Shown here: positions 1 to 64,000 of the stretch, piece by piece
Position numbering within the stretch: the stretch's first letter is position 1
How the letters are laid out: every line of letters starts with the position of its first letter
Assembly: GCA_963708185.1 (NCBI GenBank)
Contig: OY970195.1
Coordinates: 949,482 to 1,013,481, forward strand
Direction of reading: 5' to 3'
Source: Candidatus Peregrinibacteria bacterium
GTDB taxonomy: Bacteria > Patescibacteriota > Gracilibacteria > UBA1369
DNA: 64,000 nucleotides
Notes under the pieces: generated by a model
Told to the model about the DNA's origin: nothing
Databases searched by the model: none
Seen by the model: only the letters and a program-made list of their open reading frames with translations
Translations under genes and position numbers: made by a program

Positions 1-142
1 GATGAAAGCCGGCGTGTACGAACTTCCTGACTCCATCGATCAGAAAATCTCCCAGCTCCAGCTCGGGACGATGGGCGTACGCATCGATACGCTTACTCCG
101 AAGCAGAAAAAATATCTTTCGGGATGGCAGGAAGGAACCTAG
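1..142 (+). CDS. ahcY: S-adenosyl-L-homocysteine hydrolase, 3' fragment (start lies upstream of the window)
   Basis: Frame 2 reads ..GVYELPDSIDQKISQLQLGTMGVRIDTLTPKQKKYLSGWQEGT*, with TAG at 140-142. This matches my recollection of the conserved C-terminal tail of short archaeal/Thermotoga-type AdoHcy hydrolases (..LT.EQ..YL.SW..GT). Confidence 0.6.
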   Translation, partial: MKAGVYELPDSIDQKISQLQLGTMGVRIDTLTPKQKKYLSGWQEGT

Positions 143-187
143 CGGGTAGAATGGTGATGCCGACTCAAGGATTTTGACCATGTTCCT

Positions 188-1549
188 ATGAAAATCACAG
201 TATTCGGATGCGGGTACGTTGGCCTGACCACCGCCGTGGGGCTTGCCGAAATGGGCAACACCGTCCTGGGCATCGACGTGGACAAGGAAAAAATCGCGAT
301 GCTCCGCGAAGGTCTCGTTCCTTTTTACGAACCCGGTCTTCAGGAGATGCTGCTGCGGCAGATCAGCGAAGGGCGCCTCGCGTTTTCCACCGACGCGAAA
401 CTCGGCATCGAATCGTCTTCGCTCATTTTCAGTGCGGTGGGCACGCCGCCGTTGAAAGATCATTATGCGGATTTAAGCGCCGTTCTCCATGTGGCGGAAC
501 AGTTCGCTGATTATGCCCGCGGAGAAAAGATTTTCGTCAACAAATCCACCGTTCCCATCGGAACGAGCAGCAAAATCCTCAACATTATCCGTAAAAAGAT
601 GTCTGACAAGGATCGTTTTTTTGTGGTCTCGAACCCTGAATTTTTACGGGAAGGCACGGCGCTCAAAGATTTTTTTGAACCTGACCGCATCGTGGTGGGC
701 ATTGATGAAAAAGACCCCCTGCCGCGCCAAATCATGAAAAAACTTTATCGTCCGATGGTGGAAAAAGGTGTTCCTTTGCTCTTTACCGACATCCGCAGCG
801 CCGAAGTCATCAAATACGCTTCGAACGCTTTTCTGGCGACCCGGCTTTCCTTCATCAACGAGCTCGCCAACTTCTGCGAAAAAGCCGGCGCGGATATCCA
901 GAACGTCCGCAAAGGCGTGGGCATGGACAAGCGCATCGGCACGCACTTCTTCCAACCCGGGATAGGATTCGGCGGATCGTGCCTTCCCAAGGATCTCAAC
1001 GCACTCATCGAGATCGGTAAACTTCATGGATTTGACTTTCAGCTTCTGGAAGCCGCGCAAAGCGTCAACCTCCGGCAACCGCTGCGCATCATCGACAATC
1101 TGCACAAGGTTTTCTCTTCCCTGAAGGGAAAAACGCTCGGCGTCTGGGGAACCTCCTTCAAACCGAATACCGACGACCTCCGTGACGCCCCTTCGCTGGC
1201 CATCCTTCAGCAGCTGGTGCGGGAAGGCGCGAAAATTCAGGTATATGATCCGGTCTCTCTCCCAAAACTCCAGCAGCTTTTCGGGAAAAAACTGACGTAC
1301 TGCAAAAATTATTACAGTGCGCTCAAAGAGTCATCCGCCTTGCTCGTACTTACGGAATGGGACGAGTTCAGAAATCCGGATTTTGCCCGCATGAAGTCAT
1401 TTATGCGCAAATATTACATCTTTGACGGACGTAATATCTTTGACCGGGAAGAGGTTGAAAAACAGGGATTCAGCTATTACGGCATCGGAAGTTTATCTCC
1501 ACAGCGCAAACTGAAATCCAAACGCTCACGCGTCAAATTGGGGTTGTAG
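188..1549 (+). CDS. ugd: UDP-glucose 6-dehydrogenase
   Basis: 453-aa ORF with an ATG start. It has the N-terminal Rossmann motif MKITVFGCGYVGL and the catalytic-Cys region GFGGSCLPKD, and looks like the UDP-glucose/GDP-mannose dehydrogenase family over its full length. The last ~20 codons (SLSPQRKLKSKRSRVKLGL) look like a non-conserved extension. Confidence 0.9.
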   Translation: MKITVFGCGYVGLTTAVGLAEMGNTVLGIDVDKEKIAMLREGLVPFYEPGLQEMLLRQISEGRLAFSTDAKLGIESSSLIFSAVGTPPLKDHYADLSAVLHVAEQFADYARGEKIFVNKSTVPIGTSSKILNIIRKKMSDKDRFFVVSNPEFLREGTALKDFFEPDRIVVGIDEKDPLPRQIMKKLYRPMVEKGVPLLFTDIRSAEVIKYASNAFLATRLSFINELANFCEKAGADIQNVRKGVGMDKRIGTHFFQPGIGFGGSCLPKDLNALIEIGKLHGFDFQLLEAAQSVNLRQPLRIIDNLHKVFSSLKGKTLGVWGTSFKPNTDDLRDAPSLAILQQLVREGAKIQVYDPVSLPKLQQLFGKKLTYCKNYYSALKESSALLVLTEWDEFRNPDFARMKSFMRKYYIFDGRNIFDREEVEKQGFSYYGIGSLSPQRKLKSKRSRVKLGL

Positions 1550-4500
1550 TAAGGATCGCCTTTCTTCATGAGATCTTCGTATTTGTTTTTCATATACTGG
1601 ACCTCTTTCATGTTTACGTCGTAACCGCGACTCAATGATTCGTGGTGGTAGAGCGATGCATAAGCCGTGTAGACGACGAGATATCCTTTCTGACGCAATC
1701 TAAGGCAGAAATCCACGTCGTTAAAAGCCACGGCGAGGTTCTGTTCATCCAACCCCTTCAACTCCTCATAAACGCTTTTTCTGACCATGACGCAGGCGGC
1801 GGTTACCGCACTGTAATTCTTGATAACGTCAACCTGTCCGAAGTATCCGTGGTCATGATTGTTGTGTCTGCTAAAGGCGTGGTTGGCGACACCACCCACA
1901 CCGACGAGAACTCCCGCATGCTGAAGCGTGTTGTTCGGGTAGAGCAGTTTCGCCCCCACTGCACCGACTTCGCTGCGCTGGGCCTGTTCGAGCATGGCTT
2001 CGATCCATTCCGGCGTGATGACTTCGGTATCGTTGTTGAGGAGGATCAAAATTTCCCCTTTGGCGTGCTGTACGGCAAAGTTGTTGATGGCCGCATAGTT
2101 GAACGGCTTATTATAGGGCAAAATCGTGATTCGCGGATCGCTTTCGACGGTTTTAAGATACTCCGCGGTTTCAAAAAGTTCGCTCTGGTTATCCACCAAA
2201 ATGATTTCGTAATTTTTGTAGGTGGTCTTCTGGAAAATACTGGTGAGACAGGTTTCGAGGACGTCTTTTTTATCCTTGAACGGAATAATGATGCTGACGA
2301 GCGGCTCGTTTTTGATTTCGCGTTTTACGCGGTATGACCCCAGCCAGATGCCGTCTTCCACCTGCCCGTCGATGCTGCGGCGCTTCAAGGCGTCCTGCAA
2401 AGCTTTCTTGGCGGAGTCCATGGCATATGGTTTGTACTGAATATTTTCCGCGGTCGATCCGGGAATTTTCCTCCAGTGATAAAGAATTTTCGGGATATGT
2501 CTGATGTTGTTGGTCTTTTCGGTAAAGCGCAGCACGAGGTCGTAATCCTGGCTTCCGTCAAACCCTTCTCGGAACCCTTTGATCTCATTGAGAATTTTCC
2601 TGCGATAGACCCCGAAGTGCGAAACATAGTTGCAGGAAAGGAGAAGATCGGGTGACCAGTCGGGTTTGAAGAAAGGTTCGCACCGGCTGTCGGAAAGATC
2701 GATCTTGTCTTCGTCGCTGTAGATGAGGTCGTATTTCGTTTCCTGAAGAACCTTCACCACTTCGTACAAAGCGTCAGGCGTGAGCTCGTCATCGTTGTCG
2801 AGTAAACCTACATAAGCGCCTTGCGCAAGCCCCAGCGCATCGTTGGACGCTTTGACGATTCCTCCGTTTTTGGAACGGAAGGTCAGGCGGATGCGGCGGT
2901 CTTCCATTGCGTACTTTTCGAGCAGAGGGCGGATGAAGCTTTCGGTGGATGCGTCGTCGCAAATGCAGAGCTCCCAGCGGGTGTAGGTCTGCTGTTTGAC
3001 CGACGCAATGGCTTTGACAAGATACTCTTCGGCGACATTATAGACGGGCATGACGATGCTGATGACCGGCTTGTATTCAAACTTTTCGAGTTCTTCGGTC
3101 ATACTGTTGAGTTCTTTTGGCGTGGGGGTGTTTTTCTGAATATACACCTCATACTGCTCGGGGAGCGCGCGCTCCGGCGTGCCGGATTTCACCCTGCGGT
3201 AGGTTCGTTTGAAAAATTCCGAAGGCCCGAGGGTCGAGAGAACCCGCAGTCCGTTTTTGGCGAGCTTAACCGGTTCGCTCCAAAGTTTCTTCTTCAGGAC
3301 ACCGTACATTTTTACGGCTTTCCAGGCCCTTGAATTGAGGATGCCTTCGAGTGATTTTTTATACTCCGCAAGCGCCACCGCGGTTTCCGCAAGGTCGCTT
3401 TGTTTTGCTTTGAGTTCGGCGCTTTTGCTTTTTAAAAGTTCTTCGTTGCTCCTGATGTATTTCTTGAGCATGACCAGTTCCGAACTGCCGGATTTCAATT
3501 CACCATCCTGCTTCCGGATAAGCGTTTTCGCGTTATTGATCTCGCTGGCAAGCATGGCCTGCTGTTCTTCAAGCGTATTGACGCGGGAAACTTTCTGGTG
3601 ATAGTTGGCCTGGAGCAACGTGAGTGCCTGCTGGCGTTCCTGGAGCAGGCTGTAGAGTTCTTCGTTCTGATCGCGGAGTTCATTTTGCCGCTCCTTGAGT
3701 TCGGCCATCTTGTCACGCGCTGCCAGCATGGCGTCGGCCAGCGTATTGAGCTGTTTCTTGCGGCGATTGAGCATCTTGCGGTCTTCGGTGAAGGCGATCT
3801 TCATGGCATAGCAGAAGGTCTTCACCACGAACTTGTTCATGGCCGCGACGCCTTCGGTGATGGCGTTCCCTTTGAGCGTTTTTTCCTTGGATATGCAGAA
3901 AAAAGTACGATAGGTCGGTTCCTGGTAATTGCCGAGTTCGAGAAGGTTCTTATTGAAATATTCGCTGAAACCGGTGAATTCGTCGGCTCCTTTTTCACCC
4001 TGCTTTGCTCCGATGGCAAATTGCTGGAGCGCCCAGTTGATGATGTTTCCTTCGCCCACCGTCATGTAGGCGAAACCTTTTTCCTTGAGAAAAGCCTCCA
4101 CTTCGTGCGCTTCAGGAAGCCCTTTCTGACGATGCTCGTCGAGAAACGGATGTTTAATGCCGACGTTCTCGAGGAACTGCTGGGCGACCATGTTCTCGAC
4201 ATTTTCCACGAACTCTTTTCTGAAAGGTGCCCCTAAAATAACGTAGTTTTTACTGACGCGGCAAAGTTCATCGAGGACTTTCACGCGGTCTTCTTTGGCA
4301 ATGTGTTCCATCAGGTCCGAAGCCAGGACGACTTCAAAACTGTTGTCGGGGAACGGCAGTTTGCGGGCGTCACCCTGAACATAATTTCCTTTTTCGAGAC
4401 TGGCGTCTTCAGCGTCCCACGGCTTCTGGTCAAGCACAATCAGTTTGTAGTCTTCGTTCAAAAACCACCCGAGTTTCCCTCCGAAACCGCCGACGTCAAG

Positions 4501-4632
4501 AACGTGGGTAGGCTTATTGAGACCGAACGCATCAAGGAGAAAAGCGATGGTTTTGTTGCGGGAGTAAAGGTCGGGAGAAAGTTTCAGGAGAGCGCTCTGC
4601 TCGTTGTTATTTTCCAAGGTGTTTTCAGCCAT
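1477..4632 (-). CDS. Multidomain glycan synthase: SAM-methyltransferase / ~145-aa coiled coil / GT2 / GT2
   Basis: 1051-aa ORF. N-terminal class I methyltransferase motifs are VLDVGGFGGKLG and DNSFEVVLASDLMEHI. A heptad-rich Q/E/K/L segment lies at about 3340-3780. There are two GT2 modules (ISIVMPVYNVAEEYL..CICDDAST and VSIIIPFKDKKD..IILVDNQS..LLNNDTE). The start overlaps the wzt stop by 8 nt. Confidence 0.85.
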   Translation of the reverse strand: MAENTLENNNEQSALLKLSPDLYSRNKTIAFLLDAFGLNKPTHVLDVGGFGGKLGWFLNEDYKLIVLDQKPWDAEDASLEKGNYVQGDARKLPFPDNSFEVVLASDLMEHIAKEDRVKVLDELCRVSKNYVILGAPFRKEFVENVENMVAQQFLENVGIKHPFLDEHRQKGLPEAHEVEAFLKEKGFAYMTVGEGNIINWALQQFAIGAKQGEKGADEFTGFSEYFNKNLLELGNYQEPTYRTFFCISKEKTLKGNAITEGVAAMNKFVVKTFCYAMKIAFTEDRKMLNRRKKQLNTLADAMLAARDKMAELKERQNELRDQNEELYSLLQERQQALTLLQANYHQKVSRVNTLEEQQAMLASEINNAKTLIRKQDGELKSGSSELVMLKKYIRSNEELLKSKSAELKAKQSDLAETAVALAEYKKSLEGILNSRAWKAVKMYGVLKKKLWSEPVKLAKNGLRVLSTLGPSEFFKRTYRRVKSGTPERALPEQYEVYIQKNTPTPKELNSMTEELEKFEYKPVISIVMPVYNVAEEYLVKAIASVKQQTYTRWELCICDDASTESFIRPLLEKYAMEDRRIRLTFRSKNGGIVKASNDALGLAQGAYVGLLDNDDELTPDALYEVVKVLQETKYDLIYSDEDKIDLSDSRCEPFFKPDWSPDLLLSCNYVSHFGVYRRKILNEIKGFREGFDGSQDYDLVLRFTEKTNNIRHIPKILYHWRKIPGSTAENIQYKPYAMDSAKKALQDALKRRSIDGQVEDGIWLGSYRVKREIKNEPLVSIIIPFKDKKDVLETCLTSIFQKTTYKNYEIILVDNQSELFETAEYLKTVESDPRITILPYNKPFNYAAINNFAVQHAKGEILILLNNDTEVITPEWIEAMLEQAQRSEVGAVGAKLLYPNNTLQHAGVLVGVGGVANHAFSRHNNHDHGYFGQVDVIKNYSAVTAACVMVRKSVYEELKGLDEQNLAVAFNDVDFCLRLRQKGYLVVYTAYASLYHHESLSRGYDVNMKEVQYMKNKYEDLMKKGDPYYNPNLTRERLDFSLRCGDKLPMP

Positions 4633-5812
4633 AATGTCGCCATGTAACAGGAAGTTCGATCAGCCCGTATTGATTTTCGCGGTTCCGTTCGACCGAAAAT
4701 GTGTATCTTTTGTCGTGGTAGTCGTAGGGGCGGGTGCATGAAGAGTCAAAACAGGAAACTGTAAAGACATACCGTCCGCCGAGGAGCGTATTTGGATTGA
4801 TGATGCAATCCAGATACCCGTCCCTTTTCACCTCTTCAATCGGATACTCGGAAGTTTTGGTGTTGGGGCCACTAATATGTACACCATCATCCCTATGGAT
4901 GGCAATACCAAAAACCGGCTTTTTTACCGGTTTTTTAATTTTGTAAAAAATGCGCGCGGTGATGGAATCTCCGGTGCGGAAACTTGCCGTCTCCATGCCG
5001 TGATGATCAAAGAAACGGACGTCGCTGATGAAGATGTCGGTATCGTCGTGGTTTTTATGGATTTCCTGGGGCTGGCTTTCGAGGTGAATTCGCCGGTGGT
5101 ATTCATCGATGACCTTTTCGGCTTCCCCTCCTGCGACGACTTTTCCCTTTTCCAACAGGATCGCCTTCGTGCAGAACTGGGTGATGACCGCGGGATTGTG
5201 GCTCACCAATACGAGTGTTTTTCCCTGTTTCTTCCAGTCTTCAAAGACTTCGACGCACTTCTGCTGAAAGGCTTCGTCGCCCACGGCAAAGACTTCGTCG
5301 CAGAGGTAGATATCGGCGTCGGCCTCTTTGGCAATGGCGAACGCCAGCCGCGCCTGCATGCCCGAAGAAAAATTTTTCATCTTGAGATCGAGGAACTTTT
5401 TCACTTCGGCAAAAGCCACGATGTCGTCGAACTTCTGCTGGATCTGTTTTTTGGTGAGGCCAAGGAGCGTGGCGTTGACGCGGATATTCTCGCGCGCGGT
5501 CAGTTCGGGCTGGAAGCCGATGCCGAGTTCCAAAAACGGCGCGATCTCTCCGTTCACTTCCATCTTGCCGCTGTCCGGTTTATAGATTCCCGCCATCACT
5601 TTGAGCAACGTGCTTTTCCCGCTGCCGTTCTTGCCGATGATGCCGATAAAATCTCCCTTCCCCACCATGAGGTTGACGTTTTCAAGGGCCTTGAACTGTT
5701 CGAAGGTCCGTTTTTTCAAGAGTCCCAAAAAATTCTCCTTCAGGGTGTCGCGTTTTTCGTGAGGGAGCACGAATTTTTTTGAGATATCGGTGAGTTCGAG
5801 GGCCTGTTGCAT
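4625..5812 (-). CDS. wzt: Polysaccharide ABC exporter ATPase with C-terminal glycan-binding (Wzt_C-like) domain
   Basis: Walker A GKNGSGKSTLLK, signature FSSGMQARLAFA, Walker B IYLCDEVFAVGD. About 140 extra C-terminal residues (DIFISDVRFFDHHG..RYVFTVSCFD..) are typical of the beta-sandwich cap-recognition domain of O-antigen Wzt proteins. Confidence 0.85.
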   Translation of the reverse strand: MQQALELTDISKKFVLPHEKRDTLKENFLGLLKKRTFEQFKALENVNLMVGKGDFIGIIGKNGSGKSTLLKVMAGIYKPDSGKMEVNGEIAPFLELGIGFQPELTARENIRVNATLLGLTKKQIQQKFDDIVAFAEVKKFLDLKMKNFSSGMQARLAFAIAKEADADIYLCDEVFAVGDEAFQQKCVEVFEDWKKQGKTLVLVSHNPAVITQFCTKAILLEKGKVVAGGEAEKVIDEYHRRIHLESQPQEIHKNHDDTDIFISDVRFFDHHGMETASFRTGDSITARIFYKIKKPVKKPVFGIAIHRDDGVHISGPNTKTSEYPIEEVKRDGYLDCIINPNTLLGGRYVFTVSCFDSSCTRPYDYHDKRYTFSVERNRENQYGLIELPVTWRHYG

Positions 5813-5822
5813 AAGGAAACAC

Positions 5823-6608
5823 TTATATTTTTTCTGCGATCTTCCCGGCTTGGGAATTAAAAATACTATACCCGAAGATAAAAATCACCACGGACATGAG
5901 GAGGATAACAAGGTTGAGTCCCAGATCCGGAATGTGGTGGCGGATGAAGATGTCACGGGAGTATTCGATAATGCGTGCCATCGGGTTCAGGAAAATATAC
6001 CGGTGATATTGGACCGGGACGATGGTAACCGGATAAATGATGGGCGTAAGCCAAAAACCGATCTGAAGAAGGATCTCCCAGATGTGTTGGAGATCGCGAA
6101 AATGAAGGTACAGCGCCGCGAGCAGAAGCGTCACTCCGGTGGCGATCATGTAGAGTTCAACGATGTAGATGATGAAAAAAAACGCCGATGCCTGGATGGC
6201 TACACCCGCAACGAACATGAAGACGAAAAAAATGATGAGATTCAGCAGCAGTGTGACCAGGCTCGAAAGCGTGCTCGCAAAAACGATGATGGAGCGCGGG
6301 AAATAAATCTTGGTGACGAGATCTCTCTTGGCGATAAGGCTGTTCATGCCGATGAGCGTGGCCTCGGAAAAAAAGTTCCACAAAATGATCCCAAGGAGCA
6401 AATAGACCGGATAGTTTTCGATCGGCGACTGCATGAAGACCGAGAACACGAGGTAGATCACGCCAAAGAGCAGCAGAGGTTTGATAAGCGTCCAGAAATA
6501 GCCCAAAAAAGAGTTCTGATAGCGGAGTTTAAATTCGCTTTTGACGAGCTCGACGAGAATGCGCAGATGCTGCTTTTGGAACTTTTTGTGGAGATTTTTG
6601 GACCTCAT
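5823..6608 (-). CDS. wzm: ABC-2 type polysaccharide exporter permease
   Basis: Six predicted TM segments and an ABC-2 N-terminal signature (ELVKSEFKLRYQNSFLGYFWTLIKP). The start is placed at ATG 6608 (MRSKNLHKK); the longer ORF to 6665 has a non-homologous extension. A 10-nt gap separates it from wzt. Confidence 0.8.
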   Translation of the reverse strand: MRSKNLHKKFQKQHLRILVELVKSEFKLRYQNSFLGYFWTLIKPLLLFGVIYLVFSVFMQSPIENYPVYLLLGIILWNFFSEATLIGMNSLIAKRDLVTKIYFPRSIIVFASTLSSLVTLLLNLIIFFVFMFVAGVAIQASAFFFIIYIVELYMIATGVTLLLAALYLHFRDLQHIWEILLQIGFWLTPIIYPVTIVPVQYHRYIFLNPMARIIEYSRDIFIRHHIPDLGLNLVILLMSVVIFIFGYSIFNSQAGKIAEKI

Positions 6609-7221
6609 GCCAGATGAGAAAGAGAGCGCCGATATTCGCGCAGAGGTAGAGCAAGCATAGCGCAATACCGACCCAAATTGGAAGGTTAAATCGGCTTGCG
6701 GAGGCGATTTGTTCTATGGCCTTATACAACGGCACGGTGCTCCTCACTTTCAGCACGGGCTGGCTTTGACTATTCAACCAGTACGTGATGCCGTTCTGCG
6801 GCGTTGCATCCTTGGAACTCAGGAGGAAGCACAGTTTTTGATCGGTAGAAATACCAGAAAAACCTATGGGAAAATAATCGTTATCCTTGACGCTGCCCGA
6901 AGGAAACTCATTTCGTGCAATGATGTTTTTGGTATTGTCGCGCAGGGTAAAAATCTCGACCTGATTGGTGTTGGTATTTTGGCGATCGTAGGTGGCCAGA
7001 AGGATATCGATGCTCGTGACGTTTTCAAATTTACCGTCGATGCACTGTTCCAGGGGAGTTTGGGTGGTTATCGGGTCGGCGGGGCGAAGCTCTCCGTCAT
7101 TCGGCTGGACGTAGAGGGTGTAGGGAACAGGCAGGAACGTAAAAACCAACGCGGCGACCATGACGCTGAAAAGCGAGTATTTAAGCCAGTTCCCGGATTT
7201 TTCAGTGTGTTTTTTGAGCAT
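6529..7221 (-). CDS. Bitopic membrane protein of unknown function (N- and C-terminal TM helices, beta-rich outside domain)
   Basis: 230-aa ORF. Its ATG overlaps the GT-C stop in a TGATG arrangement. TM helices are YSLFSVMVAALVFTFLPV and IWVGIALCLLYLCANIGALFLIW. The basic tail overlaps the wzm start by ~80 nt. I recognise no family. Confidence 0.55.
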   Translation of the reverse strand: MLKKHTEKSGNWLKYSLFSVMVAALVFTFLPVPYTLYVQPNDGELRPADPITTQTPLEQCIDGKFENVTSIDILLATYDRQNTNTNQVEIFTLRDNTKNIIARNEFPSGSVKDNDYFPIGFSGISTDQKLCFLLSSKDATPQNGITYWLNSQSQPVLKVRSTVPLYKAIEQIASASRFNLPIWVGIALCLLYLCANIGALFLIWHEVQKSPQKVPKAASAHSRRARQKRI

Positions 7222-8660
7222 CAGTAAAATTCAGGAATAATACGGAACATGATGGTGACAAAACCGCTGAAAACAAAAAACGTCATGATGATTTTCATCG
7301 CGGTGGAGAGATTTTTTTGTGAAACAAGATGCGCCAGTCCGCGGACAAAAAAATACATGAACGGTATCAGCGCCGAAAAAAGATATCTTCCCTGCAGGGC
7401 TCCTAAAAATCCACGTTCGCGGAAGATCTGGAAGAGTTCGTAACTCAAAGCCGCGGACACAAAAACAATAGGGAGGAGCATGGTCCATCCTTTCCAGCCC
7501 AGGATTTTTTTCCAAAGATGTTTGCGGTTCTTTTTTTGGAACGATTCGGCGGCGAATTTTGTAAAACCCGCTGCGGAAGCCAATGTCAGCAATCCCACCA
7601 CCGCATACTGCCAGGTGAAGAGACGGAAAAAGAACTGACCGAAAGCACCCCAGATATTTTTGTAGTATTCCCCCAGGAATCCCGCGCCGAAGAAAAATCC
7701 CCACACCGTAGCGTTTGGAAGCGCCAGGACGCCGCTGGCTTCGGGGAATATTTTGACGAGGTTCGGGTAGGCGGCCAGCAGCGCAGGATTTTTTGCCGCG
7801 TACGCACCGATATCCGGAAAGAGCATATGATACAACGCGATATTGCGGACGTACCACCAGGCGGCGATGGCAAACGCCGAGCCGAAAATAATGAGCTGAT
7901 GCCGTACAAAATGCGCGAAATCCTTCCGCGTTTTGCGCATGCGCAGATGTTTGACGATTTCGATGGTGAAGATGGAAACGTACAACGGCAATGCCGTGAC
8001 CTTGGTCAAGGCCAGTAATCCCAGGACGATGCCGGTCTGCAAACTCAGGCGGTGCGTGCGTTCGTCAAAATTCAACACCGAAAGATAAATGAGGATGCTG
8101 GAAAGCATGAAGACGAGATTATCGTTGTTCATCAACGCGCTGATGGAAGAGAACATGGGCATAAAGGCAATGCCCACGAGAACGGTTTTCGTGACGATGC
8201 CTCCGGGGTTCGAGGGTCCGTCCGGCAAAAGCTGGTCGAGCGTTTTTTTGGCGTAGAACAGGGTGACACTGGCCATGATGATCGAGACGAGGCGCAAGAT
8301 AAAAATGCACAGCAAAGGATCATCCTGCGGCAGCAAAGCATACAAAGGCTCAAGACCAAGGTAGTAGAGCGGCGGGTGCTGGGCGATCCAGTTCAGGGCC
8401 AGCGAGCCCTTGTAGTAATCGATTTCCTTGGCGGGATCCACGGGGCCGATGGCCTGGACGCGTTCGGAAAGGACGGTTTTCCCCAGGACTGGGAACCGGT
8501 GTTCGTAAAAAAGGCTTTCCACGTAGCCGTAATGTGCGATCTCATCCGGAGCCTGCCAGGGCGGCGTGAGGTATGACCACAGCAGTTCCTTGCAAAAAAA
8601 TACCGCTATGAGCAGCCAAATCCATGGAAGTTTCCTGAGTTTTTGAAAAAAAGCGGTCAT
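7221..8660 (-). CDS. GT-C fold (ArnT/PMT/DUF2142-like) polytopic membrane glycosyltransferase
   Basis: 479-aa ORF with ~11 hydrophobic segments. The first outside loop carries the acidic motif PPWQAPDEIAHYGY, typical of lipid-carrier-dependent GT-C enzymes. It is the first gene of the glycan operon. Confidence 0.6.
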   Translation of the reverse strand: MTAFFQKLRKLPWIWLLIAVFFCKELLWSYLTPPWQAPDEIAHYGYVESLFYEHRFPVLGKTVLSERVQAIGPVDPAKEIDYYKGSLALNWIAQHPPLYYLGLEPLYALLPQDDPLLCIFILRLVSIIMASVTLFYAKKTLDQLLPDGPSNPGGIVTKTVLVGIAFMPMFSSISALMNNDNLVFMLSSILIYLSVLNFDERTHRLSLQTGIVLGLLALTKVTALPLYVSIFTIEIVKHLRMRKTRKDFAHFVRHQLIIFGSAFAIAAWWYVRNIALYHMLFPDIGAYAAKNPALLAAYPNLVKIFPEASGVLALPNATVWGFFFGAGFLGEYYKNIWGAFGQFFFRLFTWQYAVVGLLTLASAAGFTKFAAESFQKKNRKHLWKKILGWKGWTMLLPIVFVSAALSYELFQIFRERGFLGALQGRYLFSALIPFMYFFVRGLAHLVSQKNLSTAMKIIMTFFVFSGFVTIMFRIIPEFY

Positions 8661-8700
8661 GAAGCGGCGGAAATATCTGCATCATTCTGCCATATTTTCG

Positions 8701-9150
8701 CTAGAGCTTCAAATCCTTGAGCAGTTTGATGTTTCCTTCCTTTTTGGTCTGTTCGTAATAACGCCGGTCCGCAGTAATAAAATCTGTGTTATATGCTTTG
8801 GCCAGAGCGTGGTAGGCAGCATCGTAGAAAGAGACTTTCGGGTATTGATTTTTGATTTTCGCAGCTATTCCCATAAGGTCGGTATCGAGCGGAATAATAC
8901 TTACCTGTCTTTCGGTAAAAGCAAGAAATGCATTTTCAGCTGTTTGCGTTTCTAATCCTCTTCCAACGATATTCATGAACTCATACCTGAAAATATCCGG
9001 AATCAGGATCGACAGTTCATAATTATCTTTGAGATAATTCATTTTTTTTACCTTTTCTTCGCCATCCTCTTTCAGTATGGGTTTCAGAATAACGGATGTA
9101 TCCACGACAAGAGTTTTGATATTTTTCATGATTTTCAATAAAAGATTCAT
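8701..9150 (-). CDS. vapC: PIN-domain toxin (type II TA)
   Basis: 149 aa. PIN acidic residues occur in LVVDTSVILKP.., ..IPDIFRYEF.. and FYDAAYHALA..DFITADRRY. Its ATG directly abuts the TAA of the upstream antitoxin gene. The segment is visibly AT-richer than its flanks. Confidence 0.8.
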   Translation of the reverse strand: MNLLLKIMKNIKTLVVDTSVILKPILKEDGEEKVKKMNYLKDNYELSILIPDIFRYEFMNIVGRGLETQTAENAFLAFTERQVSIIPLDTDLMGIAAKIKNQYPKVSFYDAAYHALAKAYNTDFITADRRYYEQTKKEGNIKLLKDLKL

Positions 9151-9408
9151 TTAATGGGACTTCCTGTCTTCCCTTACAAGCTCTACCGCGGTCTTCCCGC
9201 TTTTCCGTTTATATTTATTGGCAAGATTGTCCCAAAACTCATGGATTTCTTCCATTGTTACGACTTCGTGCGATTGAGCGCTGAGATTTTTGGTGATTGC
9301 TTCAGCAACAAACCTGCTTCTTTTGTTTTTTGGAACGGAGATTTCAAGTTTTTTCATGACAATTGCAGGAATTGAAAAAGTGACCCGTTTTACATTTCTT
9401 AAAGCCAT
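9151..9408 (-). CDS. vapB: Ribbon-helix-helix antitoxin
   Basis: 85 aa. The N-terminal RHH-like beta strand and helices are VTFSIPAIVMKKLEISVPKNKRSRFVAEAITKNL. It sits immediately upstream of the PIN gene. Confidence 0.7.
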   Translation of the reverse strand: MALRNVKRVTFSIPAIVMKKLEISVPKNKRSRFVAEAITKNLSAQSHEVVTMEEIHEFWDNLANKYKRKSGKTAVELVREDRKSH

Positions 9409-9418
9409 CTTGTTTAAA

Positions 9419-9446
9419 GTTATGTAACTATTGTTATGTAACTATT
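9419..9446 (-). promoter_or_regulatory. Candidate VapB operator: two tandem copies of a 14-nt unit
   Basis: GTTATGTAACTATT is repeated head-to-tail at 9419-9432 and 9433-9446, 11 nt upstream of the vapB ATG. Each unit contains the inverted half-sites GTTA-N2-TAAC. The repeats overlap the predicted -10 box. Confidence 0.5.
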
Positions 9447-9472
9447 TTAAATCTTTTGATTTTGAAAAGCAA
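9444..9472 (-). promoter_or_regulatory. Sigma70-type promoter of vapBC
   Basis: The minus strand reads TTGCTT (9472-9467), a 17-nt spacer, then TAAAAT (9449-9444). Confidence 0.5.
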
Positions 9473-9495
9473 ACGTTTTCCTTCATCATTGTTCC

Positions 9496-10200
9496 ATGAA
9501 ACTTGCCGTCTGCATTCCGGCGTATAACGAGGAAAAAACCATAGGAGAGGTCATCAAGGCCGTTCCTCATACGATTGACGGTGTTCGTTCCGTGAAAATT
9601 TTCGTGGTGGACGATGGATCGTCGGACAATACCGCCGAAAGAGCCCAGGAAGCCAGCAATGCCGTGGAGGTCGTACGCATCCACCCGAACAAAGGTCTGG
9701 CCAACGCTTTTGTCACGGGTATCCGCACAGCTTTGGAATGGGGCGCGGACCTTATGGTGAATATTGACGCCGACGGCCAGTACCGCGCCGAAGAGATCCC
9801 GGCTTTGATCGCTCCACTTCTTCACGATGAAGCAGACATGGTCATCGGCGACCGCCAGGTTCGTACGTTGCGCTTTATGCCGGTGAGTAAAAAATACGGA
9901 AATATCGTCGGCAGCTGGTTTTTACGAAGGCTGACCGGATCAAAAGTGCGTGACGCTTCGAGCGGGTTCCGGGCATATTCACGCAAGACCGCTGAAACCA
10001 TCCGGATTCAATCCAGCCATACCTACACCCATGAGAACCTCATTCAGGCACATTACCAGCACCTGCGCATCGCCCAGGTCCCGGTGACGTTCATTTCGAG
10101 GACAGACGGCACCTCTTCGCGGCTCATCCGAGGGGTTTTAAAGCATATTTTCAAGAGCTTACAGGGCATTTTTGCGGCCTGGCGACACTGGAGAGGGTGA
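9496..10200 (+). CDS. GT2 glycosyltransferase, polyprenol-phosphate sugar synthase-like (DPM1/GtrB/ArnC type)
   Basis: 234 aa with MKLAVCIPAYNEEKTIGEVI, VVDDGSSDNT and NIDADGQY motifs. It lacks the C-terminal TM helices seen in GtrB. Confidence 0.8.
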   Translation: MKLAVCIPAYNEEKTIGEVIKAVPHTIDGVRSVKIFVVDDGSSDNTAERAQEASNAVEVVRIHPNKGLANAFVTGIRTALEWGADLMVNIDADGQYRAEEIPALIAPLLHDEADMVIGDRQVRTLRFMPVSKKYGNIVGSWFLRRLTGSKVRDASSGFRAYSRKTAETIRIQSSHTYTHENLIQAHYQHLRIAQVPVTFISRTDGTSSRLIRGVLKHIFKSLQGIFAAWRHWRG

Positions 10201-10247
10201 TACGTTCTAAAACGGCTGAAAGCCCGTCTTCGTTGACGGTATTTTAT

Positions 10248-10766
10248 TTATATTGTCTTAAACCCAATTTTTCTTTTTGGTTGTTCTTCAGCGGCGAGCA
10301 ACTGTTTGATGACTTTGAAGATAATCTTGAAGCGATTGTCGTATTTTTGCTCTATTTCCTCTATCTTTTCACGCAGTTCTTTGTTTGTAGCGAGCATTTC
10401 TCGAAGTTTGGTAAAAGTACGCATGATTTGAATATTCACCTGGATTGCCCGTTCGCTGTGAAGGACACTTGACAGCATCGCGACGCCTTGTTCGGTAAAA
10501 ACTAATGATTTTTTCCTTATCCCTTTCTTTTTTGCGCTGGATATCACAATTTGTGATATCCAAATTTGCATTTCCTTCTCGGTTAATTGAAACATGAAAT
10601 CTGCGGGAAAACGCTTTATATTTCTCCTAACAGCCTGGTTCAAAACCCTTGTTTCCACGCCATAAAGAATCGCCAAATCTTTATCAAAAATAACTTTCTT
10701 ACCGCGTAGAAAAAATATTTTTGCCTGGATGATTTCGTCGTGAACGATCTGTTGTGATGATGCCAT
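10248..10766 (-). CDS. ORF6N (KilA-N-related) DNA-binding domain protein
   Basis: 172 aa. FLRGKKVIFDKDLAILYGVETRVLNQAVRRNIKRFPADFMFQLTEKE is the ORF6N signature, followed by a C-terminal coiled coil. AT-richer than the flanks. Confidence 0.75.
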   Translation of the reverse strand: MASSQQIVHDEIIQAKIFFLRGKKVIFDKDLAILYGVETRVLNQAVRRNIKRFPADFMFQLTEKEMQIWISQIVISSAKKKGIRKKSLVFTEQGVAMLSSVLHSERAIQVNIQIMRTFTKLREMLATNKELREKIEEIEQKYDNRFKIIFKVIKQLLAAEEQPKRKIGFKTI

Positions 10767-10851
10767 GGCGTTATTTTAGTGTCGTGGGATGAACGAAAGA
10801 TAAACTTTTCTTAAATTAGCATTGATGGCTTGGCCTAATACATATACAAAA

Positions 10852-10877
10852 GGCCCCCGCCTTTGAGGGCGGGGGCC
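10852..10877 (-). terminator. Rho-independent terminator downstream of the S-layer gene (structurally bidirectional)
   Basis: A 10-bp GC stem (GGCCCCCGCC at 10852-10861 pairing with GGCGGGGGCC at 10868-10877) with a 6-nt loop. It is flanked by AAAA on one side and TTTGTTT on the other. Confidence 0.7.
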
Positions 10878-10925
10878 TTTGTTTGCATGTGAGACTTGCG
10901 TCTTTTATGCGACCGTCAGGTCAAA

Positions 10926-13900
10926 CTATGTTGTGACCTTAGCGGTGTAACCCTGCATAGCCGTCTGGAAGATATACGCGCCAGCACCGAGAATGTCTTG
11001 CTGGACGTTATCGCTCCATTCGAGAGACAGAGGGTCAGAGACGACGCTTGCGGATACCTGGTTACCACCAGCACTTGGAACCATTGTTGAAGTGTCGCAG
11101 ATAGCCTGGAGTTCAACAGTTGTTCCGTTAGCAATGGTGAGACCGTTCGTGTCGAATTCGAATGCTACGAATTCCGTAGCACCACCAGCTGTTGCAACGG
11201 TTGCGAGCGTCTGCGTACCACCAGTGACTTTGTCAAGGCGGCAAGTAGAAGCGTTCAATGCAACGTTACCGGAAAGTTTCATCACGAGCTGGTTGCCAGA
11301 GTCAACCGACAAACCTGCAATTGTAGCAGCTGTGTTGGAAACGTTTCCGTTTGCAGCGAATTTGACCTGGTCGCCGACAGCCGTAACGTTCATGTCAAGC
11401 AACACAGTGTTGCTGTTCGGACTGACTGCAGGAGCGCCAACCGGTACAAGATTTGCGACCTGAGGGATCGAACGGAAGAGCTTGCTGAGGTTGCCATGGA
11501 GCGGGAAGCGTGCGCTACCAGCAGCTGGCAAGAATGCAGCACCTGTTCCAAGAACCGGAACAACAGTATCGGCTGCGTTGTCGCAGACGGTAGTAGAACC
11601 GCCGAGGGTCGGATCAACGCAGAGGCTGTATCCGGTACCAGCGGCATTGCTGTACATATCGCCCTGGACTACGTCTGTACCTGCAGGGGATGCGACGGCA
11701 ATGGTTGAACGTGTCACCGTAGCCCCGATGTTATGGGAAGCAACGACCGAGTTGGCGAAGCCTCTGATGACGTTGGCAGCCGGGAGAACCGCCGGGTCGG
11801 TGCTTACGTTCGCACCATTGTAGAACATGACTTCATTGTCAACATTGAAGACGTCACCCGCAGTGAAGGTAAGAGTTGAAGGGTTGGCGAATTCAATATT
11901 TTCAGTGGAGTGACCAGCCGTCAAGGTTGTGGTCATCGCCACGTTGAGTGCGCTGGTCTGGACGCCGGTGGTAGCCGGGTCGAGATCACCTGCGTATTTT
12001 GGCGCGATGTTTTCACCTGCTCCGCTGGTCACCTTGGTGAGGTTCAAGAGAGCCAAACCAATGTTGGAACCGGAAAGCGGCTGGGTCGTACCGTCGGTGT
12101 TCACCGTGCCGGTCGTAGCCAGTGCGCAGAGTGTGTAGGTTGCGTTCGAAGTCACAGCCTCGTTGAGGTCGGTGATCTTCACGACAGCGCCTGTACCAAC
12201 CGGGGTCGGAACATAACCGCTGACGCTACCAACCTGTGTACCACCGCCGCAAAGATTAGCATTTGGGTTCTTGTAGAGTTTGACATTGCTGATGGTTGAA
12301 CCAGATGTGCTTTCTACAGCGAACTGCATGTCTTTGAGCGTTGGGTTTTCATTCACGGAAGTGAATGTCCAGCGGCCGACTTCAACCTGCTGAGCACCTG
12401 CCAAAGCGGCAGAGTTCGAGCTGGAAGATGTGGCAACCGTACCGCTACCGCTACCAGCGACAGTCATGACGACTGAACCGGCACCGAGACCGCCGTTTTG
12501 AGCGTTGGTCACGATTGCGGAAGAAGCAACGGTCTGACCGTTCTGATCAATTGCCGTCACGTTCGTGTTGGAAGTGAGAGCAAACTTGATGTCGTTACCG
12601 GTAACACCGGTTGGAGCGAACGGAGCGCTGTTGCTGATATGACCCTTCAAGGTCAGGTTGAGTGTCTGACCCTTTGGAACAACCAGGTTGAGGTTGTTGA
12701 ACACAACGGTACCGTCGGCAGCGTTGATGTTCTTGAAGTCAGAGATCTTTGTTGTGCCATCGTAGAGGGCAACGCTGTTGTCCACGATGTTGTTTGCCTG
12801 AACGCCGTTTTCAGCGCCGGCAACGAACGTACCATCCTGGTTGTTATCAACGTAACCCGTCAACGTGATGCTCTTCAGGGTGTTGTCCAAAGACGAACCA
12901 GATGTAAGAGCGAGACCGACCAATGCAGCATCGTTTGTACCGCGGGTGTAGGTCTGAGTTGTCGGAGTTGTAGCAAGGTTGATGGTAAGACCGGAAGCGC
13001 TGACATTGAAGAGGTTACCGGCAATATCTGCGTTCGGGGTGATGGAGTTGGCACCCAACTGGTCGCCGTTCACGTCGCGAACCGCGTCGGACTGGCCTAC
13101 CAGGTTCAAGAGAGTACATTTGAGCTGATCGCCATCCATGGCTGCGTTGGACGCAACATTGACGGTGACGGCAGCGTTGATGCTTTCACCCGAGTGGATG
13201 GTTGCATCACCGGAAAGGATAACATCCTGAGATGAATCGCTTCCTGCAGTGCTCAATTCGTTGGATCCGAGCAGTGTTCCGCCCAGAGTACCGTCAGAAT
13301 TGATTTCTGCGAGTTTGATGAGGGTGTAGTTTGCAGTACCTGCGGTGTTATCAATGAGACCATTGAGTGGACCTACGGCACTTGTGATAGCGAGGTTAAC
13401 TTTCCAGTCTTTGATGTCAACGTCATCGCCAGCCTGGTTCGTAATGGTCAGGTCGAGACAGTGAGCTGTCTGCTGGCCGATTGCGATATCGCCTGCGGAA
13501 GGACCGTTGAAGGCAATGTTGAAGGCTGAACCCTTGACGGTTACATCAGAGAAGTTTGCAGGAGCTGAACCGTCGAATCCGGCAGTGTTGACCTGTTCGC
13601 CGAAGCCGAAGGTGCTACCAACCATGAGAAGGTCGGTGGTTTCATCAAGATAGGTCTTGATGTCATCTCCGTTGCGACCCTTTACGTCAGCAGTGACGAA
13701 GAAGATCTTTCTCTGGCCGCGTCCGATCTTGTATGGAGCGGTTGGAACGAAGGTTGCAAGGCTGTTGGTCGTAATGCTGTCAACAGTTGCAATTGGAGTT
13801 GTAGCGTTGTCCTCAGAGTACAGCTTGAGGTTGCTCAAGTCTGTCGGGCGGATGGAACCGCGAACATAGAGGGCAATGCGCTGAAGGTTTGCATCTTCAC

Positions 13901-15410
13901 TTCCATCCATTTCGATCTGGAACTGGGAAATGCGGGCCTGCTGCTGGCCAACGGTGATTTCATCAAGAGAACCGTTTGCAGTGAGGGTAGCAGTACCTAC
14001 TGTACCACCTGCAACAGTCATCAAGTTGCCGTAAAGCGGGAATGAACCGCCTACGCTGCTAGCATTTGTCGTGATAGCAGTCACAGCGTCGAGACCGAAG
14101 GAGTGCTGAGCAGCACCCTGAGCACCTACTGAAAGATCAGCAACCACGCAGAGTTTTGCCATACCACCAGCGGCAACGCTTACATTGATGTTGTTGAATT
14201 CAACGTTCTGAGTTTCAGAGTTGATCGTTCTGCCAGTTGTTAAACGAGCAGCATCGTTGTAAAGGTAGACGTTTGAGAAGTCACCCTGTGAACCAGGGCC
14301 ACTGCGGTGAACAACCAAAGATTGTACAACCGTAGCGTCGGAACCCGCGGAGAAATCCCAGCAGGTGAAGACGATACCGGAAGCACCCTTTGGAGCTGCC
14401 ATAGCAGCCGGAGTGTTCGGATCAAGAGCAACCGTCAAAGGACCGCCAACTCCAAGTGGGTTGTACCCATTGAAGTTTACGATGCCATTGTCGAGAGCTT
14501 TGCCGCTCGCAGACATCACACCGGTAACGGTGAGAGTATAAGGTCTGTTCGCAGTCTGTGAAGCTGTGGTCAAAGTGACCGTGTCAGCGCTCACGGAAGC
14601 AGCTGTTACAGCGAGGGTGTTGTTATTAGCATCCATAATGCTGTAGTTGGCTGGATCAGCACCGGTCGTAGGATCTACATCCTGGCTGAACATAACGTCA
14701 ACCATGGTTGCAGAAGTCGCTGAAGCTGTCTGAGCATTGAATGCGCCAGATGAGCCACGTGGTACTGGGTTCATGGCACCAACAACCATCTTCGCGATTT
14801 CAGCGCGGTTGATGTTCTTGCCAGGACCAAAAGTACCATCAGGGTAACCGTCAACAACAGAGTTGTTGTAGAGGGTTTCGATGAAGCTGTAAGACCAGCG
14901 ATCGGTTCCGACATCAGGGAAGTGTGGACCTCCGGTTGTGTCTGATGTCATAGCCATTGCGTTTACAGCCATCTTTGCGAACTGTTCGCGAGTGACTGAA
15001 TCGCCAGGGCCGAAATTGCCGGTAAGGTTACCAGCAGTATCTTTGTAACCGCTAACAACACCATTTTTAGCAGCGGTTTCAACATATTGATAATACCAAG
15101 CGCCAGGAGCTACATCCTTGAAGGATGGACCGGCAGAAGTGTCGATTGTCAAACCAGCAGCCTCAACGAGAAGCTTTGCAGCTTCCGCACGATTTGCGAG
15201 GTCAGCAGGTCTGTACATTGTCTGTGTGGTATCGAGGATACCAGCAGCAGCAAGTTGTTCTACATAGGTGTAGAACCATGCATCAGCTGGAACGTCTGTG
15301 TAGGTAGCCGCTTGAGCAACACCGCTTACCGCAAAAGATGCGAGCAATGTCACGATGCTAAGGCTAGCTACAAAACGGCGAGCTTTTTGCACACCTGTAG
15401 CAATATCCAT
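10926..15410 (-). CDS. S-layer protein with three N-terminal SLH domains
   Basis: 1494 aa. Signal peptide ..LLASFAVSGVAQA. SLH repeats are YTDVPADAWFYTYVEQL.., FKDVAPGAWYYQYVETA.. and FPDVGTDRWSYSFIETL..NRAEIAKMVV. The remainder is T/N/A/G/V/S-rich, nearly charge-free and beta-rich. Confidence 0.85.
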   Translation of the reverse strand: MDIATGVQKARRFVASLSIVTLLASFAVSGVAQAATYTDVPADAWFYTYVEQLAAAGILDTTQTMYRPADLANRAEAAKLLVEAAGLTIDTSAGPSFKDVAPGAWYYQYVETAAKNGVVSGYKDTAGNLTGNFGPGDSVTREQFAKMAVNAMAMTSDTTGGPHFPDVGTDRWSYSFIETLYNNSVVDGYPDGTFGPGKNINRAEIAKMVVGAMNPVPRGSSGAFNAQTASATSATMVDVMFSQDVDPTTGADPANYSIMDANNNTLAVTAASVSADTVTLTTASQTANRPYTLTVTGVMSASGKALDNGIVNFNGYNPLGVGGPLTVALDPNTPAAMAAPKGASGIVFTCWDFSAGSDATVVQSLVVHRSGPGSQGDFSNVYLYNDAARLTTGRTINSETQNVEFNNINVSVAAGGMAKLCVVADLSVGAQGAAQHSFGLDAVTAITTNASSVGGSFPLYGNLMTVAGGTVGTATLTANGSLDEITVGQQQARISQFQIEMDGSEDANLQRIALYVRGSIRPTDLSNLKLYSEDNATTPIATVDSITTNSLATFVPTAPYKIGRGQRKIFFVTADVKGRNGDDIKTYLDETTDLLMVGSTFGFGEQVNTAGFDGSAPANFSDVTVKGSAFNIAFNGPSAGDIAIGQQTAHCLDLTITNQAGDDVDIKDWKVNLAITSAVGPLNGLIDNTAGTANYTLIKLAEINSDGTLGGTLLGSNELSTAGSDSSQDVILSGDATIHSGESINAAVTVNVASNAAMDGDQLKCTLLNLVGQSDAVRDVNGDQLGANSITPNADIAGNLFNVSASGLTINLATTPTTQTYTRGTNDAALVGLALTSGSSLDNTLKSITLTGYVDNNQDGTFVAGAENGVQANNIVDNSVALYDGTTKISDFKNINAADGTVVFNNLNLVVPKGQTLNLTLKGHISNSAPFAPTGVTGNDIKFALTSNTNVTAIDQNGQTVASSAIVTNAQNGGLGAGSVVMTVAGSGSGTVATSSSSNSAALAGAQQVEVGRWTFTSVNENPTLKDMQFAVESTSGSTISNVKLYKNPNANLCGGGTQVGSVSGYVPTPVGTGAVVKITDLNEAVTSNATYTLCALATTGTVNTDGTTQPLSGSNIGLALLNLTKVTSGAGENIAPKYAGDLDPATTGVQTSALNVAMTTTLTAGHSTENIEFANPSTLTFTAGDVFNVDNEVMFYNGANVSTDPAVLPAANVIRGFANSVVASHNIGATVTRSTIAVASPAGTDVVQGDMYSNAAGTGYSLCVDPTLGGSTTVCDNAADTVVPVLGTGAAFLPAAGSARFPLHGNLSKLFRSIPQVANLVPVGAPAVSPNSNTVLLDMNVTAVGDQVKFAANGNVSNTAATIAGLSVDSGNQLVMKLSGNVALNASTCRLDKVTGGTQTLATVATAGGATEFVAFEFDTNGLTIANGTTVELQAICDTSTMVPSAGGNQVSASVVSDPLSLEWSDNVQQDILGAGAYIFQTAMQGYTAKVTT

Positions 15411-15784
15411 AGGGGATAGTGAATTAGGAAATAAAGATAGATAAACAGAGATAGATATCGAAGGAAGATTCTAAGGCCTTGCCCGAAGGCTTGAATATAA
15501 GGCCTGCGTAAATTTAAGTATAAATTTAACGAGAGAGCTTTTGGCTCTTACGAGTATATAAGGAGTACCTTAACCATTTTCCTTGTTTTCAAAGATCGAA
15601 TTGGTATATCAACTGTCAGTATTTAGTTTGATGCGCTCGGCGGTGGCAGAGCCACACGCCTGCGCCCTCGCGCCATGCGCTCGGTGGTGCATTCGGATGC
15701 TTTTTTCGGCTTCTCTCTCAGGTTCGTACACGACATTCAGCACAGGGCACAAGTGCCCCTGTCCTGAAATGAGGTTCACGCGAA

Positions 15785-15813
15785 AATTTATCAAAACGGG
15801 CTATTAAAGTCAA
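15785..15813 (-). promoter_or_regulatory. Candidate sigma70 promoter of the S-layer gene (implies a ~365-nt leader)
   Basis: The minus strand reads TTGACT (15813-15808), a 17-nt spacer, then TAAATT (15790-15785). I found no better match in the 660-nt intergenic region. Confidence 0.4.
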
Positions 15814-16030
15814 CAAATCACAGTTGGCCTTTTCCGCAAGGAGCCTAGCATTTTTCCTTATGGGGGCCGGTCGGATTTTTGCTTGTCATTGCACTAATCT
15901 TTTTCGTGAGTGACTCGCCTTGTAGAACTTAAAAGGAATTTATTTGTTTCAAAAAATAGGGTGACAAAATTTAAAAATGTTTTATCCTTAGGTGCTTTTT
16001 GTATTTTTTGGGACCGTTGGGGTCGGTGAC

Positions 16031-16059
16031 TTGAAAGGCGGGTGGCGAGAGGGTATCAT
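16031..16059 (+). promoter_or_regulatory. Candidate promoter for tRNA-Glu (and dnaJ)
   Basis: TTGAAA (16031-16036), a 17-nt spacer, then TATCAT (16054-16059). The mature tRNA 5' end lies 14 nt downstream. Confidence 0.45.
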
Positions 16060-16072
16060 CTCGAGGCTACTT

Positions 16073-16148
16073 GGTCCTATCGTCTAGTGGCCCAGGACGC
16101 CACCCTCTCACGGTGGAAACACGGGTTCGACTCCCGTTAGGACTACCA
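16073..16148 (+). tRNA. tRNA-Glu (anticodon CUC), CCA encoded
   Basis: A cloverleaf can be drawn by hand: acceptor GGTCCTA/TAGGACT, a D arm identical to E. coli tRNA-Glu (GTCTAGTGGCCCAGGA), anticodon stem CCACC/GGTGG with loop CTCTCAC, T arm ACGGG-TTCGACT-CCCGT, then ACCA. Confidence 0.9.
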
Positions 16149-16178
16149 AAAAATGCTTTCCGGATTTTAACTGACATC

Positions 16179-17318
16179 ATGGCAAAAGACCTTTACGAAA
16201 TACTGGGAGTCGCCAAAGGAGCTTCCGATCAGGAGATTAAAAAAGCTTACCGCAAGCTGGCTTTGCAATACCATCCCGATAAAAACAAAGGCAATAAAGA
16301 TGCCGAGACCAGGTTCAAGGAGATCAACCAGGCCTATGAAGTGCTTTCCGACAAGCAAAAACGCGCCCAGTACGATCAGTTCGGAGCCGCCGGAGCACAA
16401 GGCTTTGGAGGCGGCGGGCAGGGTTTCAACGGCCAGAACTTCGATTTTTCGCAATTCCAGGATATGGGCGGGTTCGCGGATATATTTGAAACGTTTTTCG
16501 GCCAGCAATCCGGACGTTCGCAGCGCAGGAAGCGCGGTCCGACGCCGGGGGAACACATCGAGTTCGAACTGAACATCAGTTTTGAGGAAGCGGTATTTGG
16601 AACCGAAAAAGAGCTTCTGGTGGAAAAAACCATCACCTGCGACCGCTGCAAGGGCACGGGCGCCGAACCGGGCAGTAAAAGCATCAGCTGTCCTTTGTGT
16701 AGGGGGACCGGAGAGATCCGCACGATACGGCAGACCCTTTTCGGGCAGATGGCGACCTCGCAGATCTGTCCCGACTGTTACGGAGAAGGCCACGTCCATG
16801 AAAAGAAGTGCACGCTCTGCCACGGTTCGACGCGCATCCGCAAGAACGAAAAAGTCCGCGTCAAAATTCCTGCAGGTGTGGACAACGGCTCCACGATCCG
16901 TTTGAGCGGCAAGGGCGAAGCCGGCATGTATGCCGGCGCTTCCGGCGACCTCTACGTCCATATCAAGGTGACGCCGAGCAAGAAGTTCATCCGCAACAAC
17001 TACGATATTCATACGATTGTGAACATCCACCTCATCCAGGCGGTGCTCGGCGACGACGTGGAAGTGGAAACCATCCACGGCAAAGTGAAGTTGAAGATTC
17101 CCGCGGGCACCCAGAGCGGTAAAGTCTTCAAACTCAAAAATTACGGCGTCCAAAAACTGAAGTCCGACGACAAAGGCGACCATTACGTCAAAGTCATCGT
17201 GGATATTCCAAGTAAACTTTCGCGCAAGGAAAAGGAACTTTACACCCAGCTCGCCGAGGAAGCCCACCTTCATACCAGAGGCGGGAAGGATGGTTTGTTC
17301 AGTAAAATCATGGGGTGA
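16179..17318 (+). CDS. dnaJ: Molecular chaperone DnaJ
   Basis: J domain ([14 protein letters not shown]), a G/F-rich linker and four CxxCxGxG zinc motifs ([32 protein letters not shown]). The start is set at ATG 16179; the longer ORF from 16071 runs through the tRNA. Confidence 0.95.
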
Positions 17319-17352
17319 AGCCGTGTGCGCGGCTGGAATTTTCGATTGCAGC

Positions 17353-17381
17353 TTTTCAGTAAACTCATGTTCGGGTATAAT
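17353..17381 (+). promoter_or_regulatory. Candidate promoter of the CvpA-like gene
   Basis: TTTTCA (17353-17358), a 17-nt spacer, then TATAAT (17376-17381). It lies 28 nt upstream of the ATG at 17409. Confidence 0.45.
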
Positions 17382-17408
17382 TGTGGTCAACTGCTTTAGT
17401 TACTTCCG

Positions 17409-17978
17409 ATGAACCTCCATCTGTCCTGGGATCTTTTCATTCTTGTTTTTTTCGCGGTTGTCGTCGCCTACAGTTTTATTATCGGCAGAAACCAGACGCT
17501 CAAGGTCATCCTCGGGACGTACGTTTCCATTCTGTGCGCGGACGGTCTCGGAAATCTGTTCGCCAGATACCTCGCGCCGTCGCAGGCTTTTCTGCGTTTC
17601 ATGAAACTTTTCGCCGTGGGCAGTGAAGACCAGGCCATCATCTTTTTCAAGGTGCTGATTTTCCTGGTGCTCATCGTTCTGATTTCGATCCGCGGGATGT
17701 TCCAGGTTGAATCGGAAGAGCACGGTTCGATGAGCGTGAGAATCATCGTGCTGTTTTTGCTGGGACTCATGAGCGCGGGGTTGATGATGAGCACGGTGCT
17801 CGTTTTCATTTCCGGCTCTTCGTTGATCGGAACGGATATCACCGGCGGGAATATTCTGCTGGAAGTTTACAACGATTCACGCCTGGTGAGGATCATGGTG
17901 GATTTTGCCAACGTCTGGTTCTTTTTACCCGGAATAGCTTTCATAATTCTCGGCATCCTCCACAAAAAATCGGCTTGA
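17409..17978 (+). CDS. CvpA-like small polytopic membrane protein
   Basis: 189 aa with 4-5 TM segments. The N-terminus WDLFILVFFAVVVAYSFIIGRNQ..ILGTYVSIL resembles the CvpA family. Assignment from memory only. Confidence 0.45.
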   Translation: MNLHLSWDLFILVFFAVVVAYSFIIGRNQTLKVILGTYVSILCADGLGNLFARYLAPSQAFLRFMKLFAVGSEDQAIIFFKVLIFLVLIVLISIRGMFQVESEEHGSMSVRIIVLFLLGLMSAGLMMSTVLVFISGSSLIGTDITGGNILLEVYNDSRLVRIMVDFANVWFFLPGIAFIILGILHKKSA

Positions 17979-18033
17979 AAAACTGAAGCGTCATCCGTAG
18001 AATGATGGGGCTTTTTTCATGTGAAGGCGATTT

Positions 18034-18067
18034 ACGTGGGTCAGTAGCATAAGCTACAGCCCCACGT
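18034..18067 (+). other. Interrupted stem-loop just upstream of tRNA-Lys; it contains a 12-nt copy of the tRNA 5' end
   Basis: The structure is ACGTGGG-tca-GTAGC-ataa-GCTAC-agc-CCCACGT. TGGGTCAGTAGC at 18037-18048 repeats 18076-18087 (tRNA 5' acceptor and D stem). Confidence 0.5.
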
Positions 18068-18076
18068 TGCACTCTT

Positions 18077-18152
18077 GGGTCAGTAGCTCAGTCGGTAGAG
18101 CAGCTCCCTTTTAAGGAGATGGTCCCCGGTTCGATCCCGGGCTGACCCACCA
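18077..18152 (+). tRNA. tRNA-Lys (anticodon UUU), CCA encoded
   Basis: Acceptor GGGTCAG/CTGACCC, D arm GCTCAGTCGGTAGAGC, anticodon loop CTTTTAA, T arm CCCGG-TTCGATC-CCGGG, then ACCA. Confidence 0.9.
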
Positions 18153-18224
18153 GGTTTTCAAAAAAATTTTACTTACGCGACCACACCTCTGCGCAGTGAA
18201 GCAAGGTGGTTTTTGGGTAAGCGC

Positions 18225-18254
18225 TTGATTACACAAGCATGAAATTACTATAAT
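18225..18254 (+). promoter_or_regulatory. Sigma70-type promoter of the HTH gene
   Basis: TTGATT (18225-18230), an 18-nt spacer, then TATAAT (18249-18254). Because the ORF-track ATG at 18253 lies inside the -10 box, the start is moved to ATG 18286. Confidence 0.55.
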
Positions 18255-18285
18255 GAGACATCTTTTATCCCGTCATTTTATTTTC

Positions 18286-18717
18286 ATGGCTGAAACTCTT
18301 CTCACGATCCAGGAAGCGGCTGCCATAACAGGAAAATCCATCCAGACGATCCGCCGCGCCATCAAAGCACGCAAGATTACTTCCAAGAGAAAAAAGACTC
18401 CGCAGGGGTTTAACTACATGGTTACCCAGGACAGCGTCGCTTCGTTCTACAAAGTGAATATGAGAGCGTTCAACAAAGATCGTGAACAAGGGTCCGTGAA
18501 AGAGAAAGGGGTCAGCAAAGACGGCGCGTACGCCACACTCCATGACCTGCAATCCCTTGAAAAAGAGGTCGCGGGGCTTCTTGATGAATACAAAAAAGAA
18601 AAGGAAAGCTTTATGCGCTTCATGAAAGCGTTCCAGGAACGCTTCGTGGTTTTGGAAAACCAGCTGAAGCTCCTGGAAGAGCCCAAGAAGAGGTCGTGGT
18701 ATCAGTTTTGGAAGTAG
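18286..18717 (+). CDS. Helix-turn-helix (MerR/excisionase-type) DNA-binding protein with C-terminal coiled coil
   Basis: LLTIQEAAAITGKSIQTIRRAIKARKI is a typical HTH_17-like motif. The C-terminal half is heptad-rich (LQSLEKEVAGLLDEYKKEKESFMRF..). Confidence 0.55.
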   Translation: MAETLLTIQEAAAITGKSIQTIRRAIKARKITSKRKKTPQGFNYMVTQDSVASFYKVNMRAFNKDREQGSVKEKGVSKDGAYATLHDLQSLEKEVAGLLDEYKKEKESFMRFMKAFQERFVVLENQLKLLEEPKKRSWYQFWK

Positions 18718-18721
18718 AACT

Positions 18722-19345
18722 TTATTGTATAAGCACTGCGCGGGCAGGAGCGCCGTCGAGGCCTTTTGTGCGCAACGGTAAGCCGATAAAAAAGTAGCGG
18801 CCGGGTTTGATTTTGGAAAGGTCCAGGCCTTCAAAAATTGGGATGTTCTTTTTGAGCAGTGAGGTATGCGGGCGGTTGTCGGGACTGCCTTTTTGTTTGA
18901 TGGAAAGGTAGTCGATACCGAAGAGGCGGATGTTTTTTTGGGCGAGGTAATCGGCCGCGTCGCCGTCCAGATACACGTAGTCCTTGTAAAAGTTTTTGAA
19001 GCCTCGTTTGGAGTTGGAGGTTTTGACGAGAATGCGTTCGCCTTTTTTGACGCGGGCTTTCCGGAGGTTTTTGACGGTAATACCTTTTTTGACTTTGGTC
19101 ATGTCCAAGACGCGACATTCGCCGATGAGACTTTGGATATCCAGGGAATCAACGCCCTTGCCTTTGGGAAAAACGTGCTTTGGAGCATCCACATGCGTTC
19201 CGGCGTGGGAGCCGATGGTGATTTCCGAACTCACTGAGGTGCGGCTGTTGATGGGTCTGGCACGGAATTCGGTGTTTTCCGGGTACACGGCCATGCCCTG
19301 GTAGAGCGGGAGCGAAATGTCGTAGACTTTGAAATCTTTTTTCAT
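18722..19345 (-). CDS. Cyclase-family protein (arylformamidase/kynurenine formamidase-like)
   Basis: 207 aa. It has the metal-binding motif GSHAGTHVDAPKH, and its length and order match the 'putative cyclase' family. Confidence 0.7.
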   Translation of the reverse strand: MKKDFKVYDISLPLYQGMAVYPENTEFRARPINSRTSVSSEITIGSHAGTHVDAPKHVFPKGKGVDSLDIQSLIGECRVLDMTKVKKGITVKNLRKARVKKGERILVKTSNSKRGFKNFYKDYVYLDGDAADYLAQKNIRLFGIDYLSIKQKGSPDNRPHTSLLKKNIPIFEGLDLSKIKPGRYFFIGLPLRTKGLDGAPARAVLIQ

Positions 19346-19367
19346 GGAAGAGCGAGTGATGATGCCA

Positions 19368-20699
19368 TTACGCCGGTGTTTCCTCTTTTAAAATCTTTCT
19401 GGTTTCTATTTTATAGAGTTCCACATTGGGCTGGTCAAACGGATTCACGTTCATGAGTTTGCCCAGGTACATCATTTCGATCATCTTGAACTGGAGGAAT
19501 TCGCCGATCGCGAAGGGTGAGATTTCCGGCATGACGATTTCCATGAAAGGAAGTTCCTTTTTGGAATAGGCCAGCTTGGTTCCTTCCAGAATGGCTTCCA
19601 TAATATGCTTGGCGCTTTTATTCTTGAGGTCGGGGTTGAGTTCGTTCGCAAAACTCTCTTTGGGAAGCGGCATTGGGTCCTCGACATTCCTCACATAGAT
19701 AAACGTCGTAAACTTATCGAGCGGTCCACCCAGATACAGCTGGCCGACGGAATGCAGGTCGGTTGAACCCAGTGAAACGGTCGGCGTTATGCCGGCATTG
19801 ACGATCTCGCCGTCGCGGTTTTTTTCCTTGCCGACGCTTTCTCCCATAAGCTGGCGGTACCATTTGCCCAGAGATTCGAGCTGGGGAGCAAAAAAGAAAT
19901 TGTCGTTGATGGTTTTGCCGTTTTTCTGGTTGAGACAGATCACCGCAGCGGAGATCATGGCGGGGTTGAGGTCCGGTCCGTCCTCGATGCAGTTCTTGCG
20001 CATGGTGGCAGCACCTTCGCAAAGGCCCTCAATGTCGATTCCTCCTGCTGCAAGCGGGAAAAGTCCGACGGGAGAAAGTACGGAATAACGGCCGCCGACC
20101 ATTTTGGGAATGGTCAACGCGGTGATGTTTTTGGACGTCGCAAGCTCCCAGAGCTTGGAGTTTTCGTCGGTGGTGATGACGGTCCTTTCTTCAACGGCTC
20201 GGTGATCGAATTTTTCTTCAAGCGCGCCGATGATTACCGCAGCATTGGCGAGCGTTTCGGTCGTGGTTCCGGATTTACTGATGATATTGAGTAAAATATC
20301 TTCCGGCCTTTTGATTTCCAAATCCAGGAAATTTTTCAAACGCCGGAGATACTCCGGATCCGAAGTTTCCAAAAAAATCAGTCTGGGAAAGCGGTCGCAG
20401 TCAATGGCGTCGGTAAAACCAAAAACAGCGTCGTAGACGGCTTTGGTGCCGAGGTTGGAACCGCCGATGCCAATGACGATGATGTACTTGAGCTGCGGCG
20501 TGACTTTACTTTTTTTGACGACGTTGACCACGGAGATGTGGTTCTGATCTAACGGGAGGTTCACCGAACATTCGGGATTGTCGTAATCGCTGCGGGTGAG
20601 AATTTTGGTAAAATATTCGCGGTACTCTTCGAGACTTTGCGTCGTTTTTTTGAGTTCTTCCGAGCTGATTCCGCTCGAATCTTTATAAAGGAGTTCCAT
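19368..20699 (-). CDS. pgi: Glucose-6-phosphate isomerase
   Basis: 443 aa with IGIGGSNLGTKAVYDA and GGRYSVLSPVG motifs, of the short PGI type. Confidence 0.9.
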   Translation of the reverse strand: MELLYKDSSGISSEELKKTTQSLEEYREYFTKILTRSDYDNPECSVNLPLDQNHISVVNVVKKSKVTPQLKYIIVIGIGGSNLGTKAVYDAVFGFTDAIDCDRFPRLIFLETSDPEYLRRLKNFLDLEIKRPEDILLNIISKSGTTTETLANAAVIIGALEEKFDHRAVEERTVITTDENSKLWELATSKNITALTIPKMVGGRYSVLSPVGLFPLAAGGIDIEGLCEGAATMRKNCIEDGPDLNPAMISAAVICLNQKNGKTINDNFFFAPQLESLGKWYRQLMGESVGKEKNRDGEIVNAGITPTVSLGSTDLHSVGQLYLGGPLDKFTTFIYVRNVEDPMPLPKESFANELNPDLKNKSAKHIMEAILEGTKLAYSKKELPFMEIVMPEISPFAIGEFLQFKMIEMMYLGKLMNVNPFDQPNVELYKIETRKILKEETPA

Positions 20700-20729
20700 T
20701 GCCGGTGGAGGTTATGAGTCCGATGAAAG

Positions 20730-21593
20730 TTACGCGACGAGGGTGTTCCAGTCCTGCGAGAATTTTTCTATGCCCTTGGTGGTGAGATCGTGACCGATGA
20801 TGAAACCCTGCCACGGCTTGGTGAGGTCGAGGTCCTTCGCCGGGATCGGTTTGAGTTCGGGATGGTTGTAGGTAAAATCTTCCGACGGCATGGGCATGCC
20901 CTTTTCTCCCCACTCCTTGAGCACTTTGTGGGGCGCTGTGATGATGTCCGAACCGAGGTGGAGTGCGAACATGAAGTGTTCAAAAGAACGGACGCTGGCG
21001 GTGAGCACCTCCACGTGGCCGTCGCTCGTTTTATACATGTCGATGATGTTCTTGATGACATCCATACCGTTTTCGCCGCGGTCGTCGAGACGGCCGATGA
21101 ACGGAGACACAAACACCTGGCCTTTGACCGCGCCCCTGGTGGCGGCGTAGACCGCGGCGGCCTGGTCCTGGGTAAAGCACAGCGTCATGTTCACGCGCAT
21201 GCCCGCTTTGATGGAGTTTTCAGCCGCCGTGAGACCCGCCGTTGTGGTGGGGTATTTGATGTGGGCGTTGGGTATCCAACCGAACATTTCCCTGCCCTGG
21301 GTGAACATGGCGTCCGAGGTGGTGTTGAGGTCGCAGTACACTTCCACGGAAATCGAACCCTGCGGCAACATTTGTGAAAGCTGCGTTACCACGCTTTTAT
21401 AGAAATCGTAAATTTCCTGACTGGTGAATTTCTTGCCTTCCTGGAGCCTTTTTTGGGCTTCGGGATTTTTTGATACGAGGGTGGGGTTGGTGGTCTGTCC
21501 GTCGAGAAAACACAAAAGATCCAACATCTCTTTGGTTTCCGCCGGATCACCGCTGTCCAGAAAAATTTTCGTTTTCAGGTTGGCTGGTCTCAT
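20730..21593 (-). CDS. tal: Transaldolase family protein
   Basis: KIFLDSGDPAETKE and GQTTNPTLV motifs. The start is set at ATG 21593 (MRPANLK). The ORF track begins at TTG 21608, overlapping the tkt stop. Confidence 0.85.
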   Translation of the reverse strand: MRPANLKTKIFLDSGDPAETKEMLDLLCFLDGQTTNPTLVSKNPEAQKRLQEGKKFTSQEIYDFYKSVVTQLSQMLPQGSISVEVYCDLNTTSDAMFTQGREMFGWIPNAHIKYPTTTAGLTAAENSIKAGMRVNMTLCFTQDQAAAVYAATRGAVKGQVFVSPFIGRLDDRGENGMDVIKNIIDMYKTSDGHVEVLTASVRSFEHFMFALHLGSDIITAPHKVLKEWGEKGMPMPSEDFTYNHPELKPIPAKDLDLTKPWQGFIIGHDLTTKGIEKFSQDWNTLVA

Positions 21594-21604
21594 GATGGTG
21601 AAGG

Positions 21605-23467
21605 TCAAATGATACTTTTCACTTTGGCGACAATGGCCTTTCGGGAAATTTCTTCATAGTCGAGAAGTTCCTGCGGTTTGCCGCTGTGAGGCATTTTTTT
21701 GACGGCGAGCGAGTAGATCGGGCCGTTGAATGTTGAATTTTTGCCCAGGGTCACGCCTTCGGCGAGTGCCGTTTTTACGGCTTCACCGAGGCCTCCTTCG
21801 ATATAGTGATCTTCCACGGTGATGACGGCCTTGGTGCCGCCGATGGATTTGAGGAGGCTTTCCACGATGATCGGTTTGATGGAGTACAGATCGATGACGC
21901 GGATGAAAATATTTTCCTTGGCGAGTGCTTCGTACGCCGCGAGTGCTTCATGGAGCGTCACTCCCGCGGAGATGACCGTGACGGCGTCGTTGTCGCTCTG
22001 CTGCAAAACTTTGTGTTCGCCGATCTTGAACTCCTGGGTAATTCCATAAAGAATCGGCGTATCCATGCGCGTCGTGCGGATGTAGACGTTTCCATAATGC
22101 TTGGCGGCTTCCTCAACGAGTTTTTCCGTGGAGATGGCGTCGGCCGGATAGAGCACGACGCTGTTGAGAAGCGATCTGAACATGGCGATGTCTTCGAGTC
22201 CCATCTGCGACGATCCGTCTTCGCCGATTGAGACTCCGCTGTGGGAACCCACGTATTTGATGTTGGAATCTGAATACTGGCTCATGCGGATCTGGTCGTA
22301 AGCCCTCGTCAGGAAAGCCGAAAAGGTGGACATGAACGGAATTTTTTCCCTGCGGGAAAGACCGAGGGCGACGCCCGCCATGTTCTGTTCGGCGATGAAC
22401 ATTTCGAAGAAATGGTGCGGATATTTTTCCTTGAAGATTTCGGCGTAGGTAGAGTTACTGACTTCGGCATCGAGCACGGCGATGTTCGGATACTCTTCGA
22501 ACAGGCGGGTAATCGCATGGCCGTAGGCCTTGCGTGTGGCGACGGGTTTGGAGTTGTAGTCCGGAAACGGAATGCTTTCCCCCGTGTATTCGGCGGGCTT
22601 GAGGTTTTCGGGCATGGCGAGTTCGACTTTCATCGAGGTGTCCACTTCGCCGATTTCGGCGAGCGCTTTCTTGAGATCGTCCGGGCCGAGCGCTTTGCCG
22701 TGCCAGCCTTCCTTGTCTTCCAGAAAAGAAACCCCCTTCCCTTTGAGGGTTTTTGCAATGATCATGACCGGTTTGTCTTTTACGTTCTCGGCTTTCCGGT
22801 AGGCGTCGAAAACTTCCTGAAGATTGTGTCCGTCAATGACGATGGTTTCCCAGCCGAACGCCCTGATGCGCTGTTCATACACGTCGGTGTCATGTTCGTA
22901 CATGGTGCGGCCGCGTTGCCCCAGAGCGTTGACGTCGATGATGCCGATAAGATTGTCGAGCTTGTAGTATGAAGCGATCTCCATGGCTTCCCATTGCGAC
23001 CCTTCCGCCATTTCACTGTCGCCCAAAAGGACGTAGGTTTTGTAGGGAAGTTTGTCGAGATATTTCGCGTTGATGGCCATGCCCGCGCCGATGGAAAGTC
23101 CCTGGCCGAGCGAACCGGTGGCGGCTTCGGTATAGGGGAAAGCGGGTGTGGGATGGCCTTCCAGCCGGCTGCCGAATTTGCGCAAGGTCTTGAGCTCATC
23201 CTCGGCGACGACGCCGGCGACGGCATACAATGAATAAAAAAGAGGCGATGCGTGGCCCTTGGAAAAAATGAGGCGGTCGTTGTTTGGAAGGTTCGGATTC
23301 TTAAGATCGAACTTGTAAAATCCCGAGAAGAAAAGCACCGCCATCAGTTCCGTCGCCGACATGGCCGAGGTCGGGTGGCCGGAGCCGGCCGCAGATGTTG
23401 AAATGAGTGAATAGTAGCGGATGAGTTTTGCTGTTTGTTCGAGTTTTTGCTGGTCAAAAGCTGGCAT
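21605..23467 (-). CDS. tkt: Transketolase
   Basis: 620 aa with GSGHPTSAMS, the ThDP motif GDSEMAEGSQWEA, and transketolase pyrimidine-binding and C-terminal domains. Confidence 0.95.
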   Translation of the reverse strand: MPAFDQQKLEQTAKLIRYYSLISTSAAGSGHPTSAMSATELMAVLFFSGFYKFDLKNPNLPNNDRLIFSKGHASPLFYSLYAVAGVVAEDELKTLRKFGSRLEGHPTPAFPYTEAATGSLGQGLSIGAGMAINAKYLDKLPYKTYVLLGDSEMAEGSQWEAMEIASYYKLDNLIGIIDVNALGQRGRTMYEHDTDVYEQRIRAFGWETIVIDGHNLQEVFDAYRKAENVKDKPVMIIAKTLKGKGVSFLEDKEGWHGKALGPDDLKKALAEIGEVDTSMKVELAMPENLKPAEYTGESIPFPDYNSKPVATRKAYGHAITRLFEEYPNIAVLDAEVSNSTYAEIFKEKYPHHFFEMFIAEQNMAGVALGLSRREKIPFMSTFSAFLTRAYDQIRMSQYSDSNIKYVGSHSGVSIGEDGSSQMGLEDIAMFRSLLNSVVLYPADAISTEKLVEEAAKHYGNVYIRTTRMDTPILYGITQEFKIGEHKVLQQSDNDAVTVISAGVTLHEALAAYEALAKENIFIRVIDLYSIKPIIVESLLKSIGGTKAVITVEDHYIEGGLGEAVKTALAEGVTLGKNSTFNGPIYSLAVKKMPHSGKPQELLDYEEISRKAIVAKVKSII

Positions 23468-23535
23468 TGTTTATCAAAAAAACGTATAGAAGTGCCTACA
23501 ATGTAACACTAAAGTTTCCATTTCTCCAAGGACAA

Positions 23536-24985
23536 TTAGAGCTCTTTCTTCGGGCCAAAACTGCCTTTCGGGTACATATGGAGTTTGGACTTTTTCCAGG
23601 ATTCAATGATCGGCGTGATGAATTTCCATGACGCCAGCACTTCATCGGTGCTGGTAAAGAAAGTCTGGTCACCTTTGATGCAGTCGAAAAGAACGCGCTC
23701 ATAGGCGTCTACGGTTTTGACCGCACTTTTTCCTTCGTTGTAGCTGAAAGAAAGTTCATGCGGTTCAAGAAACGACTGAAGCCCCGGTTTTTTCGCCCAG
23801 AAAAGAATGGAGATTCCCTCTTCGGGCTGGATCTTGAACATGATGACGTTCTTGAAATCGCAGGTTTCATCCTTGGGACACAAATACGCGTTCGAACGCT
23901 TAAAATGTACGATGATTTCGGCCTTGCTTTCCTTCATGGCCTTGCCGCTTTCAAGGTAGAAGGGAACCCCCTTCCAGCGCTGATTGTTGATGAACGCTTT
24001 GATTTTGAAGTAGGTTTCCGTTTTGGAATTCTTGGCCACGGAAGGTTCTTCGCGATAGCCTTCATACTGTCCCCTCACGGTAGAACTCTGGACGTCTTTG
24101 TCTTTGATCGGCATGAGCGCGTTGAGTACCTTGGTCCTCGCGGGACGTACCGTCTGAGCATCGGTGCTCAGCGGGTTTTCCATGGCAATAAGCGCCAGCA
24201 TGCGCAGTATATGATTCTGCCCGACGTCGCGGAGAGCTTCCCACGTTATCGTAAAAAGCTCCTCTTCCTTCAACGTCGAGCTTTTCGTAAATCTTGATTT
24301 CAACTTTTTCAATGTAATCACGGTTCCAGATCGGTTCAAAAAGCAAGTTGGAGAACCTGAACATCATGATGTTCTGCAGTGTTTCCTTTGCCAGATAATG
24401 GTCAATGCGGAAAATCTGTTCTTCGCGAAAAAGTTTCCCGAGCATATGGTCGAGTTTTTTTGCCGATGCATCGTCATGTCCGAAAGGTTTTTCAATGAGG
24501 ATTCTTGTCCAGCCTTCACCATCACTGCAGGCGATGGTCAGACCATAATACGAGAGGTTCTTGAGAATGGTCTGGTAGAGATCCGGCGGAACGGCCAGGT
24601 AAAAAAGTTTGTTGGAGCAGCGCTTGAAACCTTTGGTGTCCATGGCAACGAGTTTCTTCTTGAGGCTCTTATAGCTTTGGGGATCGTCAAAATATCCTTC
24701 GTGGTAGGAAATGGTTTTGAGGAACTTCCTGAACTCGGGGCCTTTGAGGACCGGCAACTTGCGGCGTTTTTGTTCCTGTGTAATGAAATCACGGTATCCT
24801 TCGTCGGACATCGAACGCCTTGAAAAAGCTATGATGCGGAAATTTTTCGGGAGCATCCCTTTTTTATAGAGGTGGAAAAAAGACGGGATGAGTTTGCGGA
24901 TGGACAAATCACCGGTCGCTCCGAAAATGACGACTACCGTCGGCTTGGATGCGGCATACTCTTTTTTTATTTTTTTAATATCCAT
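23536..24985 (-). pseudogene. zwf: Glucose-6-phosphate dehydrogenase interrupted by a single-base frameshift
   Basis: The N-terminal ORF (VVIFGATGDLSIRKL.., RIDHYLAKETLQN, ..RGAFYDNVG) and the C-terminal ORF (ALRDVGQNHILRMLALIAMENP..) are in different frames. They join exactly at the conserved YD..GALRD motif if one base is removed at 24236-24244. Confidence 0.85.
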
Positions 24986-25090
24986 TGAAAATCTGGTGAA
25001 GATACCCGAAGTGCAATACAATTTCCGTGAATTCGTTATATATATACGATTGTTTGCCGCAAGTTACAAGACCCATTTACTACTACTTTC

Positions 25091-27601
25091 TTGAAGAAAT
25101 TTTCTTTCACCCAAGAGTTCAAAGCTTTCCTCAAAAAACACCGCATCGCTTCGATTTTTCTGCTGGCTTTCACCGCGCTGGTGATTTTCGGCATCAGTTT
25201 TTATCTCTACATCGCCTATTTTTTACCGCTTCCCGATGCGCTTATGCAGGACCAGCCCCAGGGCTCCATCAAGATTCTCGACCGCAAAGGACAACTTCTC
25301 TATGAAGTGATCCAGCCTACGGGCGGCAAAAAAACTTTCACGGAACTCACTCAAATTCCCAAAAATTTCGTCAACGCAACCCTGGCCTCTGAAGACATCA
25401 ATTATTATCAGCATGGCGGCGTCGATCTTGTAGCCATCGGCAGAGCGGTCTTTTTCAACGTCAGCGAAGGGAGGATTGTGAGCGGCGCGAGCACGATTAC
25501 CCAGCAGCTCGTCCGCAATCTGCTTGGTTACACCACGGAGCGCGGGTATTCCGAAAAGATCATGGAGGCCATCTATGCCATTCGTCTTTCGAACGTCTAC
25601 TCCAAAGACCAGATTCTCGAACTGTACCTGAACACCATTTATTACGGCAATCTCGCCTACGGTGCGGAATCAGCGGCGCAGGATTATTTCGGGAAACACG
25701 TTTATGATCTGGATCTGGCCGAGTCGTCGTTGTTGGCCGGACTCCCCCAGGCACCTTCCTACTACAATCCTTTCCTTTATATGGACCGTGCAAAAAAACG
25801 CCAGCAGTACGTGCTTGATCAAATGGTCAAATACGGATTCATCGACGATGCCACGTCAAAAGCCGCCGCCGCCGAGCCTTTGAAACTCCGCCAGAATATT
25901 TTTGAAATGAAGGCTCCTCACTTCGTACGGTACGTTCTCAACCAGCTCGGTGATGTCGTCGGCAACAAAAAACTTGAAGAAGGAGGATTCAGCGTGTACA
26001 CGACGCTTGATGAAGACCTTCAGCTGCAAGCCGAACAGATCGTGGCGCAGCAGGTAAAAAGTCTGGGCGACAAACATGTCACCGACGGCGCGTTGCTTTC
26101 ACTTGATCCGAAAACCGGAAAAATCCTGGCATGGGTCGGCAGCGAAAATTATTATAACGACGACATCGACGGCCAGGTCGACATGATCACGGCTCTGCGA
26201 CAACCCGGTTCCTCCATCAAACCACTGATGTATCTGCTCGCTTTGGAAAAAGGATATACGCCGGCAACGGTCCTTGCCGATGTTCCGGTTGAGTTTCAGA
26301 CCGACACAGGGCCTTATGCTCCAAAAAATTACGACCTGGATTTCCACGGCCCGGTGCGCCTGCGCGAGGCGCTGGCAAGTTCGTTCAACGTTCCCGCGGT
26401 CCAGACGCTCAACACGTTGGGGGTTGAAGTTTTCATGGCTTTTCTGGATAAACTCGGCATCCAGACGCTTGACCAGAATCCGAACTTTTACGGTCTCGCT
26501 CTCACGCTTGGAGGAGGCGAAGTGCGTATGTACGACATGGCGCGGGCGTTCAACGTCATCGCGAACTACGGCGATTATTTTGATTTGAGCACGATTGAAA
26601 AAATCACCGACGCCGCCGGGACGAATCTTTATACGTGGAAGCAATCCTCGCCTTCCTACGTTCTCGGGCAGGACGGAAGACAGCACGCGTACCAGATCAT
26701 CGACATTCTCAAAGACCCGAATGCCAGACTGAAAGGTTTCGGTGAGGGAAGCGTCCTGGAAATTTCCCACGAAGCCGCGGTGAAGACCGGGACCACACGC
26801 AACTTCCGCGACAACTGGACGATCGGTTTTACTCCGCAGCTTCTCACCGCGGTGTGGGTCGGCAATGCCGATGCTTCGGCCATGCAGGATATCAGCGGCG
26901 TGGACGGCGCGGGGCCGATCTGGCACGATTTCATGGAAGCCGCGCTGCAGTTTGCGCCCCAGGTAAAATTCAACGTGCCCCCGCGCCTCCATCAGGCGGA
27001 GGTCTGTGCGATCTCAGGAAAACTTCCGACGGACCTTTGTCCCGACCGGATCTTCGAGTGGTTTGTAAAAGGTCAGGAACCAAAGGAACCGGACGATTAT
27101 TATCAAAGTTACTGGGTTTTACGCTCGAACGGGCACCTCATCCGTCCGGAGTGCGTGGACAGCTATCCCGAGGCTGCCCGACTTCAAAAAACCTTTATCA
27201 CCTACCCAGCCGCCTTCCAAAGCTGGGCACAGCAAAAAGGCCTTTCCTTACCGCCTTTTGAGCCCTGTGCGTTATCAAAAACATCGGGTTCGGGATATAC
27301 GGACGCCTACTCCACGCAGGAAAAATCGCTTATTACCGTAGACAGTCCGTCTCATCAGGACCAATTCCAGGTTGACCATGAGCTTCCGGCGGATACTCAG
27401 AAAATACCGTTCCGGGTCACCGCTTCTTCGGATGTCGACGAGATAACTTTTTTGCTGGACGGCAAAGAACTTGCGACGGTGGGGCAACCTTTCAACTATT
27501 TGTGGATTCCCGAGAAAGGGAAACATACCCTTCAAGCCGTTTCACATATTTACAACGGTTCGACGCAGGAAAGTACTCCGGTAACTTTTGACGTTGAATA
27601 A
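25091..27601 (+). CDS. pbpC: Class A penicillin-binding protein, PBP1C-like (GT51 + transpeptidase + C-terminal beta domain)
   Basis: TTG start and an N-terminal TM helix. GT51 motif ASEDINYYQHGGVD. Transpeptidase motifs SSIKP, SFN and KTGTT. The ~120-aa C-terminal extension (..IPFRVTASSDVDEITFLLDGKELATV..YLWIPEKGKHTLQAV) resembles the PbpC C-terminal domain. Confidence 0.85.
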   Translation: MKKFSFTQEFKAFLKKHRIASIFLLAFTALVIFGISFYLYIAYFLPLPDALMQDQPQGSIKILDRKGQLLYEVIQPTGGKKTFTELTQIPKNFVNATLASEDINYYQHGGVDLVAIGRAVFFNVSEGRIVSGASTITQQLVRNLLGYTTERGYSEKIMEAIYAIRLSNVYSKDQILELYLNTIYYGNLAYGAESAAQDYFGKHVYDLDLAESSLLAGLPQAPSYYNPFLYMDRAKKRQQYVLDQMVKYGFIDDATSKAAAAEPLKLRQNIFEMKAPHFVRYVLNQLGDVVGNKKLEEGGFSVYTTLDEDLQLQAEQIVAQQVKSLGDKHVTDGALLSLDPKTGKILAWVGSENYYNDDIDGQVDMITALRQPGSSIKPLMYLLALEKGYTPATVLADVPVEFQTDTGPYAPKNYDLDFHGPVRLREALASSFNVPAVQTLNTLGVEVFMAFLDKLGIQTLDQNPNFYGLALTLGGGEVRMYDMARAFNVIANYGDYFDLSTIEKITDAAGTNLYTWKQSSPSYVLGQDGRQHAYQIIDILKDPNARLKGFGEGSVLEISHEAAVKTGTTRNFRDNWTIGFTPQLLTAVWVGNADASAMQDISGVDGAGPIWHDFMEAALQFAPQVKFNVPPRLHQAEVCAISGKLPTDLCPDRIFEWFVKGQEPKEPDDYYQSYWVLRSNGHLIRPECVDSYPEAARLQKTFITYPAAFQSWAQQKGLSLPPFEPCALSKTSGSGYTDAYSTQEKSLITVDSPSHQDQFQVDHELPADTQKIPFRVTASSDVDEITFLLDGKELATVGQPFNYLWIPEKGKHTLQAVSHIYNGSTQESTPVTFDVE

Positions 27602-27671
27602 ATTGTTGTAATACTTTTTCTGGAGAAATTGTTCTTAAGAGCGGCAAGATTCCGGGAGCCGTGATGACGAT

Positions 27672-27698
27672 GAACTTTTATTGTCTTTTCCTGTCATC
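27672..27698 (+). promoter_or_regulatory. Possible ECF-type (autoregulated) promoter
   Basis: The sequence is tGAACTT..GTCatc, with 17 nt between AAC and GTC, located 39 nt upstream of the sigma gene ATG. It resembles the generic ECF GAAC-N16/17-CGT/GTC pattern. Weak evidence. Confidence 0.3.
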
Positions 27699-27736
27699 AC
27701 CACTACAATTCTCTTTAGCGTTCCGCCCCAAGAACC

Positions 27737-28288
27737 ATGGATCTCCAAGATCAGCAAAAACTCGTTGCCGAAGCCCAGCAAAGTCCCGATGGATTCGGCA
27801 GGCTCTATGATTATTTCTTCCCGAAAGTCTACGCTTTTGTCGCCTCCAAAGTCGGCGACCGTGATGATGCCGAAGACCTCACCAGCGAAATTTTCATGAA
27901 GGTTCTCGAAAACATTCACGCTTATGAATGGAGAGGCATTCCCTTCGGAGGCTGGCTGTTCAAAATCGCACGGAACGTGCTGAACACTTACTATTCCCAG
28001 CACGCAAAGACAACGACCAAAGATATTGATGATGTGTACGGGCTCGCCGAAGACGAAGAAAAAACTTCGCCTCATAAAAAAGCCGCTCAAAACGAACTCT
28101 CAGAAAAGGTAAAAAAAGTCATGCGCGAACTTCCGGAAAGAGAAGTGATGGTTGTCCAACTCAAATTTTTCTCTCAACTCAACAACCGGGAAATTATGCA
28201 CGTTACCGGACTTTCCGAAAGCAACGTCGCGATTATTCTTTTCCGAACCCTGAGAAAAATAAAACCAGAACTTTCTTACTTTGCTTAA
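27737..28288 (+). CDS. ECF (sigma-70 family group 4) sigma factor
   Basis: 183 aa. Region 2 is GFGRLYDYFFPKVYAFVASKVGDRDDAEDLTSEIFMKV. The region 4 HTH is LPEREVMVVQLKFFSQLNNREIMHVTGLSESNVAIILFRTLRKI. Confidence 0.9.
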   Translation: MDLQDQQKLVAEAQQSPDGFGRLYDYFFPKVYAFVASKVGDRDDAEDLTSEIFMKVLENIHAYEWRGIPFGGWLFKIARNVLNTYYSQHAKTTTKDIDDVYGLAEDEEKTSPHKKAAQNELSEKVKKVMRELPEREVMVVQLKFFSQLNNREIMHVTGLSESNVAIILFRTLRKIKPELSYFA

Positions 28289-31200
28289 TCAACGGCCAAT
28301 GTTCTTCAAAAGAAAAAAAATCAGGCAATTGAACCAGATGCTCGACTCGGCCAAAAAACCACGCGACCTGGAAGAAGTGACCCGTGCCATTGAGGACACG
28401 GCGCCGGCTGCCGCTCGACCGGCATTCCAGAAACAACTTCGTCAACAATTACTCCATAAATACCACCCCATGGCCGCCGCCCATAAAGAAAAGAAAACAA
28501 AGGTTCACTCCTCCAATTCCGCACCGATGCGGGGAAAAGGCTGGGCTTTGGCCCTTGCCGTCCTGGTTATCCTCGTCGTTTCGGGCGTTGCCAGTTATCC
28601 GTTGATTCCGGCGCCGGAGGTCCAGGGCTATTCGCTCAAAGACACGGTCCGCAATATTTCCTACAATGCTCCGATCAAGGTCGTGTTCAGCCAGCCGATG
28701 GACCACAGTTCTGTCGAACAGGCTTTCAAGATCGACCCGAATATCGAAGGAACTTTTTCCTGGGAGAACAACAGCCTGCTCTTCATGCCCAAAGAACCTT
28801 TCAAACTCGGCGACAGTTTCAAGGTTTCCGTGAACCAGTCGGCTCGCAGCATTTTCCAGAAACAGCTTCCAGGCGATTACGAAGAGAATTTCGTTATCGT
28901 CGCGGCACCTCAGGTTACGCTGTTCTCCCCGGCGCCTGATTCCGAGGACGTTCCCGTGGACGCCAAACTGACGGTGCATTTTGACCGTCCGATGATCCCG
29001 TTGACGAGCCTTGATCAGGCCAATGAAAAAGCCATCAACATCAACGTCGATCCTCCGATCCAGGGCAAAGCCAAATGGCTCGGAACTTCTTCGATGTCTT
29101 TCATTCCGGACAAACTTGCCTACGCCACCCATTATACCGTGACGATTCCAGCTGGAACCTTGTCCGACGAGGGAGGATCCACCGACAAAGATTTTGTCTA
29201 CAGTTTTGATACCCTGAAACCCGCATTTGAAACTTCCGTTCCGGCCGACCTGGATCCTTTCAACGGACCGAAGACGACAATTGAGCTGACCTTCAACCAG
29301 ATCATGAATCTGGAGAAAGCCGGCGATTATATCAAGATTTACCAGTATGCCGGGAGCGACAAGGACTTCGCCAAAAAAATCCAATGGAACGGGAATGTGT
29401 ATGGGGCTCCATCCAAAAACGCCAAACTGTTGTTGACGGATACCGTCGTTGAACAGACCGACAAAGCGCAGTGGAAAGAAATCGGGAAAACCCTTCACTA
29501 TTATACGGCCGATGAATACAGACAGGATTATCTGAAGGACCAGCCCCAGGATGAGTCCAGTCAGACGCAGCAAATAGATGTTCCCGCGTCCGATGAACTG
29601 CAAAAAACTCTGGTGCTCGCGCCTTCTCAGCCGCTTGCCGAAGACAGTGTTTTCCTTGTCCAGATTCTCAAAGATTTTCCTGGAGCGGAAGGGACGTTCG
29701 GTTTGCCGGATGACCAGTCAATGATCATCAAGACGGTGGGGGCCCTGGATGTTGTTTCGACCTCCCCGGAGAACAACGCAAAAGATGTCCGCGATTCCGT
29801 GGTGAGCGTGACCTTCAACCAGCCCATGGACGAAGCCAGCCTTCAAGACAAAGTGATGATCGAACCGAAGGCGATGGACGACAACAATCAGGAACAGAAA
29901 CCCGAAGTTACGGTTTCCGGCGACGGTCTTGAAATGGACATCCATTATCCTTTCCTGCCTTCAACCAGCTATACCTTGACGGTCAAGCAGGGAGGAAAAA
30001 GTCTCTACGGAAAAAACTATGACAAGGATATCGTTGTCGCTTTCAAAACCGCCCAGCTCGATCCATCGTTCAGTCTGGTGAGCTCCCCGGACATCAGTGT
30101 GCTCGACGCCACGAAACCTCGTGTTTATTACGTAAAATCCACCAACGTCGATTTGCTCCATCTTGAGTTCAAAAAACTTTCCGACGACGAGTTCAATAAT
30201 TTCTACTCCAAAGGGTACGTGGATAACAACTATCGTCCGGACAGCGGATATACGTCTTTTGACGTGACACCGCAACGGGACTTCAACAAGAAGGTCGTCA
30301 CGAAGCTCGATCTGGATAAAGCTCTTGGAACCGCCTTAACTCCGGGCTACTACTATTTTGAAATGACGAGCCCGCAGGTGTTCAACACCGACTACAACGG
30401 CAATCGGCACCCTCAGGTTAATAAGCAGGTTTTCGTGCTGACGAGCAATGCTCTCGCCACGAAACTCAGCCGGAACCAGCTGCTGGTATGGGCGACTTCG
30501 ATGAAAGAAGGTGCTCCCGTGGAGGGGATGAACATCCAAGCAAAAAATACATCCGACGGAACGGTTTACAACGGCACGACGGATAAAGATGGTCTTGTGA
30601 CGTTCCAACTTCCACAAAAAGACAATAATGACTACACGGGTGAATATATGGTGACCGGGCGCGTCGGAGATGACGTGACGCTGACGCACTCGACCTGGTC
30701 GGAAGGCGTGAGCCCGTGGAACTTCAACATTGATTACAGTTCCTACGCCGAAAAGTATTTCGTCTACATGTATACCGACCGTCCGATTTACCGCCCTGGA
30801 GACGCGATCGAGTTCAAAGGACTTGTGCGCATCAACGATGATCTTCATTATTCGCTTCCCGACCGCAGCAAGATTCACGTCTCCGTTCATGATGCCGACG
30901 ACCAAGAGGTGTTCAGCAGGGATATCGACATCAACAAAAACGGAACGTTCAATGGAGAACTTCAGTTGGGGGATCAGGCTTCGACCGGCTACTACCAGAT
31001 TACCGCGTCGCTTGCGGCGGCCGGCGAACCAACATATTCGCATTCTTTTTATCAGAGTTTCCAGGTCGCAGCGTACAGGAAACCCGATTATAAAATGACT
31101 GTCACGCCGGACAAGGATTCCTACGTGAACGGTGAAACGGCAAAGGTGAACGTCAACGGACAGTATTTCTTTGGCGCGCCGCTCGCGAACGCTCCAGTCG

Positions 31201-34200
31201 AGTGGACCGTGAAGAGCCAGGATTATTATTTCTTCCTCCCGGCCGACAGCAAGAGCCCGTATGCGTCGCAATGGTTCAGTTTCAGCGATGAAGGGTACTT
31301 GTGTTTCTGGGGATGCCAGGGTCAAACCGAAGTCATCAGCCAGGGTAAGGGGACCCTTGATGCCAACGGTGATTTTACGGTCAACCTTCCGCTCGACATC
31401 AAGGACAAAAAAGTCAGTCAGTTCTATACGCTTGAAGCCACAGCTTACGATTTGAACCATCAGAGCGTATCCAACCGTTCGACTTTCGCGGTCCATCAGG
31501 GGGAATACTATGCCGGCATCATGAGCCAGGATTACGTTTCTTCAAAGGGCAAGGAGGCGAGCTTCGACGTCATCACCATCGATAAAGACGGCAACCCGGT
31601 TGCCGGAAAAACCGTGGACGTTTCGCTCTACAAACGTGACTGGAACACCATCAAGAAGAAGCAGGTCGACAGCGATTTCTACTATGACAACAACTACACC
31701 GACGTTCTCAAGGAAAAGAAGACGGTGACGACCGACAGCAAAGGGCATGCCACCGTGAGCTTCACTCCGAACGAAGGCGGCGATTATAAAGTGGGGACGG
31801 AATCGACCGACAGCCGGGGCAACAAGATCACATCGGCAACGGAGATCTACGTGACGTCTTCGGACTTCGTGAACTGGGGACAGGAAAACAACGACCGCAT
31901 TGAACTGGTTCCAGACAAGCAGGAATATACGGTCGGCGATACCGCACACATATTGGTGAAGTCGCCGTACCAGAACGTCTATGCGCTGGTAACGTATGAA
32001 CGCGCTGATGTGGTCTCCAAGAAGGTGATAAAGATCACTTCGAATTCCCAGACCATTGACGTGCCGATTACCGAGGACGCGCTTCCCAACGAGTTCGTTT
32101 CGGTACTGTTGGTCAAAGGCAACAATACTTCCGCCGGACTGCAGGATCCCGGGACTGAAGTCGACGAACGCGACGTCGCCGCATTCAAACTCGGATATAC
32201 AACATTGCAAATCAATACATCAACCCGCAAGCTCGGCATCGAGGTAACAAGCGACCAGCAAAAATATCATCCCGGTGACAATGTGGATTTGAAGGTTCGT
32301 ACGGTCGACGCTTCGGGCAAGCCCGTGAAAGCCGAGGTTTCGATCAGCGTGGTGGACGAGAGCGTTCTTTCGTTGACCGACAACGTCACCGCGGATCTCC
32401 TCACCGAGTTTTACCGCAAGCGTTACCTTGGCGTCGAGACTTCAGAAACCTTGACCAAAGCGTTGTCGCGTTTGAACGTCCAGGTGGAATCGGGTCTCAA
32501 GGGAGGAGGAGGAGGAACGCCGGCAAAACGCGGAACGTTCAAAGATACCGCATACTGGGAAGCCGACGTGAATACCGACGCCAACGGTATGGGTGAAGTG
32601 AAGTTCAAGCTTCCGGATAATCTGACGACCTGGCAGGTGCTGGCCATCGGCATCACCAACGATACGCTCGTGGGAAGCCAGCGCATGGATTTCGTTGTCA
32701 CGAAAGACGTCCTGGCGCGTCCGGTGCTTCCAAGGTTCCTGATCGTGAACGACAGCATGACGGTCGGAACCGTGGTCCATAACTATCTTGACCATGGCGT
32801 TGACCTGGATGTAGGGCTTCAGGCGAGCGGTGTCACGATCAGCGGCAGCGACAAACAGCGCATCCATCTTGATCCCGGGAAAGAGCAACTCGTGAATTTT
32901 AACGTCACGGTCCAGGACCAGCAGGAGGCCGACCTGACGTTCTCGGCCATTGATGCTTCCGACAGTTCGGTCGGCGATGTCGTGGAGAACAAACTGCCGA
33001 TCCATCCTTTCAGTTTCCCTGAAGTCGTGGCCACATCCGCCGAAGTTACCGACAATAGCCAACACGTGGAAACCGTGTGGCTGCCGACGGGAATCGATCC
33101 GAAGTTCGGCAAACTGACGATTTCGGCGGCTTCGACTTTGGCCGGTACTTTTGCCGACGGCATCCAGTATCTTGTCCAGTTCCCTTACGGCTGCGCCGAA
33201 CAGACCGCGTCTTCTTTGCTTCCGAACCTCGCCGTGAAAGAGCTCTCCAAACTTCCGGGACTTGGCGTCGAAAAACTGATCGATGAAAAACAACTCCAGA
33301 GGAACGTTGAGACCGGCCTGCAGGCTTTATACACATACCAACAAAGCAACGGAGGATGGGGCCTCTGGGAAAATTCCGAACCGACGCCGTATCTGAGCTC
33401 TTATGTGCTTTATACTTTGTACGAAGCGCAAAAGGCAGGGTATAGCGTCGACCAGAACGTCATAAAACGCGGCACCGACTACGTGAAGAACTCGATCAAG
33501 AACCTTCCGCTTTCCAAGGCAAACCGTTCCAATGCCGACAACCGGTCGTTTGCTTTATTCGTCCTCGCCGAGATGCAGCAGGGAGACCTTGGCCTCAGCA
33601 ACAATCTTTATGACTTCAAGGACAACCTCAACCTTTTCGGCAAAGCGTACCTGGTCATGACCTTCGACGACCTTATCAAGCAGCAGTCATTGAGCGGAAG
33701 CGTCAAAGACGACGCCGGGAAAAAAATGGATATGTTGAAAGGCGAGATCCTCAACGTGGCCAAAGAGACTCCGCGAGGTGTTCACTTCGAAGAAACGACC
33801 CCTGAATACACCATGTTCGACACCAACGCCCGCACGACAGCGCTTGTGCTTCAGATGCTTTCGCGCGTGGACAGTTCCAACGTGATGATTCCGAAAATTT
33901 TGAGGAACATGCTCATGGAAAAGAAGGACGGACATTATTCCACGACGCAGGAAACCGCCGTCAGTCTGCTGGCGCTCGCCGATTACCTCAAAGCCAGCAA
34001 AGAGCTCGAGCCGAATTATAACGGAGTCATCACGCTCAACAGCGTGGAAAAACTGAATAAGTCTTTCACGCAAAACAACCTGACTGACGTCCAGACCGTC
34101 GACATTCCTTTGACCGATCTGCTCCCGAACAATCAGGATAACGAGATAACGGCTTCCCGCAGCGGAACCGGCAAGATGTACTTTGATATGAACCTTCAGT

Positions 34201-34712
34201 ACTTCCTGCCGACCGATCAGATCCAGGCTCGCGACGAAGGCATTTTCGTGAACCAGGAATATTTCTCCCTGAACGACAAAAAGATGGAGAATCCGGTCAC
34301 GACGGTGAACGTCGGCGACAACCTCATGGGAAAAATGACCGTGATCGTTCCAGAGGACCGTTACTACGTGATGGTGGAAGATTATCTTCCGGCCGGGCTT
34401 GAAGGCGTAGACTTCAACCTGCAGACTTCTCAACAATCGCTCCAGGATACGCTGGATTCAAGCGGCGACCAGGCTCCGTGCATGAACTGGGATTGCTGGG
34501 AAGAGATGTGGAGATTCAACCATTCCGAGGTCCGGGACGACCGTATGATGTTCTTCGCCGACTACCTTCCCAAAGGCGTCTATGAACTCAAGTATGTCGT
34601 CAGGGCCACCACCGCCGGCACGTTCCATGACCTTCCGGCCCTTGCCCAAGAAACCTACTTCCCCGAGGTATTCGGCCGATCCAGCGGCAGGACATTTACG
34701 GTACTTCCATAG
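28281..34712 (+). CDS. Giant membrane-anchored alpha-2-macroglobulin (thioester protein) with N-terminal cytoplasmic segment and SbsA/Big_5-like Ig repeats
   Basis: 2143 aa from TTG 28281; the first ATG is at 28299. TM helix GWALALAVLVILVVSGVASYPLI (28539-28607). Repeated ..PI.V.FSQPMD.. Ig-like modules. MG-domain motifs DRPIYRPGDAIEFKG, AYRKPDYKMTV and LPDNLTTWQVLA. Thioester FPYGCAEQT (CAEQ at 33192-33203). Confidence 0.9.
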   Translation: MLNQRPMFFKRKKIRQLNQMLDSAKKPRDLEEVTRAIEDTAPAAARPAFQKQLRQQLLHKYHPMAAAHKEKKTKVHSSNSAPMRGKGWALALAVLVILVVSGVASYPLIPAPEVQGYSLKDTVRNISYNAPIKVVFSQPMDHSSVEQAFKIDPNIEGTFSWENNSLLFMPKEPFKLGDSFKVSVNQSARSIFQKQLPGDYEENFVIVAAPQVTLFSPAPDSEDVPVDAKLTVHFDRPMIPLTSLDQANEKAININVDPPIQGKAKWLGTSSMSFIPDKLAYATHYTVTIPAGTLSDEGGSTDKDFVYSFDTLKPAFETSVPADLDPFNGPKTTIELTFNQIMNLEKAGDYIKIYQYAGSDKDFAKKIQWNGNVYGAPSKNAKLLLTDTVVEQTDKAQWKEIGKTLHYYTADEYRQDYLKDQPQDESSQTQQIDVPASDELQKTLVLAPSQPLAEDSVFLVQILKDFPGAEGTFGLPDDQSMIIKTVGALDVVSTSPENNAKDVRDSVVSVTFNQPMDEASLQDKVMIEPKAMDDNNQEQKPEVTVSGDGLEMDIHYPFLPSTSYTLTVKQGGKSLYGKNYDKDIVVAFKTAQLDPSFSLVSSPDISVLDATKPRVYYVKSTNVDLLHLEFKKLSDDEFNNFYSKGYVDNNYRPDSGYTSFDVTPQRDFNKKVVTKLDLDKALGTALTPGYYYFEMTSPQVFNTDYNGNRHPQVNKQVFVLTSNALATKLSRNQLLVWATSMKEGAPVEGMNIQAKNTSDGTVYNGTTDKDGLVTFQLPQKDNNDYTGEYMVTGRVGDDVTLTHSTWSEGVSPWNFNIDYSSYAEKYFVYMYTDRPIYRPGDAIEFKGLVRINDDLHYSLPDRSKIHVSVHDADDQEVFSRDIDINKNGTFNGELQLGDQASTGYYQITASLAAAGEPTYSHSFYQSFQVAAYRKPDYKMTVTPDKDSYVNGETAKVNVNGQYFFGAPLANAPVEWTVKSQDYYFFLPADSKSPYASQWFSFSDEGYLCFWGCQGQTEVISQGKGTLDANGDFTVNLPLDIKDKKVSQFYTLEATAYDLNHQSVSNRSTFAVHQGEYYAGIMSQDYVSSKGKEASFDVITIDKDGNPVAGKTVDVSLYKRDWNTIKKKQVDSDFYYDNNYTDVLKEKKTVTTDSKGHATVSFTPNEGGDYKVGTESTDSRGNKITSATEIYVTSSDFVNWGQENNDRIELVPDKQEYTVGDTAHILVKSPYQNVYALVTYERADVVSKKVIKITSNSQTIDVPITEDALPNEFVSVLLVKGNNTSAGLQDPGTEVDERDVAAFKLGYTTLQINTSTRKLGIEVTSDQQKYHPGDNVDLKVRTVDASGKPVKAEVSISVVDESVLSLTDNVTADLLTEFYRKRYLGVETSETLTKALSRLNVQVESGLKGGGGGTPAKRGTFKDTAYWEADVNTDANGMGEVKFKLPDNLTTWQVLAIGITNDTLVGSQRMDFVVTKDVLARPVLPRFLIVNDSMTVGTVVHNYLDHGVDLDVGLQASGVTISGSDKQRIHLDPGKEQLVNFNVTVQDQQEADLTFSAIDASDSSVGDVVENKLPIHPFSFPEVVATSAEVTDNSQHVETVWLPTGIDPKFGKLTISAASTLAGTFADGIQYLVQFPYGCAEQTASSLLPNLAVKELSKLPGLGVEKLIDEKQLQRNVETGLQALYTYQQSNGGWGLWENSEPTPYLSSYVLYTLYEAQKAGYSVDQNVIKRGTDYVKNSIKNLPLSKANRSNADNRSFALFVLAEMQQGDLGLSNNLYDFKDNLNLFGKAYLVMTFDDLIKQQSLSGSVKDDAGKKMDMLKGEILNVAKETPRGVHFEETTPEYTMFDTNARTTALVLQMLSRVDSSNVMIPKILRNMLMEKKDGHYSTTQETAVSLLALADYLKASKELEPNYNGVITLNSVEKLNKSFTQNNLTDVQTVDIPLTDLLPNNQDNEITASRSGTGKMYFDMNLQYFLPTDQIQARDEGIFVNQEYFSLNDKKMENPVTTVNVGDNLMGKMTVIVPEDRYYVMVEDYLPAGLEGVDFNLQTSQQSLQDTLDSSGDQAPCMNWDCWEEMWRFNHSEVRDDRMMFFADYLPKGVYELKYVVRATTAGTFHDLPALAQETYFPEVFGRSSGRTFTVLP

Positions 34713-34733
34713 GACTTTTAAGGATTTTCAAAA

Positions 34734-34765
34734 GAACCCGGTCTTTCCACCGGGTTCTTTTTTTT
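34734..34765 (+). terminator. Rho-independent terminator after the A2M gene
   Basis: GAACCCGG (34734-34741), an 8-nt loop, CCGGGTTC (34750-34757), then a run of eight T (34758-34765). Confidence 0.85.
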
Positions 34766-34766
34766 A

Positions 34767-34775
34767 TGGTATAAT
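34767..34775 (+). promoter_or_regulatory. Extended -10 promoter (TGgTATAAT)
   Basis: TGG at 34767-34769 followed by TATAAT at 34770-34775, 27 nt upstream of the ATG at 34802. No -35 box is needed for extended -10 promoters. Confidence 0.5.
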
Positions 34776-34801
34776 CTCAACTGCATTTTGTCATCCGAGA
34801 C

Positions 34802-35470
34802 ATGAAAAAAAAGAATAAAGAAAAATCTCTACGCAAAGAAATCCTGCGGAAACTTTTTCATCTGATGGAGGTGCCTGTTCTTATCGGTTACACCATCATC
34901 AGGCATTATTTCAATGAACGTCTCGCCACGCTCATCATCACCGTGCTTTTTCTCCTGCTGCTTGAAATCGAGTACATCCGTCTGGAATACCACCCAAAGA
35001 TCCCGGAAATGTTTGACGTCCTCCGCCATAAAGAACAAAACAACATTACCGGAACGATTTTTTTCATCGCCGCCACGATCATCGTGTTTGCGGCCTTTGA
35101 TTATCCTATCGCGGTGACGGCTCTTCTGCTGACGGTGTTCGGAGATCTCGCGGCGGCGCTGGTCGGCATCAAGTTCGGAACGATCTTTCTTCACAAGGAT
35201 AAAACCCTTCAGGGACTCTTGGCCGGCTTTACGATGAACTGCGTCATCGGGTATCTTTTTCTTCCCGACTACCCGCTCATTTTTATTCCAATGGCGGTGG
35301 TGGCGAGCGTCGTGGAACTGCTTACCGGCAAACTTGACGATAACCTGACCGTCCCTCTTTTTTCAGCATTCACGGGCCAGATTATGGCATACCTCACCAA
35401 CGCTCCCCTCACGACTTTCCCGGGACACGCCGTGGGATCGATCCTGAATTTCTTTGTCAATTTCCATTGA
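34802..35470 (+). CDS. CTP-dependent polyprenol/dolichol/phytol kinase-like membrane protein (CTP_transf_1 superfamily)
   Basis: 222 aa with ~6 TM segments. It has the N-terminal LRKEILRKLFH (RK..H) motif and the C-terminal VFGDLAAALVGIKFG motif seen in the SEC59/VTE5/DGK1-type kinase family. Assignment from memory. Confidence 0.5.
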   Translation: MKKKNKEKSLRKEILRKLFHLMEVPVLIGYTIIRHYFNERLATLIITVLFLLLLEIEYIRLEYHPKIPEMFDVLRHKEQNNITGTIFFIAATIIVFAAFDYPIAVTALLLTVFGDLAAALVGIKFGTIFLHKDKTLQGLLAGFTMNCVIGYLFLPDYPLIFIPMAVVASVVELLTGKLDDNLTVPLFSAFTGQIMAYLTNAPLTTFPGHAVGSILNFFVNFH

Positions 35471-35651
35471 TTTGTCATCCGGAGAGTTCTTGCTATACTG
35501 AGCGCGAACTGCTTCTTATTTTTCGCTTATGTTGAAAATATCTGCACACACTTCTGTTCGGAAACGGAAGGTCGTTTCGGGTACACGGAAAAACATCAGG
35601 CCTCATACACGCCAAGAGTCCACATCCAAGAACTCCGCCGATTTGAGAACC

Positions 35652-38252
35652 ATGCTGGCATTCGAAGAAGGCAGGAAAGAGATGAAGGATCTGCTCGGAG
35701 GAAAAGGGGCGAACCTCGCGGAAATGAGCCGATTAAAACTTCCAGTACCTCCGGGTTTTACCATTACCACCGACGTCTGCAGGTTTTATCTTGCCAAAGC
35801 CAAATACCCAAAAACTTTTGAAAACGACCTCAAAAAACAGATGGTGATGCTCGAGAAGAAAATCGGCAAAACATTCGGCGATGCCGAAAATCCCCTCCTG
35901 GTGTCCGTGCGTTCCGGAGGCTCCGGTTTCAATGCCGGGGATGATGGATACGATTTTGAACCTGGGACTGAACGATCAAACCGTCCGGGGCTCATTGCAA
36001 AGACTGGCAACGAAAGGTTCTGTTACGATTCTTACCGGCGTTTTATCAACATGTTCGGCAACGTGGTTCTGGGAATCAGTCACGAGGCTTTTGAACATGA
36101 ACTTGATGAGATCAAACATCATCGGGGCGCGACCGTGGACACGGAACTCACCACGGAGGACCTGCAGCTCGCGGTGAAAAAATTCAAGGCCGTGGTCAAG
36201 AAAGAGGCCGGTCGCGCCTTCCCTGAAGATCCGCAAGAGCAGCTGAAGCTCGCCATCGACGCGGTTTTTGACTCCTGGAACAATGATCGCGCCATCACCT
36301 ATCGCCGCATCCACAACATCCGTGCCGATATCGGTACGGCGGTGAACGTCCAGGCCATGGTGTTCGGCAATATGGGCAATACTTCCGGTACCGGCGTGGC
36401 GTTCACGCGCAATCCGGCCACCGGAGAAAAACGCTTTTACGGTGAGTTCATGATCAACGCCCAGGGAGAAGACGTGGTGGCCGGGATACGGACACCCCAG
36501 ACACTCGATGAGATGAAAGACGTTCTTCCGGATGTCTTCAACGAACTCATCAGGGTCCGTGAAACTCTGGAAAAACATTATCGCGACATGCAAGACATCG
36601 AGTTCACGATCCAGGAAGGAAAACTCTTCATGCTGCAAACACGCAACGGCAAGCGCGCGGCAAGGGCCGCGGCAAAAATCGCCGTGGACATGGTCAACGA
36701 AAAATTTATCACCAAAAAAGAGGCGCTGCTTCGTATTGACGCTTCCGCGTTGAATCAGCTTCTGCATCCCGACCTTGATCCCGCGGCCGCGAAAAACGTC
36801 ATCGCCAAAGGGCTTGCCGCTTCGCCAGGTGCGGCGGTGGGCAAGGTGGTTTTCAGCGCCGACGATGCCAACGAATGGGTCACCAACCGCAAAGAAAAAG
36901 TCATTCTTGTCCGCAAGGAGACCAGTCCCGAAGATATTCACGGGATGCATCTTGCCGAAGGTATTTTAACTTCCACAGGAGGAGCGACTTCCCACGCCGC
37001 CGTGGTCTGCCGCGGCATGGGCAAATGCTGCGTAGCAGGATGTTCCGATATTATCGTGGACTCCAAAAATAAAAGGTTCATTGCCGGGCATACGGTGGTC
37101 TACGAAGGCGATACCATCACGCTTAACGGAACCACCGGCGAAGTGATGCTCGGTGCCGTTCCGATGATCAAAGCCGGCGTCAGTGAAGATTTTGAAAAGA
37201 TCCTTTCCTGGGCTGACGAGCACAGAACACTTGAAGTCCGCACCAACGCCGACACTCCGCATGACGCGCAGGTGGCCAGAAAATTCGGCGCGGAAGGTAT
37301 CGGCCTTTGCCGCACCGAACACATGTTCTTCGACGAAGCCCGCATCAAAGTCGTCCGTGAAATGATTCTTGCCAAAGATCTGGAAGGCCGCCAGAAAGCT
37401 CTGGCGAAACTGCTCCCCATGCAGAAGGAAGATTTTGTGGGAATTTTTGAAGCCATGGACGGGTTACCCGTTACCATCAGGTTGCTTGATCCGCCTCTTC
37501 ACGAATTTTTACCGCAAAAGGAATCGCAACTGGAAGAGCTGGCTCAGGAAACCGGCATGGATTTTGAGGAGCTCAAACGGTTCAAGGACAGTCTCCACGA
37601 AGTGAATCCGATGCTCGGACACCGCGGCTGCCGTCTGGGCATCACCTATCCCGAAATTTACGAAATGCAGGTTCAGGCCATTCTGGAGGCGGGTATTCAC
37701 GCCAGCCGCGCAGGTGTGAAAGTTCTTCCTGAAATCGAAGTTCCCCTGGTGGGGCACGTGGAAGAACTCCGCAGCGTGCGAAAAATGATTGAAGAGATGT
37801 CGTCACGCTACGCCAAAGATATTTCTTTCAAATACAAGATCGGCACGATGATCGAACTTCCCCGTGCATGCCTTACCGCCGATGAACTGGCTCCTGAAGC
37901 CGACTTTTTCTCTTTCGGCACCAACGACCTCACTCAGACGACTTTCGGATTGTCCCGAGACGATTCCGGAAAATTCATGAACGAATACGTTGACCGCAGC
38001 ATCTGGGAACGCGACCCGGCCGCCGGGATCGACGAAAAAGGCGTCGGAAAACTCATGAAGATCTGCATTGAACTTTCGCGTTCCGTAAAGCCGAAAATGG
38101 AGATCGGCATCTGCGGCGAACAGGGCGGTGATCCTGAGTCCGTTAAATTCTGCCACAAGATCGGATTGAATTACGTCAGCTGTTCGCCGTACCGCGTGCC
38201 CATCGCGCGTGTGGCGGCCGCACAGGCGGCGCTGATGGAGGAGGCGGCTTAG
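35652..38252 (+). CDS. ppdK: Pyruvate, phosphate dikinase (internal 24-codon stretch is out of frame, see findings)
   Basis: LLGGKGANLAEM, GNERFCYDSYRRFINMFG, the phospho-His region GGATSHAAVVCRGMGK, and the PEP-utilising C-terminal domain GICGEQGGDP. The start is placed at ATG 35652 (MLAFEEG); the upstream 41 codons of the ORF are not PPDK-like. Confidence 0.9.
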   Translation: MLAFEEGRKEMKDLLGGKGANLAEMSRLKLPVPPGFTITTDVCRFYLAKAKYPKTFENDLKKQMVMLEKKIGKTFGDAENPLLVSVRSGGSGFNAGDDGYDFEPGTERSNRPGLIAKTGNERFCYDSYRRFINMFGNVVLGISHEAFEHELDEIKHHRGATVDTELTTEDLQLAVKKFKAVVKKEAGRAFPEDPQEQLKLAIDAVFDSWNNDRAITYRRIHNIRADIGTAVNVQAMVFGNMGNTSGTGVAFTRNPATGEKRFYGEFMINAQGEDVVAGIRTPQTLDEMKDVLPDVFNELIRVRETLEKHYRDMQDIEFTIQEGKLFMLQTRNGKRAARAAAKIAVDMVNEKFITKKEALLRIDASALNQLLHPDLDPAAAKNVIAKGLAASPGAAVGKVVFSADDANEWVTNRKEKVILVRKETSPEDIHGMHLAEGILTSTGGATSHAAVVCRGMGKCCVAGCSDIIVDSKNKRFIAGHTVVYEGDTITLNGTTGEVMLGAVPMIKAGVSEDFEKILSWADEHRTLEVRTNADTPHDAQVARKFGAEGIGLCRTEHMFFDEARIKVVREMILAKDLEGRQKALAKLLPMQKEDFVGIFEAMDGLPVTIRLLDPPLHEFLPQKESQLEELAQETGMDFEELKRFKDSLHEVNPMLGHRGCRLGITYPEIYEMQVQAILEAGIHASRAGVKVLPEIEVPLVGHVEELRSVRKMIEEMSSRYAKDISFKYKIGTMIELPRACLTADELAPEADFFSFGTNDLTQTTFGLSRDDSGKFMNEYVDRSIWERDPAAGIDEKGVGKLMKICIELSRSVKPKMEIGICGEQGGDPESVKFCHKIGLNYVSCSPYRVPIARVAAAQAALMEEAA

Positions 38253-38659
38253 CTCAGGACTTTCTTACTTCTTGTGCCGTATTGTGCGGTCAATGCTTCA
38301 ACAAGGGACCGTTCGTTTTCCGCAATAACAGGTTTGGCAAACTGTTCAAACTGTTCGAGTGTCGCGGGATCGTTTGCTATCCATATTGCTATCTCGACCA
38401 CCCTTGCGGAAGGAGGCATAGCGCCTGACATGAAAAGCACTTTTTCCCTTTCCGTAGGCCCAAGGATTCCCTCAGGCAATTTCGCTTCCGCTTTTTTAAC
38501 GATGTTCATGAGGGCCGTGGGGGCATGGGTAAAATTCTCAGCCAGGAACATCCACAGCTGCATATCCGGTTCCTGCAAATTTTTCAGAATGTCGGCAGCG
38601 GCTTCCGTGGTGAGGGATTCAAAACCGGGACTTAATTCATCAATCTTTTTTTCAGACAT
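38249..38659 (-). CDS. Hypothetical protein (all-alpha by composition)
   Basis: ORF with no family I recognise. The start is set at ATG 38659 (MSEKKIDEL), 10 nt after the nadK stop. Its stop interlocks with the ppdK stop. Confidence 0.45.
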   Translation of the reverse strand: MSEKKIDELSPGFESLTTEAAADILKNLQEPDMQLWMFLAENFTHAPTALMNIVKKAEAKLPEGILGPTEREKVLFMSGAMPPSARVVEIAIWIANDPATLEQFEQFAKPVIAENERSLVEALTAQYGTRSKKVLS

Positions 38660-38669
38660 GTTCTTTGGG

Positions 38670-39575
38670 TTATTCGCCAAATTGTTCGCCCCAGCGGAGT
38701 TTGTCACGGAGCATCTTGTAGTAATTGCCTCCCTTGAGCCTGACCAAATGAAAATAGCGGCTGGACTTGCGGATTTTCACTTCGTCTCCATATTCCAGTT
38801 TGATGGTTTCCTGGCCGTCGAGGGTCAGTCCCACGTTTTCTCCTTCGTGGCGACGGCGAGTATGTAAAGCGATTTTGAGCTGTCGGTCATTGGGGATGAC
38901 GATGGGACGGATGGAAAGCGTGGCAGGACAGATCGGCGTAAGAATGATTGCCGGGAGCGAAGGGTGGACAATCGGTCCGCCGGCGGAAAGCGAATGTCCG
39001 GTCGAGCCGGTCGGAGAACTGATGATAAGGCCGTCGGCATGGAAGGTGATGACCTTGCGCTGGTTGATGGAGACGTCCAGCTCGATAAGTCTTGCAAACG
39101 ATCCCTGGTTAATGACGGCGTCGTTCAAAGCCAGGAAAGTGTTGAATTTCTGCCCCTGGCGGTAGATGGTCACACGGAGGATGGATCGTTTGTCGATGAC
39201 GTAGCGGTTGTGCAGGACTTCGATGAGATCATGCTCGATGTTCTGGGGTTTTGATTCGGTCAAAATTCCCAGATTCCCGAAATTGAAACCCATGACGAGG
39301 GTCGTCTTTTTGCCCATGCGGCGGGCCGTTTTGAGGAGCGTTCCATCTCCTCCCATAACGACGACGAGGTCGCATTTCTGCAGCAGCACAGTTTTCTTGA
39401 ACCCTTCGCTTCGATCAAAAAGCGGCGCCGTATTGGTGTCGTAAAAAATTTTTTTGTCGTGTTTTTTGAGTACCCGGATGACCTCTTTGATGTATCCCAG
39501 ATGTTCTTTATTGTTCCTCTTGGTAATGATACCTACCGTCGTAATCTTTTTCTTGATGGGATCGACGAGCGTCAT
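38670..39575 (-). CDS. nadK: NAD kinase
   Basis: 301 aa with the GGDGTLL motif, NDAVI, and the SSPTGSTGHSLSAGGPIV motif. Confidence 0.9.
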   Translation of the reverse strand: MTLVDPIKKKITTVGIITKRNNKEHLGYIKEVIRVLKKHDKKIFYDTNTAPLFDRSEGFKKTVLLQKCDLVVVMGGDGTLLKTARRMGKKTTLVMGFNFGNLGILTESKPQNIEHDLIEVLHNRYVIDKRSILRVTIYRQGQKFNTFLALNDAVINQGSFARLIELDVSINQRKVITFHADGLIISSPTGSTGHSLSAGGPIVHPSLPAIILTPICPATLSIRPIVIPNDRQLKIALHTRRRHEGENVGLTLDGQETIKLEYGDEVKIRKSSRYFHLVRLKGGNYYKMLRDKLRWGEQFGE

Positions 39576-39633
39576 GGTGAGTTGAAAAGGTTACTGGAAA
39601 CAGTATAGAAGTTTCGTCGCAAATTGCCAATTT

Positions 39634-40695
39634 TTAAACCTTTCTGCCTGACTTTTTGCCCTTCTTTCTGCGGAGAACGAGCAGTATTGCTCCCGCGCCG
39701 ATCAGTAACGCTCCGCCAGGCTGCTGTTCACTGTCACTCTGATGTGAAGAAGCAATGTAACAGCCGATGGTTTCGGGATGGTCGATATCAAGAGGGATTT
39801 TCAAAGGAGTGTCTCCTTTTTGAAGCGTGAACTGTTCCTGTCTGCCTTCCTGGGTAATCAACGACTGGCCTTCGACGGGAACGACCGACACGTAGTGCAT
39901 CTTTTTCCCGGTCGTTGCGTCGATTTCGGGAGCAAGATACTGGACGAGGACTTTCCCGTTCGTCACGATGTGAAGAGACGCTTCACCAAGCATGACTGTT
40001 TCGGTTTGAGAGTTGGCGGCGTCCTTCACCATTTCGACGCAAAGCTTTCCTTCCTTCATGTAAATCTTATTCTGATCATTGGGTGATCCGTAGACTTCTC
40101 CACGGATCTTCATAGCAGCCTCGGGAGCCCATGGTTGGGTCAAAAAGCAATCCCGGGGAATTCCCTGGCTGTCGAGAAGCGTGTGGCCGATAATGTGTGT
40201 GGTGCCGTCGGCATCTGCGACAAATTCACAGGGGTTGCCGTTGGATTGAGGAATCTTGTCTTTGGACAGATCCTGATCAAAGGATTCCGGCCCGCATAAA
40301 TCCTCCACGAGAGGAACACCTCCGTCGGTATCCAGAGCGTCGGTTGCGCCACCTTCCCCTGGGCCAGCCGGTGCCGGGCCGCCCATCGGATCGGGTTCGT
40401 CCGAATCGCGGTTTTTCCTGGCTTCTTCTTTTTTGTCTTTTTTCACCATGACCGGCGGAACACGCGGAGTTTTCGGTCCCTGCTTGTTCTCGTCAGATTC
40501 AGGCATTCTTTTGACTGCCGGGGGTGTCGTCGCGACGATAGCCGCCGTGGCAACGGCGGTCGCGATCATGAGCGGACGGCTGCTGGATCTTCCAGGTGCT
40601 CTGCTTTTTCGATCTTCCACCTCCGTGGCGGGAGGGGTTTCGTCGACATGATCTTCCAGCTGTGGGAGACCGTTTTCAGGTCGTTCGTTTGGCAT
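39634..40695 (-). CDS. Surface-protein candidate with N-terminal TM/signal anchor and C-terminal TM + Arg/Lys tail
   Basis: 353 aa. Disordered acidic/basic N-terminus, hydrophobic LMIATAVATAAIVATT, a Pro/Gly-rich linker and a Cys-containing beta-rich domain. The C-terminus is ..SEQQPGGALLIGAGAILLVLRRKKGKKSGRKV. Confidence 0.55.
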   Translation of the reverse strand: MPNERPENGLPQLEDHVDETPPATEVEDRKSRAPGRSSSRPLMIATAVATAAIVATTPPAVKRMPESDENKQGPKTPRVPPVMVKKDKKEEARKNRDSDEPDPMGGPAPAGPGEGGATDALDTDGGVPLVEDLCGPESFDQDLSKDKIPQSNGNPCEFVADADGTTHIIGHTLLDSQGIPRDCFLTQPWAPEAAMKIRGEVYGSPNDQNKIYMKEGKLCVEMVKDAANSQTETVMLGEASLHIVTNGKVLVQYLAPEIDATTGKKMHYVSVVPVEGQSLITQEGRQEQFTLQKGDTPLKIPLDIDHPETIGCYIASSHQSDSEQQPGGALLIGAGAILLVLRRKKGKKSGRKV

Positions 40696-40787
40696 GATTT
40701 GAACACAAAAGTTACGGTGGGATATTATAATGATTTTAGCTTGAAATGCAATGCGAAAAGTGTTAGTCTGCGGGTGGACATAACTGT

Positions 40788-41354
40788 ATGTTTATGGCCG
40801 ATCTTGGCAACCACAATGAGTTCATTCATGACGCTGCTCTCGAGCAGGCGGATTTCCGTGTGCCTGAAGCAACGCTTCATCCCGACAAAAAAATCGTCGG
40901 AAAACTGAGGAATTCGGTTGCCCGCGCGTTACTGGTCGCTGCACCGATGATCGCATCGTGCGGCGGGCAGGTTGATACCGTGGACTCTTTCCAGGGTGTC
41001 GGTGGAGCGCAGGCCGGCCAGACGACTGAAAATATGAATTTGCGTGACCATGAAGTGGTCGTTGACTGCAACCAGGGCGGTACATGGAGATTTCAGGGCA
41101 ACTATCCCGAAGATTTCAGCGTGGTGGTCAGCGTTGACGGCAAAGAGATTGCCACCAAAGAGGTTGTTGTTGACCATTCGATTGATCCTTCAACCCTCAA
41201 GCAATTTTCCGTGGAAGGCCCGGTAGGAAACGTGCAGGCAAAAAACGTTCAGGTCCAGACTTTTGACCTCGACGGCAACGTCATTCCCATTGAAAGTGAC
41301 CCCCAGACGAAAGGCATGTACGGCAATCCTGATTGCCCCGTGGGTTTGGAGTAA
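40788..41354 (+). CDS. Putative lipoprotein (start uncertain)
   Basis: It has the lipobox-like motif ALLVAAPMIASCGG, but this is preceded by ~50 residues in the longest ORF, so the real start may be a non-ATG codon further downstream. No family recognised. Confidence 0.45.
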   Translation: MFMADLGNHNEFIHDAALEQADFRVPEATLHPDKKIVGKLRNSVARALLVAAPMIASCGGQVDTVDSFQGVGGAQAGQTTENMNLRDHEVVVDCNQGGTWRFQGNYPEDFSVVVSVDGKEIATKEVVVDHSIDPSTLKQFSVEGPVGNVQAKNVQVQTFDLDGNVIPIESDPQTKGMYGNPDCPVGLE

Positions 41355-41355
41355 T

Positions 41356-43467
41356 TTATTTGGAAGTTTTTCTTGTGACACCGTTCCAGTCCGCTGGAGG
41401 CGGAAAATTTGAGTATATCTCGGAACGTTCAACATAAAGCTTTGTTGGTCCGTCGTCCGGATAAGCCTTGAGGATTTCTGTGAATTTTCCGTGGGCCTCT
41501 TTGAATTTTCGTGAGTGGAACAGAACCATGGCTTCATTATATTGCTGGAGGAGTTTCACGGCGTCCGCTGGCAATTCTCCTTTTGGAGCCAGCAGTTCGA
41601 ACACCTTGATCGGTTCGGTTTTCCCAACAACGAGGATGGTGTCAAGTTCGCGGGTCTCAAACTGGTCTTTAATGATGCCATACGTACTCTGACTCATCAT
41701 AATGTGCGTTTCGTACTCCTTGTTCTGGCTTTCCAGGCGCGCACCAAGATTCACCACGTCGCCGAGGGCCGTGTAGTCAAAACGTTCGGTCGATCCCATG
41801 TTCCCCACAATGGCTTCGCCCGAACTCAATCCGCAGCGGAAGTCAATTTCGGGCTTTGGTTCTCCGCCGGGAAGCGGCGGATCTTTTTTCCACTTTTCAA
41901 GAAGTTCGTTGAGCTTGAGGCGCATTTTGAGCGCCGCGCGAGCGGCGCGGACGGCATGATCCTGTTGCGACACCGGTGCGCCGAACAACGCCATGATTCC
42001 ATCCCCTTCAAACTTGTCCACCGTCCCGCCTTCTTCCATGATGACCCGGGACATGGCTTCGAAATACTCGCTGAGGAGGGCCACCACGCTCTGCGGTTTT
42101 AATTTTTCTTCGATAGTGGTGGAATGGGCGATGTCCGTGAACATCACGGTGATGTTGCGGCTTTCCCCGCCGAGTTTGAGGCTTTCCGGGTGCTCGGAAA
42201 TCTGTTTCACCAGCGCCGGATTCACGTACTTGCCGAAAGCTTTTTGCAGCTCGAGTTTTTCACGGAATTCCGTGACGTAGCGGTAGAGGTACACGGCGAT
42301 AAAGGTCACGGCGACGACAAGGTAGGGATGCACGAGGTCGGGAATGATTCCGATGTTAAAAAGCGGTTTTGCTGTGAACGAATAGGCGACCGGCACCCCA
42401 AAAAGGTAGAGCAGCGACCAGCGGATTTTGGTGAACATGAAGGTGAAGGCCGCGGTAAAGGCCAGGATCAGGATGAGCAAAGCCTGTTCCGGAAAGCTGA
42501 AATTGCGGAGAAATTTTTGTTCGAGAATAGTCTGGAGCGCGTTGGCGTGGATTTCGATGCCGGTCATCTGATCTTTTTTGCTCATCGGAGTGAGCTGGAA
42601 ATCCTTGAAATATGATGAAGTGGGACCTATGAGAACGATCTTGTCTTTGAAGAGTTTTTCGGGATCCGTTGAAGAGTAATTTTCATTATAAACGTCGACG
42701 AAAGGAATCGACGCGTAAGATTCCGTTCCCGGTTGCGTGGCATAGTTCACGTACATTTGTCCTTCCTGAAGCGGAATATTCACCGTGTTTCCGTTTTGTA
42801 GTTTGATCTGGTATTGGGTCGGAGACACCAAAGGAGTTGAAGGCTTATTTTGGGCGTTGAGTGCAATTCTGGCTATCGTTAAAGCAAAGCTTTCATAATA
42901 GGTTCCGTCGGGATTTACAAGAATCGGCAAAATTTTCCTGATGGCGTTATCCGCATCAGGGATAACCTTAGCCATACTGATTTTGATGTTTTCAAGTTGA
43001 TTGAAAAGATCGAGTGGCAGTTCAAACGGAAAAATATTCGGATCCTGGATGTAGTACCCTCTTTGGTCGTAGCTGGTGGATGATCCCCAGTAAATAATGA
43101 CTGGATTTTTGGTATTCTGGAGGGCTTCTTTGAACTGTTCATCTTTTTGTTGATCTTTGGCTGACTTGAAAAAGAAGTCGAACGCCACGACTTTCGGATT
43201 ATATTTATCAATATTGTTGAGTACCTTAGCAAAATTATCGCGCTGCCAGTTCTCGTAGGAACCGAGGCCTGTGCTGTCGCTTAATGATTTATCGTCGATG
43301 GTCACAACTGTTATATCGCTGCTCGGAGACCTTTGGCTATACAGCAAGTCTCCCAACCGCAACTGCCATGCAGCGAGCACATTAGTATATGCGAGAATTA
43401 ACGTTACGATTGCCGCAGTGGTTCCAAAAATGAGGGCAAACGCCTTTTTATTTTTGAGAAATTTCAT
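41356..43467 (-). CDS. CHASE2 sensor / class III adenylate-guanylate cyclase with C-terminal helical (TPR-like) tail
   Basis: CHASE2 motif DITVVTIDDKSL..NWQRDNFAKVL..VVAFDFFF, then 3 TM segments. The cyclase core is ITVMFTDIAHSTTIEEKL..KFEGDGIMALFGAP..VNLGARLES. The start is set at ATG 43467 (MKFLKNKK). Confidence 0.85.
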   Translation of the reverse strand: MKFLKNKKAFALIFGTTAAIVTLILAYTNVLAAWQLRLGDLLYSQRSPSSDITVVTIDDKSLSDSTGLGSYENWQRDNFAKVLNNIDKYNPKVVAFDFFFKSAKDQQKDEQFKEALQNTKNPVIIYWGSSTSYDQRGYYIQDPNIFPFELPLDLFNQLENIKISMAKVIPDADNAIRKILPILVNPDGTYYESFALTIARIALNAQNKPSTPLVSPTQYQIKLQNGNTVNIPLQEGQMYVNYATQPGTESYASIPFVDVYNENYSSTDPEKLFKDKIVLIGPTSSYFKDFQLTPMSKKDQMTGIEIHANALQTILEQKFLRNFSFPEQALLILILAFTAAFTFMFTKIRWSLLYLFGVPVAYSFTAKPLFNIGIIPDLVHPYLVVAVTFIAVYLYRYVTEFREKLELQKAFGKYVNPALVKQISEHPESLKLGGESRNITVMFTDIAHSTTIEEKLKPQSVVALLSEYFEAMSRVIMEEGGTVDKFEGDGIMALFGAPVSQQDHAVRAARAALKMRLKLNELLEKWKKDPPLPGGEPKPEIDFRCGLSSGEAIVGNMGSTERFDYTALGDVVNLGARLESQNKEYETHIMMSQSTYGIIKDQFETRELDTILVVGKTEPIKVFELLAPKGELPADAVKLLQQYNEAMVLFHSRKFKEAHGKFTEILKAYPDDGPTKLYVERSEIYSNFPPPADWNGVTRKTSK

Positions 43468-43476
43468 ACAACGCAA

Positions 43477-43508
43477 AAAGTGCTTTTATCCGTTTATTAT
43501 AGCACTTT
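43477..43508 (-). terminator. Candidate terminator after paralog C
   Basis: An 8-bp stem (AAAGTGCT paired with AGCACTTT) with a 16-nt loop. On the minus strand the 3' arm runs into TTTTT. Confidence 0.45.
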
Positions 43509-43530
43509 TCAGGGTTTTCTTCCAGTTCTT

Positions 43531-45306
43531 TTAAGCCTTTTTTCTGCTTTTTCGGCGGGTAATCACCGCACCAAGTCCGGCCGCCATTAACAGCAGAGCC
43601 ATATTGTTTGCCGTATGATCCTGGACTTCCGTACAGGAACAGCCCGGGTCCTGCACTGGCGGAACGGTTTTGAATTTCTTGGGATCGTCAGCGACTTCTC
43701 CGGTGCTCAATTCACGATACATCGTTACACCAGCTGGAATAAGCCCTTTTTCACTTGAACCGGGAGCTGTGAAATCTACCGGATTGCAGTTATTCACTGT
43801 GGCATTTGTTGGTGTACAGTTTTGATCATAGGCGCGTTGTGCGCCTTCAACGGTTGTATAAGCAACAATGTCGAACTGTCCTTTCGCTTTGTTGGGGTTA
43901 AGAGAATCTGGGTAGGTAACTGTTGTGTGTGTTCCTTCAAAGCCAAGGGTTATACCACTTTCATTACTGATAATTTTATCGGCTTCTGTTGGCGGTTCAC
44001 TGTCTTCATGGGCCAGGCCGATTGAGACCTCAGACATATTTGGCTCAGAAAAATTGAAACTGCCCTGACCCTCGGTAAAGTTGAAGGTTTTATTGCCGAT
44101 CTGGACGGTTGCCGGTCCTTGCACCTGGGCATTGAGCTGGGTATCCGAACAGTCTTTGATCGTGATGTTTTCCGGATTATTGGTTACTTGGGCAAAGCAA
44201 CCCGGAGCGCCACCGTCACCGCCGGCGCCACCGTCAGAGCCACCACCTCCGTCGGTTCCCGCGTCTCCACCTGCGCCATCCGTTCCTGCATCGGTAGTGC
44301 CTGTTTTCATCGTCGCCCATTTGATTGTGCCGTTGTCTCCATACCACAGGTCTCCGGAGCTATCTTTGAATAATGTTCCCTGGGTGTTCGCGTCATTCAC
44401 TGTGGCGCTTCCTGAAATTGCATTCAGGTTCGTCACTCCGCCTGAACAGTTTGTTCCGTTCCAGCCTCCGTTATAGACCATTAAATCCAGACTCCCCAAT
44501 GTTCCTGTTCGGTCTGAACCTACATAAAAATCGTTCGTGTCTACGAAAATTCCATAGGTATCTTTCGTCAAATCGCTGCAGCTTGTTAATTCGCTCCATG
44601 TCCATGTCCCGATCACCGCTGTGTGGATTCTCTTATTGCTGCTTGAGATATCCGAACTTGCATAAATGTTCGTTCCTCCACTGTCGCATGCCACATTGTT
44701 CACGTTCGCTCCATCGTCATTTAATGTCCCGGGCACTGCTGCTAAACCGCTCACCACTCCACCTGACCATGTTCCTTCGTACAACTTACTGGAGAGACCA
44801 TCTCTTTCAGATACTACATAGGCTTTCCCTCCACACACTTTGAAATCAAATTCATTAAAACCTGAATTTGCTCCAGATACCGGGGTCAACGTTGGGCTGT
44901 TCCATGTCGCCCCTCCGTCCGATGAACCTATTTTTTTTATGTCCCCACTTTCAACTATGTACAACGTGATATTTGGTCCAGATCTTTCTACATAGGCTAT
45001 GTTTGCATTTACACCCAAACTCGGTACCGTCGGGGAATTCCACCCGCTCGCTAACGCTTCACTCGTTTGTCCAAGACGTTCCTGTCCGTTGCCCGACTCG
45101 CAACCCTGGAGGGCTGGAGGCAATAATGCCCCAAACGTCACTCCTCCGGCCAACAATAAAGCATTGCGGATGGCTTTGCGTCCTGCAAACGGTTGTAAAA
45201 TATTTTGACGATCAGATTTTTGGGTACGGGATACTTCTTTGTTCTCCGGGCTCCCGCTGAGTCGGTCTTTTGCCATAAGGGGAAAGGTAAAAGAAGTGGT
45301 GTCCAT
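43531..45306 (-). CDS. Tandem surface lipoprotein paralog C (Asp-box beta-rich domain, Gly/Asp linker, C-terminal sorting-like tail)
   Basis: The start is set at ATG 45306 (MDTTSFTF..), 5 nt after the stop of paralog B. Features: lipobox-like ALQGC, Asp-box SSDGGATW, and C-terminus ..PGCSCTEVQDHTANNMALLLMAAGLGAVITRRKSRKKA. Confidence 0.8.
   Translation of the reverse strand: MDTTSFTFPLMAKDRLSGSPENKEVSRTQKSDRQNILQPFAGRKAIRNALLLAGGVTFGALLPPALQGCESGNGQERLGQTSEALASGWNSPTVPSLGVNANIAYVERSGPNITLYIVESGDIKKIGSSDGGATWNSPTLTPVSGANSGFNEFDFKVCGGKAYVVSERDGLSSKLYEGTWSGGVVSGLAAVPGTLNDDGANVNNVACDSGGTNIYASSDISSSNKRIHTAVIGTWTWSELTSCSDLTKDTYGIFVDTNDFYVGSDRTGTLGSLDLMVYNGGWNGTNCSGGVTNLNAISGSATVNDANTQGTLFKDSSGDLWYGDNGTIKWATMKTGTTDAGTDGAGGDAGTDGGGGSDGGAGGDGGAPGCFAQVTNNPENITIKDCSDTQLNAQVQGPATVQIGNKTFNFTEGQGSFNFSEPNMSEVSIGLAHEDSEPPTEADKIISNESGITLGFEGTHTTVTYPDSLNPNKAKGQFDIVAYTTVEGAQRAYDQNCTPTNATVNNCNPVDFTAPGSSEKGLIPAGVTMYRELSTGEVADDPKKFKTVPPVQDPGCSCTEVQDHTANNMALLLMAAGLGAVITRRKSRKKA
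44341..45093. repeat. 753-bp block in paralog C, near-identical to 48263..49015 in paralog A
   Basis: Compared line by line at offset 3922. I saw one mismatch (45070 t versus 48992 c). Confidence 0.85.
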
Positions 45307-45614
45307 CTTGTTTAATCCTTTTTGCGGCGGCGCATTACAGACGCAAGGCCGAGCGCCAAGAGGATGAAACTCAAATTGTTGCGGGTTGAACCAACGTGAT
45401 CGGAAACCGAGCATCCTCCGCCGTTATCCGTGTTACTTTGGACGGGGGGAAGGGTGTTGAATTTGCTTGGATCATCGGCAAGTTTGCCGGTGGCAAGTTC
45501 ACGGTACATCGTGGTTCCGGCAGGAATCTCGCCTTTTTCAGATGAACTCTGAGCCGTGAAATCTACGGGAGTACAGTTCGCCACTGAGTTATTCTCCGGT
45601 TTGCAGGTGTTGTC
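45098..45614. repeat. 517-bp direct repeat, copy 1 (3' end of B + spacer + 5' leader of C)
   Basis: Identical by eye to 46990..47506 at offset 1892. The boundaries were found at mismatches 45097/46989 and 45615/47507. Confidence 0.85.
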
Positions 45615-47198
45615 ATAGGCCCGCTGTGCGCCTTCAACGGTGGTATAGGCTACCACTGCAAAGTTTCCGCTGGCTTTGTCGGGATTGAGGTTGTCGGGAT
45701 AGGTGACCGATGTTTTCGTCCCTTCGTACCCTAGCCATAGACCGTGCTGGTTATCGATAATTTTATCCGATTCAGAGGTAGGTTCACTCCCTTCGTAGGC
45801 GACTCCTGTTGAAAACTGAACAAAGTTTGGTTCAGCGAAACCAAATGTTCCGCTTCCTTCGGTGACTTTGAAAACCTTATTGCCAATGGCAATGGTCGTT
45901 GGAGCGCTCACATGTGCACTGACCGTTGTTGCGTTGCAGCTATCAATATTGAAATTTTCAGGATGATCAGTCGCTTTGGCAAAACAGTCGACGGGTTTTC
46001 CGGCGTCCATGCCGCCCGTGCCGGCATCTGAGCCACCCATTCCTGCGTCACTGCCTCCCATGCCTGCATCGCTTCCGCCTGCTCCCGCATCTGTTCCACC
46101 TTGGCCTCCAGCGTCTGAACCGCCGATACCTCCATCTGCGCCGCCTGTTCCGCTATCGGTACCGCCATCAGGCATACCTGTTTTCATCGTTGCCCATTTG
46201 ATCGTGCCGTTGTCTCCATACCACAGGTCTCCGGAGCTATCTTTGAATAATGTTCCCTGGGTGTTCGCGTCATTCACTGTGGCGCTTCCTGAAATTGCAT
46301 TCAGGTTCGTCACTCCGCCTGAACAGTTTGTTCCGTTCCAGCCTCCGTTATAGACCATTAAATCCAGACTCCCCAATGTTCCTGTTCGGTCTGAACCTAC
46401 ATAAAAATCGTTCGTGTCTACGAAAATTCCATAGGTATCTTTCGTCAAATCGCTGCAGCTTGTTAATTCGCTCCATGTCCATGTTCCAATATCAGCTGTG
46501 CGAATTCGATAGTTCGAAGTTACAGCATTTGACGTTGCGTACATTTTTGTTCCACTGCTGTCGCATGCGATATTATTCACATTCGAAAAATCATCATTCA
46601 ATGCTCCAGGAACTGCAGCCAATCCACTCACAACTCCCCCTGACCATGTCCCTTCATAGAGCTTAAATGATAATCCGTCTTTTGCTGAAACAACGTATGC
46701 TTTCCCTCCGCACACTTTAAAATCTTCTTCATCTTGAACTGAATTGGCACCTGTTACTGGTGTCGGTGATGGGCTATTCCAATTTATTCCGTCCGTTGTT
46801 CCTACTTTCTTGATGTCATAATTCCCTCCGGAATCGTTCACCACATAGAGCGTGATGTTTGATCCTGCTCTCTCCACATAGGCTATATTCGTATTCCCTG
46901 AAAGTCCCAAACTTGGCGTCGCCGGGGAATTCCACCCGCTCGCTAACGCTTCACTCGTTTGTCCAAGACGTTCCCACCCTTGCCCCGGTTCGCAACCCTG
47001 GAGGGCTGGAGGCAATAATGCCCCAAACGTCACTCCTCCGGCCAACAATAAAGCATTGCGGATGGCTTTGCGTCCTGCAAACGGTTGTAAAATATTTTGA
47101 CGATCAGATTTTTGGGTACGGGATACTTCTTTGTTCTCCGGGCTCCCGCTGAGTCGGTCTTTTGCCATAAGGGGAAAGGTAAAAGAAGTGGTGTCCAT
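45312..47198 (-). CDS. Tandem surface lipoprotein paralog B
   Basis: The start is set at ATG 47198. It has the same leader as C, a diverged first half of the beta-rich domain, and C-terminus ..NGGGCSVSDHVGSTRNNLSFILLALGLASVMRRRKKD. Confidence 0.8.
   Translation of the reverse strand: MDTTSFTFPLMAKDRLSGSPENKEVSRTQKSDRQNILQPFAGRKAIRNALLLAGGVTFGALLPPALQGCEPGQGWERLGQTSEALASGWNSPATPSLGLSGNTNIAYVERAGSNITLYVVNDSGGNYDIKKVGTTDGINWNSPSPTPVTGANSVQDEEDFKVCGGKAYVVSAKDGLSFKLYEGTWSGGVVSGLAAVPGALNDDFSNVNNIACDSSGTKMYATSNAVTSNYRIRTADIGTWTWSELTSCSDLTKDTYGIFVDTNDFYVGSDRTGTLGSLDLMVYNGGWNGTNCSGGVTNLNAISGSATVNDANTQGTLFKDSSGDLWYGDNGTIKWATMKTGMPDGGTDSGTGGADGGIGGSDAGGQGGTDAGAGGSDAGMGGSDAGMGGSDAGTGGMDAGKPVDCFAKATDHPENFNIDSCNATTVSAHVSAPTTIAIGNKVFKVTEGSGTFGFAEPNFVQFSTGVAYEGSEPTSESDKIIDNQHGLWLGYEGTKTSVTYPDNLNPDKASGNFAVVAYTTVEGAQRAYDNTCKPENNSVANCTPVDFTAQSSSEKGEIPAGTTMYRELATGKLADDPSKFNTLPPVQSNTDNGGGCSVSDHVGSTRNNLSFILLALGLASVMRRRKKD
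46218..46484. repeat. 267-bp core identical in all three paralogs (= 44341..44607 = 48263..48529)
   Basis: Compared by eye. Identity ends sharply at 46484/44607, where B diverges from A and C. Confidence 0.8.
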
Positions 47199-47506
47199 CT
47201 TGTTTAATCCTTTTTGCGGCGGCGCATTACAGACGCAAGGCCGAGCGCCAAGAGGATGAAACTCAAATTGTTGCGGGTTGAACCAACGTGATCGGAAACC
47301 GAGCATCCTCCGCCGTTATCCGTGTTACTTTGGACGGGGGGAAGGGTGTTGAATTTGCTTGGATCATCGGCAAGTTTGCCGGTGGCAAGTTCACGGTACA
47401 TCGTGGTTCCGGCAGGAATCTCGCCTTTTTCAGATGAACTCTGAGCCGTGAAATCTACGGGAGTACAGTTCGCCACTGAGTTATTCTCCGGTTTGCAGGT
47501 GTTGTC
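46990..47506. repeat. 517-bp direct repeat, copy 2 (3' end of A + spacer + 5' leader of B)
   Basis: Partner of 45098..45614. Confidence 0.85.
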
Positions 47507-49216
47507 GTAAGCGCGTTGGGATCCTTCAACCGTGGTGTAGGCGACAACCGCAAAGTTGCCGCTGGCTTTGTCGGGATTGAGGGTGTCCGGATAGGTGACG
47601 GTTGTTTTGGTACCTTCAAAACCAAGTGTAATGCCATGTTCGTTACTGATAATTTTATCGGCTTCAGTTGGCGGTTCACTCGCTTGATAGGCAACGCCTG
47701 TTGAAAACTGCATCAGGTTTGGTTCAGCGAAACCAAATGTTCCGCTTCCTTCGGTGACGGTGAAAACCTTATTGCCAACAGCAATGGTTGTTGGAGCGGA
47801 AACATGGGCCGTCACGGTCATTGCATCGCAGCTGTCTACCTGGAAATTTTCAGGATGATCAGTCGCTTTGGCAAAACAGTCGACGGGTTTTCCGGCGTCC
47901 ATGCCGCCCGTGCCGGCATCTGAGCCACCCATTCCTGCGTCACTGCCTCCCATGCCTGCATCGCTTCCGCCTGCTCCCGCATCTGTTCCACCCATTCCGG
48001 CGTCACTGCCTCCCATACCTGCATCGCTTCCGCCTGCTCCCGCATCTGTTCCACCTTGGCCTCCAGCGTCTGATCCACCGAGACCTCCATCCATTCCTCC
48101 CTGTCCTCCTGCATCTGAGCCGCCGAGTCCTCCGTCAGAGCCACCTTGGCCGCCAGCGTCCGAACCGCCGATACCTCCATCTGCGCCGCCTGTTCCGCTA
48201 TCGGTACCGCCATCAGGCATACCTGTTTTCATCGTTGCCCATTTGATCGTGCCGTTGTCTCCATACCACAGGTCTCCGGAGCTATCTTTGAATAATGTTC
48301 CCTGGGTGTTCGCGTCATTCACTGTGGCGCTTCCTGAAATTGCATTCAGGTTCGTCACTCCGCCTGAACAGTTTGTTCCGTTCCAGCCTCCGTTATAGAC
48401 CATTAAATCCAGACTCCCCAATGTTCCTGTTCGGTCTGAACCTACATAAAAATCGTTCGTGTCTACGAAAATTCCATAGGTATCTTTCGTCAAATCGCTG
48501 CAGCTTGTTAATTCGCTCCATGTCCATGTCCCGATCACCGCTGTGTGGATTCTCTTATTGCTGCTTGAGATATCCGAACTTGCATAAATGTTCGTTCCTC
48601 CACTGTCGCATGCCACATTGTTCACGTTCGCTCCATCGTCATTTAATGTCCCGGGCACTGCTGCTAAACCGCTCACCACTCCACCTGACCATGTTCCTTC
48701 GTACAACTTACTGGAGAGACCATCTCTTTCAGATACTACATAGGCTTTCCCTCCACACACTTTGAAATCAAATTCATTAAAACCTGAATTTGCTCCAGAT
48801 ACCGGGGTCAACGTTGGGCTGTTCCATGTCGCCCCTCCGTCCGATGAACCTATTTTTTTTATGTCCCCACTTTCAACTATGTACAACGTGATATTTGGTC
48901 CAGATCTTTCTACATAGGCTATGTTTGCATTTACACCCAAACTCGGTACCGTCGGGGAATTCCACCCGCTCGCTAACGCTTCACTCGTTTGCCCAAGACG
49001 TTCCTGTCCGTTGCCACTTTCCGAACTACACCCTTGCAGCATGGCCAGTGTTCCCGTGGAACCGCTGAACAAGCCTAAACCTCCTGCTAAAAGTAAAGCA
49101 TTTCTTATTCTGCCGCTGGTCGCTGTTTTGCCTTTTTCCAGAGCTTTTTGGGCTCGTACTGAACTTGAAGAAACTTCTTTGTTTTCTGATCCACCTTGAG
49201 GTCGATTAATCGCCAT
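47204..49216 (-). CDS. Tandem surface lipoprotein paralog A (longest Gly/Asp repeat)
   Basis: 670 aa with its own leader (MAINRPQGG.. AMLQGC). The beta-rich domain is identical to C and the C-terminal end is identical to B. Confidence 0.8.
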   Translation of the reverse strand: MAINRPQGGSENKEVSSSSVRAQKALEKGKTATSGRIRNALLLAGGLGLFSGSTGTLAMLQGCSSESGNGQERLGQTSEALASGWNSPTVPSLGVNANIAYVERSGPNITLYIVESGDIKKIGSSDGGATWNSPTLTPVSGANSGFNEFDFKVCGGKAYVVSERDGLSSKLYEGTWSGGVVSGLAAVPGTLNDDGANVNNVACDSGGTNIYASSDISSSNKRIHTAVIGTWTWSELTSCSDLTKDTYGIFVDTNDFYVGSDRTGTLGSLDLMVYNGGWNGTNCSGGVTNLNAISGSATVNDANTQGTLFKDSSGDLWYGDNGTIKWATMKTGMPDGGTDSGTGGADGGIGGSDAGGQGGSDGGLGGSDAGGQGGMDGGLGGSDAGGQGGTDAGAGGSDAGMGGSDAGMGGTDAGAGGSDAGMGGSDAGMGGSDAGTGGMDAGKPVDCFAKATDHPENFQVDSCDAMTVTAHVSAPTTIAVGNKVFTVTEGSGTFGFAEPNLMQFSTGVAYQASEPPTEADKIISNEHGITLGFEGTKTTVTYPDTLNPDKASGNFAVVAYTTVEGSQRAYDNTCKPENNSVANCTPVDFTAQSSSEKGEIPAGTTMYRELATGKLADDPSKFNTLPPVQSNTDNGGGCSVSDHVGSTRNNLSFILLALGLASVMRRRKKD
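47896..48226. repeat. In-frame coding tandem repeat (21/24-nt units; GGSDAGM / GGSDAGGQ / GGSDGGL)
   Basis: This region of paralog A is 153 nt longer than the homologous region of B (about 46004..46178). The alignment offset changes from 1892 to 2045 across it. The C linker (about 44195..44290) is shorter again. Confidence 0.8.
48263..49015. repeat. 753-bp block in paralog A, partner of 44341..45093
   Basis: See the partner entry. The first 267 bp are also shared with B (46218..46484). Confidence 0.85.
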
Positions 49217-49242
49217 ACTTGATAAAATTAAAGAAGTATTGC

Positions 49243-49272
49243 ATTATATGCTTATACCTTTAATTTTGTCAA
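49243..49272 (-). promoter_or_regulatory. Consensus sigma70 promoter of the paralog A-B-C operon
   Basis: The minus strand reads TTGACA (49272-49267), an 18-nt spacer, then TATAAT (49248-49243), 27 nt upstream of the ATG at 49216. Confidence 0.65.
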
Positions 49273-49300
49273 GGTTTTCCGAGTGAAAAACTAATGACAG

Positions 49301-50527
49301 TTATTGCTGAATAACGTATTGGAGCAAGCCGGCTTCCTGGGGGTTTTTGACTTCAAGAACCTGCTTGAAAGTTCCGGAGTATCCTTCCGCGGTAATCGTT
49401 TGAGATGTATCAGTGGGTGCTGAAGGAAGCGTTGAATCCGTTATGATTTGGTATTCAAGATAAGGTATTTTGCCTGCGCCGTACTCATCGAGGCTGTGGA
49501 TAGCCGAAAGCTTAAATACCGGTTTTGTGATGCCCTGTGCGCTCCAATTTGGTGCAGGAGGACAGCCGAATGTTATGCTATCAACGTTCGTTAAAAATTT
49601 GATGATCGATCCTCTACAGTTTTGAAGATCTAATCCGAAACTAGATTGTGATACGACGCTAAAACCCGCCCCTTCAGCATTGTTAATCTTGCCCTCGTGG
49701 ATGACTGATGTGTTTAAATTCCAAGCTGGTGGAATTGCTACAGCGTTAAATGAAAAATACGGTCCCAATGCATAGTTCTTACTCCCATCCGATGATTCTC
49801 CCGTAATCTGCCAGGAAACGATGGGGTCGTCATGATTATATTTCGGATCACCATTTGACGTGTCTAAATTCGGACGAGGGCTGCAGATAATATTCCCGTC
49901 TGTACATCCCGTTCTTACTCTTAAGGTAAAAGTCTGGCTTTGAGAGTTGAAAATGTTATGTGGGCCAGTTGCATCGGTATAGTAGAGCGGGATTGCGACG
50001 CTTTCGCCGACTTTGAGCTTGTTCCAGTTGCAGGGGTTGTCTTTTGGATCGGCGTATTGCACGGAGGTTCCGCCCGGGTCGGAGGAGTACACCAGTTTTG
50101 TATCGGGGTCGTACCAAAAAGGATCTTTTGTATCCGGATTGAGCGCGTCGCAGTTGGCGCCTATGTCGCCTGTTCCAGGTGTGGGGATGCCGTAACTGCC
50201 GTCCAAATATTTGGTGCTGACCGGCACCTGTCCCGAAATGCTGTAGTTTGAGGTCGGCTGCTTGGTTGATACTGTGGTTGTGCCAACGGTGTAGCCCGCT
50301 CCCTGATTCTGATTGGCCAGAAGCCCTTCTTCGAGAGCTCCTTCCGCGGCATAATACGCCTGGTTGGCGCCGGTGACGTTGGCGGATTCACGGATCGAGG
50401 AGACCACGACCGTGGTCACGCCCAAAGAGACCAGCACGATGATGGTGGTGAGTCCGAGCGCTACCAGCAGCGATGTTCCCGGCTTGGTTGAACGCGCAAA
50501 TTTTCGGAGGAAATTTTTATAAGGCAT
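49301..50527 (-). CDS. PilX-N-like pseudopilin / type IV pilus-associated protein
   Basis: 408 aa. The N-terminus KPGTSLLVALGLTTIIVLVSLGVTTVVVSSIRESANVTGANQAYYAAEGALEEGLL matches the PilX_N pattern (hydrophobic helix, then ..A.YAAEAGLE..). The rest is beta-rich. Confidence 0.55.
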   Translation of the reverse strand: MPYKNFLRKFARSTKPGTSLLVALGLTTIIVLVSLGVTTVVVSSIRESANVTGANQAYYAAEGALEEGLLANQNQGAGYTVGTTTVSTKQPTSNYSISGQVPVSTKYLDGSYGIPTPGTGDIGANCDALNPDTKDPFWYDPDTKLVYSSDPGGTSVQYADPKDNPCNWNKLKVGESVAIPLYYTDATGPHNIFNSQSQTFTLRVRTGCTDGNIICSPRPNLDTSNGDPKYNHDDPIVSWQITGESSDGSKNYALGPYFSFNAVAIPPAWNLNTSVIHEGKINNAEGAGFSVVSQSSFGLDLQNCRGSIIKFLTNVDSITFGCPPAPNWSAQGITKPVFKLSAIHSLDEYGAGKIPYLEYQIITDSTLPSAPTDTSQTITAEGYSGTFKQVLEVKNPQEAGLLQYVIQQ

Positions 50528-50665
50528 ATGTTTTTGATTTGGGGTTTGATTTGAGGCCTGCAGCTTGAGCTTTCTTGTTCTTCAGGCTTTTTTATATTTT
50601 ACCATAATTATTTTTGGTTGTCTATACATTAGCTCAAAATAACTCCTTCCGCTTCCCTTATTGAA

Positions 50666-50726
50666 GAACCCCGGGGTCAACAAAACTGGCGCTTTTTTCA
50701 GGCGTCTTTTCTGTGACCCCGGGTTC
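50666..50726. repeat. Imperfect 13/14-bp inverted repeat with 34-nt spacer in the M23 / PilX-like intergenic region
   Basis: GAACCCCGGGGTCA (50666-50679) and TGACCCCGGGTTC (50714-50726). Confidence 0.6.
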
Positions 50727-50773
50727 AAGGTTAAGACCCGCTGGCTCCCGTCACTGACATTCCTTGCGGATGG

Positions 50774-53131
50774 TCACGGTGCCGGTCGAATACATACACG
50801 AAGACTGGGAACACGAAGCCGGCGAGAGGACCTCGCCCTCACCCCCGCTCCATTCACGGAACCGTAACCGCTGATGTAGGAAACCGAAAACGTCCTCCAC
50901 GGCGTACAGGTGTCACCGGAATTTCCGGTGTAGGTGTCGCCGAGTTGAGGGGTGTGGTTGTCGTCGGTAAGGATGGTTTTGTAGCTGTTGCTAAAACTTC
51001 CTCCCTGCTTGCAGACATTGTACTTCCAGGTGGAACCCGAAACCTGTTGTACAGCGATGCAAAGCGTTGGACCATTGGGGTTGGTGTAGCAAGCGGGGCT
51101 GCTGCTTGCCAAAAACACGTCCTGGCACTGTTGCTGGGGCGGGACGGAGCATGTACTCCAGCCGCTCCAAAAACAGCTGCTCTGACAGGTTCGGGTTTGG
51201 GTTCCGTTCGTGTTGCAGGACTGGTTCTGGGTCTGACCGGGGGGGCAAACGCCCTGATTGAGGCATGAGCTCCACTGGCCGTTCTGGTTACACGTAGCAG
51301 TCCCGCAGTTCCCGCAGACAGCGGTTTGGCCTGCGCTGCAGACGGGTGGCGATCCTCCGGTTCCTGAACCGCTCCCGTTGCCGGATGAACCGCCCGACCC
51401 CCCGCTACCACCGGAACCGCTGCTTCCCGGGGTCCCTCCGCTGCCTGAGCTTCCGCCCGATCCGCTGGTATCCAGATAGCAGGTCCCCGTTTGGATGTCG
51501 CAGAGCGTTCCCGGTCCGCAATATCCGCCGCAGGGGTCGTTGTTTCCACTTCCGGACGATCCCGCGCCGCCTCCGGTTCCGCCGCTGCTTGCGGTCCCAC
51601 CAGAACCAGTGGAGTTGCCGCTTCCTGCACTTCCGCCGGTTCCTTGATCTCCCCCTTCGTAACCGCCGCCTGCGGGGCAGACGTTGGTTTCGCTGGGGAT
51701 GCAAGCCGGGACTTCGTAGCACTGGCTCGTTGCGGGATCACAAAAGAAACCTTCGGGACAGGACAGGTAACTGCACGGACCCAAGGCTTCATCATCAATC
51801 TGCCGGGCTCCTTCACTGATCCATTTGGCGATCTCCTCCCGTTTGATGGGGTTGTTGGGGTAAAAATCCGACTGCACTTGGACGAGCCCTTTTTGCGCAC
51901 CATAGTACACAAAGGGAGCATACCAGTCGCCGGGGTTCACGTCCTGGAACTGGCCCAGGAGTTGCGTTGCTGCGGCCTTCTGAGCCTTCCAGATGAAGTT
52001 ATCGTAGAGTTCGAGAAACTCCGCGGAATGGAAGCTGAGGATGACCATTTTGAGGGCCTGGGCTCGGGTAACCGGATCGTCGGGATGGAAGTAACGGAGC
52101 CCTCCAATCACACTCGCATCCCTGTTGATGACCGGATACCTGGAAGGGTAAACGGCGAGGGCTTCGATATACGGCTCATCGGAATCGGCTGCCGGAACAT
52201 CCGTGAACGTGGGGAGAGCGGGCACTGCGTCATACTGCCGAGCTGCAATCTTCAGCCACCGGGCCGCTTCCCTGCGCGTGACGTTTTGACCTGCGCCGTA
52301 GCGCCCGTCAAACAGTCCAAACTCGATACCGCGGTGGCGGACGTCGAGCACGTAGGGCAGTGACCAGGCATAATCCGGCAAATTCCCGCCAAACTGGTAG
52401 TCGCTGAACGTGTCTTCGAGAACACCTTCCGGATCGAGATTCTTGGCGATCTTGCTGTCATCGCCGAAGGTGTAGCCATATCCAAGAACGGCAAGGACGC
52501 CGCTTTGCATGGCCTTCTTCAGCTCCTTGAGGTTCTTCCAGCGGCGAATACCGAAATGAAGATGGGTACCCGTCACATTGCCGGTGTTTCCTTCCTTTCC
52601 GATGACGTCACCGGTATTCACGGTCTCACAGGCGTTGAACTTCCGACTGGTTTTGTTCGTCGACGTGTCGTAGTGCATGTGGTGATAGTGGTAGGTGATG
52701 ATTTCGTCGGAAAAGGCGTTGGCGCGGGTGGCAATGACGATGGTTTCACCCCACTTGTGAGAGTCGTCCTGGCCCAATGACATGACGACAAATCCATCCT
52801 GAACCGACGTAATGTCATTGATGCCCGGGGTGTGACTGGAATTGACCAGATCCAATCCATCATGGCCGTAGAGCCATTTCCCGTTGGACGAGTAGCCCTC
52901 GTCATAGGAGGTATCGTACCCCTGACTGACCTCATGCGGAGAGAAGGGCTGTTGCATGTTTTCCACCAGCCTCTCCACGACAGGGATGTCGGTAAGATTT
53001 ATAGTGGTGCACATACCGCTCGTGATGAACTTTTCCATTCCTCCGTCACCCGCGTTCGCCGTAGAGGCGAACGCGGCCAAGGACATGGTCGCCAAAACAA
53101 GCAGCAACTTGAAAAGTCGATGCGCTTTCAT
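50774..53131 (-). CDS. Secreted M23 (LytM-type) peptidase with three SLH-like domains, Gly/Ser linkers and Cys-rich C-terminal modules
   Basis: Signal peptide ..AAFASTANA, with SD AAGGAG 7 nt upstream. M23 motifs HDGLDL and GNTGNVTGTHLHFGIRR. SLH-like repeats are FTDVPAADSDEPYIEAL.., FQDVNPGDWYAPFVYYGA..IKREEIAKWI. The C-terminal part is Cys-rich and includes CFWSGWSTCS. Confidence 0.8.
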   Translation of the reverse strand: MKAHRLFKLLLVLATMSLAAFASTANAGDGGMEKFITSGMCTTINLTDIPVVERLVENMQQPFSPHEVSQGYDTSYDEGYSSNGKWLYGHDGLDLVNSSHTPGINDITSVQDGFVVMSLGQDDSHKWGETIVIATRANAFSDEIITYHYHHMHYDTSTNKTSRKFNACETVNTGDVIGKEGNTGNVTGTHLHFGIRRWKNLKELKKAMQSGVLAVLGYGYTFGDDSKIAKNLDPEGVLEDTFSDYQFGGNLPDYAWSLPYVLDVRHRGIEFGLFDGRYGAGQNVTRREAARWLKIAARQYDAVPALPTFTDVPAADSDEPYIEALAVYPSRYPVINRDASVIGGLRYFHPDDPVTRAQALKMVILSFHSAEFLELYDNFIWKAQKAAATQLLGQFQDVNPGDWYAPFVYYGAQKGLVQVQSDFYPNNPIKREEIAKWISEGARQIDDEALGPCSYLSCPEGFFCDPATSQCYEVPACIPSETNVCPAGGGYEGGDQGTGGSAGSGNSTGSGGTASSGGTGGGAGSSGSGNNDPCGGYCGPGTLCDIQTGTCYLDTSGSGGSSGSGGTPGSSGSGGSGGSGGSSGNGSGSGTGGSPPVCSAGQTAVCGNCGTATCNQNGQWSSCLNQGVCPPGQTQNQSCNTNGTQTRTCQSSCFWSGWSTCSVPPQQQCQDVFLASSSPACYTNPNGPTLCIAVQQVSGSTWKYNVCKQGGSFSNSYKTILTDDNHTPQLGDTYTGNSGDTCTPWRTFSVSYISGYGSVNGAGVRARSSRRLRVPSLRVCIRPAP

Positions 53132-53152
53132 CTTGAACTCCTTTCACCAGTA

Positions 53153-53782
53153 CTACTGGCTGATCTTGAGGGTGTTGATGATCCTGGTAAGTTCCGCGGT
53201 GTAAAGATCACCGCGATCTCCAAGCAGGAACGTCACCAGGTAGCCGTCCTTGCTGAAATCAATCTCCGTTTCCCAGTATGGACCGGGGGCCTCCACATCG
53301 ATCTTGTCCATTGCCATGTAGATCGTTGTACCTGAGATCTCCATCTCTTTATACTCGGGGGTCGCCAGGCAATCACCGCCCATATTGGTACACTCCTGCT
53401 TCCACGTGGCGAAACGGTTGCTTGCCTCGTTCTTGGCGTCGGCGTCGGTTCCGGGATGAATCTCCGGTTCGAGTTTGACGAATGCGTTGTCACCAACTTT
53501 GGAAGCATGGTGCCAAATTGCGACGAGATCCTGCGGGGTGTCGAGCCACTCCCACCCGTCGGGCAGGTCGTAGCTCACGTTGAGCGCCTGTTGGGTCGCT
53601 GGCGGTTGACTGTCGCCGGAAGACTGGTTTCCGCCTTTCTGTTGAGATCCTCCGGTTCCCTGTTGGGTTCCCGGCGGCATGTAGGGCGTATTGGGTGAGG
53701 AGTCGCATCCCGCCATGAGCATGACGAAAAGTACCGCAAAGCACACCGCTGCGCGGTTCAAAATTTTTACGAACGTATTCAT
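53153..53782 (-). CDS. Lipoprotein of unknown function
   Basis: The start is set at ATG 53782 (MNTFVKIL..) because GGAG lies 6 nt upstream. The lipobox is VMLMAGC. It is 21 nt upstream of the M23 gene and likely co-transcribed. Confidence 0.6.
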   Translation of the reverse strand: MNTFVKILNRAAVCFAVLFVMLMAGCDSSPNTPYMPPGTQQGTGGSQQKGGNQSSGDSQPPATQQALNVSYDLPDGWEWLDTPQDLVAIWHHASKVGDNAFVKLEPEIHPGTDADAKNEASNRFATWKQECTNMGGDCLATPEYKEMEISGTTIYMAMDKIDVEAPGPYWETEIDFSKDGYLVTFLLGDRGDLYTAELTRIINTLKISQ

Positions 53783-54036
53783 GTGGTTCTCCATGGATGT
53801 TTGAGTTAGCGTGTTAAGAATAGCCCGACTTCTTGCAAAGTGGAATTTTTGTTTACGGTTTGTGTATGCGTCTTCGTTGATTTTAAGGATCGCTCGTTGA
53901 TCGCTGCTGTTTTGGCAAGATCAACAAGACGGCCTCATCATAAGCGAACAGTGATGATCGAATTCTCAACGAATTCTAAAAAAATTGACTTCAATTTTGT
54001 TTGGGTGTAATTATTTATTTTCCGTAACCTTTCGCC

Positions 54037-54468
54037 ATGAAGGCTGTCATTTTTGATTTTAACCGGACGCTTTATGATCCGGAACAGGGGTCTTTCATCC
54101 AGGGGGCCGTCGCCTCACTGGAAAAGTTGAAACGTGACGGTTGTCTTTTGTTTCTTGTTGGCAAGGGCACCAATGAAAGAGCCAATCTTATCAATGAACT
54201 GGGGCTTCATCGCTATTTTGACAAAATCATCGTCAAAAAAGAAAAAGAGGTTGATGATTTCAAATATCTGAAAAAGAAATATCCCGACGCCGATTTTTAT
54301 GTTTTCGGCGACCGCGTGAGAAAGGAGATCAAGTTCGGCAATGCATGCGGTTTCAAGACGATCTGGTTCAAAAGCGGTAAATTTGCAGACGAAGTTGCGG
54401 AAACCAACGATGAAAAACCATGGAAAACCATTGAAAGTTATGATGAGCTGGAAGAAGCTCTGGAGTGA
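54037..54468 (+). CDS. Small HAD-superfamily hydrolase-like protein
   Basis: 143 aa. Motif I is IFDFNRTL (DxN instead of DxD) and motif IV is FGDRVRKEI. Confidence 0.6.
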   Translation: MKAVIFDFNRTLYDPEQGSFIQGAVASLEKLKRDGCLLFLVGKGTNERANLINELGLHRYFDKIIVKKEKEVDDFKYLKKKYPDADFYVFGDRVRKEIKFGNACGFKTIWFKSGKFADEVAETNDEKPWKTIESYDELEEALE

Positions 54469-54471
54469 TTT

Positions 54472-55581
54472 TTAGGGTTTTTTATGCCCTTCGAACACCT
54501 CCAGGGCGGCCTTGGCAGAGGCCTTCCAGGTGAACTTTTCTGCGCGGCGCAAGCCGCGTTCAATCAACATGTTTCTGATCTGATCGTTCTCGATCAAACT
54601 GACGACGGAATCGGCGATTTTGCGGGCGTTTTTGGGGTCGATGAGTATTCCGGCGTCTCCGATGACTTCGGGCAAACTGGCCACGTTGGAAGACACGACG
54701 GGGCATCCGCAGGCCATGGCTTCGAGCGGGGGTATTCCAAATCCTTCATAGAGTGAAGGAAAGACGAAAACGGTGGCGCAGGCGTACATTTTCTTGAGGT
54801 CCTCGGCTTCAAGGTAGCCGGGAAAAATGACGTCGTTTTGAAGCTTGAACTCCTTGAGGCGTTGTTCGATGTGCTCGTATTTCCATCCCTTTTTGCCGAC
54901 GATGACGAGCTTGGAGTCCGGCAGTTTGCTTTTAATGAGGACAAAACTTTTGATAAGTGTCCCGAAGTTTTTGCGCGGCTCCAGCGTTCCTACGGCCAAT
55001 ATGAATTGATCAGGCAGTTTGTATTTCTGGCGAAACTTGGCTAATTCTTCCTGTTTTACGGGTTCTTTATAAAAATCGGACGGAGCGCATGGGACCAGAT
55101 GAACGCGCGCCGCAGGATACTTGAAACGCTTGAGGAGGTCTTTTTTGGTGTTCTCGGACACCACGAAAATCTGCGACGCTTTTTTGACGGCGCGGCGCAA
55201 TGTCAGCCTTTCGATGACAACAGCTTTGGCGTTGTGATGTCTCGGAAAAAGGAAAGCCACGAGGTCGTGGACGGTGATGATGACCTTGAGCCACTTCGGA
55301 GCCATGGATGGAATGATGTAGCTTGTAGGGGCGAAGAAGAGGTCTGGCTTGTCCGCCTTGAGGTCCTTGAGCACGTTGAGATGCCACTTGAAGCCTTTGC
55401 CGCGGATATGCTTTTCCCGGGCGTTTTTGAACTCTTTGAAGGGATTTTTTTCGCTATCGGAATAAAGGGTATATTCGTTTTTGGAATCGAGCTTGAGGAG
55501 TTCGAGCACGAGGTTATAGGTGTACCATCCCTTGCCGGTTTTTTCAGCTCCGGCTTCACGGATGTCGATGGCTATTTTCAT
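54472..55581 (-). CDS. GT4 (GT-B, 'glycosyl transferases group 1') glycosyltransferase
   Basis: 369 aa. The C-terminal signature is [33 protein letters not shown]. Confidence 0.9.
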
Positions 55582-55679
55582 CGGAAAATTTTCATATTTG
55601 GAGTTAAGCTGGCCAATATTAATCGAAAATCTTTCTATTTACAATACTGGGCCGTTTGTTCCTCCAATCCAAACTTCCG

Positions 55680-55709
55680 TTTACAAAAAGGAGTTTGCTG
55701 TTCTATAGT
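55680..55709 (+). promoter_or_regulatory. Candidate sigma70 promoter
   Basis: TTTACA (55680-55685), an 18-nt spacer, then TATAGT (55704-55709), 27 nt upstream of the ATG at 55737. Confidence 0.45.
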
Positions 55710-55736
55710 GAGCTCAGGTTATTTAAGCTTACAATT

Positions 55737-56486
55737 ATGCCAAATCCACGACTCGCTCAAATCATCGCAAAGCTCCCGTTTGAGAGGAAACTTGTCGGTA
55801 TTGGTTCGATTTTGATGGTTGTTTCGCTGTTTTTCCCCTGGTACCAGGACATCGATTCTTTCCATACCGGTGACACTTTTACCGGCCTGACCGGGCCGCT
55901 GTATTTTGCCGGATTCACGTTCCTGGTGCTTGCTTCGATCTCCATTCTGATGATGGTGATGGATTATCTGGACCGACAGATCCCCATCTTTAAAATGAAA
56001 ACTTCCAAGTTTCATTTGTGGACCGGCGTCTTTTCTTTTTACATGCTCTTTTTGATCGGATCGGTGTATTTTCATCCGGCCTTCGGCGTGAATATCACGC
56101 TCAAACAGTCGGGGTTCGGCATGTTCACGGCCTATGCTGCTGCGGCGTTGATGACGATTGGCGGATACATGGAAGGCCGCGGCAAGGCTGCGATCAAAGC
56201 TTTTGAAAAAGAGACGCGCGAAGAACCGGTCAAGGAGCAGGAAGTTACACCACGCGTCGTTGAAACGAAGGTCGTCCATCCCATGATTGAACGAAAGCCC
56301 CGCGAAAGTCTCCGCAACATGAAACCTGTCCAGCCGGAAACTCCCCAGCAACCGGCCATGGATCTCGGAAACGCCGAACAGACGCCTGTTCATGCACAAC
56401 CGGCCGCTGCGCCCGCGCAAGCCGCTGCAAAGCCGGCGGAACCTCAAAAAGAAAGCCATGTTCAACCTTACCGCATGGACCTTTAG
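55737..56486 (+). CDS. Polytopic membrane protein with Pro/Ala/Gln-rich C-terminal tail
   Basis: The start is set at ATG 55737 (MPNPRLAQII). About 5 TM segments, then ..PQQPAMDLGNAEQTPVHAQPAAAPAQAAAKPAEPQ... No family recognised. Confidence 0.55.
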   Translation: MPNPRLAQIIAKLPFERKLVGIGSILMVVSLFFPWYQDIDSFHTGDTFTGLTGPLYFAGFTFLVLASISILMMVMDYLDRQIPIFKMKTSKFHLWTGVFSFYMLFLIGSVYFHPAFGVNITLKQSGFGMFTAYAAAALMTIGGYMEGRGKAAIKAFEKETREEPVKEQEVTPRVVETKVVHPMIERKPRESLRNMKPVQPETPQQPAMDLGNAEQTPVHAQPAAAPAQAAAKPAEPQKESHVQPYRMDL

Positions 56487-56497
56487 CATAAACTTTT

Positions 56498-56758
56498 ATG
56501 ATCCCAGGGAAAATTTACGTCGACAACAAACTTCCTCCTGAACTGGTTTTTTACTGCAAGGACTGCAGGAAAATCGTTGAAACTACGCCCGTCGGGAAAA
56601 AGTTCGTCTACACATGCAATATTTGCAAAACGAAAAATGTTGCCTTTGGAACGGTCAAAAGCATCAAGAATTTTTATCGTGTTCCTGAAGAAAACCAGGA
56701 AGCTCCAACTTTTAGCGAAGCTGAGAAGAAAGCCATGGATGCGGATAAGTTGATGTAA
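56498..56758 (+). CDS. Small zinc-ribbon protein
   Basis: 86 aa with two CxxC pairs (CKDCRK .. CNICKT). Confidence 0.5.
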   Translation: MIPGKIYVDNKLPPELVFYCKDCRKIVETTPVGKKFVYTCNICKTKNVAFGTVKSIKNFYRVPEENQEAPTFSEAEKKAMDADKLM

Positions 56759-56799
56759 CGTTCAAGAGCGGTTATACTGGCCGCCTCTAACAAACATTT

Positions 56800-57333
56800 A
56801 TGAAGAATATTTCACGGTTATTTTTGCTGACAGGCGTTGCCATGTTTACGCTTACAGCGTGCGGGACGAAAACTCCGACCACGACCGAGAGTCAGACCCA
56901 GCAGTCAACGCAACAAAGCACCCCGACATCGGTCATCGGAGGATTGGATCAGAGCGTCGCGTTTGCGCCGCCAAGCTATCGCTCAACGGAGACTGCTTCG
57001 TCGGACTCAGCGGCCAAAAACTCGAGCTCAGCAGGATCTTCAACTTTCATGTACGAAGGTGGCTCCGGTCCAAGCGAAACCTACCACGTTCAAAGCAGTG
57101 ACGGCAGCGACTATGCCGTGACGTTGAATCCGGTGAGTTCGGAAGCCACGCCGCAGGGGACCACCACGATGACCTATGACGTGGCCGTGCAAAACGTCTC
57201 TTCTACAAGTGCAGGAACGGCTCCCATTTTCCACGGAGTTGTTCCGTCATATCAAAATGCATACCGGGCTTCGTATCTGGCCGGGCCGGTGTTCCACGGA
57301 GCCGTTCCGATCTTCCACGGTGTCGTGCGGTAG
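56800..57333 (+). CDS. Lipoprotein with Ser/Thr/Gln-rich linker and C-terminal FHG(V/A)V repeats
   Basis: Lipobox FTLTACG. The C-terminus is APIFHGVVPSYQNAYRASYLAGPVFHGAVPIFHGVVR. Confidence 0.55.
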   Translation: MKNISRLFLLTGVAMFTLTACGTKTPTTTESQTQQSTQQSTPTSVIGGLDQSVAFAPPSYRSTETASSDSAAKNSSSAGSSTFMYEGGSGPSETYHVQSSDGSDYAVTLNPVSSEATPQGTTTMTYDVAVQNVSSTSAGTAPIFHGVVPSYQNAYRASYLAGPVFHGAVPIFHGVVR

Positions 57334-57342
57334 TTCGATGTT

Positions 57343-57750
57343 TCAATGAAGCGTCGGCAGTTTGGCCGCGGTGACGCGCTGGATGAATTCGTAATCGTGG
57401 CGCCAGAATGCGTTTTCCAGGACGGCAACCAGCGCACGTTCCTTGGAAACGAAATGGAGAAAACATTCGTCTTGTTCCGCTTCTTCGTCGGAAATGACGA
57501 TGCCTTTTTCACGTAAAATCCTCCGGATATTGTCGGTAACCCTTTCCATGGCGAAAGATACGGTGCAGACGTAAAGTCCGGCCTGGCTAAGGTTCGGAAG
57601 CCGGTGATCGTAGGTAATGGAAACGGCAAGCTTCTCATCACGGAGAACGGCAAGGAGGGAGCATTTCACTTCTTCCGGCATATTCGCATCCATGACGATG
57701 TTCTCTTTTTCGACGATGGAGAGCTTTTTTTCGGGTCCTTCGAGCGACAT
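57343..57750 (-). CDS. Hypothetical protein
   Basis: 135-aa ORF with an ATG start and no competing ORF. No family recognised. Confidence 0.45.
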   Translation of the reverse strand: MSLEGPEKKLSIVEKENIVMDANMPEEVKCSLLAVLRDEKLAVSITYDHRLPNLSQAGLYVCTVSFAMERVTDNIRRILREKGIVISDEEAEQDECFLHFVSKERALVAVLENAFWRHDYEFIQRVTAAKLPTLH

Positions 57751-57809
57751 GGCAAAATATTACAAAATGGAAGGTTTGCCATATTAAAATATTACTCTTA
57801 AAATGTCAA

Positions 57810-60023
57810 TTACTCTACTTTTTTGAGCGGGGCGATGGAAAGTGCCAGCTTCTTGATGCCGTATTTGGGGTTCTTGAAGCAGACGGTGGCCACGCCGCCC
57901 TTCACCGAAACAATGACACCATCACCAAAAGACTGATGATAAACCTTGTCCCCGTCAGAGAATTCAGGGGTAAAGTCGGGCGGCTCCACGGGGATGGGAC
58001 TCCCGCCGATTTCGCCGGCGCTGAGCGAGCGGTGTTTTTGCTTTTCGGGTTTGTCCATGACCTCCTCGGGAATGTCGTCGAGGAACTGCGACGGGGCGCT
58101 GGACTGGACTTCACCGTAGAGCATGCGGTTTTTGGCGTGCGTCATGTAGAGCTTGTCCTTGGCGCGGGTAATCGCAACGTACATGAGGCGACGTTCTTCT
58201 TCGAGCTCGTCGCGTTCCAAAAGACTGCGTGAATGCGGAAAAATTCCTTCTTCCAGTCCGGCAAGAAACACCACCGGGAACTCGAGTCCCTTGGCGGAAT
58301 GGATCGTCATGAACGTTACGGCGTTGTCCTGTTCGCTCATGGTGTCGATGTCGGCGATGAGTGAAATTTCCTCGAGAAAAATATTGAGGGAAAGCCCCGC
58401 CTCGAGATTGTTGTACTTGGAAGCCACGCTGACAAGTTCGTAAATGTTCTCGACGCGCGCATCTCCTTCCGAGGTGTTGTCATCGACCATCTGCTTGTAG
58501 CCCGTGTACTCAAGGACGTGTTTAATGAGTCCTGAAGCCGGGAATTCGTGGTTGATCTTCTGAAGTTTCTTGATGAGTTCGACGAACTTTCTGATGACGG
58601 TGATTTTTGTTCCGGCAAGTTCAAGGTCAGCGACGTATGGATTTCCCGGTGACTCTTTTTCCGCTTTTTCAGCTTCATCCGCAATTTTTTCCATGGCCTG
58701 ATAGATGGAAAGTCCGTTCTGGATCGAGTACTGCTGGAGTGTTTCGATGGTTTTGGCTCCAATTTTTCTGGCAGGAGTATTGATGATTCTCAGCAGGCTC
58801 ACCGAATCGTTGGGGTTCTGGATAAGCCGCAAATAGGCCACGATGTCCTTGATCTCCTTGCGTTCGTAGAAGCGGATGCCGCCCACAATTTTGTAAGGAA
58901 TGCCATAGCGGAGGAACACTTCTTCCAGCACGCGCGACTGGGCGTTGGTGCGGTACAAGATGACGAAATCACGGTAGTCGGGAGTTTCATGAGCCTTGAG
59001 TTTCTCCAGGATTTCCTGGGCAATGAACTCCCCCTCGGCACGTTCATTTTCCATGGGGCGGAGCGTGATTTTTTCACCGTCTTCGCGCTCGGTCCAGAGT
59101 TTTTTGTCCTTGCGTTTGGAGTTTTTCACGATGATGTTGTGGGCCGCGTCGAGGATGTTTTGACTGGAACGGTAGTTCTGTTCGAGCATGATGGTGACGG
59201 CATCCGGATAATCTTTTTCAAAATTCAAAATGTTGGTGATGTTGGCCCCGCGGAAGCTGTAAATGCTCTGGTCGGAATCGCCGATGACGCAGAGGTTACG
59301 GTATTTTTCGGCGAGCATGTTCGTAAGTACGTACTGGGCGTGGTTGGTGTCCTGGTACTCATCAACGGAAATGAACTGGAATTTTTCCTGGAATTTGTCG
59401 AGAACGTTCTGGTGCTGTTTGAAGAGCTCCACGGTCTTCATGATGATGTCGTCAAAGTCGAGGGCGCTGTTTTTCTGGAGCCGCTCCTGATATTTTTCAT
59501 AGACCTCGGCCACGCGTTCAGTGAAGAAATTGTTGGCATATTGGTGGTACTGTGTTGGTCCGATGAGCTGATTCTTGGCTCCGGAAATGTAGTGAAGGAT
59601 GGCGCGGGGATTGGTCTGTTTTTCGTCAATGTTGAGATCTTTGAGGATCTGTTTGACGAGGATCTGCTGGTCCGCGGTGTCGTAAATGGTGAAAGCGTTT
59701 TCATACCCCAGAAGATGAATGTTTTTGCGGAGCATGCGCACGCAGGTGGCGTGGAACGTTCCGAGCGCGGGGAGGTCGGCCTCGTCCTCTTTGTTGAGGA
59801 GTTTGATGACACGCTTTTTCATTTCCTGGGCCGCTTTGTTGGTAAAGGTCACCGCCAAGATATTCCAGGGATGAACGTTTTTTTCCTGGATCATGTAGGC
59901 GATGCGGTGGGTCAACGCCCTGGTTTTTCCCGATCCCGCTCCCGCAAGCACAAGCACAGGACCGTGCGTCGCCTTTACGGCCTCCTGCTGTTTAGGGTTC
60001 AAATTTTGAAGAATGTCTGACAC
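57810..60023 (-). CDS. pcrA: ATP-dependent DNA helicase PcrA/UvrD
   Basis: GTG start. Walker A GAGSGKT, motif II DEYQDTN, and FMTIHSAKGLEF..MYVAITRAK, over 737 aa. Confidence 0.95.
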   Translation of the reverse strand: MSDILQNLNPKQQEAVKATHGPVLVLAGAGSGKTRALTHRIAYMIQEKNVHPWNILAVTFTNKAAQEMKKRVIKLLNKEDEADLPALGTFHATCVRMLRKNIHLLGYENAFTIYDTADQQILVKQILKDLNIDEKQTNPRAILHYISGAKNQLIGPTQYHQYANNFFTERVAEVYEKYQERLQKNSALDFDDIIMKTVELFKQHQNVLDKFQEKFQFISVDEYQDTNHAQYVLTNMLAEKYRNLCVIGDSDQSIYSFRGANITNILNFEKDYPDAVTIMLEQNYRSSQNILDAAHNIIVKNSKRKDKKLWTEREDGEKITLRPMENERAEGEFIAQEILEKLKAHETPDYRDFVILYRTNAQSRVLEEVFLRYGIPYKIVGGIRFYERKEIKDIVAYLRLIQNPNDSVSLLRIINTPARKIGAKTIETLQQYSIQNGLSIYQAMEKIADEAEKAEKESPGNPYVADLELAGTKITVIRKFVELIKKLQKINHEFPASGLIKHVLEYTGYKQMVDDNTSEGDARVENIYELVSVASKYNNLEAGLSLNIFLEEISLIADIDTMSEQDNAVTFMTIHSAKGLEFPVVFLAGLEEGIFPHSRSLLERDELEEERRLMYVAITRAKDKLYMTHAKNRMLYGEVQSSAPSQFLDDIPEEVMDKPEKQKHRSLSAGEIGGSPIPVEPPDFTPEFSDGDKVYHQSFGDGVIVSVKGGVATVCFKNPKYGIKKLALSIAPLKKVE

Positions 60024-60061
60024 TGTTGCGGTTTCTTATGAGATTTTGCTGGAAATTTTAC

Positions 60062-60089
60062 TTGACAAGTATGGGTAAATTATTATATC
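60062..60089 (+). promoter_or_regulatory. Candidate sigma70 promoter
   Basis: TTGACA (60062-60067), a 16-nt spacer, then TATATC (60084-60089), upstream of the ATG at 60128. Confidence 0.4.
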
Positions 60090-60127
60090 TTAATCTCCTT
60101 ATTTTTCAATACCTTTATTTACCCTGT

Positions 60128-60922
60128 ATGGGAGATTCTACTAAACCGTCGGCTGGTGGAGAAGGGGAAAATCTTGTTCATCTTCCGGGCGTGAAAAAAA
60201 ATCCACGAACAGGAGAACCCGAAGTCGTGAAGGCAGATGGGCCGAAAGAGAAAACCAACGGCGAAGCTCCTGCTGACGTCGTCGCAGCCATCTCCGGCAT
60301 CCAGGATGAGACCGTACAGAAAACCGGAGAGAATGTCGGTAATGTTGTACGGGTGAATTTTTCGAAAGAGCGCCAAAAAACTATTCCTTCTTCACATACT
60401 AAACCGAACGCTATGGGAAAGGGAAATAAGCGCAGCATTGGTAGGATCAATTTAGCAAAAAGCAGACCGCGTCCAAAAAAACTCGATCATAAAGTTGACG
60501 GACTCACCGTCGTTCCATCCCAAAAAGTGAAGACCATCACCGGAGGAAAAATCAGTGAAATCAGTGAGGCGGCACTGAGACATCGGGAAAATCACGCCAT
60601 TCGCAGAGGCCGCAAACGTTTGTTCCAGGTTGTGGGGCTCCACGAACGTGAACTTTCAGAACAAGAAGCTGAACAGCCTGCCGTAGCAGCCAGGAACCTG
60701 GAAGCTTTAATGGCAGAGGATTTCAGTGATGAAAAAAGAGAGACCGACCAGAAATTTTTCCATGAAGTCGCCTTGATTTTACTTTCCCTCTGGCCAAGAA
60801 ATTGGAGTAGATATCTTGATGATACAAGGATTGAGGGTATCATGCAGGCGATTCGTGACAAAGACACGCACGCACGCATATTGGCCCTCATCAAAAATTG
60901 CGCCGATCATCCGATCAGCTAA
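60128..60922 (+). CDS. Hypothetical protein (disordered basic N-terminal half, helical C-terminal part)
   Basis: The start is set at ATG 60128 (MGDSTKPS..), downstream of the predicted promoter. No family recognised. Confidence 0.45.
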   Translation: MGDSTKPSAGGEGENLVHLPGVKKNPRTGEPEVVKADGPKEKTNGEAPADVVAAISGIQDETVQKTGENVGNVVRVNFSKERQKTIPSSHTKPNAMGKGNKRSIGRINLAKSRPRPKKLDHKVDGLTVVPSQKVKTITGGKISEISEAALRHRENHAIRRGRKRLFQVVGLHERELSEQEAEQPAVAARNLEALMAEDFSDEKRETDQKFFHEVALILLSLWPRNWSRYLDDTRIEGIMQAIRDKDTHARILALIKNCADHPIS

Positions 60923-60935
60923 AACCCTCCAGAAA

Positions 60936-61223
60936 ATGACATCAGGTCCAAAAGAAAAATTGTCGTCACAGGACGAGACTGGCATCGTCTCACCTCCCCA
61001 GAGCCAGGAACGGGCTCGGGCTTTGATCGACGATATCGTCGGTCCTTCCGCTGAAGATCTTGTCAATGAGGCGCGCTTGTTATGGGAAGAAGATCCCGAA
61101 CTGGCAGCCATGCTCGGAATCGAGATCGACGGGATCGCGAACATGAAAGACGAAAAAAAAGGTGATCGTCCGAAAGCTCAAAAGTCCGCTCCAAGAAAAC
61201 GAAGGACTACCTCCGGACGGTAA
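60936..61223 (+). CDS. Small hypothetical protein
   Basis: 95 aa from ATG 60936 (MTSGPKEK..), 13 nt after the previous stop. It has a basic tail, and its 3' end overlaps the convergent ldt gene by 17 nt. Confidence 0.35.
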   Translation: MTSGPKEKLSSQDETGIVSPPQSQERARALIDDIVGPSAEDLVNEARLLWEEDPELAAMLGIEIDGIANMKDEKKGDRPKAQKSAPRKRRTTSGR

Positions 61224-62262
61224 CCGGAGTTCCAACGTCGGTAAAATCCCAGACGTATTGTGCATCTTGTGGCAGCAGGCGAATGCAGCCATGGCTCTTG
61301 GGTGTGCCAATGTGGTTCAAAGCTTCACGCCAGAACACACCGCGGTCGTTGGCGAGGCTCGGCAGGGCGTGAATTCCGTAGCCGCCCGCCCTGAATTCCA
61401 TAAAGAGCGGCATGATGTAATGCGGAGAGGAGGAAGCCACACGGACGGTTTGCTTCAAAAGAATTTTCGTCGTGCCCGTGGGGGTGGGGTGGAGATATGA
61501 CCCCGTGCTCACCGGGAAGGTTCGGATGGTTGTTTTCCCGATGTTGATGTACATCCGTTGTTCGGAAAGATCTACGACAATGTTTTTTCCTCCTTCGAGT
61601 TTGAGGTTGGAAAGATTTCCGCTGACCTGGACATATTTGAGTAAGTTCTCAGTTTCCTGATCGAGCGTGGCATTGCCGACATTGATATCCACGGAAAACA
61701 GTGCATCCCCGCCCATCCAGGTAACGCCTTCGGCGACCGGAGCGTAGTATTCGCGGTACACTCCCGGCGTTGTCGGCGCTTTGGCCGTGATGGTGAAAGA
61801 TGCGGCGTTCAAAGGACTCACCCGTTTGTTATCCATCTTCACGCGGGACCCGCTGATCCAGGTGTTCAGGCTTCCGGTGTCCGGATTTTTTTCAACGGTG
61901 TAAAAAGAGCTGATGCGGTCGCGCTCCTTTTCGGTTCCCAGATGAACGACGGTCATGCTGTTGCAGCCGCTGTCTTCCGAAAACCAGGGAACGTTTCCAG
62001 TGTTCTGCATGAAAACCTGCATGGTAAAAACTTGACCGGGTTCAACGAAGCCGGGCTTTTTGATGGCCAGGAACTTCCCCTGGAAATCGGGTTTTCCGAC
62101 TGAAGCGAAACTGCAGCTGACCTCTGCGGATGAGACCGGCTGATTGACAGACTGTTGAGTTTGCTGGGTTTGTGCCGGAGCGGTTTGCGCAAAAACTGTC
62201 GCCGGAAAGAGCACCATGGAAAAAAGGAATGTTTTGAAAAAAAGTTTGTGTGAGGTTTTCAT
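61207..62262 (-). CDS. L,D-transpeptidase (YkuD domain)
   Basis: Signal peptide ..ATVFAQT. The C-terminal YkuD catalytic motif is GIHALP..PKSHGCIRLLPQDAQYVWDF. Confidence 0.85.
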   Translation of the reverse strand: MKTSHKLFFKTFLFSMVLFPATVFAQTAPAQTQQTQQSVNQPVSSAEVSCSFASVGKPDFQGKFLAIKKPGFVEPGQVFTMQVFMQNTGNVPWFSEDSGCNSMTVVHLGTEKERDRISSFYTVEKNPDTGSLNTWISGSRVKMDNKRVSPLNAASFTITAKAPTTPGVYREYYAPVAEGVTWMGGDALFSVDINVGNATLDQETENLLKYVQVSGNLSNLKLEGGKNIVVDLSEQRMYINIGKTTIRTFPVSTGSYLHPTPTGTTKILLKQTVRVASSSPHYIMPLFMEFRAGGYGIHALPSLANDRGVFWREALNHIGTPKSHGCIRLLPQDAQYVWDFTDVGTPVTVRR

Positions 62263-62353
62263 AGGGATTTTGTGTTTTTATGGATCAATAAATTATAACA
62301 CAAATTGCTGCTTTCGGCAATTACCCATGAATACCTCCTTCAATGGATTGGTT

Positions 62354-63145
62354 TTAGCGGAGGGCGATCCACGTTTGTGTCGCGTAGCGGGATTTGGCGA
62401 GTTCCGCAGCCCGTTTGAGTTCCTGATCGGTCCACGCACCTTCAGCGAATTTTTTGTTTTGGGTAAATCCTTTAAAGAGTGCTGCATACACCTCTTCCAT
62501 AGTGAGTTGCGGCTTTAAAAGTTTTAATGCACTCACCCGTTCTTCAACCGCCGCGATCATTTTATCGGCGATTTTTTCCTGCCCGACTTTAAGCAGGGAA
62601 AACATTTTCGGGACGTCCACCTGGTACAAAATTGTTCCGTGCTGGAGGAGGATTCCGTTGCGGCGGGTCTGCGCGTTTCCGGAAATTTTTTTGCCACCCA
62701 CGTTTTCGCCATCGGGGCCGGTAGCGTTCGGGGCAAGAATAATGTCGTTGATGGGTTTGAATTCCGAAGGTACTCCAAGCAGGTTCAAACTGTCGATGAT
62801 CCAACCGCAGATTTCGTGGTAGGACTCGGTGATCCCTTTGGGAAAAAGATTTTCAGGGGCGATGACGCTGTAGGTGATTTCCCCGTCGTGATCGTGAAAA
62901 ACGGCTCCGCCGCCGGTGCGACGACGGACGACGTCTACTCCGGCTTCACGGCATTTGTCGGTCGCGACCTCATCGTTGAGGCTCTGGAAATAGCCGATGG
63001 AAACCGCGCTGGGCTGCCAGCGATAAAACCTGATCGTGGGCCGGACTTTTCCTGCCGCGACCTCTTCGCTGCAGGCTTCGTCGAGCGCCATGTTGGTGAA
63101 AGCGTCGTGAATTTCAAGAGGAATGATGCGCCACTGTGTTTCCAT
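62354..63145 (-). CDS. lplA: Lipoate-protein ligase A, catalytic (N-terminal) domain only
   Basis: 263 aa. BPL/LPL catalytic-domain motifs are RRRTGGGAVFHD and GKKISGNAQTRRNGILLQHGTILY. The LplA C-terminal accessory domain is missing. Confidence 0.85.
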   Translation of the reverse strand: METQWRIIPLEIHDAFTNMALDEACSEEVAAGKVRPTIRFYRWQPSAVSIGYFQSLNDEVATDKCREAGVDVVRRRTGGGAVFHDHDGEITYSVIAPENLFPKGITESYHEICGWIIDSLNLLGVPSEFKPINDIILAPNATGPDGENVGGKKISGNAQTRRNGILLQHGTILYQVDVPKMFSLLKVGQEKIADKMIAAVEERVSALKLLKPQLTMEEVYAALFKGFTQNKKFAEGAWTDQELKRAAELAKSRYATQTWIALR

Positions 63146-63186
63146 GATCTTGCGTAAAAATATCGAACAGATAATATGGGAACGTT

Positions 63187-63486
63187 ATGTATCAAGCAAC
63201 CTTAAAAGTCGCCGGGGGAAAGCTCCTCCGGGTCACCATGGAGATGCAGAATATGGACGGAGATCTGCTCATCCAGAACATTCAACTTACCGGTGATTTC
63301 TTTTTGCACCCGGAAGATGTTTTGCCGGAGATCGAAAAAGCACTGAACGGCATGGGCTGGCCGACCGACGAGGATGAATACATCGGAGTGATCCAGGATG
63401 TTTTGAACAAATACCACGCCACATTCATCGGGGTATCGCCGCAGGACATCGCCCAGGCCATTTTGATGGCCAAGGAAACCGCTTGA
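63187..63486 (+). CDS. lplB: Stand-alone lipoate-protein ligase C-terminal domain protein (LplB-like)
   Basis: 99 aa. KVAGGKLLRVTMEMQ..IQNIQLTGDFFLHPEDVLPEIEKAL resembles the Lip_prot_lig_C domain. It is divergent from lplA with a 41-nt spacer. Confidence 0.65.
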   Translation: MYQATLKVAGGKLLRVTMEMQNMDGDLLIQNIQLTGDFFLHPEDVLPEIEKALNGMGWPTDEDEYIGVIQDVLNKYHATFIGVSPQDIAQAILMAKETA

Positions 63487-63558
63487 TGGCCTTGTATCCT
63501 TTTCAATCGAAGTGAAGTCGTGTACGATGAGATTCCACATAATTCTTCATGTTTTTTT

Positions 63559-63837
63559 ATGGCTCCGACCTTAACTTCACACTTACTCCAATTTTCCGGA
63601 ACCGAGTGCATCCATTGTAAAGAGATGGAGCCGCTCGTGGAACAGCTCGAAAAAGATCTCAACGTCAACGTGCAGTATCTTGAGACCTGGCACGACGAGG
63701 AAAACGCCAAACTTCTTGAACAGTACGATCAGGGGCGCTGCGGCGGCGTGCCATTCTTTTACAACACCAAGAGTAACAAGTTCATTTGCGGAAACTGCGA
63801 TTACGACACGCTTAAAACGTGGGCACTTTCGGAGTAA
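63559..63837 (+). CDS. Thioredoxin/glutaredoxin-fold protein (CxxC)
   Basis: The start is set at ATG 63559. The redox motif is FSGTECIHCKEMEP, with cis-Pro-region-like GGVPFF and a second CGNC pair. Confidence 0.6.
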   Translation: MAPTLTSHLLQFSGTECIHCKEMEPLVEQLEKDLNVNVQYLETWHDEENAKLLEQYDQGRCGGVPFFYNTKSNKFICGNCDYDTLKTWALSE

Positions 63838-63883
63838 TCTGTGGACCGGAGACCGGGGCCTTTGATTATCTAACCTGAGAATT

Positions 63884-64000
63884 TTGCGCGTTCAGACTCC
63901 ACAAAATCAGACGTTCACCCAGAAGCTGAAAGCGGACCAGGCTGTTTTGCGGAAACCCGAGTGGCTCAAGATCCGGCCGCCGACCACGGAAAAGTATGCG
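63884..64000 (+). CDS. lipA: Lipoyl synthase, 5' fragment (continues beyond the window)
   Basis: The frame opened by TTG 63884 reads ..QKLKADQAVLRKPEWLKIRPPTTEKYA. LRKPEW(L/M)KI..P is the conserved LipA N-terminal motif. There is an in-frame stop at 63863-63865 upstream and no ATG is available. Confidence 0.65.
   Translation, partial: MRVQTPQNQTFTQKLKADQAVLRKPEWLKIRPPTTEKYA

Follow-up and report, generated by a model that had tools for sequence, protein, structure and literature searches.

The window analysed here, 64,000 nucleotides of the genome of a very small, uncultured Candidatus Peregrinibacteria bacterium, encodes four neighbouring proteins whose C-termini share a tripartite tail. 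We think that these tails are best read as a lineage-specific form of Cys-containing sorting signal, the described prototype of which is MYXO-CTERM. Throughout the order to which the organism belongs, the tail marks the protein or proteins of one genomic slot and is not a general address label; the slot lies directly after the tip-type PilX/GspK-like gene of a second minor-pilin operon. Cys tails tied to such a slot lie outside the described range of MYXO-CTERM, and here they occur in a genome without its known protease.

The tails and their conservation

The genes concerned are as follows.

49301..50527, minus strand: PilX/GspK-like minor pseudopilin, tip type; leader ..KPG/TSLLV.., no Glu at position 5
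47204..49216, minus strand: paralog A, 670 aa; ..AMLQGC, Asp-box (SSDGGATW) beta-rich domain, linker (a Gly/Asp repeat), C-terminal domain, Cys tail
47207..47329, minus strand: Cys tail of A, SNTDNGGGCSVSDHVGSTRNNLSFILLALGLASVMRRRKKD
45312..47198, minus strand: paralog B (ORF extends to 47306); architecture as in A, tail identical
45315..45437, minus strand: Cys tail of B, same letters as that of A
43531..45306, minus strand: paralog C (ORF extends to 45414); tail is a GCSC variant
43534..43665, minus strand: Cys tail of C, VPPVQDPGCSCTEVQDHTANNMALLLMAAGLGAVITRRKSRKKA
41356..43476, minus strand: CHASE2 membrane sensor with a fused adenylate/guanylate cyclase; the module's next gene, conserved
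40788..41354, plus strand: small secreted protein, 188 aa; lipobox-like ..MIASCGG; module member in the window's family
39634..40695, minus strand: 353-aa protein; N-terminal hydrophobic anchor, long-spacer variant of the Cys tail
39637..39774, minus strand: Cys tail of the 353-aa protein, ending ..ETIGCYIASSHQSDSEQQPGGALLIGAGAILLVLRRKKGKKSGRKV

The C-termini of the four tailed genes, all on the minus strand, were reproduced letter for letter at these coordinates. Paralogs A (47204-49216) and B (45312-47306) both end ..NGGGCSVSDHVGSTRNNLSFILLALGLASVMRRRKKD and paralog C (43531-45414) ends ..PGCSCTEVQDHTANNMALLLMAAGLGAVITRRKSRKKA. At full ORF length, B and C each run about 100 nt into the upstream gene; comparison with A (MAINRPQGGSENKEVS) places the probable real starts at MDTTSF or MAKDRL, at about 47198/47168 for B and 45306/45276 for C. 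In each tail a Gly-Cys motif precedes a polar spacer, which leads into a hydrophobic helix (about 14-19 residues) and a C-terminal Arg/Lys cluster; none of the four has an LPXTG or PEP motif. This is the layout described in the first-pass annotation, which holds as a real and conserved feature. That annotation had also given all four proteins an N-terminal anchor. The lipobox-like LQGC is indeed present in A, B and C; the 353-aa protein has a simple hydrophobic helix as its anchor and no lipobox. Many relatives carry ordinary A-x-A signal peptides, and the class has no general N-terminal lipobox.

When 6542 ORFs from the whole genome (1.44 Mb) were put through a crude screen, just six had a credible C-terminal tail of helix plus basic residues, and four of the six fall inside this 10-kb stretch, a clustering that exceeds chance. 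In the consensus, Gly-Cys-[Ser/Asn/Gly] is followed by a polar spacer 7-15 residues long, then by a helix about 14-19 residues long and finally by an RRR/K cluster. Among 29 aligned tails, chosen partly by the G-C motif, the Cys is followed by Ser in 19, Asn in six, Gly in three and Ala in one, and the spacer and helix have median lengths of 12 and 14 residues. In a search of the genome, an HMM built from these 29 tails gave the three paralogs 54-60 bits (A 53.8, B 53.8-55.4, C 59-60.5) and the rest of the genome at most 16 bits; in the order-wide search A scored 60.3 and C 64.9 bits. The 353-aa protein matches this HMM in the helix and basic part only (14.7-18.8 bits). Its orthologues (..NSGGCVV.., ..INGGCYI.., ..HTGCIV..) retain G-C-[YVI]-[IV], a spacer of 14-18 residues, the helix and RRRK, and they bear out its grouping with the other three.

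At E<=0.01 the tail is present in 82 of the 151 genomes and 52 of the 91 genera of the order, in one to four copies per genome, and it forms the very end of ORFs of 500-1000 aa. Of 16 informative 'negative' genomes, 15 have a more diverged Cys tail in the same slot (for instance GSCGAC, GCPGCS, TCGC or EDCGC); some of these diverged tails have no Gly or a shifted Cys. The protein bodies behave quite differently from the tails. Tail-bearing bodies fall into at least 13 clusters unrelated by BLASTP, and hhalign comparison of tail-removed bodies gave a probability of at most 1.2% in 15 of 16 pairs and 26% in the other, with shallow profiles. The 353-aa protein showed no homology to the paralogs in the comparison. 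The paralogs have a single outside homologue, P0004, the body of which is 37% identical and the tail nearly unchanged (SSGGCSVNGHVDNTRNELGLLFMGLGIAAAVMRRRKQD). Judged by these comparisons, the slot proteins are not detectably homologous between families and the tail is kept nonetheless.

The pilin-operon slot

The PilX/GspK-like gene (49301-50527) lies directly upstream of the tail-bearing paralogs. Its assignment draws on two sub-threshold matches (PilX_N, E=0.019; GspK, E=0.0074) and on homologues that are named PilX by both JGI and NCBI, two of them with PF14341. The AF2 model (pLDDT 93) shows an N-terminal helix of 58 residues and a head rich in beta structure, for which no solved relative was found. 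The family is present in 144 of the 151 genomes, and in relatives the gene adjoins N_methyl pilins; their fuller operon reads pilinA-pilinB-pilinC (N_methyl PF07963, 28.5 bits)-PilX-like-tail gene-cyclase. When a tail hit and a PilX/GspK-like gene share a contig, the tail gene is on the same strand and within 8 kb downstream in 52 of 62 cases (median 2.2 kb). The CHASE2 cyclase (PF05226, 173.9 bits; PF00211, 83.6 bits) is usually the next gene after it; its homologues were clustered in ten of 21 loci compared, mostly after the tail gene. The module of type IV pilus minor pilins and CHASE2 cyclase is near-universal in the order, and in the window's family it also includes the smaller Cys-tailed protein. 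The genome encodes a pilus machine, with PilC/T2SSF (164 bits), PilD (54.5 bits) and T2SSE-type ATPases recognized by motif only. The position directly after a PilX/GspK-like gene is the decisive context of the tail genes; the first-pass annotation had overlooked it.

Such an arrangement invites the question of whether the tail is simply inherited, as the slowly evolving C-terminus of one fast-evolving family, and does not itself act as a signal. In the slot after the PilX-like gene the tail genes are positional orthologues, surface proteins can diverge past recognition and the hhalign profiles are shallow. Nevertheless, a second, unrelated family of the module is tailed too (the 353-aa family, and small proteins in loci L026, L055 and L063), and in L028 one tail gene is far from any pilin gene. 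Moreover, a low-complexity tail survives where 600 structured residues have become unrecognisable, which points to selection acting on the tail itself. We consider common descent by itself improbable.

Type IVa tip modules are known from the fimU-pilVWXY1E operon of Pseudomonas and the PilY1 clusters of Myxococcus. The present operon resembles them in having several minor pilins, a tip pilin lacking Glu5 and next a large non-pilin protein that is rich in beta structure and probably contains a propeller, and in its link to cyclic-nucleotide signalling. The family profile of A weakly matches an exo-alpha-sialidase (7mhu_A) at the Asp-box (E 0.0014); structure prediction for the paralogs reached a pLDDT of only 37.6, too low for a usable model. 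From gene order and this weak Asp-box/beta-propeller signal the paralogs may be tip adhesins of PilY1-like character. The likeness seen here is one of gene order and not of sequence or fold, and PilY1 is not known to have a C-terminal membrane helix or a Cys tail.

Relation to described sorting signals

MYXO-CTERM (TIGR03901.2 / TIGR03382 GC_trans_RRR) is the tail that myxobacteria use for sorting surface proteins. The window's own tails fall below the cut-off of every curated CTERM model. Against MYXO-CTERM they score 8-14 bits for a cut-off of 20 (A 8.1-9.2, the 353-aa protein 13.8), and the best known model for the tail of C is Loki-CTERM, with 16.9 bits against 19.9 and in the helix part only. 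The tails of relatives do better: 24 of 29 match TIGR03901 at E<=10, and seven of ten tested pass its 20-bit cut-off, with 20.6-38 bits over model positions 1-34. The 29-tail profile connects the window's tails to these same-order relatives and thereby, at the profile level, to MYXO-CTERM; since so short a Cys/helix/Arg pattern can arise by convergence, common ancestry with the myxobacterial signal is unproven. At that level the likeness to MYXO-CTERM proposed in the first-pass annotation was right, and its term 'unassigned' applies to the window's copies only, since relatives match a defined model, an outcome that the annotation had itself set against its idea.

The likeness extends to the tripartite layout, the invariant Cys, frequent GCxC doublets (GCSC, GCGC, GCNC), a helix free of charged residues, the Arg-rich end and a functional association with type IV filament machinery (in Myxococcus the T2SS, here a minor-pilin operon). 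The differences are considerable. MYXO-CTERM is described as limited to Myxococcota and Bradymonadales, where it occurs on 3-73 scattered proteins, whereas the present tails belong to Peregrinibacteria, of the candidate phyla radiation, with one to four copies per genome in one gene slot. The Peregrinibacteria spacer is longer. The envelope here has SLH-domain proteins, and an outer-membrane transport step is not evident.

MYXO-CTERM pairs with the myxosortases MrtX, MrtC and MrtP (Haft 2023, preprint 10.1101/2023.06.07.544157; Sah et al. 2025, PMC11980579). A genome-wide search of the closed genome found no CPBP/myxosortase, rhomboid or exosortase/archaeosortase; the enzyme set consists of one sortase, two Lgt (233 bits), one LspA (102 bits) and one PilD. 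The window itself encodes no sorting enzyme. No enzyme family other than CPBP is known to process tails of the Cys type. The co-occurrence of tail and enzyme envisaged in the first-pass annotation failed for CPBP: over the 151 genomes of the order its presence shows no relation to that of the tail (53/29/43/26, odds ratio 1.1, p=0.87). The CPBP proteins of some relatives are generic (Mrt_core 30-38 bits, cut-off 100). The annotation had also set against its own idea a tail confined to this paralog family in a genome with no candidate enzyme: no cognate enzyme was found in the genome, and the tail extends beyond one paralog family yet stays within one conserved module.

Other Cys-type CTERM signals share the invariant Cys, helix and Arg cluster, and JDVT-CTERM likewise occurs in few copies and has a gene neighbourhood of its own. 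Their models all remain under cut-off here (JDVT 17-19 bits, cut-off 27), and each pairs with a CPBP protease, encoded next door in the case of JDVT, whereas the neighbour here is a pseudopilin. GlyGly-CTERM/rhombosortase and PEP-CTERM/exosortase systems have the same tripartite layout, and GlyGly-CTERM cargo is also T2SS-dependent, but their signature motifs are absent.

Sortase signals are tripartite as well, and the single sortase (PF04203, 101 bits; TIGR01076, 72.8 bits; no class-specific model passed) is the sole known sorting transpeptidase of the genome. It might have a non-LPXTG specificity, cutting near Gly-Cys and attaching the proteins to the cell wall. Like the tail module it is near-universal (148 of 151 genomes), although for that very reason its presence cannot discriminate. 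Natural substrates are at hand in separate LPXTG-like tails immediately before a helix, LPKTGPE and LTETGPG in relatives and, in this genome, TKSGPE on a protein of 734 aa. A motif of the Pro-x-Thr-Gly type is missing from the Cys tails, whose own motif lies 7-15 residues from the helix. We regard sortase attachment as very improbable.

Proposed anchoring, modification and display

A plainer reading than any sorting signal is that of a permanent C-terminal anchor. The proteins would be type I membrane proteins, neither cleaved nor lipidated, with Gly-Cys kept for some other purpose, such as a disulfide to a partner, metal binding or contact with the pilus platform or CHASE2 cyclase. The genome has no dedicated sorting protease, membrane partners are always in the module and some diverged tails have lost Gly or shifted Cys. 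One to four copies, always in the same module, make the tail behave like a machine part and not a general tag, and its conservation could stem from the contacts it makes with pilus machine or cyclase instead of from a sorting enzyme. However, a simple anchor needs no invariant Cys and small residue on a low-complexity spacer across unrelated bodies, and seven of the ten tested relatives pass a curated model of a sorting signal along its entire length. Four cysteines are conserved in the PilX-like partner; being even, this number leaves no obvious free partner for a disulfide. A permanent anchor is possible, but we would not favour it.

We give about an even chance to a lineage-specific, myxosortase-independent Cys-type signal that would anchor surface proteins of the pilus operon in the membrane, where their Cys would be modified before the type IV filament machine receives them. 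Export would be by Sec, through the N-terminal signal peptide or lipobox, and the C-terminal helix and Arg cluster would act as a stop-transfer anchor that holds the C-terminus in the cytoplasmic membrane. The number of body cysteines is even in 18 of 23 proteins, which makes the tail Cys the unpaired one. In most proteins this odd Cys, carried by a flexible spacer on the outer side of the membrane, could then be modified there, most probably by acylation, with two Lgt paralogues available. The helix might be kept or cut off by a protease other than CPBP, rhomboid or exosortase. The filament machine, primed by the co-encoded minor-pilin set, would take the protein up and display it at the cell wall and S-layer or beyond them.

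This hand-over would parallel the reliance of MYXO-CTERM and GlyGly-CTERM proteins on the T2SS pseudopilus. In the MYXO-CTERM case the helix anchors the protein, lipidation is predicted (with Lgt the leading candidate) and cleavage takes place, after which the T2SS moves the protein; an uncleaved protein still partly reaches the surface (PMC11980579). The idea of acylation by Lgt faces the inverted topology that the myxosortase authors point out.

Family scans gave no match for the 188-aa secreted protein encoded on the opposite strand of the module; the protein is conserved, beside the same neighbours, in loci L022, L026 and L041.

A cysteine-type tail on four neighbouring proteins

The contig that holds the window is closed (1.437 Mb, 49.8% G+C, completeness estimate 99%). 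Four of the window's genes encode proteins ending in a Gly-Cys motif, a polar spacer, a hydrophobic helix and an Arg/Lys cluster, which we term the Cys tail.

39634-40695, minus strand, 353-residue protein
43531-45414, minus strand, paralog C
45312-47306, minus strand, paralog B
47204-49216, minus strand, paralog A

The C-termini quoted in the first-pass annotation are identical to the translations of these ORFs, and the observation is confirmed. The tripartite layout (signature motif, uncharged helix, Arg cluster) lies at the extreme C-terminus in all four proteins and in 29 of 29 aligned relatives. For paralogs B and C the longest ORF runs about 100 nt into the preceding gene; from comparison with paralog A, their predicted true starts are MDTTSF or MAKDRL.

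A crude screen of the 6542 ORFs of the genome found six credible C-terminal helix-plus-basic tails, four of them inside this stretch, and an HMM built from the 29 related tails scored the three paralogs at 54-60 bits and everything else at no more than 16 bits. Together, these results argue that the pattern is not due to chance. The paralog family itself is almost an orphan. Paralog B, compared with 5.8 billion proteins, found only the three paralogs of the window and one 448-residue fragment (P0004), the body of which is 37% identical to the paralogs while the tail is nearly unchanged; a deep alignment of the family could therefore not be built. No related locus of paralog B was confirmed in contigs of other genomes.

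The sequences of the three paralogs (43531-49216, minus strand) are mosaic. Paralog A nearly matches C in its N-terminal half and is identical to B in its C-terminal half and tail; B and C have the same upstream sequence over about 100 codons, and the length of a Gly/Asp linker varies among the copies. Such a pattern is indicative of recent recombination or gene conversion between the tandem copies.

The full proteins and the isolated tails were scanned against the NCBIfam and Pfam models, with cut-offs of 20 bits for TIGR03901.2 and 15.85 bits for TIGR03382. No CTERM model reached its cut-off on the window proteins or their isolated tails, and most of the weaker matches span the helix and basic part only. 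The same holds for the sortase-signal models, which stayed below cut-off on the window tails and covered only the helix and basic part.

Scores of the window tails against curated CTERM models (bits; cut-off in brackets)
MYXO-CTERM: 8.1-13.8 (20)
Loki-CTERM: 16.9 (19.9)
JDVT-CTERM: 17.2 (27)
PEP-CTERM: 11.6-13.2 (16), helix only

The relatives are more informative. A three-sequence tail profile gave many matches among the 151 genomes of the window's order of Peregrinibacteria, with a recurring pattern such as DGGCSVTRTPEETSNGILAAFAALGIAGLIRRRQKQD, DPGCGCSTPGQATDDTRSALLALGLLGAAVALRRRRREENV or PGGCSCSAGNNSNNSTSLPLLFSALALALLWRRRNRVR. In the alignment of 29 tails (A2), which were selected partly on the Gly-Cys motif itself, Cys is present in all 29 and C-x-C in nine, the residue after Cys is Ser (19), Asn (6), Gly (3) or Ala (1), and the next is frequently Val or a second Cys. 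The spacer from Cys to helix measures 7-15 residues (median 12) and the hydrophobic run 11-19 (median 14). Scanned individually, 24 of the 29 tails match TIGR03901 at E<=10 and 12 match TIGR03382. Seven of ten relatives' tails examined closely pass the TIGR03901.2 cut-off, at 20.6-38 bits and over about the whole of the 34-position model. The likeness to MYXO-CTERM, to which the first-pass annotation pointed, is therefore real at the profile level. The same annotation called the signal unassigned; that description suits the window copies, at 8.1-13.8 bits, but not the seven relatives. The window copies are divergent representatives of a class in which the better-preserved tails would receive a MYXO-CTERM annotation.

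At E<=0.01 the A2 profile finds the tail in 82 of the 151 genomes and 52 of the 91 genera of the order, with one to four matches per genome that nearly always terminate ORFs of 500-1000 residues. Among 401 genomes sampled across the phylum there was no real A2 match except inside the order, and homologues of the neighbouring genes carry the labels Candidatus Peregrinibacteria or Gracilibacteria. According to Haft's revision, MYXO-CTERM is limited to Myxococcota plus Bradymonadales (10.1101/2023.06.07.544157), a range outside which the window's lineage falls. In a joint literature query on MYXO-CTERM and the candidate phyla radiation, the term MYXO-CTERM was absent from the top matches.

Sorting and modifying enzymes

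C-terminal sorting signals are usually defined jointly with their processing enzyme, and to our knowledge all four described Cys-type signals are paired with a CPBP/Rce1-like protease. The first-pass annotation suggested a search of the whole genome for a sorting enzyme. A sortase was found there; rhombosortase, exosortase/archaeosortase and CPBP candidates were not.

Sorting and modifying enzymes encoded in the closed genome
Sortase: one copy; PF04203 101 bits, TIGR01076 72.8 bits; no NCBIfam class model passes
Rhomboid: none; PF01694 without match at E<=1 (14 of 14 control genomes positive)
Exosortase/archaeosortase: none; PF09721 without match
CPBP/Rce1-like protease: none; PF02517 without match at E<=1
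Lgt: two paralogues; genome 734936-735754 (plus strand) and 308538-309335 (minus strand)
LspA: one copy
Prepilin peptidase (PilD): one copy; Pfam search

By this inventory, the genome lacks the partner by which every Cys-type tail described so far is defined. An order-specific CPBP HMM, run against the genome with filters off (--max), gave a best E value of 1.1. CPBP proteins do occur in 96 of the 151 genomes of the order, and they show no co-occurrence with the tail: 53 genomes have both, 29 the tail only, 43 CPBP only and 26 neither (odds ratio 1.1, p=0.87). Tails without CPBP occur in three single-contig genomes. The relatives' CPBPs are generic, scoring 30-38 bits on the myxosortase core model NF040914 (Mrt_core) against a cut-off of 100. 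Absent from the closed genome, uncorrelated in the order and below cut-off on NF040914 in relatives, CPBP was rejected as the partner of the tail in this family. Rhombosortase, the GlyGly-CTERM enzyme, was rejected on the lack of a PF01694 match in the genome, and the exosortase/archaeosortase of PEP-CTERM and PGF-CTERM on the absence of PF09721 and the sub-cut-off score of the PEP-CTERM model.

Processing by the sortase is a less likely explanation of the Cys tails. The enzyme is encoded here and in 148 of the 151 genomes of the order, so that its co-occurrence with the tail cannot discriminate. An LPXTG-like motif before the helix is missing from the Cys tails, and we rejected them as an LPXTG/sortase substrate class. 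The order has sortase-type tails of its own, with the motif abutting the helix (LPKTGPE and LTETGPG, in loci L020 and L021). In the window's genome the only candidate sortase substrate is a 734-residue protein (genome 501411-503615, plus strand) that ends TKSGPELLWVLAGSGLFGGALKKLRRKKKK, with a degenerate T-K-S-G-P-E.

Lgt and LspA stand at two copies to one in this 1.44-Mb genome. The second Lgt is a candidate modifier of the C-terminal Cys, one that gene context does not support: the surroundings of both Lgt genes and of LspA show no tie to the module of the tail genes. Multiple Lgt copies are likewise noted for Peribacter (PMC4736985).

The gene position after a tip-type pseudopilin

The genomic setting of the tail was missed in the first-pass annotation. 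When the ORFs of 20 fetched loci and the window were clustered, the family of the gene at 49301-50527, a PilX/GspK-like minor pseudopilin (hereafter PilX-like), neighboured the tail gene in 16 of 21 cases. In the gene maps the PilX-like gene is immediately upstream of the tail gene on the same strand, two or three prepilin genes lie further upstream, and a CHASE2 adenylate/guanylate cyclase is often immediately downstream. Across the order, 62 of 118 tail matches share a contig with a strong PilX-like match, and 52 of these 62 are downstream of it, in the same orientation and no more than 8 kb away (median 2.2 kb). The PilX-like family is present in 144 of the 151 genomes; for three full-length homologues from outside the order, none has a Cys-tail gene after it. 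In genomes negative by the tail HMM, the gene directly after PilX-like, a position that we call the slot, carries a diverged Cys, helix and basic tail in 15 of 16 informative loci (GSCGAC, GCPGCS, ESCD, GFCS, TCGC, EDCGC, GVCGC, TGCEC). The tail is therefore close to universal for the slot, and the figure of 82 in 151 is a sensitivity limit.

The gene at 49301-50527 encodes a tip-type (PilX/GspK) member of the type IV pilin-like proteins, having a leader, a long hydrophobic helix, a globular head and synteny with N_methyl pilins. Its leader (..KPG|TSLLVALGL..) is short, ends in Gly and is without Glu at position 5; those of the accompanying pilins read G|FTLVE, G|FTLAE and A|ESLVE. The PilX_N and GspK models remain sub-threshold on the window's copy, and several homologues carry PF14341 or are called PilX by JGI and NCBI. 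An AlphaFold (AF2) model from 88 sequences (pLDDT 93, pTM 0.85) predicts an N-terminal helix of 58 residues (18-75) followed by a beta-rich head. Foldseek gave no match for this model in the PDB (best E 0.026, TM<=0.17), so that no GspK/PilX fold is assigned, and the family profile found nothing among PDB sequences. The predicted head may represent an undescribed pilin head fold. The protein has four conserved cysteines and conserved C-N-W-N-K and P-Y-L-E-Y-Q signatures. An intermolecular disulfide between the tail Cys and PilX-like was considered and dropped, the even number of these cysteines giving it no support.

The proteins that fill the slot differ widely. When 23 tail proteins were compared without their final 50 residues, BLASTP separated them into at least 13 unrelated clusters, and profile-profile comparison with both ends trimmed gave probabilities of no more than 1.2% in 15 of 16 group pairs and 26% in one. 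The tail is kept across these clusters and is not confined to one paralog family; mere family inheritance is a less likely account of it. The 353-residue protein is unrelated to the paralogs and shares their module within its family. Among its orthologues G-C-[YVI]-[IV] is retained, as are a 14-18-residue spacer, the helix and RRRK. Small Cys-tailed proteins are also found in the module of other families. That unrelated proteins occupy the same slot suggests a swappable adhesin cassette.

A tail can also travel with a duplicated gene. In locus L028 (G009:C2, about 307-310 kb) a gene without pilin neighbours, some 35 kb away from the closest PilX-like gene, encodes a 904-residue Cys-tailed protein with 50 body cysteines, paralogous to the protein in that genome's slot.

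In 18 of 23 tail proteins the cysteines of the body come to an even count, which leaves the tail Cys as the unpaired one. At the other end, the tail proteins are mixed, with lipobox-like motifs (LQGC, TQGC, AQGC, VTGC) or ordinary A-x-A signal peptides. The first-pass annotation expected the three paralogs to be anchored at both ends unless one end is processed. The L-Q-G-C motif on which it relied is indeed present in the paralogs, with a Gln at position -2 that is atypical of [LVI][ASTVI][GAS]C; Lgt and LspA are encoded, and orthologues read LQGC, IQGC, TQGC, AQGC or VTGC at this site. Members of the class with A-x-A signal peptides do not have it, and from these mixed N-termini double anchoring would be a feature of the window's family and not of the class. 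As a whole, the interpretation in the first-pass annotation finds partial support.

The paralogs have one perfect Asp-box (SSDGGATW) and several degenerate ones, their family profile matches an exo-alpha-sialidase at the Asp-box (E 0.0014) and two family members match the PD40 propeller repeat, for which reasons a predicted N-terminal beta-propeller is likely. The AF2 model of paralog C, from a four-sequence alignment, has a pLDDT of 37.6. The order of minor pilins, tip pilin and large propeller-type protein is that of the minor-pilin/PilY1 modules of type IVa pili, the likeness being one of gene order alone.

A possible role in surface loading

What emerges is a MYXO-CTERM-like signal found outside its described range, lacking its cognate enzyme and linked to the minor-pilin operon of a pilus. 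In the working model for MYXO-CTERM, Sec export is followed by anchoring through the tail helix; the Cys is predicted to be lipidated, with Lgt the leading candidate, the protein is then cleaved and moved by the T2SS, and some of it is surface-exposed even when uncleaved (PMC11980579). The Peregrinibacteria system fits the first steps and the last of this model, with the protease missing. That last step is represented by a hard-wired genomic connection with the minor pilins of a type IV filament, and this connection, in which 52 of 62 tail genes directly follow PilX/GspK-like, is what bears on T2SS-dependent surface delivery. On this fit our proposal is that the tail serves as a Cys-type signal for sorting and loading, a reading that we hold to be evenly poised. 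It would tether the slot protein next to the pilus machinery; the Cys would be modified, and the helix would be either cut off by some enzyme or kept. The presence of the tail in closed genomes without a CPBP/Rce1-like protease means that another enzyme acts or that the tail functions uncleaved. The main rival, which we consider possible though rather unlikely, takes the tail as a permanent membrane anchor in which the Cys serves another purpose; the missing protease sits comfortably with it.

A bolder version of that proposal, which we judge improbable, makes the tail the loading signal of an undescribed myxosortase-independent pathway, in which the minor-pilin tip complex collects interchangeable membrane-tethered adhesins. 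The helix or a lipidated Cys would keep the cargo beside the assembling pilus, and the tail would be the feature that allows unrelated proteins to swap into the slot after the tip pilin. If this were true, the known reliance of MYXO-CTERM and GlyGly-CTERM proteins on the T2SS pseudopilus would exemplify a coupling of tail-anchored cargo to type IV filament machines that is general and of older origin, and candidate phyla radiation bacteria would display host-contact proteins through it.

Two aspects extend beyond the mechanism. Firstly, nearly the whole of an order of ultra-small and probably host-dependent bacteria has a MYXO-CTERM-like tail, far beyond the described range. Secondly, its fixed place after a tip-type pseudopilin gene links tail-anchored surface proteins with type IV filament machines in a concrete way that can be tested; we know of such a link in Myxococcus and Vibrio solely from T2SS dependence. 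Pili are implicated in attachment to hosts. The slot position flags the proteins that these bacteria most likely present on or near pili, and a swappable cassette would bear on host range and surface variation in the Peregrinibacteria group.

Further features of the pilus genes and their surroundings were noted.

41356-43476, minus strand, CHASE2-sensor cyclase
50774-53131, minus strand, M23 peptidase with SLH domains (PF00395 51.8 bits)
genome 748077-750741, pilinA-B-C genes, split from the PilX-like gene in this genome
genome about 191.7-197.7 kb, separate main pilus locus, which includes PilC
genome 196496-197742, plus strand, PilX-like gene of the main locus

The last of these consists of two overlapping ORFs (196496-197509 and 197278-197742), which may reflect a frameshift or a sequencing error. 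In five genomes of the same class (G560, G588, G608, G616 and G640) the pilin matches contain two to five in-frame TGA codons, in keeping with the Gracilibacteria lineages in which TGA is recoded as Gly; the window's order has none. The M23 peptidase gene is located just upstream of PilX-like here and in a same-genus genome, and its SLH domains indicate an S-layer/SLH-type envelope. Many families of the order have conserved the cyclase in their minor-pilin/Cys-tail module, which suggests that cyclic-nucleotide signalling is coupled to the pilus-associated surface protein.

Follow-up and report, generated by a model that had tools for sequence, protein, structure and literature searches.

How did three adjacent genes of a Peregrinibacteria (CPR) genome come to share stretches of perfect identity that are out of register with the genes themselves? 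Within the window, the 64-kb stretch of DNA analyzed, genes A (47204..49216, 670 aa, delimited by ORF and alignment), B (45312..47198, 628 aa) and C (43531..45306, 591 aa) lie in tandem, all on the minus strand, and each is a full-length ORF with its own start codon. The exact protein A is on record, from a 1,437,033-bp contig. A preliminary description of this DNA gave the spacers between the genes as 5 nt. This is so with the annotated starts, but homologues align to a second ATG in B (47168) and in C (45276), and if these alternative starts are used the spacers are 35 nt. That description also placed a perfect TTGACA-18-TATAAT promoter before A only, and our scan agreed: the sequence at 49243..49272 (minus strand), 26 nt upstream of the gene A ATG, was the sole 12/12 match within 43300–49600. 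A hairpin does follow C, at 43475..43510 (minus strand) between gene C and a cyclase gene, but it is weak (10-bp AU-rich stem, 16-nt loop, −10.2 kcal/mol, z = −1.86) and was not called in a terminator scan of the region. A, B and C would be co-transcribed from the single promoter. The upstream neighbor (49301..50527, minus strand, 408 aa) encodes a PilX/GspK-like, minor-pseudopilin-like protein with sub-threshold matches to PilX_N (E 0.019), GspK (best 1.3e-3) and the tapirin N-terminus (best 4.4e-5). The downstream cyclase gene (41356..43476, minus strand) was identified with Pfam as a CHASE2-domain adenylate/guanylate cyclase (CHASE2, 5.9e-51; Guanylate_cyc, 1.7e-23).

The domain plan proposed for the three proteins was borne out by alignment and by an AlphaFold model of C (mean pLDDT 78, both domains >90): a lipobox-like leader, a beta-propeller, a Gly/Asp/Ser repeat linker, an all-beta C-terminal domain and a Cys-TM-Arg tail. 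No family was found for A, B or C in a Pfam/NCBIfam search at E≤1. Structural matches to the predicted fold of the propeller domain were solely beta-propellers, and its distant profile matches were BNR_2 proteins. In fold, in these profile matches and in having an Asp-box (one clear instance, S-x-D-G-x-x-W) it resembles the BNR/Asp-box propellers (sialidase-like, VPS10, GH74). Unlike them it is small, about 250 residues in roughly five blades; only the one Asp-box is clear, and A, B and C had no match to Pfam BNR or BNR_2. The leader is long, with its Cys at residue 63–69. In A (49028..49039), B (46992–47003) and C (45100–45111), all on the minus strand, there is a lipobox-like LQGC, which fits the lipobox [LVI][ASTVI][GAS]C at −3, −1 and +1 but not at −2 (Gln). 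Across 24 full-length family members, 19 have [GAS]C after a hydrophobic stretch, and one relative (P0005) has a canonical lipobox, VSAC. The GGSDAG-type linker is encoded by tandem repeats of 21, 63 and 45 nt that keep the reading frame (47916..48181, minus strand; Tandem Repeats Finder), and by alignment it is 51 codons longer in A than in B.

What had been described as a TM helix with a basic tail is present, but the fuller feature is a conserved, MYXO-CTERM-like tripartite Cys-TM-Arg signal, found in 24/24 full-length members. The tail of A (47207..47314, minus strand) reads GGGCS...TM...RRRKKD, with identical sequence in B (45315–45422). C has a second type, GCSC...TM...RRKSRKKA (43534..43644, minus strand), whose TM segment is helix 565–587 in the structure model. 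G-C-S is invariant in a six-sequence alignment, and C-x-C occurs in 11 of the 24 members. The tail is predicted to be an anchoring or sorting signal that may be processed, and A, B and C are presumptive surface proteins. MYXO-CTERM surface proteins of Myxococcota, such as TraA, are sorted by myxosortase (PMC11980579; Haft preprint 10.1101/2023.06.07.544157). They share with our family an invariant-Cys motif (often with a second Cys two residues on), a TM helix and an Arg-rich cluster, on otherwise variable surface proteins, but belong to a different phylum, and A, B and C also have the lipobox-like N-terminal Cys. The MYXO-CTERM-type model TIGR03901 matched 5 of 20 relatives scanned over nearly its full length, at 19.9, 19.7, 17.4, 16.0 and 15.9 bits, all below its curated cutoff of 20 bits; it had no match in A, B or C, and C gave a weak Loki-CTERM match (E 0.17). 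No membrane-protein ORF with the EExxxR, FxxxH and HxxxN motifs of a CPBP/Rce1-type myxosortase was found in the 64-kb window (of about 1.44 Mb) or in the relatives' loci. CPR cells are not known to have an outer membrane.

Pairwise comparison of the genes upheld all four identity statements of the preliminary description, with small corrections. A 517-bp junction unit at 46990..47506, comprising A's last 101 codons, the spacer and B's first 70 codons, recurs with 0 mismatches at 45098..45614, where it comprises B's last 101 codons, the spacer and C's first 70 codons (both minus strand); neither end is extendable. A and C share a block that runs in A from just past the lipobox to the propeller end. 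The 753 bp originally noted (44341–45093 and 48263–49015) contain a single mismatch (45070, T/C), and 14 bp more to the left extend the block to 767 bp (A, 48249..49015; C, 44327..45093; minus strand). A core identical in all three genes is present, but its length is 281 bp, not 267 (A, 48249..48529; B, 46204..46484; C, 44327..44607; minus strand). Identity between A and B runs 87 bp past this core, to 48162/46117, and is found again over 150 bp (47843–47992 and 45951–46100) and over the final 300 bp of both genes. The patch EPPTEADKIISNE.GITLGFEGT in A (47609..47677, minus strand) follows its C counterpart (43930–43998), with 59/69 nt shared between A and C vs 46/69 between A and B; it appears to be a short, older conversion patch.

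Relationships among the genes conflict along their length. A has a unique leader, an N-domain whose variable part is that of C, the longest linker, and a C-domain and tail of B type. B has the leader of C, a private N-terminal variable segment, and a linker, C-domain end and tail identical to those of A. C combines the B-identical leader and A-identical N-domain with a short linker, a C-domain and a tail type of its own. Reading A as a C-type 5′ half joined to a B-type 3′ end is right for the N-domain and the 3′ end, but ignores its unique leader. Gene B has the layout of a hybrid middle gene: it starts at its 5′ end like the gene downstream, finishes at its 3′ end like the gene upstream, and the junction unit is duplicated.

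Identity was clustered in sharp blocks and divergence was not evenly spread: a Sawyer-type permutation over 526 polymorphic sites gave p≤1e-4 for every gene pair. The proposal of gene conversion or unequal crossover among the copies gained support from silent sites, with dS = 0 in the identity blocks vs 0.8–3.2 in directly adjoining segments, where silent changes are saturated. The divergent segments, with dN/dS of 0.11–0.17 and no sign of diversifying selection, appear to be old paralogous modules under purifying selection. Two such segments are private to B. One is the N-terminal variable segment of the propeller (46485..46922, minus strand), with 73% aa identity to A and C, dS of about 1.45 and dN/dS of 0.14–0.15; the other is a C-domain segment differing from A (45615..45950, minus strand), with dS of 0.84 to A and 3.2 to C and dN/dS of 0.11–0.13. 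Both are flanked by blocks identical to another copy, and neither has a donor within the A/B/C array. The core matches at 100% among A, B and C but at only about 36% against homologues from other genomes, and this part of the protein is therefore not one that evolves slowly; the 'variable' N-terminal part reaches 45% identity to homologues elsewhere. Judged from these sequence comparisons, the mosaic requires homologous recombination between the tandem paralogues, whether gene conversion, unequal crossover or the two together, and the latest events seem to have homogenized and reshuffled the modules.

In related genomes the locus has the same order, with the PilX/GspK-like gene followed by one or two family genes and these by the CHASE2 cyclase. 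The PilX/GspK-like gene is directly upstream of the family gene in loci L001, L002, L006, L008 and L012, with only a cut gene there in L003 and L007, and the cyclase is in the equivalent position in L001, L002/3, L006 and L008/9. There is one family gene in four other lineages, two in L001 and three here, so that the copy-number differences known (1, 2, 3) are between lineages only. The family looks to be a lineage-restricted, uncharacterized surface protein of Peregrinibacteria. The hints of host contact are confined to the predicted surface-anchoring signals and the conserved PilX/GspK-like neighbor. In L001, an independent assembly, the two paralogues match perfectly along a 753-bp block in the propeller region, with 17–57% identity elsewhere. 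Block mosaics were also found in the family members P0005/P0016 and P0035/P0037; P0005 and P0016 are diverged versions of the locus from the same samples, in another lineage, with module swaps between them. In a tree of the tails, based on about 40 residues only, C paired with the second paralogue of L001 (93% bootstrap) and A/B with its first (54%), while N- and C-domains grouped within each genome (98–100%). Tails grouping across genomes and domains within them is the pattern predicted by concerted evolution after an older duplication. Cyclase identity to the window was 63% for single-copy L006 and 62% for two-copy L001; L006 is no more distant from the window than L001, and an older duplication therefore implies loss in L006. 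No second genome of this species was found in the collections searched, where A, B and C are one-member clusters.

We consider it probable that A, B and C are tandem paralogues whose mosaic arose by repeated recombination, combining unequal crossover and gene conversion. Homologous recombination would start in already identical stretches, above all the central core. Unequal crossover would change copy number and duplicate a unit made up of core, 3′ part, spacer and the next gene's 5′ part, which would account both for a 517-bp identity block out of register with the genes and for a middle gene, B, that begins like its downstream neighbor and ends like its upstream one. Gene conversion, in tracts of about 70 to 770 bp, would later replace parts of one copy by sequence from another, as in the A/C propeller block, the A/B linker flanks and the short patch in A resembling C. 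The net effect would be modules that are shuffled and partly homogenized (concerted evolution); the leader of A and the tail of C, at the array's outer edges, would escape homogenization. The order and direction of these events are as we infer them. Because the B-private segments have no donor in the array, a single crossover in a two-gene ancestor is insufficient; the array calls for three or four events at the minimum, or for DNA from another strain. Recombination of tandem copies is a known evolutionary route, here in a new protein family. A further point against this explanation is that A and C, though not neighbors, are identical over the propeller and the intervening B is not.

The evidence for three copies comes from a single assembly. 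In an independent short-read assembly of run ERR11571143 (Logan), the contigs recovered align to the window with 0 mismatches over 7048 and 1881 bp. Each breaks off on one side at a repeat edge (44355 and 48953), the former within 1–2 nt of a predicted k=31 branch at the C-core edge; they do not continue through the repeats and are uninformative on copy number. In an assembly chimera, the true genome would have two genes with identical propellers, and 'B' would be a second strain's alleles, threaded in via the shared junction and core, with the 517-bp repeat a single graph node used twice. L001 carries just two genes, whose N-domains are identical, matching the A/C identity here; such repeats are hard for short-read assembly, and family genes are cut at or near contig ends in L004, L005 and a 1710-bp contig of P0004. 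The donorless segments of B and the co-occurrence of P0005 and P0016 also favor a mixture of strains. Yet the record is a single 1.44-Mb contig, and so probably closed or curated, B is an intact full-length reading frame, and a second strain would have to combine dS of about 1.45 in one segment with no differences at all in the flanking 517 bp and the core. Even then recombination would be needed, though between strains. We judge such an artifact rather improbable. It is possible, though doubtful, that a diverged relative was the source of the B-private segments and perhaps of others, which would have entered by homologous recombination anchored in the identical blocks, making the array both a within-genome and a between-strain mosaic and adding to the recombination among paralogues that we favor. 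The absence of an internal donor, the bounding of both segments by blocks identical to another copy, and the module swaps between P0005 and P0016 fit such an import. Against it, no candidate donor turned up in any collection searched, and B's variable segment is as distant from the L006 and L001 homologues as A's, so any donor must be a close, unsampled relative.

Two further readings fare worse. The array had been described as cassettes. One reading is programmed antigenic or phase variation on the model of vls, pilE/pilS or msp2, with silent copies feeding a single expression site. The sole strong promoter upstream of A, the predicted surface proteins and the clear gene conversion would suit it. 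But the term cassette did not survive: all three copies are complete ORFs with start codons, leader/signal sequences, both domains and tail, lying 5–35 nt apart in one orientation behind one promoter, which is operon-like, and the array contains no promoterless, truncated silent cassette, silent donor or expression site. Low dN/dS in the divergent parts, single-copy loci in most relatives, and linker repeats in multiples of 3 nt, whose slippage alters length without on/off switching, also speak against it, and we think it very unlikely. The last reading dispenses with recombination: recent duplications would have diverged unevenly, with blocks kept by strong purifying selection, as the position of the identical core in a well-folded propeller might suggest. 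It has practically no chance of being correct. Stretches of dS 0 over hundreds of bp lie beside dS >1, and selection alone is ruled out, because selection at the protein level does not remove silent differences. One identical block covers a stop codon, a spacer and a poorly conserved leader. The silent-site contrast, the conflict among the three pairwise relationships along the gene and the weak conservation of the core between genomes refute this reading.

Repeated recombination among tandem paralogues, the explanation we prefer, has a counterpart in the lpl cluster of the S. aureus nuSa-alpha island, with its central conserved region and an evolutionary unit spanning two adjacent genes (Tsuru & Kobayashi 2008, PMC2568036). 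Common to both are same-strand, tandem genes of lipoprotein type (a putative one here, with short spacers of 5 or 35 nt), a highly conserved central region in every gene (281 bp here, and the recombination site in lpl), variable regions whose 5′ and 3′ relationships conflict, a unit across two adjacent genes (the 517 bp at the A/B and B/C junctions here) and recombination that changes copy number, or would do so here. The proteins themselves are unrelated, A, B and C having no Lpl/DUF576 match (Pfam/NCBIfam, E≤1), and our proteins also carry a C-terminal anchoring signal. The lpl model was defined by multi-strain comparison, whereas here there are three copies in one genome of an uncultivated CPR host. 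Hemoglobin anti-Lepore hybrid genes arise by unequal crossover between adjacent paralogues. Although B is not simply C's 5′ plus A's 3′ throughout, and further conversion events are needed, it resembles an anti-Lepore gene in being a middle gene, made of the downstream gene's 5′ and the upstream gene's 3′, that lies between both parents with the junction duplicated.

The three genes form a head-to-tail array on the minus strand: A at 47204-49216 (670 aa), B at 45312-47198 (628 aa) and C at 43531-45306 (591 aa), each a complete ORF. Their proteins are on record from one 1,437,033-bp contig. GC content is ~50%, and Candidatus Peribacter riflensis, with 58.5%, was rejected as the source for that reason. 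Every identity block claimed in the preliminary description is present. The 517-bp junction unit, in which the end of one gene, the spacer and the start of the next (45098-45614) recur at 46990-47506, has no mismatch and cannot be extended at either end. The block claimed for A and C (44341-45093 = 48263-49015) has one mismatch and runs 14 bp longer than claimed, to 767 bp. A core identical in all three genes exists, at 281 bp rather than the claimed 267 (44327-44607 = 46204-46484 = 48249-48529). Further identity between A and B covers 48162-48529/46117-46484, 150 bp early in the C-domain, and the final 300 bp of both genes. The short patch of A (47609-47677) that was said to follow C does so, with 59 of 69 nt matching between A and C versus 46 of 69 between A and B. 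B and C each have two candidate starts, which give a spacer of 5 or 35 nt. Their first ATG has AGGA 9 nt upstream, within the last codons of the preceding gene; it is to the second in-frame ATG (47168 and 45276, minus strand; MAKDRLSG...) that homologues from elsewhere align.

The arrangement is one of sharp blocks, not of evenly spread divergence. When the 526 polymorphic alignment columns were permuted 10,000 times, no permutation matched the observed run of agreement for any of the three gene pairs. dS is 0 within identical blocks, against 1.4–1.5 between B and each of the other two across the first half of the propeller domain, 0.84 for A versus B in the middle of the C-domain, and 2.0–3.2 for C versus A or B in the C-domain. 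Given these dS values and a dN/dS of 0.11–0.17, the divergent segments must be old and subject to purifying selection, and the identity beside them results from very recent exchange. This segment-wide dN/dS also argues against diversifying selection. Constraint cannot account for the identity, because one block continues past a stop codon and the spacer into a leader of low conservation, and because the core is less conserved between genomes (~36% identity with homologues) than the “variable” part (45%). Recombination among the copies, as had been proposed, is thus supported both by the juxtaposition of dS values and by the permutation result in all three pairs.

The recombination mechanism is textbook, with a close precedent in the lpl genes of S. 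aureus; what is new here is the protein family and the poorly known phylum. In the lpl cluster (PMC2568036), each gene has a central conserved region, the 5′ and 3′ variable regions have conflicting relationships, and the conserved unit is the 3′ variable part plus the spacer plus the 5′ part of the next gene. The A/B/C array has all three traits of this anatomy. If two such genes underwent unequal crossover within their core, exactly this unit would be duplicated, and a middle gene would arise with the start of the downstream gene and the end of the upstream gene, the layout of B. A single crossover is insufficient, because neither A nor C has a match for the B propeller segment 46485-46922, and because A diverges from B along ~340 bp of the C-domain. 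The array needs a minimum of three or four exchanges, or an outside donor; the exchanges include a ~770-bp conversion between A and C and a short, older A/C patch. These genes make up a tandem family in which modules are reshuffled and in part homogenised, and the variation in linker length and module combination is real. The locus illustrates cleanly how a tandem surface-protein family evolves in concert within a reduced genome (~1.4 Mb).

Support from reads came from two Logan contigs, an independent short-read assembly of run ERR11571143, which match the window with no mismatches at 37308-44355 (7048 bp) and 48953-50833 (1881 bp). One end of each falls at the border of a shared block, where 31-mer multiplicity changes. 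The repeats are therefore present in the reads, in a number of copies on which these matches carry no information, as are the joins between the unique 3′ part of C and the core and between the unique leader of A and the start of the shared propeller. The assembly could instead be a chimera of two strains, “B” being the second strain’s alleles threaded through the shared junction and core; we consider this improbable, and the mosaic would even then reflect recombination, occurring between strains. In two related loci from other assemblies (L004, PLYH01000003.1; L005, JAGOLJ010000067.1) and on the 1710-bp contig of family protein P0004, the family gene is cut at or near the contig end. This fits repeats at the locus routinely breaking short-read assemblies.

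Related loci have a conserved gene order of a PilX/GspK-like gene, one or more family genes, and a CHASE2 adenylate/guanylate cyclase gene. The likeness of the first to PilX/GspK consists of weak sub-threshold hits, recurring in several members. L002/L003, L006/L007 and L008/L009 carry a single family gene, L001 carries two and the window three; in L012 the pair of PilX-like and family genes recurs. Over the propeller, the two L001 paralogues have a 753-bp block without a single difference, but downstream their identity is only 17–57%. L001 thus shows the same kind of feature in a different organism and an independent assembly.

In trees built by region, the N- and C-domains cluster by genome, with A/B/C together at 98–100%, whereas the tail tree crosses genomes, joining C to L001_2 (93% bootstrap) and A/B to L001_1 (54%), on the basis of ~40 residues. 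Bootstrap values in the leader tree were 10–42%. Conflict between domain and tail trees is what concerted evolution following an older duplication predicts, the outer edges of the array escaping homogenisation. From these trees, a duplication older than the concerted evolution of the array is likely; we hold it at that level because the tail signal is so short and because L006, with its single copy, is no more distant from the window than L001 is.

Sharp block mosaics were also found in the protein pairs P0005/P0016 and P0035/P0037. P0035 (L012) and P0037, from other metagenomes, have C-terminal halves 97–100% identical and N-domains 30–40% identical. Their pattern is that of the L001 pair in reverse, which makes block mosaicism a recurrent feature of the family. 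P0016 follows a second, partly identical PilX-like gene and was found in the samples that also contain P0005. Two versions of the PilX-like gene plus family gene co-occur in samples (L002 3317-7053 and L014 1-3106; ERZ15185023, ERZ28614920): stretches of the PilX-like gene and leader are 94–100% identical, the N-domains are unrelated (~20% aa identity), the linker is 90–100% identical and the tail 97%. In the P0016 version (L014), MNT/HepT toxin–antitoxin genes come next instead of the cyclase gene.

Neither Pfam nor NCBIfam assigned A, B or C to a family, and profiles of both domains found no match in a sequence search of solved structures. Searching 1.84 billion representatives exhaustively with a profile gave 64 matches, 27 at E ≤ 1e-10; the strong ones are mostly 600–900 aa, laid out as in A/B/C. 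The only true matches in a word-indexed protein search were A/B/C themselves and their relatives P0004 and P0005, the rest being spurious hits to the low-complexity linker. Just one partial relative was gained with an N-domain-only profile. A scan of JGI metagenome contigs gave no relative, and a scan of a genome collection gave two loci only, each cut at or near a contig end; the recovered loci with named records belong to metagenome-assembled genomes of Candidatus Peregrinibacteria and Gracilibacteria.

A first model, from 6 sequences, was poor (pLDDT 50.6) and its fold matches unreliable. A second, an AlphaFold model of C with a 34-sequence alignment, was confident (mean pLDDT 78, most of both domains >90). 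In it, residues ~88-335 are predicted to be all-beta, and searches of the PDB and BFVD libraries matched them to beta-propellers only; among hits of similar size, the best have five blades, with a target TM-score of ~0.55. Fold searches with this model returned generic propellers only, and the propeller dominated whole-model hits. The C-domain (residues ~370-550) is likewise predicted to be all-beta. Distant profile matches of the Asp-box region are BNR_2 proteins; “Asp-box beta-rich domain” is a fair label. The Gly/Asp/Ser linker consists of in-frame tandem repeats of 21, 45 and 63 nt and varies in length among A, B and C. The leader ends in LQGC, a lipobox-like sequence non-canonical at position -2, and 19 of 24 full-length members have [GAS]C after the hydrophobic stretch.

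The tail had been described as a TM helix with a basic tail, which is correct but too general: in all 24 full-length members a motif with an invariant Cys (often C-x-C) precedes a spacer, the TM helix and an Arg/Lys cluster. The MYXO-CTERM model matched 5 of 20 relatives scanned, nearly full length, at 15.9–19.9 bits; A, B and C had no hit to it in the NCBIfam scan. Because the relatives fall below the 20-bit cutoff and A/B/C have no hit, we call the tail MYXO-CTERM-like, not a member. Such an architecture is found in four Cys-type sorting signals, with processing by CPBP/Rce1-like proteases (Haft, 10.1101/2023.06.07.544157); CPR bacteria go unmentioned in that text. A motif search of the 64-kb window and related loci gave no convincing candidate for a CPBP-type protease. 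Two genes downstream of the cyclase gene, an unrelated protein of 353–367 aa (window 39634-40695, minus strand; L001 16854-17957; L004 3796-4899) has a similar tail, of a Cys, ~20 residues, a TM helix and RRKK/RRRK; its NCBIfam matches are weak and to sortase-type signals only. The Cys-TM-Arg arrangement may thus be an anchoring or sorting signal that different proteins of these bacteria share. As a possible new sorting signal, the tail suggests that Cys-type signals extend past the phyla in which they were defined.

A single perfect promoter upstream of A was confirmed; other promoter-like sites are no commoner than in shuffled sequence. The hairpin reported after C exists but is weak. Its loop holds an extended -10-like element, TGcTATAAT, just upstream of the cyclase start (43476-43510, minus strand), so the cyclase gene may have its own promoter and need no read-through from A/B/C. 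The cassette reading was not borne out: all copies are complete genes with no excess of amino-acid change, and this is not cassette-type antigenic variation.

An attached lifestyle, on other cells, is assumed for CPR bacteria; to our knowledge, almost nothing is known of their surface proteins and how these change, and we found no literature on gene conversion in them. The variation and host-contact reading is unproven. Host contact is plausible only by context, given the surface anchoring signals, a propeller of ligand-binding type and a pseudopilin-like neighbour, and the three-gene module of pseudopilin-like protein, propeller protein and CHASE2 cyclase is a conserved candidate for cell contact or sensing. 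This module and the tail signal are the most interesting leads. A more speculative reading, to which we give little weight, is that A/B/C are the variable receptor of a Peregrinibacteria-specific surface module. They would then be anchored by a sorting system so far undescribed, which would act on C-terminal Cys-type signals, be related to MYXO-CTERM and operate where there is no outer membrane. By exchanging leaders, propellers, linkers, C-domains and tails as modules, both inside a genome and among strains that occur together, the family would vary the recognition of partners or hosts, by analogy with TraA polymorphism in partner recognition by myxobacteria.

Two other genes of the window deserve mention. 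At 28281-34712 (plus strand) is a 2143-aa bacterial alpha-2-macroglobulin with the full MG/bait/TED/MG10 set plus Big_5 domains, a large protease trap considering the genome size. The gene at 50774-53131 (minus strand) encodes an M23 peptidase with an SLH domain, after which comes a long C-terminal region rich in Gly/Ser and in Cys. One of the Logan contigs (L013) ends inside this gene, at 50833, and the gene has a syntenic counterpart in L008/L009.
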